This document shows, piece after piece, positions 1-64,000 of a DNA stretch of 64,000 bases. Both the position numbers and the translations under genes were made by a program. The notes below the pieces were generated by a model. It did not search any database. It was not told where the DNA came from and worked only from the letters and a program-made list of their open reading frames with translations. Location of the stretch: positions 1,178,001-1,242,000 of the forward strand of contig JBLDXI010000048.1 in the NCBI GenBank assembly GCA_047495785.1, given 5' to 3'. The stretch is from Lepidodermella squamata. Its lineage: Eukaryota > Animalia > Gastrotricha. Position 1 is the first letter of the stretch, and each line of letters starts with the position of its first letter.

Positions 1-375
1 GTACGATGGTGCGCGCACCTTTTTCGTCGTATTCTGTATTTCAGCGCGTCGTATGTGCGTCGTATGTACGACGGAAAAGTTGTACGTACGATGCAGTTTT
101 CGTCGTACGCCTAGGGGGGCGTACGAGCGCGCGCATACGACGCGCCTTATCACCGAGCATAGATCTACGCATCTTTCGGCCTGCGCACGCGCGCGTTCGA
201 GTTATGCGTAAATTTTGTGCGCGCTTCGATTGGTCAACGGGCCCCGGTCCCAAAATGGAACTGCGCGCCCGGTTACGAATATCAAAGAAAGCCGATTTTC
301 GCGTTGTATTTTGTATTTCAGCGATTTGTAGTACGCGCGCTGTATGCTCTCTCGTACGCGCACGATGAGCGTACA
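1..375. repeat. Low-complexity CGTACG/GCGCGC-word-rich segment, possibly a partial non-autonomous element cut by the window edge
   Basis: Recurrent gtacg/cgtac words in both orientations; tgtatttcagcg occurs twice (~36 and ~313). No convincing ORF. Confidence 0.35.
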
Positions 376-600
376 ACACATGAAAAACACGGCGAGAGTT
401 GGAGAACGTTCTTCCTTAAAATGAGCCACCACCTAATCGCGAATATTAGCTCTTTATCGCCCCATTACACGCAATTGTGTAACCGGCTACTAGCTTAATT
501 ACCATCTTTCTTCCCATTTCGTGGAATGAAAATTAGTAAACCACCGATCCCGATGCCGCGCGGACGAAGTCGCTTCGTTTCGCCGTAATAATAACCAAGT

Positions 601-770
601 TTCTCAGCTGAGAATTACGCAACGCCGCTGCCCGCGCTCACCCGCGCGCTCACTCAGTCACGTGATCCAGCGCGCGAAGAGAGCGCTGTATCGCGGTTCT
701 CAGCTGATAATTACGCAACGCCGCTCCCGGCGCTCACTCCCGCGCTCACTCGGTCACGTGATACAGCGGG
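601..770 (+). repeat. Imperfect direct repeat, 2 copies, ~96-bp period, next to the satellite
   Basis: ttctcagctga(g/t)aattacgcaacgccgct...cgcgctcactc(a/g)gtcacgtgat(c/a)cagcg starts at 601 and at 697; gctgagaa/ccgagaat words follow at ~800-843. Confidence 0.8.
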
Positions 771-871
771 AAGGGAGCCGTAGTACATTTTCTATTATCG
801 GCTGAGAATAGGCTGAGAACAGGCTAAATATCGGCCGAGAATAGGGCGTAAGACAATATCGGAGTCTCGCC

Positions 872-3800
872 TTATACAGAATTTCGAGGGCTATCCGCCG
901 ATATAAGATTTATTGACCGGCGATACTTGGTTCGCGCTGAAATTGCGTGCGAAGTGAGTCAAATTGGCGTGCGGCCAAGGCCAAAATCGCGATTTCCGAA
1001 GCCGATATCGACGCGATCGGCGGCGAATTTGGGCAGCGGCCGCGGATAGTTTATACAGAATTTCGAGGGCTATCCGCCGATATAAGAATTATGGGCCGGC
1101 GATACATGGTTCGCGCTGAAATTGCGTGCAAAGTCAGTCAAATTGGCGTGCGGCCAAGGCCAAAATCGCGATTTCCGAAGCCGATATCGACACGATCGGC
1201 GGCGAATTTGGGCAGCGGCCGCGGATAGTTTATACAGAATTTCGAGGGCTATCCGCCGATATAAGATTTATTGACCGGCGATACTTGGTTCGCGCTGAAA
1301 TTGCGTGCAAAGTGAGTCAAATTGGCGTGCGGCCAAGGCCAAAATCGCGATTTCCGAAGCCGATATCGACGCGATCGGCGGCGAATTTGGGCAGCGGCCG
1401 CTGATAGTTTGTACAGAATTTAGAGGGCTATCCGCCGATATAAGATTTATTGACCGGCGATACTTGGTTCGCGCTGAAATTGCGTGCAAAGTCAGTCAAA
1501 TTGGCGTGCGGCCAAGGCCAAAATCGCGATTTCCGAAGCCGATATCGACACGATCGGCGGCGAATTTGGGCAGCGGCCGCGGATAGTTTGTACAGAATTT
1601 CGAGGGCTATCCGCCGATATAAGAATTATGGGCCGGCGATACATGGTTCGCGCTGAAATTGCGTGCAAAGTCAGTCAAATTGGCGTGCGGCCAAGGCAAA
1701 AATCGCGATTTCCGAAGCCGATATCGACACGATCGGCGGCGAATTTGGGCAGCGGCCGCGGATAGTTTATACAGAATTTCGAGGGCTATCCGCCGATATA
1801 AGATTTATTGACCGGCGATACTTGGTTCGCGCTGAAATTGCGTGCAAAGTGAGTCAAATTGGCGTGCGGCCAAGGCCAAAATCGCGATTTCCGAAGCCGA
1901 TATCGACGCGATCGGCGGCGAATTTGGGCAGCGGCCGCTGATAGTTTGTACAGAATTTAGAGGGCTATCCGCCGATATAAGATTTATTGACCGGCGATAC
2001 TTGGTTCGCGCTGAAATTGCGTGCAAAGTCAGTCAAATTGGCGTGCGGCCAAGGCCAAAATCGCGATTTCCGAAGCCGATATCGACACGATCGGCGGCGA
2101 ATTTGGGCAGCGGCCGCGGATAGTTTGTACAGAATTTCGAGGGCTATCCGCCGATATAAGAATTATGGGCCGGCGATACATGGTTCGCGCTGAAATTGCG
2201 TGCAAAGTCAGTCAAATTGGCGTGCGGCCAAGGCAAAAATCGCGATTTCCGAAGCCGATATCGACACGATCGGCGGCGAATTTGGGCAGCGGCCGCGGAT
2301 AGTTTATACAGACTTTCGAGGGCTATCCGCCGATATAAGATTTATTGACCGGCGATACTTGGTTCGCGCTGAAAATGCGTGCAAAGTCAGTCAAATTGGC
2401 GTGCGGCCAAGGCCTAAATCGCGATTTCCGAAGCCGATATCGACACGATCGGCGGCGAATTTGGGCAGCGGCCGCGGATAGTTTATACAGAATTTCGAGG
2501 GCTATCCGCCGATATAAGAATTATTGACCGGCGATACTTGGTTCGCGCTGAAATTGCGTGCAAAGTCAGTCAAATTGGCGTGCGGCCAAGGCCTAAATCG
2601 CGATTTCCGAAGCCGATATCGACACGATCGGCGGCGAATTTGGGCAGCGGCCGCGGATAGTTTGTACAGAATTTCGAGGGCTATCCGCCGATATAAGAAT
2701 TATGGGCCGGCGATACATGGTTCGCGCTGAAATTGCGTGCAAAGTCAGTCAAATTGGCGTGCGGCCAAGGCCTAAATCGCGATTTCCGAAGCCGATATCG
2801 ACGCGATCGGCGGCGAATTTGGGCAGCGGCCGCTGATAGTTTGTACAGACTTTAGAGGGCTATCCGCCGATATAAGATTTATTGACCGGCGATACTTGGT
2901 TCGCGCTGAAATTGCGTGCAAAGTGAGTCAAATTGGAGTGCGGCCAAGGCCAAAATCGCGATTTCCGAAGCCGATATCGACACGATCGGCGGCGAATTTG
3001 GGCAGCGGCCGCTGATAGTTTGTACAGAATTTAGAGGGCTATCCGCCGATATAAGATTTATTGACCGGCGATACTTGGTTCGCGCTGAAATTGCGTGCAA
3101 AGTGAGTCAAATTGGCGTGCGGCCAAGGCCAAAATCGCGATTTCCGAAGCCGATATCGACACGATCGGCGGCGAATTTGGGCAGCGGCCGCTGATAGTTT
3201 GTACAGAATTTAGAGGGCTATCCGCCGATATAAGATTTATTGACCGGCGATACTTGGTTCGCGCTGAAATTGCGTGCAAAGTGAGTCAAATTGGCGTGCG
3301 GTCAAGGCCAAAATCGCGATTTCCGAAGCCGATATCGACACGATCGGCGGCGAATTTGGGCAGCGGCCGCGGATAGTTTGTACAGAATTTAGAGGGCTAT
3401 CCGCCGATATAAGAATTATGGGCCGGCGATACATGGTTCGCGCTGAAATTGCGTGCAAAGTCAGTCAAATTGGCGTGCGGCCAAGGCCAAAATCGCGATT
3501 TCCGAAGCCGATATCGACGCGATCGGCGGCGAATTTGGGCAGCGGCCGCTGATAGTTTGTACAGAATTTCGAGGGCTATCCGCCGATATAAGAATTATGG
3601 GCCGGCGATACATGGTTCGCGCTGAAATTGCGTGCAAAGTCAGTCAAATTGGCGTGCGGCCAAGGCCTAAATCGCGATTTCCGAAGCCGATATCGACGCG
3701 ATCGGCGGCGAATTTGGGCAGCGGCCGCGGATAGTTTATACAGACTTTCGAGGGCTATCCGCCGATATAAGATTTATTGACCGGCGATACTTGGTTCGCG

Positions 3801-6800
3801 CTGAAAATGCGTGCAAAGTCAGTCAAATTGGCGTGCGGCCAAGGCCTAAATCGCGATTTCCGAAGCCGATATCGACACGATCGGCGGCGAATTTGGGCAG
3901 CGGCCGCTGATAGTTTGTACAGAATTTAGAGGGCTATCCGCCGATATAAGATTTATTGACCGGCGATACTTGGTTCGCGCTGAAATTGCGTGCAAAGTGA
4001 GTCAAATTGGCGTGCGGCCAAGGCCAAAATCGCGATTTCCGAAGCCGATATCGACACGATCGGCGGCGAATTTGGGCAGCGGCCGCTGATAGTTTGTACA
4101 GAATTTAGAGGGCTATCCGCCGATATAAGATTTATTGACCGGCGATACTTGGTTCGCGCTGAAATTGCGTGCAAAGTCAGTCAAATTGGCGTGCGGCCAA
4201 GGCCTAAATCGCGATTTCCGAAGCCGATATCGACACGATCGGCGGCGAATTTGGGCAGCGGCCGCGGATAGTTTGTACAGAATTTCGAGGGCTATCCGCC
4301 GATATAAGAATTATGGGCCGGCGATACATGGTTCGCGCTGAAATTGCGTGCAAAGTCAGTCAAATTGGCGTGCGGCCAAGGCCTAAATCGCGATTTCCGA
4401 AGCCGATATCGACACGATCGGCGGCGAATTTGGGCAGCGGCCGCTGATAGTTTGTACAGACTTTAGAGGGCTATCCGCCGATATAAGAATTATGGGCCGG
4501 CGATACATGGTTCGCGCTAAAATTGCGTGCAAAGTGAGTCAAATTGGCGTGCGGCCAAGGCCAAAATCGCGATTTCCGAAGCCGATATCGACACGATCGG
4601 CGGCGAATTTGGGCAGCGGCCGCGGATAGTTTATACAGAATTTCGAGGGCTATCCGCCGATATAAGAATTATTGACCGGCGATACTTGGTTCGCGCTGAA
4701 ATTGCGTGCAAAGTCAGTCAAATTGGCGTGCGGCCAAGGCCAAAATCGCGATTTCCGAAGCCGATATCGACACGATCGGCGGCGAATTTGGGCAGCGGCC
4801 GCGGATAGTTTGTACAGAATTTAGAGGGCTATCCGCCGATATAAGAATTATGGGCCGGCGATACATGGTTCGCGCTGAAATTGCGTGCAAAGTCAGTCAA
4901 ATTGGCGTGCGGCCAAGGCCAAAATCGCGATTTCCGAAGCCGATATCGACGCGATCGGCGGCGAATTTGGGCAGCGGCCGCGGATAGTTTGTACAGAATT
5001 TCGAGGGCTATCCGCCGATATAAGAATTATGGGCCGGCGATACATGGTTCGCGCTGAAATTGCGTGCAAAGTCAGTCAAATTGGCGTGCGGCCAAGGCCT
5101 AAATCGCGATTTCCGAAGCCGATATCGACGCGATCGGCGGCGAATTTGGGCAGCGGCCGCTGATAGTTTGTACAGAATTTCGAGGGCTATCCGCCGATAT
5201 AAGAATTATGGGCCGGCGATACATGGTTCGCGCTGAAATTGCGTGCAAAGTGAGTCAAATTGGAGTGCGGCCAAGGCCAAAATCGCGATTTCCGAAGCCG
5301 ATATCGACACGATCGGCGGCGAATTTGGGCAGCGGCCGCGGATAGTTTATACAGAATTTCGAGGGCTATCCGCCGATATAAGAATTATTGACCGGCGATA
5401 CTTGGTTCGCGCTGAAATTGCGTGCAAAGTCAGTCAAATTGGCGTGCGGCCAAGGCCTAAATCGCGATTTCCGAAGCCGATATCGACACGATCGGCGGCG
5501 AATTTGGGCAGCGGCCGCGGATAGTTTGTACAGAATTTCGAGGGCTATCCGCCGATATAAGAATTATGGGCCGGCGATACATGGTTCGCGCTGAAATTGC
5601 GTGCAAAGTGAGTCAAATTGGCGTGCGGCCAAGGCCTAAATCGCGATTTCCGAAGCCGATATCGACACGATCGGCGGCGAATTTGGGCAGCGGCCGCTGA
5701 TAGTTTGTACAGACTTTAGAGGGCTATCCGCCGATATAAGAATTATGGGCCGGCGATACATGGTTCGCGCTAAAATTGCGTGCAAAGTGAGTCAAATTGG
5801 CGTGCGGCCAAGGCCAAAATCGCGATTTCCGAAGCCGATATCGACACGATCGGCGGCGAATTTGGGCAGCGGCCGCGGATAGTTTATACAGAATTTCGAG
5901 GGCTATCCGCCGATATAAGAATTATTGACCGGCGATACTTGGTTCGCGCTGAAATTGCGTGCAAAGTCAGTCAAATTGGCGTGCGGCCAAGGCCAAAATC
6001 GCGATTTCCGAAGCCGATATCGACACGATCGGCGGCGAATTTGGGCAGCGGCCGCGGATAGTTTGTACAGAATTTAGAGGGCTATCCGCCGATATAAGAA
6101 TTATGGGCCGGCGATACATGGTTCGCGCTGAAAATGCGTGCAAAGTCAGTCAAATTGGCGTGCGGCCAAGGCCTAAATCGCGATTTCCGAAGCCGATATC
6201 GACACGATCGGCGGCGAATTTGGGCAGCGGCCGCGGATAGTTTGTACAGAATTTCGAGGGCTATCCGCCGATATAAGAATTATGGGCCGGCGATACATGG
6301 TTCGCGCTGAAATTGCGTGCAAAGTCAGTCAAATTGGCGTGCGGCCAAGGCCTAAATCGCGATTTCCGAAGCCGATATCGACACGATCGGCGGCGAATTT
6401 GGGCAGCGGCCGCTGATAGTTTGTACAGACTTTAGAGGGCTATCCGCCGATATAAGATTTATTGACCGGCGATACTTGGTTCGCGCTGAAATTGCGTGCA
6501 AAGTGAGTCAAATTGGCGTGCGGCCAAGGCCTAAATCGCGATTTCCGAAGCCGATATCGACACGATCGGCGGCGAATTTGGGCAGCGGCCGCGGATAGTT
6601 TGTACAGAATTTCGAGGGCTATCCGCCGATATAAGAATTATGGGCCGGCGATACATGGTTCGCGCTGAAATTGCGTGCAAAGTCAGTCAAATTGGCGTGC
6701 GGCCAAGGCCTAAATCGCGATTTCCGAAGCCGATATCGACACGATCGGCGGCGAATTTGGGCAGCGGCCGCTGATAGTTTGTACAGAATTTAGAGGGCTA

Positions 6801-9800
6801 TCCGCCGATACAAGAATTATGGGCCGGCGATACTTGGTTCGCGCTGAAATTGCGTGCAAAGTGAGTCAAATTGGCGTGCGGCCAAGGCCAAAATCGCGAT
6901 TTCCGAAGCCGATATCGACGCGATCGGCGGCGAATTTGGGCAGCGGCCGCTGATAGTTTGTACAGACTTTAGAGGGCTATCCGCCGATATAAGAATTATG
7001 GGCCGGCGATACATGGTTCGCGCTGAAATTGCGTGCAAAGTGAGTCAAATTGGAGTGCGGCCAAGGCCAAAATCGCGATTTCCGAAGCCGATATCGACAC
7101 GATCGGCGGCGAATTTGGGCAGCGGCCGCTGATAGTTTGTACAGACTTTAGAGGGCTATCCGCCGATATAAGAATTATGGGCCGGCGATACATGGTTCGC
7201 GCTAAAATTGCGTGCAAAGTGAGTCAAATTGGCGTGCGGCCAAGGCCAAAATCGCGATTTCCGAAGCCGATATCGACACGATCGGCGGCGAATTTGGGCA
7301 GCGGCCGCGGATAGTTTATACAGAATTTCGAGGGCTATCCGCCGATATAAGAATTATTGACCGGCGATACATGGTTCGCGCTGAAAATGCGTGCAAAGTC
7401 AGTCAAATTGGCGTGCGGCCAAGGCCTAAATCGCGATTTCCGAAGCCGATATCGACACGATCGGCGGCGAATTTGGGCAGCGGCCGCGGATAGTTTGTAC
7501 AGAATTTCGAGGGCTATCCGCCGATATAAGAATTATGGGCCGGCGATACATGGTTCGCGCTGAAATTGCGTGCAAAGTCAGTCAAATTGGCGTGCGGCCA
7601 AGGCCTAAATCGCGATTTCCGAAGCCGATATCGACACGATCGGCGGCGAATTTGGGCAGCGGCCGCTGATAGTTTGTACAGACTTTAGAGGGCTATCCGC
7701 CGATATAAGATTTATTGACCGGCGATACTTGGTTCGCGCTGAAATTGCGTGCAAAGTGAGTCAAATTGGCGTGCGGCCAAGGCCTAAATCGCGATTTCCG
7801 AAGCCGATATCGACACGATCGGCGGCGAATTTGGGCAGCGGCCGCTGATAGTTTGTACAGAATTTAGAGGGCTATCCGCCGATACAAGAATTATGGGCCG
7901 GCGATACTTGGTTCGCGCTGAAATTGCGTGCAAAGTGAGTCAAATTGGCGTGCGGCCAAGGCCAAAATCGCGATTTCCGAAGCCGATATCGACGCGATCG
8001 GCGGCGAATTTGGGCAGCGGCCGCTGATAGTTTGTACAGACTTTAGAGGGCTATCCGCCGATATAAGAATTATGGGCCGGCGATACATGGTTCGCGCTGA
8101 AATTGCGTGCAAAGTGAGTCAAATTGGAGTGCGGCCAAGGCCAAAATCGCGATTTCCGAAGCCGATATCGACACGATCGGCGGCGAATTTGGGCAGCGGC
8201 CGCTGATAGTTTGTACAGACTTTAGAGGGCTATCCGCCGATATAAGAATTATGGGCCGGCGATACATGGTTCGCGCTAAAATTGCGTGCAAAGTGAGTCA
8301 AATTGGCGTGCGGCCAAGGCCAAAATCGCGATTTCCGAAGCCGATATCGACACGATCGGCGGCGAATTTGGGCAGCGGCCGCGGATAGTTTATACAGAAT
8401 TTCGAGGGCTATCCGCCGATATAAGAATTATTGACCGGCGATACATGGTTCGCGCTGAAAATGCGTGCAAAGTCAGTCAAATTGGCGTGCGGCCAAGGCC
8501 TAAATCGCGATTTCCGAAGCCGATATCGACACGATCGGCGGCGAATTTGGGCAGCGGCCGCGGATAGTTTGTACAGAATTTCGAGGGCTATCCGCCGATA
8601 TAAGAATTATGGGCCGGCGATACATGGTTCGCGCTGAAATTGCGTGCAAAGTCAGTCAAATTGGCGTGCGGCCAAGGCCTAAATCGCGATTTCCGAAGCC
8701 GATATCGACACGATCGGCGGCGAATTTGGGCAGCGGCCGCTGATAGTTTGTACAGACTTTAGAGGGCTATCCGCCGATATAAGATTTATTGACCGGCGAT
8801 ACTTGGTTCGCGCTGAAATTGCGTGCAAAGTGAGTCAAATTGGCGTGCGGCCAAGGCCTAAATCGCGATTTCCGAAGCCGATATCGACACGATCGGCGGC
8901 GAATTTGGGCAGCGGCCGCTGATAGTTTGTACAGAATTTAGAGGGCTATCCGCCGATATAAGAATTATGGGCCGGCGATACATGGTTCGCGCTGAAAATG
9001 CGTGCAAAGTCAGTCAAATTGGCGTGCGGCCAAGGCCTAAATCGCGATTTCCGAAGCCGATATCGACACGATCGGCGGCGAATTTGGGCAGCGGCCGCGG
9101 ATAGTTTGTACAGAATTTCGAGGGCTATCCGCCGATATAAGAATTATGGGCCGGCGATACATGGTTCGCGCTGAAATTGCGTGCAAAGTCAGTCAAATTG
9201 GCGTGCGGCCAAGGCCTAAATCGCGATTTCCGAAGCCGATATCGACACGATCGGCGGCGAATTTGGGCAGCGGCCGCTGATAGTTTGTACAGACTTTAGA
9301 GGGCTATCCGCCGATATAAGATTTATTGACCGGCGATACTTGGTTCGCGCTGAAATTGCGTGCAAAGTGAGTCAAATTGGAGTGCGGCCAAGGCCAAAAT
9401 CGCGATTTCCGAAGCCGATATCGACACGATCGGCTGCGAATTTGGGCAGCGGCCGCGGATAGTTTATACAGAATTTCGAGGGCTATCCGCCGATATAAGA
9501 ATTATTGACCGGCGATACTTGGTTCGCGCTGAAATTGCGTGCAAAGTCAGTCAAATTGGCGTGCGGCCAAGGCCAAAATCGCGATTTCCGAAGCCGATAT
9601 CGACACGATCGGCGGCGAATTTGGGCAGCGGCCGCGGATAGTTTGTACAGAATTTAGAGGGCTATCCGCCGATATAAGAATTATGGGCCGGCGATACATG
9701 GTTCGCGCTGAAAATGCGTGCAAAGTCAGTCAAATTGGCGTGCGGCCAAGGCCTAAATCGCGATTTCCGAAGCCGATATCGACACGATCGGCGGCGAATT

Positions 9801-12800
9801 TGGGCAGCGGCCGCGGATAGTTTGTACAGAATTTCGAGGGCTATCCGCCGATATAAGAATTATGGGCCGGCGATACATGGTTCGCGCTGAAATTGCGTGC
9901 AAAGTCAGTCAAATTGGCGTGCGGCCAAGGCCTAAATCGCGATTTCCGAAGCCGATATCGACACGATCGGCGGCGAATTTGGGCAGCGGCCGCTGATAGT
10001 TTGTACAGACTTTAGAGGGCTATCCGCCGATATAAGATTTATTGACCGGCGATACTTGGTTCGCGCTGAAATTGCGTGCAAAGTGAGTCAAATTGGCGTG
10101 CGGCCAAGGCCTAAATCGCGATTTCCGAAGCCGATATCGACACGATCGGCGGCGAATTTGGGCAGCGGCCGCTGATAGTTTGTACAGACTTTAGAGGGCT
10201 ATCCGCCGATATAAGATTTATTGACCGGCGATACTTGGTTCGCGCTGAAATTGCGTGCAAAGTGAGTCAAATTGGCGTGCGGCCAAGGCCTAAATCGCGA
10301 TTTCCGAAGCCGATATCGACACGATCGGCGGCGAATTTGGGCAGCGGCCGCGGATAGTTTGTACAGAATTTCGAGGGCTATCCGCCGATATAAGAATTAT
10401 GGGCCGGCGATACATGGTTCGCGCTGAAATTGCGTGCAAAGTCAGTCAAATTGGCGTGCGGCCAAGGCCAAAATCGCGATTTCCGAAGCCGATATCGACA
10501 CGATCGGCGGCGAATTTGGGCAGCGGCCGCGGATAGTTTATACAGAATTTCGAGGGCTATCCGCCGATATAAGAATTATTGACCGGCGATACTTGGTTCG
10601 CGCTGAAATTGCGTGCAAAGTCAGTCAAATTGGCGTGCGGCCAAGGCCAAAATCGCGATTTCCGAAGCCGATATCGACACGATCGGCGGCGAATTTGGGC
10701 AGCGGCCGCGGATAGTTTGTACAGAATTTAGAGGGCTATCCGCCGATATAAGAATTATGGGCCGGCGATACATGGTTCGCGCTGAAAATGCGTGCAAAGT
10801 CAGTCAAATTGGCGTGCGGCCAAGGCCTAAATCGCGATTTCCGAAGCCGATATCGACACGATCGGCGGCGAATTTGGGCAGCGGCCGCGGATAGTTTGTA
10901 CAGAATTTCGAGGGCTATCCGCCGATATAAGAATTATGGGCCGGCGATACATGGTTCGCGCTGAAATTGCGTGCAAAGTCAGTCAAATTGGCGTGCGGCC
11001 AAGGCCTAAATCGCGATTTCCGAAGCCGATATCGACACGATCGGCGGCGAATTTGGGCAGCGGCCGCTGATAGTTTGTACAGACTTTAGAGGGCTATCCG
11101 CCGATATAAGATTTATTGACCGGCGATACTTGGTTCGCGCTGAAATTGCGTGCAAAGTGAGTCAAATTGGCGTGCGGCCAAGGCCTAAATCGCGATTTCC
11201 GAAGCCGATATCGACACGATCGGCGGCGAATTTGGGCAGCGGCCGCTGATAGTTTGTACAGACTTTAGAGGGCTATCCGCCGATATAAGATTTATTGACC
11301 GGCGATACTTGGTTCGCGCTGAAATTGCGTGCAAAGTGAGTCAAATTGGCGTGCGGCCAAGGCCTAAATCGCGATTTCCGAAGCCGATATCGACACGATC
11401 GGCGGCGAATTTGGGCAGCGGCCGCGGATAGTTTGTACAGAATTTCGAGGGCTATCCGCCGATATAAGAATTATGGGCCGGCGATACATGGTTCGCGCTG
11501 AAATTGCGTGCAAAGTCAGTCAAATTGGCGTGCGGCCAAGGCCAAAATCGCGATTTCCGAAGCCGATATCGACACGATCGGCGGCGAATTTGGGCAGCGG
11601 CCGCTGATAGTTTGTACAGAATTTAGAGGGCTATCCGCCGATACAAGAATTATGGGCCGGCGATACTTGGTTCGCGCTGAAATTGCGTGCAAAGTCAGTC
11701 AAATTGGCGTGCGGCCAAGGCCTAAATCGCGATTTCCGAAGCCGATATCGACACGATCGGCGGCGAATTTGGGCAGCGGCCGCTGATAGTTTGTACAGAC
11801 TTTAGAGGGCTATCCGCCGATATAAGATTTATTGACCGGCGATACTTGGTTCGCGCTGAAATTGCGTGCAAAGTGAGTCAAATTGGCGTGCGGCCAAGGC
11901 CTAAATCGCGATTTCCGAAGCCGATATCGACACGATCGGCGGCGAATTTGGGCAGCGGCCGCGGATAGTTTGTACAGAATTTCGAGGGCTATCCGCCGAT
12001 ATAAGAATTATGGGCCGGCGATACATGGTTCGCGCTGAAATTGCGTGCAAAGTCAGTCAAATTGGCGTGCGGCCAAGGCCAAAATCGCGATTTCCGAAGC
12101 CGATATCGACACGATCGGCGGCGAATTTGGGCAGCGGCCGCGGATAGTTTATACAGAATTTCGAGGGCTATCCGCCGATATAAGAATTATTGACCGGCGA
12201 TACTTGGTTCGCGCTGAAATTGCGTGCAAAGTCAGTCAAATTGGCGTGCGGCCAAGGCCAAAATCGCGATTTCCGAAGCCGATATCGACACGATCGGCGG
12301 CGAATTTGGGCAGCGGCCGCGGATAGTTTGTACAGAATTTAGAGGGCTATCCGCCGATATAAGAATTATGGGCCGGCGATACATGGTTCGCGCTGAAAAT
12401 GCGTGCAAAGTCAGTCAAATTGGCGTGCGGCCAAGGCCTAAATCGCGATTTCCGAAGCCGATATCGACACGATCGGCGGCGAATTTGGGCAGCGGCCGCG
12501 GATAGTTTGTACAGAATTTCGAGGGCTATCCGCCGATATAAGAATTATGGGCCGGCGATACATGGTTCGCGCTGAAATTGCGTGCAAAGTCAGTCAAATT
12601 GGCGTGCGGCCAAGGCCTAAATCGCGATTTCCGAAGCCGATATCGACACGATCGGCGGCGAATTTGGGCAGCGGCCGCTGATAGTTTGTACAGACTTTAG
12701 AGGGCTATCCGCCGATATAAGATTTATTGACCGGCGATACTTGGTTCGCGCTGAAATTGCGTGCAAAGTGAGTCAAATTGGCGTGCGGCCAAGGCCTAAA

Positions 12801-15800
12801 TCGCGATTTCCGAAGCCGATATCGACACGATCGGCGGCGAATTTGGGCAGCGGCCGCTGATAGTTTGTACAGACTTTAGAGGGCTATCCGCCGATATAAG
12901 ATTTATTGACCGGCGATACTTGGTTCGCGCTGAAATTGCGTGCAAAGTGAGTCAAATTGGCGTGCGGCCAAGGCCTAAATCGCGATTTCCGAAGCCGATA
13001 TCGACACGATCGGCGGCGAATTTGGGCAGCGGCCGCGGATAGTTTGTACAGAATTTCGAGGGCTATCCGCCGATATAAGAATTATGGGCCGGCGATACAT
13101 GGTTCGCGCTGAAATTGCGTGCAAAGTCAGTCAAATTGGCGTGCGGCCAAGGCCAAAATCGCGATTTCCGAAGCCGATATCGACACGATCGGCGGCGAAT
13201 TTGGGCAGCGGCCGCTGATAGTTTGTACAGAATTTAGAGGGCTATCCGCCGATACAAGAATTATGGGCCGGCGATACTTGGTTCGCGCTGAAATTGCGTG
13301 CAAAGTCAGTCAAATTGGCGTGCGGCCAAGGCCTAAATCGCGATTTCCGAAGCCGATATCGACACGATCGGCGGCGAATTTGGGCAGCGGCCGCTGATAG
13401 TTTGTACAGAATTTAGAGGGCTATCCGCCGATACAAGAATTATGGGCCGGCGATACTTGGTTCGCGCTGAAATTGCGTGCAAAGTGAGTCAAATTGGCGT
13501 GCGGCCAAGGCCAAAATCGCGATTTCCGAAGCCGATATCGACACGATCGGCGGCGAATTTGGGCAGCGGCCGCGGATAGTTTGTACAGAATTTCGAGGGC
13601 TATCCGCCGATATAAGAATTATGGGCCGGCGATACATGGTTCGCGCTGAAATTGCGTGCAAAGTCAGTCAAATTGGCGTGCGGCCAAGGCCAAAATCGCG
13701 ATTTCCGAAGCCGATATCGACACGATCGGCGGCGAATTTGGGCAGCGGCCGCTGATAGTTTGTACAGAATTTAGAGGGCTATCCGCCGATATAAGATTTA
13801 TTGACCGGCGATACTTGGTTCGCGCTGAAATTGCGTGCAAAGTGAGTCAAATTGGCGTGCGGCCAAGGCCAAAATCGCGATTTCCGAAGCCGATATCGAC
13901 ACGATCGGCGGCGAATTTGGGCAGCGGCCGCTGATAGTTTGTACAGAATTTAGAGGGCTATCCGCCGATACAAGAATTATGGGCCGGCGATACTTGGTTC
14001 GCGCTGAAATTGCGTGCAAAGTGAGTCAAATTGGCGTGCGGCCAAGGCCAAAATCGCGATTTCCGAAGCCGATATCGACACGATCGGCGGCGAATTTGGG
14101 CAGCGGCCGCGGATAGTTTGTACAGAATTTCGAGGGCTATCCGCCGATATAAGAATTATGGGCCGGCGATACATGGTTCGCGCTGAAATTGCGTGCAAAG
14201 TCAGTCAAATTGGCGTGCGGCCAAGGCCAAAATCGCGATTTCCGAAGCCGATATCGACACGATCGGCGGCGAATTTGGGCAGCGGCCGCTGATAGTTTGT
14301 ACAGAATTTAGAGGGCTATCCGCCGATACAAGAATTATGGGCCGGCGATACTTGGTTCGCGCTGAAATTGCGTGCAAAGTCAGTCAAATTGGCGTGCGGC
14401 CAAGGCCTAAATCGCGATTTCCGAAGCCGATATCGACACGATCGGCGGCGAATTTGGGCAGCGGCCGCTGATAGTTTGTACAGAATTTAGAGGGCTATCC
14501 GCCGATACAAGAATTATGGGCCGGCGATACTTGGTTCGCGCTGAAATTGCGTGCAAAGTGAGTCAAATTGGCGTGCGGCCAAGGCCAAAATCGCGATTTC
14601 CGAAGCCGATATCGACACGATCGGCGGCGAATTTGGGCAGCGGCCGCGGATAGTTTGTACAGAATTTCGAGGGCTATCCGCCGATATAAGAATTATGGGC
14701 CGGCGATACATGGTTCGCGCTGAAATTGCGTGCAAAGTCAGTCAAATTGGCGTGCGGCCAAGGCCAAAATCGCGATTTCCGAAGCCGATATCGACACGAT
14801 CGGCGGCGAATTTGGGCAGCGGCCGCTGATAGTTTGTACAGAATTTAGAGGGCTATCCGCCGATATAAGATTTATTGACCGGCGATACTTGGTTCGCGCT
14901 GAAATTGCGTGCAAAGTGAGTCAAATTGGCGTGCGGCCAAGGCCAAAATCGCGATTTCCGAAGCCGATATCGACACGATCGGCGGCGAATTTGGGCAGCG
15001 GCCGCTGATAGTTTGTACAGAATTTAGAGGGCTATCCGCCGATACAAGAATTATGGGCCGGCGATACTTGGTTCGCGCTGAAATTGCGTGCAAAGTGAGT
15101 CAAATTGGCGTGCGGCCAAGGCCTAAATCGCGATTTCCGAAGCCGATATCGACACGATCGGCGGCGAATTTGGGCAGCGGCCGCGGATAGTTTGTACAGA
15201 ATTTCGAGGGCTATCCGCCGATATAAGAATTATGGGCCGGCGATACATGGTTCGCGCTGAAATTGCGTGCAAAGTCAGTCAAATTGGCGTGCGGCCAAGG
15301 CCAAAATCGCGATTTCCGAAGCCGATATCGACACGATCGGCGGCGAATTTGGGCAGCGGCCGCTGATAGTTTGTACAGAATTTAGAGGGCTATCCGCCGA
15401 TACAAGAATTATGGGCCGGCGATACTTGGTTCGCGCTGAAATTGCGTGCAAAGTGAGTCAAATTGGCGTGCGGCCAAGGCCAAAATCGCGATTTCCGAAG
15501 CCGATATCGACACGATCGGCGGCGAATTTGGGCAGCGGCCGCGGATAGTTTGTACAGAATTTCGAGGGCTATCCGCCGATATAAGAATTATGGGCCGGCG
15601 ATACATGGTTCGCGCTGAAATTGCGTGCAAAGTCAGTCAAATTGGCGTGCGGCCAAGGCCAAAATCGCGATTTCCGAAGCCGATATCGACACGATCGGCG
15701 GCGAATTTGGGCAGCGGCCGCTGATAGTTTGTACAGAATTTAGAGGGCTATCCGCCGATACAAGAATTATGGGCCGGCGATACTTGGTTCGCGCTGAAAT

Positions 15801-18800
15801 TGCGTGCAAAGTCAGTCAAATTGGCGTGCGGCCAAGGCCTAAATCGCGATTTCCGAAGCCGATATCGACACGATCGGCGGCGAATTTGGGCAGCGGCCGC
15901 TGATAGTTTGTACAGAATTTAGAGGGCTATCCGCCGATACAAGAATTATGGGCCGGCGATACTTGGTTCGCGCTGAAATTGCGTGCAAAGTGAGTCAAAT
16001 TGGCGTGCGGCCAAGGCCAAAATCGCGATTTCCGAAGCCGATATCGACACGATCGGCGGCGAATTTGGGCAGCGGCCGCTGATAGTTTGTACAGAATTTC
16101 GAGGGCTATCCGCCGATATAAGAATTATGGGCCGGCGATACATGGTTCGCGCTGAAATTGCGTGCAAAGTCAGTCAAATTGGCGTGCGGCCAAGGCCAAA
16201 ATCGCGATTTCCGAAGCCGATATCGACACGATCGGCGGCGAATTTGGGCAGCGGCCGCTGATAGTTTGTACAGAATTTAGAGGGCTATCCGCCGATATAA
16301 GATTTATTGACCGGCGATACTTGGTTCGCGCTGAAATTGCGTGCAAAGTGAGTCAAATTGGCGTGCGGCCAAGGCCTAAATCGCGATTTCCGAAGCCGAT
16401 ATCGACACGATCGGCGGCGAATTTGGGCAGCGGCCGCTGATAGTTTGTACAGAATTTAGAGGGCTATCCGCCGATACAAGAATTATGGGCCGGCGATACT
16501 TGGTTCGCGCTGAAATTGCGTGCAAAGTGAGTCAAATTGGCGTGCGGCCAAGGCCTAAATCGCGATTTCCGAAGCCGATATCGACACGATCGGCGGCGAA
16601 TTTGGGCAGCGGCCGCGGATAGTTTGTACAGAATTTCGAGGGCTATCCGCCGATATAAGAATTATGGGCCGGCGATACATGGTTCGCGCTGAAATTGCGT
16701 GCAAAGTCAGTCAAATTGGCGTGCGGCCAAGGCCAAAATCGCGATTTCCGAAGCCGATATCGACACGATCGGCGGCGAATTTGGGCAGCGGCCGCTGATA
16801 GTTTGTACAGAATTTAGAGGGCTATCCGCCGATACAAGAATTATGGGCCGGCGATACTTGGTTCGCGCTGAAATTGCGTGCAAAGTGAGTCAAATTGGCG
16901 TGCGGCCAAGGCCTAAATCGCGATTTCCGAAGCCGATATCGACACGATCGGCGGCGAATTTGGGCAGCGGCCGCGGATAGTTTATACAGAATTTCGAGGG
17001 CTATCCGCCGATATAAGAATTATGGGCCGGCGATACATGGTTCGCGCTGAAAATGCGTGCAAAGTCAGTCAAATTGGCGTGCGGCCAAGGCCTAAATCGC
17101 GATTTCCGAAGCCGATATCGACACGATCGGCGGCGAATATGGGCAGCGGCCGCGGATAGTTTGTACAGAATTTCGAGGGCTATCCGCCGATATAAGAATT
17201 ATGGGCCGGCGATACATGGTTCGCGCTGAAATTGCGTGCAAAGTCAGTCAAATTGGCGTGCGGCCAAGGCCAAAATCGCGATTTCCGAAGCCGATATCGA
17301 CACGATCGGCGGCGAATTTGGGCAGCGGCCGCTGATAGTTTGTACAGAATTTAGAGGGCTATCCGCCGATACAAGAATTATGGGCCGGCGATACTTGGTT
17401 CGCGCTGAAATTGCGTGCAAAGTGAGTCAAATTGGCGTGCGGCCAAGGCCAAAATCGCGATTTCCGAAGCCGATATCGACACGATCGGCGGCGAATTTGG
17501 GCAGCGGCCGCGGATAGTTTGTACAGAATTTCGAGGGCTATCCGCCGATATAAGAATTATGGGCCGGCGATACATGGTTCGCGCTGAAATTGCGTGCAAA
17601 GTGAGTCAAATTGGCGTGCGGCCAAGGCCAAAATCGCGATTTCCGAAGCCGATATCGACACGATCGGCGGCGAATTTGGGCAGCGGCCGCTGATAGTTTG
17701 TACAGAATTTCGAGGGCTATCCGCCGATACAAGAATTATGGGCCGGCGATACTTGGTTCGCGCTGAAATTGCGTGCAAAGTCAGTCAAATTGGCGTGCGG
17801 CCAAGGCCAAAATCGCGATTTCCGAAGCCGATATCGACACGATCGGCGGCGAATTTGGGCAGCGGCCGCGGATAGTTTGTACAGAATTTAGAGGGCTATC
17901 CGCCGATATAAGAATTATGGGCCGGCGATACATGGTTCGCGCTGAAATTGCGTGCAAAGTCAGTCAAATTGGCGTGCGGCCAAGGCCCAAATCGCGATTT
18001 CCGAAGCCGATATCGACACGATCGGCGGCGAATATGGGCAGCGGCCGCGGATAGTTTGTACAGAATTTCGAGGGCTATCCGCCGATATAAGAATTATGGG
18101 CCGGCGATACATGGTTCGCGCTGAAATTGCGTGCAAAGTCAGTCAAATTGGCGTGCGGCCAAGGCCAAAATCGCGATTTCCGAAGCCGATATCGACACGA
18201 TCGGCGGCGAATTTGGGCAGCGGCCGCTGATAGTTTGTACAGAATTTCGAGGGCTATCCGCCGATACAAGAATTATGGGCCGGCGATACTTGGTTCGCGC
18301 TGAAATTGCGTGCAAAGTGAGTCAAATTGGCGTGCGGCCAAGGCCTAAATCGCGATTTCCGAAGCCGATATCGACACGATCGGCGGCGAATTTGGGCAGC
18401 GGCCGCGGATAGTTTATACAGAATTTCGAGGGCTATCCGCCGATATAAGAATTATGGGCCGGCGATACATGGTTCGCGCTGAAAATGCGTGCAAAGTCAG
18501 TCAAATTGGCGTGCGGCCAAGGCCTAAATCGCGATTTCCGAAGCCGATATCGACACGATCGGCGGCGAATATGGGCAGCGGCCGCGGATAGTTTGTACAG
18601 AATTTAGAGGGCTATCCGCCGATATAAGAATTATGGGCCGGCGATACATGGTTCGCGCTGAAATTGCGTGCAAAGTCAGTCAAATTGGCGTGCGGCCAAG
18701 GCCAAAATCGCGATTTCCGAAGCCGATATCGACACGATCGGCGGCGAATTTGGGCAGCGGCCGCTGATAGTTTGTACAGAATTTAGAGGGCTATCCGCCG

Positions 18801-19407
18801 ATACAAGAATTATGGGCCGGCGATACTTGGTTCGCGCTGAAATTTCGTGCAAAGTGAGTCAAATTGGCGTGCGGCCAAGGCCAAAATCGCGATTTCCGAA
18901 GCCGATATCGACACGATCGGCGGCGAATATGGGCAGCGGCCGCGGATAGTTTGTACAGAATTTAGAGGGCTATCCGCCGATATAAGAATTATGGGCCGGC
19001 GATACATGGTTCGCGCTGAAATTGCGTGCAAAGTCAGTCAAATTGGCGTGCGGCCAAGGCCTAAATCGCGATTTCCGAAGCCGATATCGACACGATCGGC
19101 GGCGAATATGGGCAGCGGCCGCGGATAGTTTGTACAGAATTTCGAGGGCTATCCGCCGATATAAGAATTATGGGCCGGCGATACTTGGTTCGCGCTGAAA
19201 TTGCGTGCAAAGTCAGTCAAATTGGCGTGCGGCCAAGGCCAAAATCGCGATTTCCGAAGCCGATATCGACACGATCGGCGGCGAATTTGGGCAGCGGCCG
19301 CTGATAGTTTGTACAGACTTTAGAGGACTATCCGCCGATATAAGATTTATTGACCGGCGATACTTGGTTCGCGCTGAAATTGCGTGCAAAGTGAGTCAAA
19401 TTGGCGT
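872..19407 (+). repeat. 179-bp tandem satellite DNA array, ~103.5 monomers
   Basis: Head-to-tail monomer ttatacagaatttcgagggctatccgccgatataag...gggcagcggccgcggatagt. Equivalent positions 947 and 19384 are exactly 103x179 apart. Monomers differ only by substitutions at about 15 recurrent sites plus a few singletons. Confidence 0.99.
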
Positions 19408-19487
19408 ACAAAATCGAAACGCCATTCGTATTTTTTTTGTGTCACACCTGATTCTCTGAAATGTTCACTCTGCCTGCTTGGAACTAT

Positions 19488-19712
19488 AGTCCAGCACGCG
19501 CTCACGACTTTGTCAATTTTTGTTAGCTGTTTGAGTCCATTTTCAGGACCGTGCTGGATGAATGAGGTGTGTCACACGACTTCGTGCTGGATGATTTTCG
19601 AGTAGGTGCTGGATAGCAAATCGCGTGTCCAGCACACTTTTTTCAGGCACTTTCCAGCACAACCCAGCTTTGTCCAGCTCACGTCCAGCACCAACCAGCC
19701 TTGTGCTGGGTA
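19488..19712. mobile_element. MITE/foldback-like segment built from CCAGCAC/GTGCTGG words
   Basis: ccagcac at ~19491, 19629, 19654, 19685; its complement gtgctgg at ~19551, 19584, 19607, 19703. Ends gtgctgggta. No coding capacity. Confidence 0.45.
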
Positions 19713-20538
19713 AAATTGAAGATTTCTAAATGATTTTATTTTTTTTTTCATTTCAATATATCCAGATGATCCGTCTTAACGCTCCTTGTCATTTGATCGT
19801 GATTTTAGCTGCGTGAATAGAAAATCGAGGGTTGATAACAGATCAATAACAATTCCCGAACGGGTCGATATTAACCCTATGTCGGCCACGAGGATTATTT
19901 CTGAATGTCTGAATTATTACTTATCGACGTTGGCATCTGGGATTCCAACCAATCACGTCGCCATAGCATACGCACTGCTTCGACTCTGCAGCCATTTTGA
20001 ATTACCAGTTGGTAACTGAGGCTTTAGTTTCTGATTTAGTTGTTTAGTCTTTGTAACATAGAGATCAGATTAATCAGGTTAATCTATGGTCTGAAATAAC
20101 ACGGCGACTATGTTTCATCATTCAGTCAATATGGGCTTTTTCTCAACTCATATATATCTTGAGAGCTGCGAACTTGAATAACTTCTGCGACACATGAAAC
20201 TACTTATTTCCGAATTCTGGTACCGTGTCCGCTTCAAGCATTGCCCAGTCGCTAAAATCCGCCCACGACCGAGGGTGACGGGTCAAGTTGGTTCGAAAGC
20301 TTGAAAAAACGAACCCCGGAATATATTTCCAAGTAATATTATACTAATTTTCAGGAAACATGCGAAAGAAGTAGGCAAGCCGTACCTTCGAAATCTTCAT
20401 TGCCTTCAATGCTTCATTCATATGTGCCTTTGTAACCAGTGCAATATTTATTGGCTAATGTCGCAGGACGTTTTTGAGGTTATAGCTAAAATGCTCATAA
20501 TCAATGTCCCCCGTTTCGGGTTCCTTTTTTTCTTCCGT

Positions 20539-20640
20539 AAACACAATAGATAGTTGTTAACCGCAGTAATTTTTTCTTGCATTATTGTCTGAGCAAATAC
20601 GCCCTCAGATCACGAGAGGACGCATCGCATAAATAGCAAC
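20539..20640 (+). promoter_or_regulatory. Conserved proximal promoter of acidic precursor gene A, with TATA-like cataaatag
   Basis: gtctgagcaaatacgccc.cagatca.gaga...gcatcgcataaatag and aaacacaatag.ta.ttgttaacc are shared with ~25835-25935 upstream of the paralogue, while the introns have diverged. Confidence 0.6.
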
Positions 20641-20670
20641 TGAATCTAGAACGAAGGGACATGCGCAAAA

Positions 20671-21259
20671 ATGAGCCGAATTTACCTTGTGATCGCAATT
20701 GCATTCTTCTTGTTGGGAGCCGTCCTTTCGGCTCCGCTGAAGGTTTGTTAAATACTTTGAGATGATGTTTGTATCCTCACCATAAAGTTTCGACATAGTC
20801 GGCTGAATCGAGCGAAGATCCCGCTTCTAACAGCGACTCGAACAGCGCTGATTCTCAGGAAGATGTGAAGAAACAGCAAAAACGTGATACGCAAGCTGTT
20901 CAAGACGTTAGTCTCTTCTAACACTCATATTTCCACAACATATTATTGCCAATTCGTTTAACGCAGTCTTCTGCAGAATCCAGCGAAGAGAAAACTGCAC
21001 AGAGCGCGGAAGAAGACAACTCATCGGAGGAGGATGTTAAAAAGCAAGTCAAGCGTGATACCCAGGCAGCTAAGCAGGTAGGATATGGTTATAGCTTTCC
21101 CTAGATATCCCCATAACCTGGGTTCTGTCTCACTAGGATTCGAATTCTGCTAGTAACTCAGCCGGTTCCAGCGTTGAGGCTTCGGCTGAGGTTGGCGCAC
21201 AAGCGAGTGCTGAAGATTCATCCGCCGAATCGTCTGAGGAAATCAAGCCATCGGCTTAA
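20671..21259 (+). CDS. Secreted acidic Ser/Glu/Ala-rich precursor protein, paralogue A (137 aa)
   Basis: Exons 20671-20742, 20799-20906, 20967-21077, 21137-21259, all phase-0 GT-AG. Signal peptide MSRIYLVIAIAFFLLGAVLS-APLK; repeated SAESSE(E) and DVKKQxKR-DTQA. AATAAA near 21359. Same exon structure in paralogue B. Confidence 0.9.
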
Positions 21260-22258
21260 AAAGTCTCGGCCTTTAGAATCAATTTTAACTATAAATATCT
21301 GACCTTTTTGCCCTATAACTTCGAGAAATTTCGAGCATTTCAGCCCACTTGAGGTCAAATAAACGGCTCACCTTTTGAGAATTAGGTATGTTTGCTATTG
21401 ATCATCGATCGGAGACATAATATCTGCAGGTGAAATAATTAGCCAAATCATTGGGCGTGGGAGATGGCGATATAATACACTAATATTCAGGATTCTAGAT
21501 TTTCTAGAATAGCATTGAGTCCTATATATTCCGGTATACTACGTGGTATGCCACAAAATTGAAGGTTAGGAGAATCCAGGATAGGGAGAAGTGTAGTTTC
21601 CAAAAGGACTGTTGCCTATTCATGTGCTGAAATGTCGAAGGGAGCGGAACGGAATCTTGCTAAAAGTGAAGGTAGCAATTGCTTACGTTCGGGAAAGCCC
21701 GTTTTACAGGGTAGAGAATGTGCAAAATCGATCTCAGACTGGTAATATTGAAATGATTATCTTTATTTCGAAAAATATACTACCGGTAAAAAGAATTCGT
21801 GGTTCCAAAAGCGGGCACGCAGGCTGTGGTCTGGTCGTCTGGTGACTTGGCGGTGCCGTATGCGTCACGTGTAACTGCGGAATCGTAACGGATTGAACTT
21901 TGAACGGCGCTTGAATCCTGTCGGGTCAAACTCAGCTCTGAACTTGAAAATGCTCACGAGTCTATTCAATAGGTCACGGGATGCATTCATTTGTGCCACG
22001 TGCCATATATGTTATGTAGGAGATGTGGCTCAATAGACGATATGAAAAACAGAAAACAAAGGTGTGAGACAACAACGCTTCATCATCTTGAATTTATTCT
22101 CAGCGACTTTCGGATAATAGTTATAATAGGCAAAAGCATGACCAGGAAGTAGGAACTGAACTCTATTCTGAAGGAAGGGGGAGAGGAATGAGCGCAAAAA
22201 TTGTTAAGAGTTAGGAAGATTCCAAGGTTATTGAAACTCCGACCCTCTTCGGTTCCAG

Positions 22259-23905
22259 TTACCATGCTACTACGCAGCGTTCCGCCATCCGGGAGTTGAG
22301 CAAATCCCAAGTTCCAGCTGAGAATTTGCTTCTTCTGCTGAATTTGAATCGGCTTAAAAGTCCACCTTTCCGTGCGAACTGATCACATCTCTCAAGAAGA
22401 AATTTGAAAACAGATTCGCGGCCATGCTCTGCAGCCAAATTTAGAGCTGTCTGATTTAATGTTCTCCCGATGAGGAACATATCAGCACCGTTAGCCAGTA
22501 GAATTCTCACTGCGTCCAAGTATCCGGCTTTGGAAGCGTACATCAGCGCAGACCAAGATTCGGAATCGACAGCATTCACATATGCCCCGCGGGAAAGTAA
22601 AAGCCTGATCATAGCAGCGTCATTGCTCTTCGTAGCGTAATGAATTGGCCTCAGCTGTTGTTTATCGAGCGCATTAACCCTTGCTCCGGCATCGATTAGG
22701 ACCTTTGCGAGTTCGATGTTGGAATTCCAAACTGCAGCCATAAGAGGTGTCCTCCCATGTCCATCTCTAGAATCAACATAGGCTCCTTCTTTCAGCAAAA
22801 TTTGCGCAATTTCGGGTCTCTTATACCCGTCCTTAGTGCAGTAAGCAGTAATGAACAACAAGGTAAAGTCGTGAGGACCTGGTTGTTTGCATTCGTCAAA
22901 TTGATGGGGCCAACGCCAGTTAGGATTGAATTTGCCATCTTCTTCTTTGATCCTTTTAATGAAGTGTGTAACACCGGTAACATTGGCCTGGACGTCCAAG
23001 CGGTAGGCGAGCCCCTGATACATGCAGCCAATCGGGTCCAGCCATGCGGCTAATCTTTCCTGAAAAGTAAATATGAGTAGATTGTTTTTTATCATACTGA
23101 TACTGATACTGATACTGTTTTATTTTGCAATTTGTCTTTCAACATTTAGCAATTAGGAATTAACAAAACGTTAAGTTATGGCGCCTCACCACAGAAATTG
23201 TGTATTTTTCCAAGTCAGTACATTTAAGATATTTCAAGAATGAAGAATACGAATTATTAACGACGGAAGATGGTAGCCTGTTCCAAGCTGGACGCACTCG
23301 CCTCACAAATGAAAACTGAGAGCTGGCATGACTGTAGCTTTCCATCGTAACAGAATGATGCGGTAAGCGCGGATTAGTGGAAATATTAAAGAAGTCAGAG
23401 AAATTTAAGTCCACAGCACGCTGGTACATTTTATGACATAACGCAAGATCGTGTTGGTAGCGTCTTAATTCGAGTGAACACAAACCAAGCTTTTTTAGTC
23501 GTTCTTCATAGGAGGAGCCTTCGATCGATGAGTAGTAGGTACTACGATATAGCAAACGTTTTGTGAAGCGGATTTGAATCGATTCGACCTTTTCAATATC
23601 TGTTATTAGGTAAGGTGAGTAAACAGACGGGCAAAAGTCAAGACGAGATAAAGTATACGTTTTATAGGCTTTGAGACGTAAGGATTTAGAGGCGAACGAT
23701 TTACAAATAACACCGTTAATTCTGTGGCATTTAGTTGCCAATGCGTTACAGTGCTCAGAGAAGGTGAGATTTTTATCAATAATTATTCTATTAATCATAA
23801 TAGAGAAATATTCACATCTTTAAATTTCATGACAAAACTTGTACATGCTTCCGCCGAGTAAAATGCTTGGCAGAGTATCAGCACTAAAATCCAGCATGTA
23901 ACCAT
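22259..23905 (-). CDS. Ankyrin-repeat protein with predicted signal peptide, copy 1 (~296 aa)
   Basis: Exon 1 23905-23816 (MVTCWILVLILCQAFYSAEACTSFVMKFKD, donor GTGAAT) joins in phase 0 to exon 2 23059-22259 (acceptor ttttcag). About 5 ankyrin repeats (GRTPLMAAVW, RPIHYAT, SALMYASKAG, TALNLAAEHG, LLxxGAxVN). Confidence 0.85.
23093..23798 (-). mobile_element. 5'-truncated non-LTR retrotransposon (CR1/L2-like RT C-terminus) in ankyrin intron 1
   Basis: ORF 23160-23798 has IIIDKNLTFSEH, YKTYTLSRLDFCPSVYSP, IEKVESIQIRFTKR, YEERLKKLGLCSLELRR and FSFVRRVRPAWNRLP, typical of the CR1-group ORF2 end. It is followed by AATAAA and a (CAGTAT)4 tail at ~23117-23094. Confidence 0.9.
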
Positions 23906-24268
23906 TTTCAATCAATAGCGAGCTACATAATGTGCACAGCCATCCACGATGGATCATGAAAAATGTTAGTAACCACGCGATTCAATCACGCGATGAATTT
24001 CAATGATTTCAAGCCGCGTCAAACTGATAGGTTATTCAAGTTCTTCCCTTCGAGCTTTTGGCAAAATATATGTGAGTCCCGGCATCATTAGAGTTTATTA
24101 TTAATTAGCATCTCATATCGCAGAGTGTCCTATGCAGCTACCCCGTGATCTCTTTTGTTAAATTAGGATAGGTTTCTATTTCAATAAATGACCTAATTTT
24201 AACACATATCAGTCAAGGGCTGGTTGATTGATGAAGCCTAGAATGGGCGGTGTTCTGTATGTTTGGGT

Positions 24269-25235
24269 TTAGGGGCCATAACAATTCATCCAGCCCATTT
24301 TTCGCAATTTCCAAACATTTCCAAAAGCTTTCCAAACTTCGGTACTGTAACCAGCGAAGTCTTCCTGTCCAAACTGTATCCTGTATAGTTTTCGATTGGC
24401 TGGCTGAGACTTCCCTTTGCAGTGCTCAAGGAGTAATTTCACGATTTTAACATGACCCCTTTCTGCAGCATGATGAAGCGGCGACATGCCCGAACTGTCG
24501 CACAATGGCACTGCGGCTCCATTTGCGAGCAGCAACGTTACGATTTCAATGTAACCATCTCGAGCTGCTCCCATCAACACTGTCCAGTTAACTCTGTTTT
24601 GATAGTTAACATCAGCTCCTCGGGATATCAAAAGCTTAAACATTTCGATGTTCTTCGTTTTTGCAGCGAAATAAATCGCGTTTTGGGTATGGATATCGAC
24701 AGTTGTGACATTCGCTCCAGCATTCAGTAAAACCGCAGCCAATTCGACATGTTCATTCCACGCCGCTGCCATGAGAGGTGTGGTATCGTCGCCATCTCCA
24801 GCGTCAACATGAGCGCCTTCTTTCAGAAGAATCCTCGCAATTTCGGCCCGCTTTGCAGAGTGGCCTGTGCAGTAGGCTGTGATGAACAAAAGAGTAAACT
24901 TTTCAACAGCTGGACTTCCGCAACCGTAAAAGTAGTGCGGCCAACGCCAATTTGCGTCGAAATACTCATCCTCTTCGTCCTTGATCTTACGGATGTATGC
25001 TTTGACTCCAGCAACATTAGGCTTCACGTCCAGGCGATTGGCAAGCTGCCAATCTACAGGCTTGAAGTCAGGTCAGCAAAATATCTCTGTTTAAACCAAA
25101 CATCGGTAATAATTCTCAAATTTCAAATAAACAAACGTCATTCATTTCTACAATTTTCCGCGGACAGCATTGCGTCAAATCCATCGCTAGGGATAAGCAT
25201 ACCAAGGTGGAGAGTTGTAGTGATAGGTAAGTCAT
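24269..25235 (-). CDS. Ankyrin-repeat protein with signal-like exon, copy 2 (5' junction uncertain, possibly frameshifted)
   Basis: Body 25027-24269 is paralogous to copy 1 (NWRWPH, FTLLFITAYCT, EIAxILLKEGA.VD, TPLMAA.WN). Exon 1 25235-25137 encodes MTYLSLQLSTLVCLSLAMDLTQCCPRKIVEMND with donor GTTTGT. The nearest acceptor (exon start 25086) is out of frame. Confidence 0.7.
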
Positions 25236-26029
25236 TTCTCAAAACTTTTGTTGACGAATTTGGATAGTTTGAAAGGGCGAAGTGGAATGCGGTGGTGGGA
25301 TCATGGAAGAATTTAACAATTCAAATTAGATTCGAACCCAACCCACTAAATCACATGATAATGCCGGGTTTTTTCTGACCTCCTGATTCTCATGAAGTTA
25401 TTCTCACGAAGTAGAATACAATTATATAAACTCAATTTCAAAAAGTCCTAGCTGGAAACAAACTGCTACGACATTATATGAATAATGATGGAAACGAAAA
25501 TACATTTGAAAGTACGACTTTATTATAGGGCACCGAAATAGCATGAGGAATCTTTGGGTCTCAGTGCCCTCAATTAGGAAGCGCTTATGCATTGCGTGGA
25601 AGTGATTTAACAGAGTGCATCACGTACGTCCGCGTATTGTTTGACCCCTCAAGTATTTGACCCCTTAAAACGGCTCTGAATTGCTATGACAACCTGCAAA
25701 GAAACCTATCGGTTGCAGAATGTATTTTTTAGATCTACTCTCTAAATAAACAAATTAAAAACTAGGTCACGTCATGAAAAAACTTGGCATGTTTTTTTAC
25801 GCGCCGTCAAGATTTGGGTTCCGATTTTCTTTCAAACACACAATAGCTAATTGTTAACCACAATGATTTTTTTTTTCTTGCACCGTCTGAGCAAATACGC
25901 CCACAGATCAGGAGACAGCATCGCATAAATAGGAAACAAATCCAGTATACTTTGTTTTGTTTAGCGTTATAGGCACGTTTTCCAAGACCATTAGAGACAT
26001 TTTTTGTTTTAGTTTTAGAAAATCCCAAA

Positions 26030-26607
26030 ATGAGCCGAATTCATCTTGTTGTCGCACTTGCATTCTTCCTGCTGGGAGCCGTTCTATCGGCCCCGCTAAA
26101 AGTTTGTTGATAAGTTCAGGAATTGCCTGTACCCTAAAATAAATGTTGTATAGTCGGCGGAATCCAGCGAAGAGTTGGCTTCAAACAGTGACTCGAACAG
26201 TGCTGATTCTCAGGAAGACGTAAAGAACCTACTGAAGCGTGACACGAATGCCGCTCTAGACGTTTGTCTACTTTGATATTTTCATACTGCGACTGAAAGC
26301 TTCTATTCTGTTAAATTCAGTCTTCGGCAGAATCCAGCGAAGAAAACGCTGCGCAGAGTGCGGAAGAAGACCAGTCTTCGGAAGAGGACGTTAAAAAGCA
26401 AGTCAAGCGTGACACCCAGGCAGCTCAGCAGGTAGGGTAGTTTGTTCTCGATGGGCACATAACCTGGGAATTTTCCCTCGTTAGGATTCGAGTTCTGCTA
26501 GTAACTCAGCCGGTTCCAGCGTTGAGGCTTCGGCTGAGGTTGGCGCGCAAGCGAGCGCTGAAGATTCATCGGCTGAGTCGTCCGAGGAAATCAAGCCCTC
26601 GGCTTGA
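26030..26607 (+). CDS. Secreted acidic Ser/Glu/Ala-rich precursor protein, paralogue B (137 aa)
   Basis: Exons 26030-26101, 26154-26261, 26321-26431, 26485-26607, identical in length and phase to paralogue A. MSRIHLVVALAFFLLGAVLSAPLK...KRDT...KRDTQ...SSEEIKPSA*. Confidence 0.9.
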
Positions 26608-27112
26608 AAATTTCCCGGCCTTTGTGAACGATTGTAGAACTAAATATCCCGCACCCTATGAATAGTTCATAATTGCATGCTATAAGATTAGTAAAAAATC
26701 TATATCTGAACCTAGCCGGCCAAGATTGACGAATTGGAATAACCGGTGGAGATGAGTAAATCGAGTACGGCAGGTAAACGACATACGAGTTTTGCATCGT
26801 TAAACTTTAAATTTCCACATATAATCGGCCTATGATCTAGTAGGCAATTCAATATTGGTAAGCAATATCAAGTTTTCATTGCAGCCATTCCATCAAATAA
26901 ACTTCCAAATTCTTTGGACTTGGGAGTTATCAGTCATCATCTTCATCGCGTTTTCGTAACCTTCGCATGCGCAAGCCTGTTTTATGGAATACCTGCAGTT
27001 TCCAGAGGACAGAGGACGTGTCTCCATGTTAGCTAAGAAAGTCGACTATATCGGATAAAGCCGGCTCTATCTGGCAAAAAAAAATTAAAAAAAAATAATA
27101 ATAAAAATAATA

Positions 27113-27234
27113 ATGCGCCAATGAAAAATTTTATAAATCAAAATATGTTTGACCCCCATGACCTAGCGGCACCGATACTATGAGGGCATGTGGGTCAAAC
27201 ATATTTTGATTGATAATATTTTTTATTAGCGCAT
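27113..27234. repeat. Inverted repeat / hairpin with ~48-bp arms
   Basis: atcaaaatatgtttgaccc pairs perfectly (19 bp) with gggtcaaacatattttgat; imperfect pairing extends out to atgcgc...gcgcat. Confidence 0.85.
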
Positions 27235-27518
27235 AAAATTAATCAGTGGCACACTCGTCCACCCTCAGCTATTCCTGGTCTGCTAAAAATTTGTCTGCTA
27301 GCCGCAGCGACGTAAGGCGAAGAATCCATGAAAAAGCTACAGCGAATAAATACAACTCGATAATTGTTTCAAGTGTCTGACGGCTAGAAAGAAGCTTAGT
27401 CATCTATGTAAATTGCATGCATGACTTCCTCCTAACAAATAGACCCCGTTTATCTTGATTCCCATTTAGCTGATGGTATAGGAAAAAATTCAACTGTAGA
27501 TAATAGAGCCTGTGCATC

Positions 27519-28215
27519 ATGCTATCGAATAGGTTTCTTTTTCTTCTGATTGTCTCATTTTTGTTTTACTGCAGCTTATTTGCAGCTCCTTTACAGGTAT
27601 TTCACTTGATTTCAATGCATCAAACTAATCTGAATACACACACCGTAACAGGATTCTCCAGATGACGACAGTGGGTTAGTAGATAAAGATTCTAAAGCGG
27701 GAAAATGCCGAAATAACGCCGATGTTTATGATACTGCTGCTGAGGACACATCAGATCTGATTGACCAAGATGACAACTTGATCTCAGAGGCAGATGATCT
27801 CAACAACCAGCATCTGATTTTCAAGAGAGCTCCAGGGAAATCAAAGGAAAAGGGCGATAAGAGCAAGCATGGAAAGAGTAAAGAGAAAAAGGATTCGAAG
27901 GAAGACAAAAGCAAGTCCAAGGAGCGCAAAACCAAGCCAACTTCAACCTCGAGCACAACCACGTCGACAACATCTACCACGCCCACATCTACCTCCTCTA
28001 CTACGTCAACTTCAACTTCTACCTCAACCTCAACTACAACAGCTACAACAACTTCAACTAAATCAGCATCGACAACTGCTTCGCCTCAATCGACTCCGAC
28101 TTCAACTGCTAAAAATCAGGCGACAACATCAAGGTCTGAACTTAGCATCCTCCTGTTACTCGCAATTGCATTCCCCTCTGTTTTGGGTTTTGGCCAACTG
28201 TGCTTGACCTTTTGA
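27519..28215 (+). CDS. Secreted/GPI-like protein: acidic N-region, Lys-rich block, Ser/Thr stalk, hydrophobic tail (~213 aa)
   Basis: Exon 1 27519-27596 (MLSNRFLFLLIVSFLFYCSLFAAPLQ, donor GTATTT); exon 2 27652-28215 in frame with track ORF 27778..28215. AATAAA directly after the stop. Confidence 0.85.
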
Positions 28216-28730
28216 CAATAAAAAGAGGTATCTTGCTAATCCAGAATGGACCCTCTCCTTTTCATTCGAAATCAGAATTAATTTGTTATCTATCTCTTTA
28301 GCTAGACTGGAAACATTGGCAAATGAGAAGCTCGCTCTAGAAAAGCAGCGACAGGCAATTCTGAATGTACAGCCTTCATCGACTTGAATCACGATCCAAA
28401 AAACGAGTTGCCCACCCTACAAGAACGTGATTACCTCGCCGAAAATATCCATGGTTTACCTTTCAGTTGACAAGTACATATTTTTTATTGAATCTTGCGA
28501 GTGATACTTACCTTGTAAAAATAAATGACTGCTTAGCCTCATATAAAAAGACTCGACCACTTCGGTTTAGGCAAACACAGGCTCGCATTACTCTCTTTCA
28601 GGCAAACCTGAGATTATTTACTAGTAACGATGATTCTTGAGTGGCGCAGATGCTTTTTTCACTGCACTACATGTCCTACAGGGTATTAAATCGCTACCGA
28701 GTTGGCATTACGGCGGGAAGTTTCTGATCC

Positions 28731-29264
28731 ATGAAAGGCGTGTCTTTTCAGCTGCTTCCACAGGAAGTAGTAAGAATACCGCACCAACATGGCGGAAGTC
28801 AAGTCCTTGTCCAGTTCAACGCACCCGAGCCGGAGACGCCCCGGAGAAATTCATGCTGTTCAGCTAATTCCTTACTTCAACTTTTCGCCTTTTTCTTATT
28901 CATCGTATGGCTGGTTGTTTTGCTGAAATTTGTCCCTTTTCCTGGGCCAATTGATCAAGATTCATGTGAAAATTGCCAAGAGTACAATCCGGCTGCGATG
29001 CAGAACGAACTAAACAGGTTATCTCGCCAACTCAACTACACTTTGGAGGTATTTTTTTGAAAAATGTCCCGACATTGATAAAAAAAATATGTTCAATAGG
29101 ATTTTCAGCAAATTAGACGAAGGAATGCGTCCTCGGCAATTATTGCCCAGATTAGCCATTACCATTTCGATGAAACGGGTGCGCAATCTGCGGAAGAAAA
29201 TGATGACTATGAAGACGAAAGTGAAGAATCAGTCGGAATTGGCTCTGTGATTACTCCAGACTAA
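28731..29264 (+). CDS. Small type II membrane protein with short coiled coil and acidic tail (~160 aa)
   Basis: Exons 28731-29048 and 29100-29264 (phase 0, 51-nt intron). TM LLQLFAFFLFIVWLVVLL, CENC, heptad MQNELNRLSRQLNYTLEDF, basic RRR, tail QSAEENDDYEDESEES. AATAAA near 29295. Confidence 0.75.
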
Positions 29265-29328
29265 CAATTGTCTTTTATTTAAGCTGGAATGTCAAATAAA
29301 ATTATCACTTTGCTTTCGTCATTATTGG

Positions 29329-30131
29329 TTAACTATCTGGCTCATTGAGAGCCCCATCTCGTCGCCATGGCCGATTTCCACCGCTCGGATATCTTTCGCG
29401 GCTTCTGTCGTTGTGATAGTTGTTATTGTTCCCGCCTAAACCGACGCTGACAGAAAACCCCGGTGTTAACTGATAAGTAATTGAAGCTGGCGGCCTTGGT
29501 CTTTGCGGTGGTCTGTTGTAAACCACAACGGTAGCTGTTATTTAGACAATAATCCACTTTAAAGATGAATATTCTGACTCTTAGAATGACTCACGTGGAG
29601 AGGGTGCGATAGGTCGATATACTACCACAGGTGGCGGCGGAGGGGGAGGGTTGTAGACGGGAACTGGGTAGTAAGTCGGAGGGGGTGGTGGCCTATAGAT
29701 AACCACTGGAGGTGGGGGTGGCGGCGGTGGATAGTAAACAGCAGGGGGTTGATAATACCCATCACTGGCCGCATCTCCGTCCCATACCCAAGTTGGGCCA
29801 GGGGCTGAAAAGTGAACATTTCAAGAAAACTTGTGCATTCAAAGCGCTTTTCTTACAGTTTACGTAGACTGGTGGGGCAGGGGCAGGCGGAGGTACCTGT
29901 AAAAGCTCTAATGATCGGAGAACTCAGATCGTAACGCATCCTTACATAAACAGTGTCTCCATTTGGAAGATAGATGATCTGTTGAGGTCGCCGTGTTGTT
30001 CTTCTAATGATGTACGTATTAGGATCGCCATCATCAGTCTGAACAATCACAAGACTGCGATTTGTCTGTGAGTTTTGAGCTGTCGCGAAGGATAGACAGC
30101 ATCCTAGGATGAGGCAAACAGCTTTCAACAT
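29329..30131 (-). CDS. Secreted Pro/Tyr/Val-rich (extensin-like composition) structural protein (~213 aa)
   Basis: Exons 30131-29946, 29896-29857, 29804-29595, 29534-29329 with consistent phases. Signal MLKAVCLILGCCLSFATA; repeats VYYPPPPPPPP, VVIYRPPPPP, VYNPPPPPPP, VVVYRP. Confidence 0.85.
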
Positions 30132-31276
30132 GATTTTTCACAGAAATTCAACAAGTGAAGGAAAGAAGGGTTCTTACACCAAACCATCAGCACGCATTAT
30201 TCGTGTTCAAGTTTTTTCTCTGCTTTGGCAGTGTGTCTGACTCTTTCTCAAGCTAAAGCCGCGTTATTTAGATTCCCTGAGATTCACGGATAACAGCCAC
30301 GTGTTACTTGATGAGAAGAGTAATCCATTCAAATTAGCATCTGCCCCCATGAACACGACGCATATCGGTGTTTAAAGTTCATTTCATTTTATTTTAGTAT
30401 CCTTGGAAGTTGGTGATTCATTCAGAAATTTCAAGAATGACGAAGAAGAATACACGGCGTATGAAAATTTCACGGCCCATTTAGTGTGGTTTCGGTGTTT
30501 ATGATACGGTCATCATGTATGCTAATGTCACCTGCTGCCTCGCTAGAACGCACAAATTACAAGCATGGCAGGAAAGAAGAAAACCGCACACATATACCTG
30601 GATAGCTCGATTATTCATTGGTGCAAGGTACGCGCATCTTTTTCCAGGCATATGTCCAGGCATACCCATGACTAGCCTCTGTGCCGAACGTGTGCTCGCT
30701 AATGAGACATCGCATATTCGCCGCGTTCCTATGTGATGATACGCCCACCTGACAGCGAACAAAAACCCATCGCGCTGTGTTTACGCGCATACATTTGGCT
30801 ACTACGCCGAAGGCCATTTTACGCCACACAGCGATGAGACAATGAGAAAAAATGCGGCAATGTATTGTCCCTACAACCTACGTACTTGTTATGTGATTAT
30901 AGGGGTTTAACCTAATTTTGAAAAATTCAGAAAAAAATCTGAATAACTCAATCTTAAATGTCCTCATTTCGGATTTACTGAGAGATTATTCGGAATTTTT
31001 ATAGATTTTTGCGATAATTTTTCGGATGATTCCAGTTCTGGCAGCTTTTTTTGAATAAAAGAACCATTTTCCTATTTGGCCATGGTCAATAACAATAAAA
31101 AATAAGCCGTGTGGCCGCGACTGGGCTCAGGCTTCGGCATATTACCTACGGATAAGATGATAGTAAACACGCCTCTCTGCGTACACGTCGTTGTAATTAA
31201 CTAGCGCTTCTGAGCAAGAGTCGGCATCGCGACACGAAGTTATAACAAGACACCTCTGCGCGGCGCATACCGCAGA

Positions 31277-34200
31277 ATGGCGCGGTCCGATAGTTGCACT
31301 CACCCATATGCGGCGACGTGCTGGCTCTTGATCGCTCTCATATCGGCAACTGTTTCCTTGCCGCTAAAGGTGAGTTTGCACCCTTCAAATTTGTTACCTT
31401 TTGAACTCAATGATCCTGTTGTAGGAAAAGAAGTACGATGATGGTTTTGTCATGATTTTCGGCGCCGATTTAGCCTCAGATTTAGCCAATAGGCCGATTT
31501 ATGTGGCGAAAGAGGAACGAAGCAGGGTGGTTAAGCAGTACCAACGGGAGACTACTACCAGATCGAAGACTTTCACTCACCCTAATGTACCGAATAACTA
31601 CCAGTTGGATCAAGTTTGCAACGGCTGGTTAAATGAGCAAATAGCAGCATTAAGCCGGACAACGTGGAAATTTCCGGATATTTTCGCGACAAGTGGCACT
31701 ACGCCACGGACGACTACAACGAAGAAACCAGAGGAGTGGGAGTTCTTTTTCGAGGACACTACCGTACGTCGAACCACCCAGAGAAAAACTACTCCGAACG
31801 ATCTGCGAACACGAACTCCGCATCAATCGACTGACGATTGGACTGTTTTCATCGAGGAAATCACTCAAAGTCATACTACGCCTCAAACGATGACGAAGAC
31901 TACAAATTGGTGGGAAGATCAGTGGGCTAGACGAACTACTACAACTAAAGAAATTATTCATAATCCTTTCTTCAGTACAACACCTTCAAAGAGGCCGACT
32001 TCCACTACAGAGAGAATTGAAGACACCGCTACAACTTTAATTTTAGTTGAGGAGACCACTGCTGCGAGGGAGACCGAATCGATCACTCAAAGGCTGACAA
32101 CGACCCTGCTGGTCACTAAGGAAGCTGAGACAACCACTCATCAAGCTGAAACTACGATGATTGCGACCACGGAGATGCCTACTCAAACCACAGGAAAATC
32201 CCGAAATCAAGAAACGACGTTGAGAACATTAACAACTGGAGCTTACGAGACTACGGCCGAGCCAGAAATGACGACTGTAGTAAAGGATTTTGAAACTACT
32301 TCGATTGCTCATACTACGCCAGTGGTTGAAACCACGAAATCACCTACGACGTTGAGATCTGGATCGACTTTTGCGGCTACTTCAACTCAGCAAGTTAAGC
32401 AAGGCTTCGAAACTACTATTAGACTGAATATGGACAAAGGAACCACAGCTGGGCAATTAACGACCCAGGTTATTACGACTTTGAGATCTACTCCGGCTGA
32501 GGCTACTACGATTCTAGAAGAAACTACTGCTGCCATTACTACGGCAGAAACAACTAATCAACCAGAGACTACTCATGCAGTATCGACTGCGGCTCCGTCA
32601 ACACTTCAGCTGACGACAACGACTCCGGTAACAACAACTACTACTGCTACTGTTACTGTTGCCAAAACCACTGAAATGCCAACGACAACTACTCCACTGG
32701 CAAAAACGGCCACAACTACTGTAACTATTCCAACAACCACTGAACGGTCTACAACGACTACTACTGTTACTACAACCAAGGCTACGACCACGACTACCCA
32801 AGCTCCAACTACGATTGCTTCAACTATGGCTGCAACAACAGCTCAAGAAACGACATCCCAAATCTTGACTTCAAAGCTATTAGCTGAAACCACTACAGCT
32901 CACAATGAGGTTACAGCGACGAGAAGAGACCCGATAACAGTCATCGGAGTTGCTCAGCAAACAGCTAAAATCGAGACGACAGCTGTTGCTTCAACTACAT
33001 TGGCAAATAAGGAGACGACGGTTTATCCTTCGACTGAAGCGCCTGCGACTACTCAGGTTTCAACCACGATCCACCACGAAACTTCGAAACCTCTGTTTGA
33101 TATGATGGATTTGAGCAATGTTACTGATATTCATGCGCAGAATGTTAGCAGGCCACCTGTCATACTCTGGCCTGCTGGAGGAAGGGTTACTCTACAGCCG
33201 CTTGAAACTCAAAAGCCTTCTAGAGCTTCTACAGTTGGCGTTACGGTTACTGAGAGCAGTTACATTTCGAACTACAGCAGATCGACTGTTCCTGAAATCA
33301 GAATAACCACCTCTGCCGAAAATAGGTCTTCTGAGGTCACTACAACTTCAGCGTATCACACTACAGCAGTTTCAAGCACTGCCAGCAGACTAGAAACAAC
33401 TGCTTCAGTTTCTGCTAATGTGACTACGACGCCTTACAAGGCTAATGGAACTAGACCAGTGATTCCGGACATTAGAATAACCCCAGGGTCTTGGTGGTTG
33501 AGCCAACAACAATCTACAACCACAACTCAGAAGACATCAATTGAGGGAAATACCACTGTACATACCACTGCACATACCACTCAGCAGTCAATTTCGAGTC
33601 ACGCAACAAGTACTTCGTCATATTCCGTCACTACGGCTGAGGTTACCCATTCAGCTTCGAATCACAGCCGACCCGCGATTCCAGAGATACGAATTACTAG
33701 TGAGAAGGCAAACTCAAGCTCCACAACATCCCGTCCTCTGAATGTAACCAGCTCAACGTCTTCTTCTGAAACTGTTACTTCAAGTTCCTCTCAAACGACT
33801 GCAGAGCTGCTCACGACGACCAACTACAAAGCTGGGTCTAGGGAGCCTATCCCAGAAGTTCATATTACTCGTCCTACGAGCACCGAGAATCAAACTTCCA
33901 AGGCATCAAACTACACCGGCACGACCTCATCTCCAGAATCAACAACTTACCACTTGGGAACGAGAGGCAACGTACCTGAGGTTCATGTCACTCGACCTAC
34001 GAGCGTCGAAAATCAAACGTCCAAGGTATCAAACTACACAGGTACGACCTCATCTCCAGAATCGACAACTTATCACTTAGGGACGAGAGGCAGCATTCCT
34101 GAGATTCATGTCACACACCCTCCTAGCTCAGAAAACCATACATCAGTCCTACATACGCCGAGTCAACTGAATCAAACCGAAATTTCGTGGTCTGAGATTA

Positions 34201-34625
34201 CTGCTGCTTGGTCGACCACTTCAACTACTCCTCGTAATGTAACAAGAGGAGAAGTACCAGAGATTCGAGTGACTGGTACCTCAACTAGTACAACCCAATC
34301 GAAATATGAGGAAACGACCAAGGTAGTTGCTTCTACCACCTCAAAGGCTGCGTTTCATGGAGTTCGGGTCGAAGTGGCTCCCGCGGCAAATACAACGCAT
34401 AATCATGAGACGACAACAAGTCGAACGACTCTACCTATTGAGGAAATTTTGTTGGAAGATGTAGGAGGCAATTCTACGAACTTCACGGTTCCTGAGATCA
34501 AAATTTCAACCGGTTCACCCCAGGCGTCGCGGAATTCGGCGCCGAGTCTACTAGTATTTTCTGTTCACCCTATTGTGACATTATTAGTTTTAGTTTTAAC
34601 CAACCTCAAATCCCGGATCATGTAA
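31277..34625 (+). CDS. Large Thr/Ser-rich mucin-like surface protein with hydrophobic (GPI-like) C-terminus (~1097 aa)
   Basis: Exon 1 31277-31369 (...CWLLIALISATVSLPLK, donor GTGAGT); exon 2 31425-34625 in frame with the 1057-aa ORF. Thr-rich, many NxS/T sequons, 41-aa (123-bp) internal duplication, hydrophobic tail. Confidence 0.9.
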
Positions 34626-34715
34626 AAACCTGACTTCATGTTTATAGTTTTACAACTCTGTGCTGTGTTTCGGTATTTTATAAAACTTTGAAAAATAAAG
34701 GTGACAAATAAAGGT

Positions 34716-35267
34716 TCATTTTCTCGGCCTAACGCCTTGCTGGTTCAACTGTGACGTGTAAGATCTCCAGTCGTTGACCCATTGAGGAGGCGGCTGAGGT
34801 CTGTAGACCACTGCTGGCGGCGTTTGGGGTCGATAGATGTAGACTGCCTGAGGCGCCGGTGCTGGCTTGTAGATGAAATGAATGGATCCTGATTCATGGT
34901 GAGGATAAGCCGAGCCTTCGTAGATGTAAACTGTGGGTGGACGAGGTTTCCACTCCGGAGCTGGGGGTGGTAAAGTAGCCGGGACGTAGAATACCTGGGG
35001 TCGAGTCGTTGGATCTGGACCTGGATTCGGTTGATAGTATAACGGTGAAGGAGCTGGGGCTGGTCTGATGCGCAAAATGTCATGGCCGTAATCATCATCA
35101 TCGTAGGTTGGAGTTAGCATAGGAGGAACATAATCATAGCCATCCACTTCTGTAATCGGGGTAAATTCAAAATTAAGACTGGTGAACCACGAAAACTAAC
35201 CTCTCAGCAAAGCGTTGGTTCTAACGCAAGCTATTAGTAAAATAATAATATACCTGGTATACCACAT
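34716..35267 (-). CDS. Secreted Pro/Tyr/Val-rich protein (~166 aa)
   Basis: Exon 1 35267-35201 (MWYTRYIIILLIACVRTNALLR, phase 1, donor GTTAGT); exon 2 35149-34716. Motifs PTVYIY, QAVYIYRP, PPAVVYRPQPPP resemble the gene at 29329-30131. Confidence 0.85.
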
Positions 35268-38200
35268 TTCGAGTTTGTGAAAAACAAACTTTTTTAAAGA
35301 AAACGTTTGATGCAGAGTGATGTGTGGGATGTGTTTACTTAGCTTCCCACCCCTCAAACAAAGTTTCGCAAAATGATCATGCTATTGCAGTTTTGAGACT
35401 TGAAACCATCCATGATTCATTGAACATGAGCTATTTTGATCAATCGCGGAGCAATTGCCCAAGTAATCATTTAAGGAATTGATCCTCATTAGATGTTCTA
35501 TGTAAATTGCTTGGATCGTGTGATCAATCGGCGATTAAATATCACAAAATTGATCCAAGTTTGATCTTTACTGTTTTTTCGTATTTTTTGATCTATATAA
35601 AAGATCTATTTTTGATCAGATTTTCACCGTTTTTTCCGGAGCGAGGTATCTACCGATTTTAAGGTCAAGCGTTTTACCGTTATTTTTGCGTCTCATTTAT
35701 TCATTTATTTATACTCACTAAAATAATGTTTACCCGTGCGTCGTTTCAAGTGACACTTCAGAGTGCACAGTTTGTTTTCACATGAAAATGATCCATCATA
35801 ATATCGTTCATTTTGCTACTAATTGCGCTTTCATCATGCGCAGAGTACAGGTAGGAATGCGACACAGTCGGTAATAAATAACAATAATAATTATTTCTCG
35901 TCATTTATATGAAGATGACACGTTCAAATAACGGCGAGTTTACTCAGCAGATGATACGCTGTTGAAATAGCTAGAATGGTTAGCTACCTAAATAAGGACC
36001 TAGCATGCGATAAGAATAATTGACATGTCGCATTTGGCACGTACAACCGGTAAAGCGGTAAGAAGTTTTCAAGCAAATGACAGCGTGGATGATGAGGAAA
36101 ATAAACGAACGGTATCAAAGCTGATGGAACAAATAACCACAAAAAATTGAGCATCCAGCTTAATAAAAAGTATTCCCATATTCATGTCCCAATGCTGAGT
36201 TGACAAAGAGTACTGCCGAATTCATGGGCTAGAAATGGCTAATATGGCCCCTCTATTTGTACTTTGTTAATATTTCGATGACATTTGGTTTCATGAATTT
36301 GATCCTTATTTGATCTTGTGGGGTTTCGCACTCAAATTCTGTTTGTTTGAAAACAAGTGTAGACTTTTTATCATCTTTCATCTTTCAGGTCATTAAGTTT
36401 GATGTTTTTTCCGATTAGGACACTCTTTGGCTCCTTTGATAGGTCACGCATATTATTTGTAGCCACCTTAATTTTGCAAATATTTTTTCGCACCTCGCAA
36501 GTGATTTGATGGAAAAACAAACACGGCGATGAACAAAATTAAGTGCCGTAATATTACGGTTCAGTAAAATAGCCCATTGACGTCAGCGATCGCATGTACT
36601 CTAATTGCGTGAAAGGGCCGGCTATTAAAAATGTTGTTAAAACTATTTGTCACTAAATATATAAGAGAGCGCGAGCAGCGATCATCTTCTATTCCTGCTC
36701 GTTCAAGCGTGACGGACATGGCATTAAATAATCGCTGTTTTATTTTTGCTCACTCTCAAGAAATTCAAGTCCAATAAATCAGCCTTGACCTATTTCACCA
36801 CCTCATACTGCGATTTTTCTGTTTTGTCCATTTTTGTATTTGTTGAATAAACCGTGAGATATTCGATTTTTATCTCAACCAGACAGTACCTATACCATCT
36901 ACCATTTTATGAATGAAGGTAAACATTGATTCACATTAGCGAAAATGTTGTGGAAAAAGGCCGAATCGCGCGGTCTTATTTGTAAACATATATTTTGTAA
37001 CGAGTGTTACATAAATTATTATTGGTAAATACCGTTTCGCCTCGATTAGTTGCGCAGAAATAGATAGCACAGAAAAGCGATCGCTGTTGATAGCAAGGTA
37101 TCACATTTTTGTTTCGGTTTCATTCGAGCTATTATCATAGATAAGGCTAACGCTTCTTCTTGTTATTCCCCAGAATACTTTTGTATTTGCGCTTCAATCT
37201 CTGGTTATACACAAAAAATGAGGTTATTTCCCATTAATATTGAGCTGAATGCTGAAGGCTATTTTTTTGTCCAGCTGACAAGTCCACCTTAAAAATGGTT
37301 TTTATCAATATTTACCCTGCTAACTGACATATCGATCATTTTTTCTCGCGTCATCTCGAGCCAGTATCATACTCTGGACTAAAAAAGCGATGATTGTATT
37401 ACTTTTTCAAGTGTCGCATTTGCTCATACCTGCGTGCCAATTTAGACGGGCGGTAGTTTGATGACAAAAGCGAGCGACATCTTATACTCGGCGACTGTAA
37501 TATATTTTATTGGATATTAAACGCTGTGTCAACTTACAACTACTACCTACATTTATTACGACAGGGACATAACGCGTGCGATTTATTATTAATAGCCCAA
37601 TAGTATAATATGAAGTATAGGATAGGGTTATCAAAAGGCGCCGATCTCGTATAATTGTTGTCATCAACACACTTTTGTGTATTAGATTGAAATATCGAAC
37701 AGATCACCCTGTGCCGCGTACAACACACCCTGCTCTACTACGACAGGTGATATTATTGTTTTCTAATTGTTTTCGTAACACATTTTACGCTTTCAATCAA
37801 AAAGGTATATAATCGCGCACACAGGGACGCCACACACTTGCGCGCGTGTGATAATAATAAAAACCGCGCGCGCGCTGGGTGCGCGCAATATCCGCATCCT
37901 ATAAACGCGATTTTATAGTTGTCATTTTCTTTGTTATTCTAATAATTATTATATCAAGTTATATATTGCACCACCGCTGACCCACACCGGTGAATATTAC
38001 ATCCTATATACAAACCCAACTACAAATTTTAGTCACCCTTTCATTTGAAGAACCACCTGTTGTTCGTCAACAAACTCGAAATATTTTCAGAATTTTCTCA
38101 CGCCCGTGCTAATTTTTCTTGTTATCTTTTAATTTTCTCAACATTCGTCCGCTAATTTTTGGGAGAGTTCAGAGTTAAACAATGCATTGAGAACGGCTGT

Positions 38201-41200
38201 TTTTCGCCTCGTTCTGTCGTTGAAAAGGCACGTCTTTTATAATTAAGGAGGCCAACTTTTCAGCTTTTTCAAAGAATGGAAAATTTTCTCTCGCCTCTCG
38301 TCAATAATAGCGAGAAAATTCTTACAATTTAATGAAACGTTGCTCTCTTGAATAGATTTTTCAAAATTTTAAGGCAGAGACATGGTAATATATTACGTTT
38401 GGAAACAAGCCATGAAAAAATTAACAAATTTTCAGTATATTTCTCTTTATTTATATAGGAATTATAGAAATTTATAGAAAGGAGAAAATTATAGGAAATA
38501 TTAGAAATTAAAGTAATCCTAAACCCTTAATCCTAATGTTCGTACCCCGTCTCTTCACATCATTCGAACTGATTTTCTAATGTCTTGCTGATAGAATATT
38601 CAAACCAAAAATTTGGAAATTTATAGTTATCTTTTTAATTTTTTAATTTTATTAATTTATGCAAAAATCTTTTCAAATCCTGTAATTTTTTGGATGAATC
38701 ACCCTCATATTTTTAATCCTATATTCTAAGCGATTGTCCTCGTTTTTGCCCCATTTTTAAATTTTTTATATAAGATTTTTTATAGCAAAATCGTGGATTT
38801 TTTTCCTCTATTGTTATATTATTTTTATTGCGCCAGTGATAGCGGTAATTATTTGTTCAAGGCATGATTTTCGATCTTAACTCGCGATAACCTTCAACGA
38901 TATCTTCTATCATCATCTCATACAATTTCCTATATGATCCTGTATCATCATCGCAAGCTTATACCTTGTTCACTGTAACGAGTTTGGTTAGTCTTGCCCG
39001 GCGCCTTATCACCGCCTTGTTTGCCGCCTGTGCGCGTGTTCTTTGCCTTTCGCGCCCCGTTTTGTTATTGTTTTGGCATCTCACGGCGCTGCGTTTTAGT
39101 TTTATACCGAAACGATCGCTGAATATGCAAAATTTGCCCGTGATAATACAATAATAATTATTATATTATTCGTTCCACTGCTAATAACACATTTCCGCGC
39201 CTTTTTGCTATAACTACTACCGAAGGCTATTACCATTGAAAACTGGAAAGTAGCCGGCAACGTAGTAGCAGTAGTAGGATACAATATATATATTATAGCA
39301 ATTATTTATCCAAGGTTTTTGATACTCGGCTTGTATTGTATACTGTGCATCCACCCTAAGCCGTGTTTATAGCCTAGCTTACGAGTTTATTAAGGCAAAT
39401 GTTATTATTAGCCGGGCGGACAGTAGACGCGCGGCTCTCGCGCGGGATATAGATACATTAAGCGCCCGGTCCAATTAACCAACTCGACCCAATTAGAAAT
39501 TTACAAGTCGGGTATATTATATGCTCAGGGTTGGTGGTGGTATATACCAAACGCGGCGCCGTCTTGTGTATTAGAAACCGTTATTTATACTGTTACTTGC
39601 CGGCTTAATACTTGAGCGTTTTCCTAGTCCCAAACTGAAGCTAAAAGCAAACTATGACCCAGCGTAAAATTGACCTCATAATCCCTTGATTTTTTGCTAA
39701 TAATCGGCCCTTTAATAATCTATCTATTACCAGATTGCATTTTTTCATTCGCTCATTGAATGATGCGATTGGATAATTAGGATAGTAAAAGAAAGAATTT
39801 AGAACTATAATTACGCTTTTGGAATTTTTTAAGATATTTCGGATACCTAATTGTTTAATAGCAAAGGCAATTTTTTGCAATGTATAGCCCTTAATCAGCC
39901 GGAGAAAAAAAATTCCAGAAAAAATTCTGTATTTTTCATTTTTGCATTTTTACGACCAAATGACCAACATTTTTATTCCTCCAAAAACCATAGAAATATT
40001 AGCGCTCAATTTCATTTGGAAGGCTAAGGCTAATTAGGATTCTTCTGATTGTCAACGGATAAATCAGAATTTTTTTCCAATTTTCGGAAATTTATTCGTG
40101 TTCCACTTTTCTTTTTTCTGAAGCGGTGCCAATTTTCAATTTATTTTTATGGTAAACTTACATGTGCCGGGGCCAAATTGGAAACGTTTATTAATCAATA
40201 ATGTGAATCACTTTGGCTTTTCGGCTGCCTCAAAAATTCCAGTCGTTGATGATTCATCAAAATTTTACCATAATTTGGCGACTGATTTTTGGTGCTTGTC
40301 AAATTTTTGTCCCAAAATTCTGTTAAAATCTAAAAATTATACAGGAACCAAGAAATGCCGATAAACTAGAAGAGAATTCCTTATTGGATTCTTATAAAAG
40401 AGGAACCAATTGAAATCTGGATGAATCATCATCGATTCGGATTTTTAGCGCTCAACATCGAAATTGAACTTCAAATTCCATTTAAACCTGGAAAAAGTTG
40501 TTGATTATTCGAGTCGTCTATAGTTTGGCAGACCCATCGTTCGACATGGTAACATTTAAGATTATAGGAAAAGGCCCAAACCCCGTCTGTGTCCCCGATT
40601 ATCTCTTCCTGGGCCGTGGCAACGCAAATAACACACGCCGATATAAGTAGCGCAACATGTGATGCGTGCAAAATCGAGCCATTTTCAGCAGCAGCAGCAG
40701 GGTATACAGGCTGCGTATGACTCATTAGAATTTAGCCGTAGTGTATAAGAAGTAGGCTACGACTAATAATATCGGCATATAACGCTGCAACAACGCGCGC
40801 ATCTTTAACATGTGTCCTCAGTGGCGAAAGGAATTCAGTCCTATATAGGGCGGCTTAATTCTATGGCTCGCGAGGAAGAACAAGACAACAATTTTCATGG
40901 CGACTGGTCGGCTCTTCGACGAAATGTAAATAAAGACTAGCCAATATATATCTCGCGCATGATCAGCTGCCTCGTTATCTATACTAAGCCCCGTATAGTC
41001 ACCCTGCTGGCATAATTATTGTCATTATACTTATACACATAACGTCCCAATATATATATTTTCGTAAAACAATGCCGGCCTTTTTCACAACCGGTTGCTG
41101 CTTCATCTCGAGCAAAAAGATTTGATTATAACGATGCCCTAAACTCAATATAAATCTGAGACTGCCGGCTGTATAGAAGCCACTTTTATATTCAAATTTA

Positions 41201-44200
41201 TCATTAGGATTGGCTTTTGGTGCACATTTTTCGACGACTTAATTATTCAACAATTTTTCTCACCTTTTCAGTGCGGCTTTAGGTTTAAACCCCCTCCGTT
41301 ATATTATGGTCATTTTTTTCTTCCGCCATTTCGGCGCGACGACGACGATGATTGGAAGTATCCTCGGATTTTATTTATTCATAAATCGATGAAAATCCAC
41401 GCAAGTGCGCACCCTCTTGGTCCAGTATCATCCGCGCATGCCGAGATAATTATTATTCGAAAAAAACGTACCGAAAAATTCCTCGAATTTTTTTTTTCGG
41501 GCTGAAAATTTCTCGAAATTTTTGTTTATCGCGTTTGTGCGATTTGTGAAAAGTGGCCCTTGAACACGGCTTATTTTTAATGAATTACATTTTATCGCTT
41601 ATATAGGTACTTGAGCGCGTCGGCGAGTATAGCCGCGCGCATCATTATTACTACTGCTTTTGTTTTACTTACAACAAATTATTAGCTTTTTACGCGGTAT
41701 AGGTAAGTGTATAGAGTAAAAATCACGCCGGCGAAAACAACACACAATAATTTTTCAGCAAACAACAAAAATAACAATAAATTATCGGAAAAAAGACGAG
41801 CGCGCGTTATATACTTCATAGGCGGTCAGCACTCGACTCGCTCCGGTGAATGCGCGCTGCTATATCATCCATATCTACTACCGAAAAATTCATCTCTCGC
41901 TCGATCAAAAATCGCTCTCCTGTACTTGAGATTATACGATTATTATTACAAGGTATAAAAATGTATCGCAATATCTCACGGATCAAGTATATATGAAACG
42001 TTGAAATGATTAGCTGTCCGCGGTTTTTTTCGGTTATTTTTCCACCGTGAGGAAATGTTTGCGCATCATTTCTAGGTGCATCATACCTGGTTCTTATACC
42101 GCAAAAAAACCAGTGCGTCCCTAAAAATTATAATTTTTTTAAAATCGATTTCACACTTGCCCTTAGGGAATGTAGAATTTTGTTAAAATTTAAGAATTTT
42201 ATTTTAAAAAATTACTTCATTTTAAGGCGGCTTCTTTATTATTGAATATGTTGACGATTAAGAATCGAATTCGATTTTTCTCGAATGAAACCAATTTCCG
42301 ACACCAATTATGCCCGATTTTACCGGTGTTTAAGGTGGCCTCCAGTTGTTTGTTGCAACATGTTATAAATTTACAATAATATATATTACGCGCCTTTAAA
42401 ACGCGCGCGCCCGCCTGTTATTGTTGTTTCTTTTATTTCTATAATGCGGGGCAAAAAGTGCGCGCCATGTGCGCGATAACAGGCGCAATTTTTAAACGCT
42501 CGCCTCACCAACGCGCGATGTTACACATTACACATACTTATAGTATATCGGCTGCAAAATGGCCGGGGCGATTTTTCGTTGGATAAATAAATAAATAGGC
42601 CCACTTTACCCGAGCTTTTCACCAGGCCTTTTTCTAATATATATAAAGGTGCGTGTTTATTTCACCACCACTTCTTTCTAGGGTGTCCAGAGCATTATAA
42701 ATTACCATTTTTCGAGGAAATGAAATAATGGCGAGTGGATATTTTTTCTGAATTTTTTTCGTTGCGAGTTATGTTTGGATTAAGGTGGCGAAATATTTTC
42801 ATTTACTGCCAGTGCGTTTTTTGCGGCTATAGTACTGATTTTTGGTCGCGATTTCAGTGAGTCATCTCGCCATTTCCAAACTTGAGAATAGTTTGTCAAC
42901 AGAAGGCGAGGGCGAATAACGCTTCGCAAATTAGCCGAACGAAGCGCGCCAAATCATTGTTAGTGGTGATGATTGTTGTCGCTTAGTTAAGCCATGTCTT
43001 ATAGGCCATTTAATGCAGTGCGCGCGTCTCGCACGATATAACGCGCGCGCGCATATATTCCCAAAATATTGCCGATGAGCGATGAGCGATGATGATGACG
43101 ATAATAATTATTATTTATCATTCGATATATGAAAAGTTTCGAAGCGCCGATAACTATTTAACCGCGTTCATCGTCGCATGGCCGCCTTTTTGCGCGCACA
43201 ATTTAACGCTGCAAATATATGCTTGTCTTCTCGTCCTCCTTAAAATCGAAAGCCAGTAATAGTAAATAAATACTCTCGTAAATAATAATAACAATAATCT
43301 TGTCCCGTTCTTCCTCGTCGTGAAAATCATCCCGGCTTCTCGTCGTTCGATATAATAGCCCTGTAAATAACAAGAAAACGATGATTTTTGAATTTCGTCT
43401 TGTTTGTTATTATTTACTTATTCAATCAACCATGTCTTGTTTATTTTTCAGAAAAATATGTAATATGTCGCGACATGAGAATTTCTTTTTTTTTCGCATC
43501 GTTTGATTTTATAGGTCGGCTAATTATATTATTAATATCATGAATACTCTGCGATGGAATGTCAACAATGAATCGCATTAAATCCAGCAGTAAACACGGA
43601 AATGGAAATTTTTATACGCAATTTCCAGGTCTCTCATCTCAATCAAGCCATCAATCGGTTGATGATGATGATGATATATGAATTGCCTTTTTATTGTTGG
43701 TTTAAACTTGCGATTTATGAACCGACTCTTCTATATAGGTTAATTATTATGCCATAAATCTGCTACCAATTATGCAGGAAATGGGCAAATATTTAGGGCA
43801 CATAATTTTATTATTATTATTACTCTATTAGAGCAGGAATATTTTTATTCCTTTAGAAATTCGGCGGGAAGACATTACAGAAATATTTTTACCAGAAATT
43901 CCTCCTTAATCTTGTGTTTTTAGCACTGATTACACTAAAATTGTCCCTAGCGATCTAAATAAAACCGGAAAAATGTTGAAGAACTTGCGAATTCCGATGT
44001 CAACAATTTAACTTTATTCGCGTCGATTTTTTGCTGTCTCCGGGTAAAAAAACTCGTAATTTTATTCCTTAAGAGTTTTACGGCTTTTTGACATCGTTTC
44101 ACACTAAATTGTGACCTAATTACACCGCTCAACGCAGGCGATTTATAGAAAAAAGTTGCCCCATTTTATTTATTGATAGCAATAAAAACACGCCTTTTTG

Positions 44201-45382
44201 GTGTCACGAGCGCGATGATGATAGTAAGTAATAAAATCGATGAACCAGCCGCGATGTGTCGGCGGCGATTATTACATAGGACGGCCTGCTAAAAACACGG
44301 CCCATCTATCTATCTATCGCCGTTATACACATGTCAGCAACACTTGTGTATTGCGCGTAAAAATAAATAAAATGTAACGACAAATTTTCTAGCAACTTGG
44401 GAACTAAAATCTCAGCTTTTATTATTATTTGCACTGTCATTAATTTGTCCGGATTTTTTAGCCGCCACGTGTAGTTAATTCAAATGTATAAATAAATATA
44501 GGCTGTATAGGGGAGACACCTTTTACCTGTAGCCTATTCAATAATTTATTGCAAAAATTTACTAACAATGGGCGGACGTGCTGCATAGGATATGATTATG
44601 ACTTTTGTCACTCAGCGGGTAGTAAATAATAACAAATCGCTGGCCTGTAAATTTGCGGCTGCTGCTGCAGCCGTGATGATGTCATCGCTTTCGCTTGATC
44701 GATTCGTGCGACTCGGCGTGAAAGTTCACGGCGCGTCTAATCTCAGCGGCGCGCGCATTTTGTACAACCATGCGATTAGCCGTGTGCCTGTATGCGCGTA
44801 CTGGGAGCTAATTCATGTCGGCGATTTTTATTCACATTACAGCAAAAAATTCCAAGGTTTTTTTTGTATGTTCATGAGCCGCGAAGACAGGTAAAGTTTA
44901 CGCACCGGTGAATTTATATTGCGATTTTTGTCCATTTTTTGTTGATAATTATAATTTTGTCGGTTTTGTGAACCGTAAAATGAGTGCGGAGTTCAAAAAT
45001 GTTTCAAAAATGATTTTTTGAACGAATTTTTTGCAATTTATTAGTTCTATAGCTGGAATTTTCTATATTTTTAAATTACAAATTTTTCTGAATTTTTTTC
45101 CGTAAATTTGGCTAATTAATTAAATTGACCGATTTAAATTTCAATTGACACAATTGAATTTTTCATTTTTACTAGATTTAATTTAATTAATAAAATGATG
45201 CATTGACTGTTAATCTATGCAACACATTCGCGGTAACAAATTTTCGTCGACGACGCAGACGCGACGCAAATCGGCTGTGACAAGTTGATGCTGCTCAACT
45301 CAAACACAACTCGAAAAAGAAGTCGTCTTATGCAATCGCAGCAAATCTTATTTGATTTTGCTCTCTCATTAACACTATCATC

Positions 45383-48300
45383 ATGCAAATGCGCGACACG
45401 CTTTATCACCTGAAGGAGCAGTCATCGTCCAGTAGTGTCAAGCATTTGAAAATTCGCCCGGCCGATTCGTGGTGGTGGCGGCGGTGGTCTTGTTGTCTGT
45501 CCAACGCCCAGCGCTACTCGATTTTCTGCCTTATTTTACTACTCTATTTTTGCGGCTGTCAAGCTGAGGTTTACACGTTTTCGGGCGAGGACTCGTTCGC
45601 GCGCCTGCCGGAATGGCGGCCTTGCGCTGACAGTCGGCTTCAGTTTCGATTCCGCACCCGATCTGAGCATGGCCTCGTTTTCTACGCCGATGATGGCGAC
45701 AAGGAGTACATATACCTTAAATTATATCAAGGTGAGGTTTTCGCTTATTTTTTTCCGTCTGCGATAGAGAATATTTTTACTACTCAAAATTAAGGTGGAA
45801 TTTTAGAAAGTTCAATTTGACCTACTTTCTAATTTTGACCCATTTGTTATCCTAATTGTCTCAACTCAAGTTTCGATTATCTAATTTGAGGCTAAATTGC
45901 GAAAAACCGCAAGTATCCCACCGGAATCCATCCCTGGTAATTGTCCAACTTCCCATCGCTGGGGATACTTTCCCTCAGGGGTATGAATATTTGGCAAAAA
46001 ATATATTTTAATTATAGAAAAAATGCCGCTATAAATTTCAGAAAGATATGAAATAAAATTGAAAAAATTAATTATGTCAGTCATTATTCAGCTTTCATCC
46101 AATTATAATTTTTGAAAAATGTCATATTTTTTCTGCTACCAGGCTCGTTACATTTACGATTGCGATTAAACCCGGCACAAGTCGATGACGTCCTAATACG
46201 CGCCGGCTATTCGACCACCTTAACCGACAACGCATGGCACAACGTCGAGGTTCGGCGAAGCGGAAAAGACACGTTCTTAATCGTCGACGAAGAACAACGA
46301 AAACGGTTCTTCGAACCCGGCGCAACCGAAGATTACTACCTGGGCGCGCCGGGTAACAGCGCGTACCGCCGGCCTAATCAGCTGTACTTTGGCGGCCTCA
46401 ATCGCAGTGTGTTGCTTCAAGACGTCGCGTTGCCTGTCATTGTTCATGAACCTCGGTTTCGCGGCTCGATAGCGAATGTCTCGTTTTCGAACTGCAGTGG
46501 TCCGTTGAGGCGGGTGCGCATGCTGGAGAGCAAGGGCGTGCGCGTGTCGGATGCGGCGCATGATTGCGTGCGCACGACGTGTTTAAATGGCGGCGCCTGT
46601 TTTGTTGATTTGGCGGATTTTTCGGAGAAATGCGACTGCAGCCAGACTATGTTCGATGGCGACTACTGCGATCAACGTAAGACTCTTAATTCCTAGCTAA
46701 ATTTCGATAATTGAAACCGGGAAACATTGAGAAATTATGGAGAAATTTATTTAAAAAATTCAGAAAAAAATTCCAAATAATCCTACTTGAAAATTAATAT
46801 CGGCACTTGATCCGCCTTAAAATGGTTCTTAAATGGGAATTTTCGTCTTTTTTTAGCTCGTAAATACGCTGAAGCTACATTTTACGGCAACGGTTACCTG
46901 TCCTATGGCTTGGACTATTTAGACGGGAAGCCTTTTCTATCAGTTGCCGATGAGGTCTCGCTATACTTCAAAACAAAGCAATCCGACGGCCTGCTATTCT
47001 ACAGTGGTGATTTAACCGACAGTTTGATCATAGCCCTGCGAAAAGGAACAATATGGGTGTCGTTAATGCTGGCTGGCGAAACTTCAGAAATGTCAGTCGA
47101 TGCGGCGCAGACAGGCCTCGGAGCTGCATCAGGTGGTTCTGACGCCTCAACAGGTGGCGCTTCTGGGGTACCAGCTAACCCGTCTCGCTTCGATGACGAC
47201 CAGTGGTACTGGTTACGCGTGAAGCGGCAGGTCAAAGAGGTAGGAAAAAATCGGAAGAATATCGAAATTTTTTTATTCACGAAAAAAGTGACAAATCCTA
47301 ACCTGAATTTTCGCAATTTTCCCGTCTCAATTTTTTGTTATTTTTTTTATTTGTTACTACAACTACTTTTCCTATTCCAAACTGTGCACTTTCACATTAT
47401 AGCTGGAAAATGGCCTCAAGGCCATTGCTGAGGTATGTTTCAAAAAAACATAATTTCCCGCGATTTTTTCGGTGGAAAATGGCTTACAGTCGAGTTGAAC
47501 AAGCTGTGTTACTTTTTGGTGTTTTATGTGTCGATAAAAAATTTGCCATTTTACACGCCTTTGGTATATCGGTTCTTGCTTGTCAATGTCTATTTTATTA
47601 CCGTTATTTTATGCGAAAAAAATTTGGAAGCGCATTTTTTTAATTATTCCCCGCCTTTCATTTGCTGCTTCGTGTGGGTCAATTTTTTTTTCTTGGCAAC
47701 GGGATTTTTTGGTAACTAAGGACGCATATTTCAAACTCCATGGCAACGCGGCTATTTTTTGCGCTCAAAATCACCCGAATCCATAAATATTATTGTCGAT
47801 GTAAAGTGGCATGCTAGTAAAATTTGGAAGAATAAAAAATCAATCACCAGGTGTTTTCGGAGATATCTCTTGCACTCAAAAAAAATTACCGCACCTTTTC
47901 GATGTAGTTATATAAAAATTGCGCACCGAGTATATTATTATCGCGCCTGCTTAATAGATGTTGTCTATAAATATGCGAAAAAATTGTCTGTAGAATGCTC
48001 TTCAATCGCTTTCAGTCGAGCAAATTTGTCGTTGTTTCAACTCAATTTTTTCTTAAATTTTTATAAAATTCCATTTTTTCCAGGTCGAAGTGCTGGTTAG
48101 GTCGTCTCGGCAGCAAGATTTCGCTGTTCGAAAAGTCGGCACCTTCGTCGGCCGGTTGACATTCCTCCGCAGCCGCATCATCTACGTAGGCGGGTCGGAA
48201 TCGAACGCGGCCTTGACCGCAAATCGGGTGCGCGCAAATTTCCGCGGCTGCCTTAAACAGGTCATTTACAAAGCCGACGCAATTTCGCTCGACGTGCTTG

Positions 48301-51300
48301 AATTGGCGCGCAAAAATGAGCCGTTATTAAGGCGCACGGGCAATGTTGATTACTCGGGCTGTAAAGACCTCGCCTCATTTCAACCCGTCACATTTCGCAC
48401 CCCTGAGTCGTTTATCCGGCTTGAAAAATGGAGTGCTAGAGAAAATGGGTCGATCCAGTTTAAATTTCAAACAACCGAAGATCGCGGCCTGTTGTTCTAC
48501 AACAGCGGCGGCCGTGGTGGCGATTTTGTCCACCTTGAAATTTTCAACGGATATTTGAGGTTCGGCATCTCAGTCGGCGGGTTGGTTCAAGACCTGCCTA
48601 TGGTTCAAATTTTTAACGAAACCCGGGTTAATGACGGGCAAGTTCACGCGGTTCGAATTACGAAAATGATGCCGCCGCAGTCGAGCGGAACGGTCCAGAT
48701 CACGCTGGACTCAACGCCTCGGCTGTTTTCGATAACTGGCGATTATCAGTTTCTTGATTTGGAGAATTACATGTACATTGGCGGGGTTGATCCGTCGATT
48801 CCTGTTTCGAGAAGCGCATATACAGCGGTTTTAAGGCGCGGCTTGGTTGGATGTGTCCAAGATATGGAGATTAATGGCAAGAAAATCAATTTGGAAGCGG
48901 AGGCTCGATCTCAAAGTAAGTAAAAAATTTGAAATTATTTTAATAAAATTCAGCGATTTTACAAATTTTGGAAGAATCTTAATGAAATTTCAAAAATTCA
49001 AAAATTTCTTCAAATTTCAAATTTCTTCAAATTTCAAAATCAACTTATACTTATATTTTGAAAAACTTCTGAAAAAATTTAATAATAAATTCTGATTATA
49101 TTTTGAATTTTTGAATTTTTTGCTAATTCGATTTTTCAATATAAATTCAATAAAAAAATTAATTCGATTGGCCATCAACATGATCAAAATTAAATATTAA
49201 TTCGGCAATTTTTTAATCAATTTTCGAATTTTTTTAATTTTAGATGTGAACGATGTGGGATTTTATTGCCAAACCACGCAAAGCCATTGCGGTCCAACAA
49301 ACCCGTGTCTAAACGGCGGTACATGCCAAGAAGGCTGGAACCGCTTCATCTGCGACTGTTCCGCAACTTCAATGACCGGCCGCGTCTGCGAACGCGAGGC
49401 CGTAGTCGTTGATTTCGCCGGCCCGGGCAACACCCTAGTCCTGCGGCTGCCCTTTGAAAGCCAGAGCGAACTTGAAGAAATTTCGTTCCGCTTCAAAACC
49501 GTCTCGCCGAACGGCCTACTACTGCGGACATTTCCGAAATTAGGCGGTGATTCACAGATGAGATCAACCGATCGGTTACAGCTATCTCTTATCGAAGGCG
49601 ATTTGGTCCTAGAAATCGAAATGGGCAGCGGAAAAACGGTGAGTAATTAAATATATTTGCGCGCGCAAAAAAATAGATCAAAGGAAATAGCGCCTTAATG
49701 TGCGCGCATGAAAAATATGGGTCATTCAAATGTGAAATTTCAGGTTTTACGAATGGCTGGTACCTCTGCGAATACCGTGGGTGGTTGCCATCAGCTGCGG
49801 GTCGATGACGGCCAATGGCACGCTGTTAAATACCACCGTCTTCGGCACTCTTTATCGCTGAAAATCGACAACTGCCAAAAAACAGGTATGTGTATTTCGA
49901 TTTTTTTTACCGAAAAATTCTCTATTGGCCTGTGAAAAATTTCGCTTTAATTTCTTCAAAAATTTCGTGCTCTAATACCTGTTGTACCTTTGTTATAAAA
50001 CAAAAAATCTCGGGGATGTAAAGATGTGATAATGCATGCCATCAATACGCCGGCCACCCTGGAGATAAGCCACATCCTACTCGGCTCGGCTATGGCGCCG
50101 AGTGACGACGTAATCGCTGCAACACAGGCCACGTTAATCCCGACAAAACCAAACGCATTCGCCGCCACTCCATCGTCGTCGTCCTGGATTATAGGCCGAA
50201 GTGCTGTTAACGTCCGATCGCTGGCAAGGCGCGCTAATCGCACGGCTAATTTCCGCAGACCACGGGGTATTTAACGCAAACACAACAAATGATAGAACAG
50301 ATGGTTTTTTGAGCACTCGAATGGGTGTTTGAGTGTTTTTTGGTGTTTTTTCAAACCCGCAACTATGTATATGGATTTTTCGTGTCTCTTTCTCTGCGCG
50401 CAAATCTTTCAAGTCACACGTCTGTAAACAATCGTAATTTAGTTTAGAATACTTCGATATCGAGTCGGTTATAACAGTATAGGTGCATCCTTTCTATATA
50501 TGGTCATGCGAACACTTTCTTGCACGTTTTGTTAATTATTCCGGATTTTTCCCGAATTTTTCTGATATTTTTTTTTCAATTTTTTCTCAGGTACGGTGGT
50601 TGGTAAGGACTATCTACTGGACACGGATCAATTAGTCCTTGGTTCATCGAATTGGAGCCCGTCCGCTAGTATGCCCGGCCGGCCGCAGTACGCCGAGCTG
50701 ATGGCGCCTAGAACCGGCGGGACAAATTCGATAGTGCCGAATTTTGTCGGCCAAATTCAGCAGTTCACGTATAACAACATCGATTTCTTCGAAGACTTGG
50801 TCGGTGGCCAGTCTTCGGTTGCTGCCTCGGCAGCCGGGCCCAGCCCAAGCCCGACCCAGGTCAAACCGCGCAATTTGATCGTTCAAAACTCAGCGCGCAC
50901 CGTCGACATGTTCGCCGGGCCGAAAATTACCGATGAAATTACGTTCAAAGTAAGCGAATTTAGTCATAAATTTCGCATAAAATAAAAAGGGGAAAACCAA
51001 GATTTAGGAAAAATGTGAGAAAAATTGTAGAAAAATTAGAATTTTTTTATTTTATTGCTGAATTTTTTAAATTTTTTAAATTTTAAAATCTTGAAATTTA
51101 AAAAAATTGAATATATATCGGGTGCAATATTTAAAAATTGTAAGACTATTTTATGCTAATTTGGCTCTATTTTAGATGCAAATTATGCATGAGGCTCACA
51201 CTATTCATCTTTGCTGGTAATAAAAGTGTGTGCGTAGTACTTTTATGCGAAGCCTCATTATCAGTTTTTGCATTAGGCACATAAAAGTGTGCATATGCAA

Positions 51301-54300
51301 ATGATGCGCACATGTATTGTGTGTGCCATGCTAGAACGGGGAAGGGCGCGCAAAGCTATTGCCACTAAACTTACCTGGCACTGGGATGTCCCGCGATCAA
51401 CAAGGCGGGCGCCCCAAGGCGAGGCGTGCCATTGCACTTCGGCGCGCTGACCCTTGCGCTTTGCCTCATCGGCGGAGTCGGGTGCAAAATATTTCACTTG
51501 GGTATCGGCGTTCGCGCCACACCCGAAAATTCAAAAACAAATATCCTAATTAATCCAATTTATCGAATTCATTGATGGAAATCCGGAATTGATGAAAAAA
51601 ATTAATTTCAATTTGTTAAATTTACGTTATTTTTTTGCAGAATACGGAAACGTATTTGAAAATAGATGTTGGGGCGACGGCGTTTTCGTCCTTGTACAGG
51701 CAGTATTTTCAGCTGACGGTGACGCCGTCGTCGTCCTCATCCGTACTACTCGTGTCTTTCCTATTTCGAACCCGCCAAAAAGACGGCCTGCTGCTCTACT
51801 GGGGCCAGCCGCGCCAAGACTTTGTGCTGCTCGAGCTAACCGCTGGCTACCTTGTTTACGTTTTCGACACCGGTGATGGCGTCAAGGTAACTAAATTATC
51901 ATACCTAAATAAACCTTAAATCAGAAAATGCAGAAAAATATTGAAAATATGACTAAAATGATGTTCTTAACAAGTTTCGAATTTTCATGCGGCGTTCAGA
52001 ATTGATAAAAATTGACCTTGAACTGAGATGAATCGTTGTGTTTACAGACTTCAGAGTCGTATCAAGACAGTGAGGTATCTATCATCGCAGTGTTTAACCC
52101 TATTCATTTTCAATTTTATTATTATTTAAGAATCTATAGCTACATATACCTACGTTCCAATGCTTTGGAACAGTCTTCGGTTCTTTCCCCAAAATTCTCA
52201 GAATTTTCCCAAATTCCAATGCCTGATTAGCTAATCCATTTTCTTTCGAATTACAACCTCCTCCATTTAGTAGTCTGAATTAGGAAAAATATAGGAAATT
52301 CATGAATTTCACCTTCTGTCGCTTAGAACCTTCTTTATTTGCGATTTTGTTTCAATTTCAATTTTAAAAAGATGTCAAAAATGTAAAAACAAAGTCCAAC
52401 TGGAATTTTATGATGGGATGCTGGGAACTTTTAAAGGGAAAAAATAGAAAAATTTGATTACTCATTTGTGTGGCATACCCAGGAAAATTGTTGGGAAAAT
52501 CTTACGCCGGTACCAAATTTAATTTAATTCTATACCTCACCATTTTATTCGATATTTAACTGATTAGGGTTAGGACACAGAGAAAGAAATGACCTTTTTC
52601 TCTTCTCTCGGGTTAGGGTTCGGTGAGTCGTGATCGGGTTAGGCTTTGGGTTAGGTTGGGGTTGAGGGCTGGGTCTTGAAATATGGGATAATTCGTCAGG
52701 GTGAAAATCGAATTTTTGTTGTACAATTATTTGAAAAATCAATAATATTATGGTTTTGCGATTGAGTTCAGAATCCACGCGAAGTGTAGGAATCTAAATC
52801 CAAGATTTCCACGAAATCGTGCTATGAGTTCTCGAAATCTTCTGAGACAAGTAAAATTAATGACTATAATTTCGGTCTCAGATCACTTTATCGACATCTT
52901 GAGGATTAAATATAGTCAAAAATCTTGAAATGTTACCTAGAAAAGCGAACTACCTTAGATTAGGATTCTTTTTCTGCCTTTGACTTCTGAGTTGAAAATT
53001 ATGTTGAATTTTTCAGAATTTTCTTGATTAATAATTTTGACCCGGATGTGTTTGTTTTCGCTTCAGGTACTCGAGGCGGATCCTAAAGACCGGCGCTTCC
53101 TGGCGGACGGCGCGTGGCACCACGTGCAGCTGCTGGTGGTCGACGCCGCCGCCGCCTCGCCGACGCACTACTTCGTCGTCGACCGGCGCGAGCTGAAATT
53201 CTCGTACGCAAACGCGCTGAACCGCAACGTCAACCTAAACCTAAACACGAAAAACTCGTCCCTGTACATCGGCGGCCTGCCGTCCGAGGCCTTCCAGGAC
53301 GGCTTCTTCCTGCCATCGGTTGTGAGCGCCCGCGCCGGCTTCGTCGGCTGCCTCGCCAATTTCCAGCTGAACGACGTTTACCTTAACCTAGCGTCACGCT
53401 TGACCGCCTGGACGCGGCCCCAGGTCGGCCAAATCGTGCCCGGGTGCCGCGATTTGACTAAATCCGAGTGCCGAAAATCGCCCTGTAAAAACATGGGCGA
53501 GTGCATAGAAGAGTACGACTCGGTCTCCTGCATCTGTGAAATGACCTCGTTCGACGGACAACGCTGCTCGGACGAAACGTTCGCGCTGCGTTTCGACCCA
53601 GAGCGGCAACAGCCGTACGGGTCGCGGCCGGGTTTCGTCCGCTACGCCCTGCCCGAGTCGACCCAACCAAACACCCTGCGAGACCGCGTCGCCCTGGCGT
53701 TCCGCACGAAATCACTGAGGCGTGGCGGCAAGCGGTCGACCCTGCTACACGTCCTCGGCGCTAAACAGCCCGGCCAGCCTCACCCGGATTTCATCCGAAT
53801 CGACGTTATGTTCGATAGGGTTGAGGTCCAGTACAACATGGGCGTCGATACGGTGACAATGGGCTGGTCCCCACCCTCCGACCGGGCCGGCCTCCAGCAA
53901 CAGGGCGCGTTCAATTTGAACGACGACAAGTGGCACGTTGTGCGCTTCAAACGCTGGGGCCCTAATGCGTCGCTTCAGGTCGACGAACACCCGGAAATTG
54001 TGCGCACGCCGCAAGGTGAGTCGAAAAGTTGCAATTTTTCACGTAATTAGAGTTATATATCAATCGACTCGCCTTGACTCGCCCATTCGATTGGTATATA
54101 TCTCGAATTACGTGAAAAAAATCATTTTTATTCTCTACCTACAGCAAAAATTACCTGCTTGTAGATCCTTGATTTGTAGCAACTTTTTCTATCAATTCTC
54201 TCTCGGAAAAAAATCTGCGAAAAATTAACAATTATTATTATACCCTATATAAATCACCTGTGTTATTATTTTTACCGATATTACTAATTATTATTTTTTG

Positions 54301-57300
54301 AAAAATAACCACAACTAATTCCTGTTTTCCAAAATTAACCAAGACATCATTATTTTTTTTTGTATTCATATAATTTTTGCTCACGATTACCTTTGATATT
54401 ATATTATTGCCATCACAGTTTTCGTCACATCTGCTGGTAAGCACATTGCTGAATTTGAACAGCAATTAGTTTAATTAATATATATATGTGGGAACTAGCC
54501 TTATTAATTACAATAATTCATCATCATTTATCGGAAAAAAATTCACATATTTTCGTCGTGTTTTTTTAATTTTTCCGCGTACTATGATTTATTTTAGTTT
54601 TAATTTTTTCGATTTCTGCCTGCCAAATTTTTCGTCACCTTTTCCGCTATTATATAGCTGGAAGTTGCATGCGTGTCGCTATAAATTTTCGGTTTTCGGA
54701 GTGCATGCTTGTTTCTATTTTTATTTTTGAGTGTCTTTATTTGGGAACTTTTTCTTCGTTTCATTGCTTACCAATGTTGTGTCCGTAGTTGTAAAAAACG
54801 AGAAATCACCCTGAAATTCAGCATGCGAATTTTCTATTCAAAAAACAATTAATTAAAATCTGCATTTATTTTTGGCGTAATTTTTGAAATTTAACAGGTC
54901 GTATCTATTAGCTTAGTCGTTGTGTATTTAATTTCCGTTAGTATAGTTCGTTGAAAAAACGAAACAAAACATCAATCAAATTCACCGCTTAACAACCAGA
55001 TTAATCAATTTTACACTCGTATTAAATGCTATTAAAAATCTGGTTGTGATATCGGAATTTCACGTTTCAAAGGTATTAATTTGTTGTTTTTTGCGATTGA
55101 ATTTTTTCCAGATCACAAATTTCGAACTTTCAACTCAATAGCCGACGTCTATATAGGCGCCGGTGTAAAAGATGACTCGGTTGTCGATGCATTTGCTGGC
55201 CGGATTCGAGGTACTTTTTGAAAATTTTGAAAGTTTCGAATTTTTATATCTTTTTTTCTTTTTTTTCCAGGCCTCGTTTTCAACGGAATTCCGCTTATTA
55301 GATGGTTCGGCGAAGGCCGTCGCGATCGATTTTCTAGCGATACGGTCAATTTCTTGGAAGATTTGAGGTTGGTGCCAAATATTTCCGCCCTAATAATTTA
55401 ACTCTGGTGCAATTCGGTCCTAAAAAAAATCGAGCATATATCTTTTATTCTCTCTCTCATGTCTAATCGCATTTCCTCGAGACCGGCAATTTCGGCGTCT
55501 ACTTTTAGGCCCGATTATTTATACATCATATGGGGGTTATTTTTATTCAATTTAATTTCGCCCTCTCCGAGACGTAAAATCTTGCGTATAATTTATATCG
55601 CTATTATATAGGATAAATGTTTAAACAAGATGCGCATTTTAGGGACGCGCGGTTTCGCTTGGTCCCTGCGCGGCGCGAAGATGGCCTCGCGATGCGATTA
55701 AATGCGCGCGCCGCGCTCGCTCTCTAAAACCGATTTCAATGATTACACTCGAAATTTTGATGCGCAATATTTCCTCGCGATAATTTTTTTTCATCGTCGC
55801 TCAACTCAGTGCGCGGAATTTTATTTATTATTTATTATTGTTGTTATTTTTATTTTCCTCAACTTGTCAAAATCTTGTATTATTTTTTGCGCGGCTATTT
55901 ATTGCGAGAAAAACCGATTTTTATATGATAATTTCGGCGACAGAGCGTGAAACACGGCACGCTTGATTGACGATTTTTCTCATCATTATGGTGGCGCATT
56001 GATTTTTTGTCGCGCTTCTTATCTCTACAAAGTTTTTCTACAAAAATCCGCCTTAAAAATTATTTTTATACTTACGCAGGCGAATTTAACGTTACAATAT
56101 ATTACAGTATATAATCTGATAAGTAAATAATAAACAACTTGTTGTCGAAAAATCAAATTTCAACCGGACCGAGCAAGAAGAAGATTGTTGCCGAGTGCAT
56201 CAGCAGCTGATTCGACACCGGAAGAAGCGAAAAAAGCGCCTCTAATACGCGCGGGACGAGTCGAGAAGCAAGTTTGTTTGCTACTTTATTACTATGTATA
56301 TTGCTATCATCATCGTCGGTTTTTATCATCTTCGGTGGTTTTTATAATAATTTATTCGACGCGCCTCGTTTCGCAATTTAGCTGAAAAGAAAACAGGCTG
56401 GGATAATAACATAAGTGACTACGCGCGCAGCAAAAAATCCTAATTTGATTCGGCCACAGACGATGGCTTATATACTTGACAACTTTTTTTTCAGGCCTTC
56501 CGCACATGAAGAAATTCAGGCACTTCATTACATTAGTATTTCGCCTCGCCATTGCTAATAGACCGCGGTCACTCGTGTGTTGTAGTAGCCATTGAAAATT
56601 GACGTGATATAATGCGTTTTTTTGCGTCTTGACATGCGCTTTATCACATTAAACCGAATCGCGTGTGATTTTTCCGAACTTTGACATGCCGCCTTTCATT
56701 ATTAGCCGGCAGTCCCTTAAATTACAATTGTATCTCGGTGCGAAAATTTCCGCATTTCCTGGGCTTGTAATTTCTTAAAATAAAAAAAGTATTTTATTTC
56801 TTTTTTACTGCGACATAATTTCTCGTGTTCTGTGATCCGTGAAGCGCGACATGTGATTTATGTGTTATTATTTTGCAGATGCGCGCTATTCATTCTCATT
56901 TTAATAGGCGTATTAATTTCTAATAACTAAAACATGGCTTTTTTACAAAACGCGCGCGCGCACCTTTTGACTCACATTTTTATGCGCGTCTCAAATTTTC
57001 GCGGCCGCTTTTCATCTGGCTAAAATTCGCCGCTTGGCCCCGGCCTTTCATGTATATATCTAGTAAATATTAGAAATTATACCTGTAAGAGGTATGTAGT
57101 AATCTAGCGTCTTACAAGGTCACTTGAGAGAGCGATCGGCGCGAGACAGGCCTCTTAATATAATTAGTCTGAGTACGTCTCAGTTAATCGGATGCTTATA
57201 GCTATAAATAAAAACAAAATTTCGTGACCCTCGACAATTTTTTTCCGCCGTTGTTTTTCGTTTTATTTATTCCGCCCTGCTGTAAATGATATTTAGCGTT

Positions 57301-60300
57301 TCGCTAATATTTGCCCTCGACAATTGAGTCGCAGTCGTTTGATTTGCCATTAAATATTTACCCGGTGCGTAAAAATTTTGTTTATACCATCATCATTATT
57401 ATTATCAATCGCCGCCTTTTGATGATGATAAACATGATGTCGTAGAGCGGGCGGGCCACGTGCTGTCATAAAAATTCGATTTTTATTACCATCGTCGTCG
57501 AGACACACTCGAACGCATCTCTAAACAGCGCGCGCGCAAAAATCTGGCCGCCTTAATTGCTTCGTTTTTCGCTCCGAATTTCGTTCGTTCGCTCGTTCGG
57601 CCAGTGCTCGATATTTCGATTCCATCTCATCTACCTATAGTTGTGTTATTTCAGGCGCCATAAAAGTTGCATGTTATTGTTATTTTATTATTACCCTACA
57701 GCTAGCTACAACGTGTCTAATGTAGGAACAAAGCTATTTCCATTGGTATTGTTATTAGGCAGCAGCGTTACTGGACACCTTGAAGTGCGCGCGCCACTGC
57801 GGCTACATTTTAAGGCGGTGGTGGTCGTCAGGTAATATATGTGGGAGGCGAAAATAATAATTGATAATTGCGAATACGCGCGCACTCGATTTTTGCGAGG
57901 CCAGCGGCATGCATCGAGCCGTGATGGCTTAATAAGTGCGGTGATTTATCATTATATATCTCTCTTACACCCGGGCTCGCCTGTTTTGTTTGCGCGCGCA
58001 GTTGGCAAAATACACTTTTCGCGCTCTGTGATAATATAATATGTTTTAAGGTATAGGACCCGCTATATATGTTATTCCTGGGGGTGCGGCGGCGGAATAA
58101 CCGGGCGGCGAATGATAGATGAGCGAGCGTATCATCATCACCGTCCGTCGATGGGCTTATTACAAGACACTACGAATACAATAACAATAATGCAATAAAA
58201 CCAGCTGCTGCGCGCTTTTTATTAGCGCGCACGCGCACACGCGCGCAGTCGGTTAATTCATGCGCTTGGTCCACTCGACGCGGGCGCGCGCTTAATTTTC
58301 TTCGACTGCTGGCCTTTTTACGTTTTTATTACTTATTATCATTAACTCTCGACATCCTACTACTACTACAACTACAACTACTACCACTAGGTATAGTTGG
58401 GACTTTGTATCGCACGAGCGCGATACAATATATACCCAGGTTACTATTTTTACCCTATTTTTAGCCTGAAGAAATGTGAGATTGTCTTTCTCGGCTCTAT
58501 TTGTTTGGCATGGCAAAAAATCTGATATTACGATGACAGTGCCACTTGAGAGTATGACAAAATGCACGAGTGCAATCGAGCGTATCCGTGCCTGGTGGTC
58601 TCGCCCCTTTTTCTTGACGACGATGACGAACCCAATTTTCCATCACTTCATAGCAGAAAAAAATATATACCTCTCATTAATTATTAAACGCCTGCCTTCT
58701 AATCACTATTTGAGTAAGCAGTTTTTCGGATCGATTTACTCTCTCGGTTCATCCAGGGCGTAATTACCTGGATCGGTTCTTCTATACTCTAAAATATTGT
58801 AGGAATAATCCAAGAAATTTCGAAAATATTTTCCGCGGTTTATTATCCAAGTGCATCATCACTCTTGAGCAAAAAATGCCGAAAATCCAGCTTATTTCCA
58901 TTTGATCCGCTTTAAAAAAATCGCTATAAAAATATTGATACTTCTCAGGCTATTATTACGGCATTTTATCAATATTTAGTCTCTCACGTTCTAATATATT
59001 GCTCGATTTTTTTATACTCCGAATTGTTACCATTTTTTATAACATTTTCCCTAAAGGAGGGTGGATGTTTCAATTTTTTGTTGAATTACAATTTTATTTA
59101 ATCAAAACGACGACGGCGGTGAGGCGGTGAAAAATTTGATTCAGTGATTGTGAAGCCGCCTTAATAAAAAATCGCAAAAAATGGCGCCGTCGCGTTTGTG
59201 GTGTTTCATGGACGTTGGCAATTGCGTGGTTTCCGTTTTCAGACTGCCCATATCGAGCCCGGAACCGCCACAGCCGCCGCCGCAAACCGCCGCCACAAAG
59301 CCGGCCGCCGCAGTTAACACTCGCCAGCAGGAGAGGCCTGGTACTACGCCGCCAAATATGTTTGTTAAGGTGAGCGTTTTAAATATCAACACACATCAAG
59401 TGCTTTTTATACACCCAATGGACTATTTTATAGACTATATATTTATTGTAAGAAAAATCATCATGTTTTATCAATATATTAACAGTTGGGGCTGGTTTCT
59501 GTTCAAAATCAAACGTTATAGACACCCTGTATAACATCATGGGTGTTATAGGGAGATAATATTATTTTTAGCGCGTTTTATACACCCTGCTAATGATTTG
59601 CGTATATTTTTACTTGTGTTTATTTATTGTTATTATAACGCGCCATATTATATAGGGTGTTTACACCGGCTGCCTGCCATTTCGAGGCGCATATCCAGAA
59701 TGCATATTTTACCAGTTTTGGCACAGATATTTCACGCTTCATCGCTCAAATCTTACGAAAATTAGCGAAAATCCATTGAAATTATTTTTAACAATTTTCC
59801 CAGCCGTAAATATTAAGGAATTTTTAGCCGATAATTTCATCTCTAAAATTCTGTATTTGTTCAAAAAAATATTCATTTTCCAAATTCGGAATTTTTTCGG
59901 TATTTTCGGTATTTTTCAGTATTAATAATTTTGCCCAATTTCGGTAATAATTATTTGTGATTTATTTAGACAACCACTGAGTCAGTTCGACCAGGCGATT
60001 TGATACGCCCGACTGACGCAACGTGCGTGACCGATCCGTCGTCGTCGCGCTGCACGTCTACGCCGGTGTCTAGCGTAGACTCGTCCGATCTCGTCTCGCC
60101 CATCTCGGTTACCGAGCGCTTCGATTTCGTCGCCACTTCGCCTTCAGTCGGCGCACCGACTAAAGCCCCACCGCCGCCGCCTCCAGCGCCAAGCCAGCAA
60201 CCGGCGCTACCTCAAACTAGCCCAGTGCCGCAAACACAGCCACTTTTATCATCGACCCCGTTTACAGGGTGAGTTGAAATTTTCGTATAAAAATTCGATC

Positions 60301-63300
60301 AAATATGTTTAATTTCTGAAGTTTGAAAAAATTAGAAAAAATGATTTTTCGATAATATTTGGAAATTCTAATTTTGAAATGAATTTTTCATTATTTTTCG
60401 AATTTTTAATTAGTGTGGGAAAATCAAGGGTTTTTCCTATATCCTACTTGAAATGAACATATTTCCTTGGCTACTATTAGAAAAACCGGAGATTTCCTTT
60501 CAAAAGCGTCGCTCCTTATGAAAAGCGCCTTAATTAACGCGCATATATGCGGTCTAAAAAATCGCTTATTCAACGCGCACACGTATTATATTGATAGCCA
60601 ATTTACATATGCTTGGCATAATTGCTGCACCATATAGGCGCGCAACGGCTAATTTTTATTTGCTCAAGTTTTTATTACATTGACCCCCTTCGCGCGAGAA
60701 TAGCCGCTTTGAAAAAAACGATCCGGGTGCTTTGCATTTTTTATGCGTATAATAATCAAAAGCGGAATATTTATTTTATACCGTTTTTTCCACACGTGAT
60801 AAATAATAGGGGGATTAATTACTTATGGTTTTTTTGTCTGGCTTTCATGTCGAAAAAATCAGATTAAAATTGGTATAATGCAATAATAAAATTGCGCGCA
60901 CTGATTCGCGATAATTTTTTTTGGCTCGCGCACGCTAATGAGTCTGATTTTTGAGGCCTCGCGAGGCTTGTGCACGCTCGGAATCTACCTACCTCTGCGC
61001 GCGGATCAATAAAACACGCGTACGATAGATTTTTGACATATATTCGAACTGCATATTTGCTCGGCGTTAGGCTTTATACCTGGTTGTAGTAAATGCAGCT
61101 GCTATACTACAACATTATATTCAAAGGCAATAAGGCGCGTATAAACAAAGTCGCGCTTCTTGTTGCGAGCTGCGCGCGTAATTGATCGCGCCGCTCAAAT
61201 AAAGGTGCCACGCCGTCCACCTGTCTTCTAAACGTCACCAGAACCAATATTGCGGCTTGTTGTCGCTTTATAGGCCTAAATTCTTATATACTTATTGCGC
61301 CGGCGCTCTTCAAACGCTATTATTGTCGCCACTCCTACTACGACTACCACTACTACAACAAGCGCATTTTCCGTCCGGCTATAAACAAGTGAATGAAGCT
61401 TAACTTCCTGTATTATAATGGCTTTAAAATTCTATTAAAAACCAACCTTTTTACTTTTTATCATCATCATCGCAAAAATAATAATCATAAATAAAAACGA
61501 GGGCCGTGGCTTTGTAAATAAAAAATTAGGACCATTTCCTTTATTCGATTTATATAGGCAATATGATTTTTACGGGATGATGGGTTGCCTGGTTTGTTGA
61601 ATTGACTGTTTGCTTTCAGAACGACTACCTCGTCGCCGAAAGACCTCGCCGCATCGAATAATATGGCAACAGCGTCGTCAGACATGGTTGCCGAACGATC
61701 AACTTTACTGCCAGGTACAATTTCAGCCGATTCTTTTTTTTTTGTCTAGAAAATACCTTTTAACGTGTTGAATTTCTTAAAGACATGTGCTTTTTTTCGC
61801 TGCTCAATTTTAAACGAAAGCGTACCAAGTTCTTTCGATTTTTTTATATAATATAAAAGTGTTCTCAGTAGGTAGGGGGGATGTGGGGAAATAAGTTTAG
61901 TCTAGTCAGGTCGAACCCAAATAGCTCGATTTATACGTTGAAATTTGATCAATTTTTGCTTTGCGAATTCTCCTTTTTTTGTTGCGAGACATGGAACTGC
62001 CATCGCTTGGTACCATGAGCATTATGAAAAATGCTAATGGTCTCAAAAATTTGGCGCAACTCAATATTACCGTTTCAGGTAAAAAAATTAAAGCAAACCT
62101 AAATTTCAACTTTTTCGACTTGATAGGTTTAAAAATATTAGAGAATTAGAGAATCGGAAGATGATATTATGAGAGCCAGAAATAGCTCGAAGCAATAATT
62201 GATAATTTTCTGATATCAGACCGATTATATATTTTCCCATATTTTCAGAGTATTTCTTTTAGTAAATATTGCTCGTCCGAAGCCTAATCGATGCCAAAGT
62301 TAAGCGAAATTTTTTTAGCGAAAATCCTCCGATTTTCCCAATTCTAAAGAATAACGGAAATTGTTAGGAATATGATAAGATGATGGATTTCCCCTTGTTT
62401 AATGTTTTCTCATTTTTTTAATAATTGAATACTTATCTTATAGCGGAAGTAGATTTCAAAATTTGGCACCAAACTCAAACTTTCAAAAAATCAGTTTTCG
62501 AATAATTTTCTCAAATCATGATTAAGCCCTATCCCTTGAGCGGTGAAGTGGCTTAATGACTAAAATCACGCAGAATTTTCCAATACATTTATTTTGATTT
62601 TTTTGAATTTTTGAAACATTCCTGAATTTCCGGAAAATTTGGAATGCAATTTTTTGAGACTATCAAATATCAAAAATGTGCGAACATTTTTCTTATCCAA
62701 CACTTGACACTTACCTGCCTACTTACTTTTTCATGTTTTCAAAAAATTACGGTAAAAAACAGAAATTGGGATCGCCATAAATCCTTCACCATAAAATGAT
62801 ACCGGTTCAATGACCAAAATAGGACGGAAAAATCGAACTCGGGAAATTCAATTTTATATTTTTATGTCGGATGATTTTGTTGGTTGCCGGATGAAAAAAT
62901 TCACACCCCATAATTTCCTATTACAAGCTAAATTGCCTTTTCATAAAAAGGGTCATTTTTTAAATTTGATTCAAATTATTTTGACCTGTTGAAGTTCCAA
63001 AAATTCCACTGCGACAGATTTTTACGCGTAAATATCGCATATATAGAAAATAATATTTGATTAAGGAACAGCTAATCAAACAATTACGTCTCTTCTCACT
63101 TGAATAAGGCATTGTTAGTAGGTCTATAGTATTAGGCCCTCAAGAAGAGCACGTCTTTATCTATTATATTGGTCTCAATACTTTTTCTAATCCTAATCTA
63201 TTTTATTTTATTTTTTTCCTGAAATTTATGGTAATTTTTTTTCGATTCCTGAATTTTTAGATACAGCCGCATCTGGGCCGTCGTCGATTCTCGAAATGTT

Positions 63301-63556
63301 AACGCGAACGAAAATACTCGGCATCGACATATGGCTATTCCTCGTTATCATCAGCGCCGTCATCCTACTCGCCATCATCATCGTCTGCATCGTTGTACGG
63401 TGCCGGTCCAAGGACAAGGGCTCGTACCGCGTCGATGAATCACGCAATTACACGTTCGACCGCATGGGCGGGCGCGGGCGGTTAGCCGGCGATTTCGGCG
63501 ATCAGGAAGCCATCGAACGGCCTATGCGGCCTGATCAAAAGGAGTGGTACGTGTGA
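45383..63556 (+). CDS. Nrx-1: Alpha-neurexin (~1733 aa; LNS1-EGF-LNS2-LNS3-EGF-LNS4-LNS5-EGF-LNS6-stalk-TM-PDZ motif)
   Basis: Exons 45383-45731, 46143-46676, 46857-47239, 48084-48915, 49244-49638, 49744-49885, 50591-50949, 51641-51886, 53067-54015, 55112-55210, 55271-55367, 59243-59369, 59970-60268, 61620-61714, 63261-63556: 5202 nt, all GT-AG and phase-consistent. Neurexin motifs CQEGWNRFICDCSATSMTG, LNDDKWHVVRFKRWGPNASLQVD, GSYRVDESRNY and terminal KEWYV. The exact start Met is uncertain. Confidence 0.95.
47403..47432 (+). other. Candidate 30-nt neurexin microexon (LENGLKAIAE) at the SS2-equivalent position
   Basis: cattatag|ctggaaaatggcctcaaggccattgctgag|gtatgt; phase 0-0 matches the flanking exons, no stop. 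Confidence 0.7.
50024..50266 (+). other. Candidate 243-nt alternative neurexin exon in LNS4 (intron 6)
   Basis: GC-richer open frame in an AT-rich intron; phase 1-1 compatible, donor G|GTATTT. The acceptor (gtaaag) is weak. Confidence 0.35.
52048..52074 (+). other. Candidate 27-nt neurexin microexon (TSESYQDSE) in LNS5
   Basis: gtgtttacag|acttcagagtcgtatcaagacagtgag|gtatct; phase 0-0, no stop. Confidence 0.5.
52563..52675 (+). repeat. Degenerate GGGTTAGG-like G-rich tract in neurexin intron 8
   Basis: ttagggttagg, gggttagggtt and gggttaggctttgggttaggttggggttgagggctggg. Confidence 0.55.
54419..54436 (+). other. Candidate 18-nt neurexin microexon (VFVTSA) at the SS4-equivalent position
   Basis: tgccatcacag|ttttcgtcacatctgctg|gtaagc; phase 1-1 matches the flanking exons, strong donor. 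Confidence 0.7.
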
Positions 63557-64000
63557 AGAAAAAGCAGAAAAATCCATCCAGCTTTAACCACTCCAAAACC
63601 GGCGGTAGTTGATAATTCATCATAATCATCATCACTTAAATTCTCTCTGTTGTCTTTTCTGTGACGAATTTTTTCTGAACAAGTTTGATGAAAAAAAAAA
63701 TCTTCCATATTGATGACTCCGACTGTTTATTACGAACCCATGTTAAGAGGAAAGGAAAATATTATTTTTGAAAATTTCAGGATGAAAGATGAGAGATGAC
63801 GTGCCTCTCTTTGTGTTGTTTTTTGATGTCGATGTCGAGAAAAATCGCGCTGCCTCTTTTTTTTTATGAAAATCTTCTAGTCTGTTATAATTGGAGATGA
63901 CAAAAAATAACTTATATACTGGAGCGTCTGTAGGCACCCTGATGTATAATTGAGAAGAAATGTCTCGCGTTTTTTTGTAAATTTTACGAGGAAATTATTG

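Follow-up and report, generated by a model that had tools for sequence, protein, structure and literature searches.

Nine gene models were rebuilt in the interval 20671-35267 of the analysed window, a 64,000-nucleotide stretch of Lepidodermella squamata DNA. They form a compact neighbourhood of 14.6 kb, the limits of which are the exact ATG codons of the first and the last model. All nine translations are free of internal stops and all introns run from GT to AG; 13 of the 15 introns measure 49-60 nt, one measures 76 nt and one 756 nt. A hydrophobic leader opens eight of the models (Kyte-Doolittle mean of 2.6-3.7 over the best eight residues), and small residues occupy positions -3 and -1 after it, while the ninth, G6, has no leader and contains one internal membrane span. 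Leaders and anchors were called from Kyte-Doolittle hydropathy alone. Homology searches were run exon by exon, and composition, hydropathy, dN/dS and codon choice were assessed on the spliced models. A Pfam search of the interval revealed ankyrin repeats as the sole domain, and an Rfam search of 19.4-45.4 kb detected no RNA genes. The cluster lies between a satellite of 29 kb and a 10-kb stretch free of genes, and the gap between G7 and G8 (30.2-31.2 kb) consists of unique DNA with no repeat.

The first gene, SSEE-1 (G1, 20671..21259, forward strand; exons 20671-20742, 20799-20906, 20967-21077 and 21137-21259), and the fourth, SSEE-2 (G4, 26030..26607, forward strand), have the same four-exon layout and each encode 137 amino acids with a pI of 4.3 and 4.1, respectively. 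In SSEE-1 the leader precedes an acidic body rich in Ser and Glu, which includes 15 S-x-E sites and has KRDT conserved at two sites; SSEE-2 contains 16 S-x-E sites. All introns of the pair are in phase 0 and the exon lengths (72, 108, 111 and 123 nt) are each divisible by three. Leader, S-x-E sites and phase-0 introns are features that the pair has in common with SCPP genes. The two genes are 86% identical in their exons and about 66-70% identical in their introns, and the pair is under purifying selection (dS 0.55, dN 0.063, dN/dS 0.11). S-x-E sites are about four times commoner than composition predicts: the 15-16 observed sites compare with 3.8-4.2 in shuffled sequences, and none of 2000 shuffles reached the observed count. 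Matches to the Fam20C family above the Pfam cut-off were found elsewhere in the genome, at three tandem loci on contig C7. Near the SSEE genes no SPARC-like neighbour was found, and no similarity that would point to descent from SPARC-L or SPARCL1 was detected, in Pfam or otherwise.

Two reverse-strand genes, Ank-1 (G2, 22259..23905; leader exon 23816-23905, main exon 22259-23059) and Ank-2 (G3, 24269..25235; leader exon 25137-25235, main exon 24269-25060, separated by the 76-nt intron), encode proteins of 296 amino acids that are 47% identical. Each contains four ankyrin repeats above the Pfam cut-offs (PF00023/PF12796; E 5e-30 for Ank-1 and 7e-31 for Ank-2). In both, a leader mini-exon is spliced to one long exon that encodes an N-W-R-x-P cap and then the ankyrin repeats. 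This is the architecture of the genome's signal-peptide ankyrin family, which is dispersed across the genome with more than 200 matches and to many copies of which Ank-1 and Ank-2 are 33-39% identical. Unlike most sampled paralogues, the two form a divergent pair without the C-terminal ...S-R-x-x-x-C ending. Leader-like first exons were also predicted by hydropathy upstream of the paralogues L002, L004 and L005. Judged by sequence, Ank-1 and Ank-2 are members of this genome-wide family with signal-peptide exons, and their export is predicted. The leader exon of Ank-1 was located by a scan of frame, phase and hydropathy; the chance of meeting such an exon in comparable non-coding stretches is about 4% for Ank-2 and 16-20% for Ank-1. 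A search for a homologous leader exon of Ank-1 by DNA similarity to Ank-2 yielded none.

The 756-nt intron 1 of Ank-1 owes its length to a 695-bp fragment of a young, 5'-truncated non-LTR retrotransposon (23094..23788, reverse strand), which is 99% identical at the DNA level to other copies. Removal of the fragment would leave about 61 nt of intron, the usual size for this genome. The insertion parts the leader exon from the main exon, and the fragment lies within the interval in addition to the nine genes counted here.

G5 and G8 show the predicted features of membrane-anchored mucins, namely a leader, a Pro/Thr/Ser-rich stretch and a C-terminal anchor. G5 (27519..28215, forward strand; exons 27519-27596 and 27652-28215) encodes 213 amino acids (S+T 33%), arranged as leader, acidic head, Lys-rich block of mixed charge (pI 7.7), Ser/Thr stalk and hydrophobic C-terminal tail. 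This 24-residue tail ends the protein and is GPI-signal-like in its hydropathy, with T-T-S-R-S and a short spacer before it. The large mucin G8 (31277..34625, forward strand) is encoded by a leader exon (31277-31369) and a 3.2-kb exon (31425-34625) of 1066 open codons. Its 1097 amino acids include about 1000 residues with 25% T and 10% S. The protein carries 20 N-x-S/T sequons and, within its last 450 residues, the motif [VI]-P-[ED]-[IV]-[RHK]-[IV]-[TS] eight times, and it closes with a C-terminal hydrophobic membrane span and KSRIM after it. Exon 2 had 0 matches at E<=0.001 among 1.84 billion representative proteins, and a metagenome scan with the N-terminus gave no relative. An AlphaFold2 prediction of the N-terminus without alignment had a mean pLDDT of 34, a value that shows neither disorder nor fold. 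Homology between G5 and G8 was rejected, as neither the N-terminal nor the C-terminal parts outscored shuffled sequences.

G6 (28731..29264, forward strand; exons 28731-29048 and 29100-29264) encodes 160 amino acids with a span at approximately residues 41-75. The RR on the N-terminal side of the span suggests a type II membrane protein, and the C-terminal part is acidic with 2 N-x-S/T sequons. The model also includes a short upstream ORF between a TATA-like box and the ATG. Only sub-threshold leads (0.81-0.86) were obtained for G6 in the protein atlas and these were not used. A metagenome match to exon 1 was discarded as spurious, since the contig has a prokaryotic gene layout and the match covered the hydrophobic span alone.

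The remaining two genes encode Pro/Tyr/Val-rich proteins on the reverse strand. G7 (29329..30131; exons 29946-30131, 29857-29896, 29595-29804 and 29329-29534) yields 213 amino acids with a pI of 9.2, 23% P and 8% Y, and its leader ends with A-T-A before Q. G9 (34716..35267; exons 35201-35267 and 34716-35149) yields 166 amino acids with a pI of 8.6, 19% P and 10% Y; a protein atlas search with it returned nothing usable. Both contain repeated hydrophobic-Y-x-P-P-P stretches, joined in G9 by Y-x-Y triplets, and the two align better than shuffled sequences (z 5.5). Despite the proline runs, the Ser-Pro4 block of extensins was not found in either model.

Synonymous codon choice leans towards the coding set of the genome in all nine genes (z 1.0-3.7). 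That G5-G9 are functional genes would rest on ORF length, splice-site regularity, poly(A) signals seen by eye nearby and this weak codon signal. In the 121-Mb genome SSEE is present in no more than the two copies of this cluster, and G6, exon 1 of G7, the N-terminus of G8 and G9 in one copy each; G5, G6, G7, G8 and G9 are, by these searches, single-copy orphans. The original prediction had portrayed nine consecutive genes with a leader or an anchor, ankyrin repeats as the only recognisable domain, and a mixture of acidic SSEE, Lys-rich, Pro/Tyr-rich and mucin-like products, all secreted or on the cell surface and specific to the lineage. This portrait was borne out by the eight leaders and one internal span, by Pfam and by the composition of the models, with secretion or surface location agreeing as far as hydropathy can predict it. 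Lineage specificity likewise agrees with ANK as the sole Pfam hit, with the one or two genome copies and with the lack of relatives of G8 and in two metagenome scans. The additional notion of a secretion system is baseless because no enzyme, transporter or machinery gene was found in the interval.

The gene products are predicted to be taxon-restricted and to enter the secretory pathway. We consider it somewhat better than even (probability roughly 0.55) that the interval is a local hotspot of young genes for surface and secreted proteins that has grown partly by duplication. In such a hotspot the SSEE proteins would be exported, and a Fam20-type kinase would phosphorylate their S-x-E sites and so turn them into small polyanions; perhaps they would also be cleaved at the conserved KR motifs. 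G5 and G8 may be heavily glycosylated membrane-anchored mucins of an apical coat, and G7 and G9 may act as basic Pro/Tyr-rich matrix proteins, for which tyrosine cross-linking or binding of polyanions is conceivable. Ank-1 and Ank-2 would be ordinary members of the large signal-peptide ankyrin family that are located here by happenstance. From their predicted features, the products probably add jointly to an extracellular coat, which might be the cuticle or glycocalyx, the egg envelope or a gland secretion. A run of exported products of opposite charge would, however, equally be expected of a true kit.

Such a kit, in which all nine genes are co-regulated and lineage-specific and serve a single material (cuticle or scales, eggshell, glue) assembled by charge and cross-linking, had been the reading offered by the original prediction, and we regard it as rather unlikely. 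It would fit the predicted export or anchoring of all nine products, the tight packing of the genes between the satellite and the gene-free stretch, the opposite charges (pI 4.1-4.3 versus 8.6-9.2) and the similarity between G7 and G9. It also gains from a bipartite word, TCTGAGCAA-N6-GCATCGC (31209..31230, forward strand), which precedes the ATG of G8 by about 50-70 nt. Both halves recur upstream of G1 (20588-20628) and G4 (25886-25924), these three matches are the only ones in the genome, and the leader exons of the same three genes all end in P-L-K before a phase-0 intron. However, the pattern was chosen post hoc from those three matches, and by our estimate a shared 9-mer is expected by chance among these promoters, with roughly 5% for the added 7-mer. 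Homology of the promoter and leader exon of G8 to those of G1 and G4 could not be established, as short words are all that they have in common. Across the cluster, the best 7-mer occurs in four and the best 8-mer in three of eight independent upstream regions, which is within the range of shuffled sequences, so no word is common to all upstream regions beyond expectation. Ank-1 and Ank-2 are members of a dispersed family, the cluster lacks a modifying enzyme, and no second, paralogous cluster of like make-up was found elsewhere in the genome. Co-regulation as a kit was therefore not upheld.

A different function for the SSEE pair alone, unrelated to the neighbouring genes, would be that of prohormone-like precursors cut at KR into three acidic peptides for signalling or granule packing. 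A leader with conserved dibasic sites flanking conserved peptides is what a prohormone would display. The four repeat copies, encoded by exons 2 and 3 in both G1 and G4, all keep K-R-D-T unchanged, compared to eight amino-acid changes between the paralogues in the remainder of exon 2, and the last 40 residues after the final KR contain a single difference. Nevertheless, every K-R is preceded by Q, L or V and never by the G of an amidation site. The predicted peptides are 28-47 residues long, very acidic and without an aromatic or hydrophobic core, which sets them apart from typical neuropeptides. Moreover, the excess of S-x-E points to phosphorylation as the constrained feature. We consider this function unlikely.

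A purely coincidental run of neighbours, with some of G5, G6, G7 and G9 as recent de novo ORFs of little function or none, appears quite improbable. About a third of animal genes encode a leader or a membrane span, and with each duplicate pair counted once the cluster comprises seven independent loci, so that a genome of 15-20 thousand genes would be expected to contain a few such runs. No paralogue or relative of the orphans was detected, and the 29-kb satellite adjoins. This is countered by the regular intron sizes, by reading frames kept across 3-4 exons, by the open 1066-codon exon of G8 and by the positive codon-usage scores of all nine genes. Furthermore, five unrelated low-complexity exported genes next to each other are far rarer than a run of any exported genes.

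A literature search revealed no work at the protein level on gastrotrich cuticle, scales, eggshell or adhesive tubes, and the list of intact orphan genes for putatively exported proteins offers defined targets for proteomic work and in situ hybridisation.

Co-regulated clusters are known from insects, such as the Drosophila Sgs glue genes at 68C and the chorion clusters, in which shared enhancers are proven and the genes are expressed in a single tissue. The present cluster resembles them in its small, intron-poor and in part divergently oriented genes, which are spaced within a few kilobases and encode Thr-rich, mucin-like or Tyr/Pro-rich products with predicted export. It differs in that no common motif was found in its upstream regions and in having no sequence relationship to them. 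Pro/Tyr-rich cross-linked proteins include plant extensins as well as the CPLCP-type cuticle and vitelline-membrane proteins of insects. Like these, G7 and G9 are basic, rich in Pro, Val and Tyr and predicted to be exported, whereas they lack the Ser-Pro4 motif and any chitin-binding or other domain, and no homology was found.

The flatworm proteins for temporary adhesion, Mlig-ap1 and Mlig-ap2, are multidomain and of very large size, and they combine Lys/Arg regions of extreme pI with lectin, vWD and other domains (PMC6410801). The corresponding adhesion model postulates a small, negatively charged, secreted release factor, which was never identified (PMC6410801). The products of the cluster are likewise orphans of high charge with predicted export and glycosylation, and flatworms are a duo-gland group close to gastrotrichs. 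In contrast to Mlig-ap1 and Mlig-ap2, lectin- or vWD-type domains are absent here and the Lys block of G5 is of mixed charge. SSEE peptides, if phosphorylated, would resemble the postulated factor; that the cluster supplies parts of a duo-gland temporary-adhesion or surface-coat chemistry, with the SSEE polyanions as release factor and with G7, G9 and the mucins as cohesive and cell-side partners, nevertheless seems highly improbable to us.

The closest parallel to the SSEE pair is provided by the vertebrate SCPP genes, which encode caseins, enamel proteins and SIBLING proteins and whose products are Fam20C substrates (PMC9122587). Both groups have a short leader exon followed by exons that open with S-x-E, an acidic, disordered body, phase-0 coding introns, exon duplication (exons 2 and 3 in SSEE) and local gene duplication, and Fam20-family kinase genes are present in this genome. 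The S-x-E density of SSEE is 12.8-13.7 per 100 residues, compared to a reported 1.7-5.1 in Scpp and Sparc-L regions (PMC9122587). Unlike SCPP genes, G1 and G4 have no detectable homology to the family and no nearby SPARC-like parent, and the animal is unmineralised. We class SSEE as an SCPP analogue and not as a member, with phosphorylation inferred, because sequence similarity and a SPARC-like neighbour are lacking and the host is an invertebrate. The pair is an invertebrate, non-mineralising look-alike of the vertebrate SCPP genes and, because Fam20-type kinases are encoded in the genome, would represent a clear-cut example of Golgi-kinase substrates that evolved convergently.

All nine gene models were rebuilt manually and then checked by script. 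Each of them translates cleanly across GT..AG introns, and the limits of the cluster, 20671 and 35267, correspond to the ATG of the first gene and the ATG of the last. Thirteen of the 15 introns measure 49-60 nt, one 76 nt and one 756 nt. Synonymous codon choice is biased towards the coding set of the genome in every gene (z 1.0-3.7), which is a weak but consistent coding sign. Export of all nine proteins was predicted by hydropathy alone. Eight have a hydrophobic leader at the N-terminus, after which small residues occupy the -3/-1 positions, while the small membrane protein G6 contains a single internal span. Two Arg are located N-terminal to this span and two N-x-S/T sequons C-terminal to it, a predicted arrangement that fits a type II topology. 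The leader exon ends before a phase-0 intron with P-L-K in G1, G4 and G8 and with P-L-Q in G5. At the C-terminus, the Lys-rich mucin G5 has a bare, predicted GPI-like hydrophobic tail of 24 residues and the large mucin G8 a span followed by KSRIM. The start of G6 is the least certain of the nine, because a 19-codon upstream ORF (start 28631, in window 28541-28690) lies between a TATA-like box and the ATG. A Pfam scan of whole ORFs and single exons revealed no domain beyond ankyrin repeats. The original prediction of nine consecutive genes with a leader or membrane anchor, lacking recognisable folds other than ankyrin repeats, was thus confirmed, as far as hydropathy and Pfam can predict.

The cluster is clearly bounded, by a satellite on one side and an ORF-poor stretch on the other. 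The directly adjoining satellite array of ~29 kb consists of a 179-bp unit, with 103 copies at 875-19407 (Tandem Repeats Finder; 96% matches between copies) and an upstream extension to about G000:C48:1168377. One- or two-unit copies with 74-94% identity also occur on many other contigs, which suggests that the unit may derive from a dispersed element. Beyond the array (G000:C48:1158001-1168000) we observed a trypsin-like protease ORF, a C2H2 zinc-finger ORF, a kringle-like exon, an EGF/CUB-like exon and a leader-bearing ORF; these neighbours are mixed and not uniformly exported. On the opposite side, the region at 35.3-45.3 kb yielded neither a notable ORF nor a match in Rfam. This AT-rich stretch of ~10 kb (35300-45380, GC 0.34-0.39) lies upstream of a neurexin gene starting near 45.4 kb and is probably its regulatory region.

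The evidence establishes the gene structures, selection on the acidic Ser/Glu-rich SSEE pair (G1 and G4), its S-x-E excess, the presence of kinase genes and which genes are orphans. For the remainder we infer, with a probability of about 0.55, a young secretory-pathway gene neighbourhood that grew partly by local duplication of the SSEE genes, the ankyrin genes and perhaps the Pro/Tyr-rich pair.

The original prediction had interpreted the cluster as a co-regulated kit or secretion system. As the interval contains no enzyme, transporter or chaperone gene, the latter reading is not sustained. Regarding common control, we compared the 250 nt upstream of each gene, and the best 7- and 8-mers common to these regions remained within the range of shuffled sequences; a cis-element uniting the nine genes did thus not emerge. 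The bipartite pattern TCTGAGCAA-N(5-30)-GCATCGC speaks for co-regulation, as its three matches in the whole 121-Mb genome are all located upstream of G1 (20588-20628), G4 (25886-25924) and G8 (31209-31230), on the coding (+) strand, compared to 0 and 1 matches for the reversed controls. However, the pattern was picked after the sites had been seen, and by our estimate chance alone would produce a 9-mer common to these promoters, the added 7-mer having a chance of ~5%. The pattern is therefore only a lead, and a true co-regulated material kit appears unlikely. No paralogous cluster was detected elsewhere in the genome.

Genome-wide searches, which covered the 121.2-Mb, 151-contig animal assembly containing the window (G000:C48:1178001-1242000), revealed exactly two SSEE copies at both the DNA and the protein level. 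In both genes, the four exons measure 72, 108, 111 and 123 nt; all introns are therefore in phase 0, and exons 2 and 3 are internal duplicates. Identity between the copies amounts to 86% in exons and about 66-70% in introns (dS 0.55, dN 0.063). Together with a dN/dS of 0.11, this excess of exon over intron identity indicates that both copies are maintained by selection. The mature proteins have 117 residues, net charges of -15 and -18, and 15 and 16 S-x-E triplets compared to 3.8-4.2 in composition-preserving shuffles, none of 2000 reaching the observed values. The resulting density of 12.8-13.7 per 100 residues compares with 1.7-5.1 in vertebrate Scpp and Sparc-L regions (PMC9122587). Three tandem multi-exon loci at G000:C7:2760273-2780864 match the Fam20C family of secretory-pathway kinases above the Pfam cut-off, and the S-x-E-reading kinase class is thereby predicted to be present in the genome; the three loci may be of the protein-kinase or the xylose-kinase type. 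In the neighbourhood reading, the SSEE proteins would be exported phospho-polyanions of the Fam20 type. Alternatively, they could be prohormone-like precursors, which would be compatible with the neighbourhood reading as regards the remaining genes. In keeping with processing, each of the four SSEE repeat copies contains an unchanged K-R-D-T, and the paralogues show a single difference in their C-terminal 40 residues, but no Gly precedes the KR sites of either protein, and we regard a precursor function as quite unlikely.

The two ankyrin proteins, Ank-1 (G2) and Ank-2 (G3), are 47% identical and belong to a family with >216 matches scattered across many contigs; they are members of this dispersed family and not specific to the cluster. 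An N-terminal cap is common to the sampled paralogues, and at least three of them (L002, L004, L005) have a leader-like first exon. In L001, L003, L006 and L007 (contigs C4, C64 and C73) the conserved cap contains D-P-N-W-R-N-P, and many family members there terminate in S-R-G-A-x-R-x-x-x-x-C, the Cys being C-terminal. The leader exon of Ank-2 lies 76 nt upstream (chance rate ~4% of comparable non-coding tiles). For Ank-1, scanning for an ATG, an open frame, a phase-0 donor and a hydrophobic core yielded one candidate at 23816-23905, which is weak if taken alone (chance rate 16-20%). The 756-nt intron of this gene harbours a 5'-truncated non-LTR retrotransposon copy of 695 bp (23094-23788, minus strand) which carries a (CAGTAT)n tail and is very young (99% identity to the copies on C85, C17 and C15); its family has >150 protein matches, including some open frames of ~960 aa that look full length. 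Without the insertion the intron measures 61 nt, the usual size here, and the Ank-1 leader exon is therefore strongly supported. Within the neighbourhood, both ankyrins would be bystanders.

Exon 1 of G6, exon 1 of G7, the N-terminus of G8 and G9 matched only themselves in the genome. A search of 1.84 billion representative proteins with the 1066-residue exon of G8 gave no match at E<=0.001, a protein atlas gave no usable match for G6 and G9, and a metagenome scan gave none for the G8 N-terminus. The only metagenome match of G6 exon 1 lay on a contig whose genes are arranged as in prokaryotes and was rejected as spurious. The proposed lineage specificity is hence supported as far as these searches reach. 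Single-sequence AlphaFold2 modelling of the G8 N-terminus reached a pLDDT of 34, a value that speaks for neither a fold nor disorder. The last 450 residues of G8 (~650-1060; window 33380-34600) contain eight copies of [VI]-P-[ED]-[IV]-[RHK]-[IV]-[TS], spaced by 41-78 residues within a Ser/Thr/Asn-rich stalk, usually preceded by [ST]-R-x-x, the last directly before the membrane span; Tandem Repeats Finder detected the two youngest repeat units. The motif may serve in cleavage, docking or strand formation. The mucins G5 and G8 have nothing in common beyond Thr/Ser runs; in the neighbourhood reading they would form anchored, glycosylated components of a coat. The alignment of the Pro/Tyr/Val-rich proteins G7 and G9 exceeds that of shuffles (z 5.5, 0/300), suggesting a common repeat grammar or distant kinship, and both would act as basic Tyr/Pro matrix proteins. 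About a third of animal genes have a leader or membrane span, so seven independent exported loci in a row are not rare in themselves; five adjacent unrelated, orphan, low-complexity exported genes are much rarer. Chance neighbours, some of them non-functional de novo ORFs, are very unlikely.

Compared with known systems, the SSEE genes operate on paper like SCPP genes but differ from them in descent, and are therefore an analogue. Insect glue and chorion clusters have a similar layout, together with a proven common control that the present cluster lacks. The model of flatworm adhesion proposes that release is brought about by a small anion that is secreted (PMC6410801). The predicted phospho-SSEE peptides would match this description, and by analogy they might, as a long shot, represent a release factor of this kind.

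What the first reader, a model, noticed from the sequence alone, without database searches (positions are those of the whole stretch)
54280..54830. SS4-position 18-nt microexon with neural splicing-factor motifs
Seen: the exon lies between RTPQ and DHKFRTFN with TGC 11 nt upstream, a GTAAGC donor, TGCATG at 54666 and 54702 downstream, and ACTAAT at ~54283 and ~54314 upstream. Established: vertebrate SS4 (30 aa) sits at ERYPAG|RQLTIFN in LNS6 and controls neuroligin/LRRTM/cerebellin binding; downstream TGCATG is the Rbfox enhancer and ACUAAY a STAR/QKI site. Inference: a regulated invertebrate SS4 using a 6-aa insert; with the SS2 and LNS5 candidates it suggests a combinatorial neurexin splice code.
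Basis: partly seen in the sequence, partly recalled or inferred. Interest (0 to 1): 0.75.

Follow-up and report, generated by a model that had tools for sequence, protein, structure and literature searches.

The report
Neurexin microexon at the SS4 site
A small invertebrate (probably a gastrotrich) has a real, conserved 18-base coding exon at exactly the spot where vertebrate neurexins carry their best-known splice insert (SS4), though whether the animal can also skip it is not yet shown.

Summary
Window 54419-54436 is an in-frame 18-nt segment (VFVTSA), with AG before it and GTAAGC after it, inside a phase-1 intron of a single-copy alpha-neurexin gene.

The exon is real:
- One spliced contig of a public RNA-like run joins 54015 to 54419 and 54436 to 55112.
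- The only close relative found carries a 21-nt version (VFVTSST) at the same place, although third codon positions are nearly saturated (46% identical).

The exon junction aligns to ERYP|G of vertebrate LNS6. That is where solved chains carrying the SS4 insert break.

Motifs:
- **GCAUG:** supported. It is enriched downstream in both species (P 0.002-0.004), and the genome encodes an Rbfox-type RRM.
- **UGC, ACUAAU and STAR-type U(U/A)AA:** none is enriched or conserved.

No skipped form was seen, but the data could not have shown a rare one. "Regulated" therefore stays an inference, at about 55-60%.

The insert shows no similarity to the vertebrate 30-residue insert. I rate it a new variant of a known kind, of moderate interest. 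Another first-stage note of this scan flagged the same stretch.

The parts
53067..54015 (+). Upstream constitutive exon: end of LNS5, EGF3 and the first two thirds of LNS6. It ends ..EIVRTPQ plus one base (phase 1), with donor AAG|GTGAGT.
   Evidence: Pfam Laminin_G_2/EGF. Best solved relatives are neurexin-1-alpha, E 3e-49, and the exon end aligns to ..VIERYP. Covered by RNA-like contigs of runs X1 and X2.
54419..54436 (+). 18-nt microexon encoding VFVTSA. It is symmetric (phase 1 to phase 1), has a weak pyrimidine tract (longest C/T run 2) and a strong donor CTG|GTAAGC.
   Evidence: Sequence. X2 contig record 6 lies on 53885-54013 / 54417-54435 / 55111-55169. A 21-nt homologue (VFVTSST) sits in L001, L007 and L008.
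54414..54428 (+). 15-nt word CACAGTTTTCGTCAC across the 3' splice site and the first 10 exon bases. It is identical in the relative species.
   Evidence: It is the longest shared word of the two introns. Third-position identity in the flanking exon is only 46%.
54408..54410 (+).
   Evidence: Present. There is no TGC near the acceptor in the relative, and TGC is not enriched.
54283..54319 (+). Two ACTAAT motifs (54283-54288 and 54314-54319), 100-135 nt upstream of the exon.
   Evidence: Present. P=0.05 in the upstream half, and absent from the relative.
54666..54707 (+). Two TGCATGC motifs (54666 and 54702), 231 and 267 nt after the microexon donor. They are candidate Rbfox enhancer sites.
54821..54826 (+). 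Third GCATGC, 385 nt after the donor.
54709..54757 (+). U/GU-rich intronic block. It gives the best local alignment to the relative's downstream intron half (L008 2034-2078).
   Evidence: Score 41 against a shuffle mean of 27.1, P=0.004.
54840..54854 (+). 15-nt word shared with the relative (L008 2004-2018). It lies in the same order as the exons and comes after the GCATGC in both species.
   Evidence: On its own E=0.39, so the support is weak.
54624..54649 (+). Degenerate second copy of the microexon region (73% over 26 nt, TTTTCGTCAC exact). It has neither AG nor GT.
55112..55210 (+). Downstream constitutive exon (D)HKFRTFNSIADVYIGAG.., the counterpart of vertebrate (G)RQLTIFNSQ..
   Evidence: It appears in the X2 spliced contig and is conserved in L007/L008.
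55271..55367 (+). Next LNS6 exon (G)LVFNGIPLIRWFGEG... The end coordinate is approximate.

Best explanation
Window 54419-54436 is a genuine 18-nt coding microexon of the animal's single alpha-neurexin gene. It lies in the phase-1 intron that interrupts LNS6 at the residue position of vertebrate splice site 4. It adds six residues (VFVTSA) between ..RTPQ and DHKFRTFN.., in the loop where vertebrate neurexins carry the SS4 insert.

Shown:
- The exon is spliced into mRNA.
- A diverged relative keeps it, with selection visible at the nucleotide level.
- GCAUG motifs cluster 150-390 nt downstream in both species.
- The genome encodes an Rbfox-type RRM.

Inferred:
- The exon has a weak acceptor and a strong donor, so it needs help to be recognised.
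- An Rbfox protein bound to the downstream GCAUGC sites promotes its inclusion in neurons.
- Where that help is missing the exon is skipped. This gives the canonical insert-free LNS6 that other phyla show.
- The two forms differ in how LNS6 meets its partners.
For: Real exon:
- X2 contig record 6 (207 nt) lies on 53885-54013, 54417-54435 and 55111-55169. It bridges both junctions by 59 nt or more. The 1-2 nt offsets are shared AG/G letters.
- X1 covers exon sequence only.
- The gene is single copy in the 121-Mb genome, so a retrocopy in this assembly is not the source.

Conservation:
- In L001, L007 and L008 (67-68% amino-acid identity in the flanking exon) a 21-nt in-frame exon follows CACAG and precedes GTAAG. 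It reads VFVTSST.
- The shared 15-nt word is the longest in the two introns.
- Third codon positions of the neighbouring exon are only 46% identical.

Position:
- The exon end aligns to ..IERYP of neurexin-1-alpha.
- Chains 3mw3, 2r1b and 3mw2, whose extra ~30 residues fit the SS4 insert, split within two residues of there.
- Most representatives from other phyla keep the spacing of the skipped form.

Regulation:
- GCATG occurs 3 times in 400 nt (P=0.002) in the window and twice in 416 nt (P=0.0035) in L008. There is none upstream in either species.
- The downstream intron halves share a block at P=0.004. The upstream halves do not.
- The Rbfox RRM exon is present at two loci and best matches RBFOX1/2 and ASD-1 at E 5e-21.
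- The acceptor is weak and the donor strong.
Against: - No skipped junction was seen. The only bridging contig includes the exon and runs unbranched through both junctions. This suggests inclusion is the main form in that run.
- The depth is only about 4, from one run whose RNA label is a guess.
- The relatives amount to one species, so the conservation rests on a single comparison.
- One of its two GCATG is missing in allele L007 through a 13-nt deletion.
- GCATG in the relative is GGCAUG, not the optimal UGCAUG.
- Nothing shows neural specificity or any effect on binding.
Confidence: 0.58

Rival explanations
1. The microexon is constitutive. It is always spliced in, so the animal simply has an LNS6 loop 6-7 residues longer, encoded by its own tiny exon. 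The intronic GCAUG sites only secure the recognition of a very short exon.
For: Only the inclusion form was seen, in a contig that passes both junctions without a branch. The exon is kept in frame in the relative.
Against: - Most other phyla's neurexins have the spacing of the skipped form. Both forms are therefore expected to fold.
- A weak acceptor, clustered downstream GCAUG and a conserved downstream intronic block are typical of regulated exons.
- Contigs drop rare variants, and the depth was about 4.
Confidence: 0.32
2. The exon is regulated, but by other factors than Rbfox. The candidates are an SRRM/eMIC-type microexon activator acting through the upstream UGC, or STAR/QKI/Sam68-like proteins as at vertebrate SS4.
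For: TGC sits 11 nt upstream and two ACTAAT lie upstream in the window. Vertebrate SS4 is controlled by STAR proteins (PMC3636136, from its title and abstract as listed).
Against: - The relative has no TGC near its acceptor and no ACTAAY.
- U(U/A)AA is not enriched after the exon in either species: P=0.64 and 0.99.
- A Pfam SRRM_C scan of the genome was blank, which is inconclusive.
Confidence: 0.08
3. There is no functional exon here. It is a chance AG..GT segment, and the spliced contig is an assembly artefact or splicing noise.
For: The intron holds 11 in-frame AG..GT segments by chance. There is one low-depth contig from a run whose RNA label is a guess.
Against: The same exon, with the same splice-site context and reading frame, is kept in a relative whose synonymous sites are close to saturated. 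The contig uses exactly the predicted junctions.
Confidence: 0.02

Closest known systems
Vertebrate neurexin splice site 4 (the 90-nt cassette exon of NRXN1-3, 30-residue insert in LNS6)
   Same: - Same gene family and same domain.
- Same residue position..RTPQ|D.. aligns to ..ERYPA|G...
- An in-frame cassette within one intron.
- The insert-free form has the canonical spacing.
   Different: - 18 nt (6 residues) rather than 90 nt (30 residues), with no sequence similarity to the vertebrate insert.
- No sign of the U(U/A)AA elements used by Sam68/SLM2. The likely enhancer is GCAUG.
- Alternative use is not yet shown.
- Cerebellins and LRRTMs, the ligands that depend on the vertebrate insert, are reported to be limited to vertebrates (PMC10084454).
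Rbfox-enhanced neuronal cassette exons ((U)GCAUG downstream promotes inclusion; established position rule, from my own knowledge)
   Same: - GCAUG is clustered within 400 nt downstream and absent upstream, in two species.
- An Rbfox-type RRM is encoded in the genome.
   Different: - Dependence on Rbfox is untested.
- One site is polymorphic in the relative.
- The relative has GGCAUG rather than UGCAUG.
Bilaterian neural microexon programme (3-27 nt exons activated by the Srrm234/SRRM4 eMIC domain)
   Same: The size, the preserved frame, the weak acceptor with a strong donor, and a synaptic adhesion gene as host.
   Different: The UGC next to the acceptor is not conserved. No eMIC-type match was found in the genome, which is inconclusive. 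The tissue pattern is unknown.
Predicted insert isoforms at the same site in other invertebrates (Magallana gigas neurexin-1 isoform X7; a beetle gene model)
   Same: - The oyster X7 model carries a 13-residue insert exactly between ..KDPT and EEQQWSVFNN. A transcript-derived protein lacks it.
- The beetle model P0020 has about 19 extra residues at the same site.
   Different: - The three inserts are unrelated in sequence.
- Thirteen other mollusc representatives lack any insert.
- The beetle model is an unnamed prediction and may be an annotation error.

Membership tests
Alpha-neurexin gene | Repeated LNS-EGF-LNS ectodomain followed by a syndecan-type transmembrane and cytoplasmic tail | tested here: met
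   Laminin_G and EGF exons lie from 45.4 to 55.4 kb and a Syndecan-domain exon at 63.2-63.5 kb. The best solved relatives are neurexin-1-alpha at E 3e-49. The best named relatives are neurexins of several phyla.
Neurexin SS4 cassette | The insert lies in LNS6 at ..ERYPA|G RQLTIFN.. | tested here: met
   The exon end aligns to ..IERYP. A fish insert-free form reads ERFPSG|RQLTIFNSQ against RTPQ D|HKFRTFNS. The longer chains 3mw3, 2r1b and 3mw2 break at query residues 107-108, which is this point.
Neurexin SS4 cassette | The insert is homologous to the vertebrate 30-residue insert | tested here: not met
   The insert is 6 residues (7 in the relative), VFVTS(A/ST). It is not alignable to the vertebrate insert as I know it.
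Neurexin SS4 cassette | Both insert-plus and insert-minus mRNAs are made | tested here: inconclusive
   Only the plus form was seen, in one contig at depth about 4. Contigs cannot show that a form is absent. No peptide fragments of either form are in the protein collection.
Neurexin SS4 cassette | Controlled by STAR proteins (Sam68/SLM2) through U(U/A)AA-rich intron sequence | tested here: not met
   U(U/A)AA is not enriched in the 150 nt after the exon: P=0.64 in the window and 0.99 in L008.
Neurexin SS4 cassette | The insert switches ligand binding (neuroligin, LRRTM, cerebellin) | not testable with these tools
This needs binding assays.
Rbfox-enhanced exon | (U)GCAUG within a few hundred nt downstream of the exon | tested here: met
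   TGCATG lies at +231 and +267 and GCATG at +385, P=0.002.
Rbfox-enhanced exon | The motif is conserved in related species | tested here: met
   GCATG lies at +151 and +169 in L008 and L001, P=0.0035-0.004. GCATGC is kept in all three alleles, and the other copy is deleted in L007. Only one relative species was available.
Rbfox-enhanced exon | An Rbfox protein is present | tested here: met
   An RRM exon at two loci best matches RBFOX1/2 and ASD-1 at E 5e-21. The next RRM family scores 7e-15.
Rbfox-enhanced exon | Inclusion depends on Rbfox and on the motifs | not testable with these tools
   This needs a minigene or a knock-down.
SRRM4/eMIC neural microexon | Exon of 3-27 nt that preserves the frame | tested here: met
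   18 nt in the window and 21 nt in the relative, both in frame.
SRRM4/eMIC neural microexon | UGC motif just upstream of the acceptor | tested here: inconclusive
   TGC sits at -11 in the window. The relative has none near its acceptor, and its only upstream TGC is about 125 nt away.
SRRM4/eMIC neural microexon | A factor carrying an eMIC domain in the genome | tested here: inconclusive
   The Pfam SRRM_C six-frame scan was blank, and its control genomes contain no animals.

The most novel reading that the evidence does not exclude
Switching an insert on and off at the SS4 intron of LNS6 is not a vertebrate invention. Either it dates back to early bilaterians, or it has arisen repeatedly at the same phase-1 intron. 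In this gastrotrich an Rbfox-driven 6-residue microexon would then tune neurexin-neuroligin pairing between neuron types, as a minimal form of the vertebrate splice code.
Probability: 0.25. Interest if true: 0.75.

Novelty: new variant of a known kind. Interest (0 to 1): 0.52.

Why it matters
Reviews state that extensive neurexin alternative splicing appears exclusive to vertebrates (PMC12665717; PMC3229692). For the honeybee, only the coincidence of SS2 and SS4 with intron positions was reported (PMC2570956).

Here there is a transcribed, conserved extra exon at exactly the SS4 site in a distant protostome, with a plausible Rbfox enhancer. This would make the origin of the best-studied synaptic splice switch testable in a very small nervous system. 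If the exon proves constitutive, it is only a lineage-specific loop extension and of modest interest.

Tried and rejected
Searches and tests that gave nothing:
- **Metagenome scans for more relatives:** both were blank, the protein-pattern scan and the DNA pattern of the conserved exon word plus donor.
- **Word searches:** the 316-residue exon found only P0001. Its last 60 residues found nothing. The collection therefore holds no transcript-derived fragments that could show a skipped form.
- **Exhaustive representative search:** apart from P0001 it gave no relative above 42% identity.
- **Downstream 33-residue exon against solved structures:** too short to find anything.
- **Pfam Fox-1_C and SRRM_C scans of the genome:** blank and uninformative. 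A first Rbfox peptide pattern was also blank. The second pattern hit.
- **RNA folding:** in both species the predicted fold encloses the microexon in a long-range stem, but the z-scores are 0.04 and 0.28, so this is no evidence. The 10-14 nt inverted repeats around the exon and next to the third GCATGC are at chance level in this AT-rich intron.
- **Other motifs:** STAR-type U(U/A)AA, YCAY, UGC and ACUAAY show no enrichment or no conservation.
- **Literature:** five searches found no report of an SS4-site insert in any invertebrate.

This excluded structure prediction of LNS6 with and without the insert, and any search for the skipped junction.

Full report
**1. The gene**

The + strand of the window from about 45.4 to 63.6 kb carries an alpha-neurexin-like gene.
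- Stop-free stretches there hit Pfam Laminin_G and EGF repeatedly. The last exon hits the Syndecan-type tail.
- The exon 53067-54015 (316 codons) matches solved neurexin-1-alpha chains at E 3e-49.
- The best named relatives are neurexins of flies, tardigrades, hemichordates, molluscs and fish, all at only 31-36% identity.
- The gene is single copy in the 121-Mb assembly.
- Earlier notes of this scan take the genome for the gastrotrich Lepidodermella squamata. I did not check this. It fits the lack of any annotated close relative.

**2. The observation**

All coordinates are right.
- The upstream exon ends at 54015 in phase 1 (..RTPQ + g).
- AG is at 54417-54418. The 18 nt at 54419-54436 read VFVTSA. 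The donor is CTG|GTAAGC.
- The next exon starts at 55112 (g+at = D, then HKFRTFN).
- TGCATG is at 54666 and 54702, a further GCATG at 54821, ACTAAT at 54283 and 54314, and TGC at 54408.
- The anatomy alone is weak evidence. The intron holds 11 in-frame stop-free AG..GT segments, but only this one has a consensus donor. Its acceptor is poor compared with the neighbouring ones: the longest C/T run is 2, against 5-20.

**3. It is a real exon**

- Three public runs held parts of the upstream exon. X3 is genomic and covers everything.
- In X2 one 207-nt contig lies on 53885-54013, 54417-54435 and 55111-55169. The 1-2 nt shifts are letters shared by both sides of each joint (AG, G). These are therefore exactly the predicted junctions, each bridged by 59 nt or more.
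- X1 covers exon sequence only.
- No contig joins 54015 to 55112. The runs are kept as contigs at depth about 4, which drop rare variants, so this says little about skipping. The unbranched passage suggests that inclusion is the main form in that sample.

**4. It is conserved**

- The only close relative in 5.8 and 1.8 billion proteins is P0001, at 67-68% identity. It has two cluster mates. Their metagenome contigs L001, L007 and L008 are alleles of one species.
- In that species the intron after ..RSPQ holds CACAG, then 21 nt reading VFVTSST, then GTAAG. About 416 nt later comes the exon DHKFRTFNS.
- The 15-nt word across the acceptor is the longest one the two introns share.
- Third codon positions of the flanking exon are only 46% identical. 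The acceptor and the first ten exon bases are therefore under selection at the nucleotide level.
- Length (18 against 21 nt) and the last residues differ, but the frame is kept.

**5. It is the SS4 position**

- The exon end aligns to ..VIERYP of neurexin-1-alpha.
- A fish insert-free isoform reads ERFPSG|RQLTIFNSQ against RTPQ-D|HKFRTFNS.
- Chains 3mw3, 2r1b and 3mw2 are about 30 residues longer than their insert-free counterparts, which fits the SS4 insert. Their alignment breaks at this very point.
- Most representatives of other phyla have the spacing of the skipped form.
- The insert itself shows no likeness to the vertebrate 30 residues.

**6. Regulation**

- *Rbfox-type motif.* GCATG is enriched downstream in the window (3 in 400 nt, P=0.002; all three are GCATGC) and in the relative (2 in 416 nt, P=0.0035). 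It is absent upstream in both. One copy is lost by a 13-nt deletion in allele L007, and GCATGC is kept in all three alleles.
- *Conserved intron sequence.* The downstream intron halves share a U/GU-rich block (P=0.004), and the upstream halves do not. A 15-nt word follows the GCATGC in the same order in both species. On its own it is weak.
- *Rbfox gene.* The genome encodes an Rbfox-type RRM at two loci. The best solved matches are RBFOX1/2 and C. elegans ASD-1 at E 5e-21, clearly ahead of other RRMs.
- *Other motifs.* The UGC at -11 and the ACUAAU sites are not conserved and not enriched. STAR-type U(U/A)AA is not enriched. The enclosing RNA stems are no better than shuffles.
- *Reading.* An Rbfox-enhanced, weakly defined microexon is the best reading. 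That it is ever skipped is inferred, not shown.

**7. Known or new**

- Reviews hold that extensive neurexin splicing is vertebrate-only. For the honeybee, only the coincidence of SS2 and SS4 with intron positions was noted. Five literature searches found no invertebrate SS4 insert.
- Database models do hint at such inserts. Oyster neurexin-1 isoform X7 has 13 extra residues at the same point, while a transcript-derived protein and 13 other mollusc representatives lack them. A beetle model has about 19. These inserts are unrelated to each other and to this one.
- I therefore file this as a new variant of a known kind: the same site and the same logic, with a different and much smaller insert and probably a different regulator.

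**8. Limits**

- There is one low-depth contig and one relative species.
- There are no raw reads, no tissue data and no binding data.

Noticed in passing
window 875-19407: A satellite array: 103.5 copies of a 179-bp unit, 96% matches, GC about 0.52 with strong G-over-C skew.
   Followed up: partly
window 59178-59249 (L008 6667-6738): A 72-nt block is 90% identical to the relative, far above the 64-78% of the coding exons. It reads AAAATGG followed by MAPSRLWCFMDVGNCVVSVF and ends in a CAG acceptor. The differences fall at third codon positions. It may be the start of a short, gamma-like neurexin isoform from an internal promoter. Rfam gave no credible match.
   Followed up: partly
window 54035-54119: A 33-nt inverted repeat (91% complementary, 19-nt loop) lies at the start of the SS4 intron. 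The genomic run X3 shows raised depth and loose ends there, so the element is probably repeated elsewhere in the genome, like a miniature transposon.
   Followed up: no
window 54624-54649: A degenerate second copy of the microexon region lies 210 nt downstream and 17 nt before the first TGCATGC. TTTTCGTCAC is exact. AG and GT are both lost. It may be the relic of a duplication or a binding site. The relative does not have it.
   Followed up: partly
L005 (G000:C7:1974811-1974845, -) and L006 (G000:C32:374775-374809, +): Two loci carry an identical 35-nt stretch of the Rbfox RRM exon. They may be two genes or two haplotype copies.
   Followed up: no
L007 about 1660-1690, compared with L008 1895-1910: There is an allelic 13-nt deletion in the relative species. 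It removes one of the two GCATG downstream of the microexon.
   Followed up: yes
Proteins P0158/P0006, P0008/P0156, P0004/P0151: Annotated invertebrate neurexin isoforms differ by short inserts.
- Oyster: 9, 13 and 3 residues. The 13-residue one is at the SS4 site.
- The hemichordate Ptychodera: 7 + 7 residues, one just after the first EGF domain.
- Drosophila grimshawi: 7 residues about 80 residues downstream of the SS4 position.
By my reading of their positions, some of these resemble vertebrate SS1, SS2 or SS3. This was not tested.
   Followed up: partly
window 47403-47432: Another first-stage note marks a 30-nt microexon candidate at the SS2 position of the same gene. It was not tested here. 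The relatives' contigs do not reach it.
   Followed up: no
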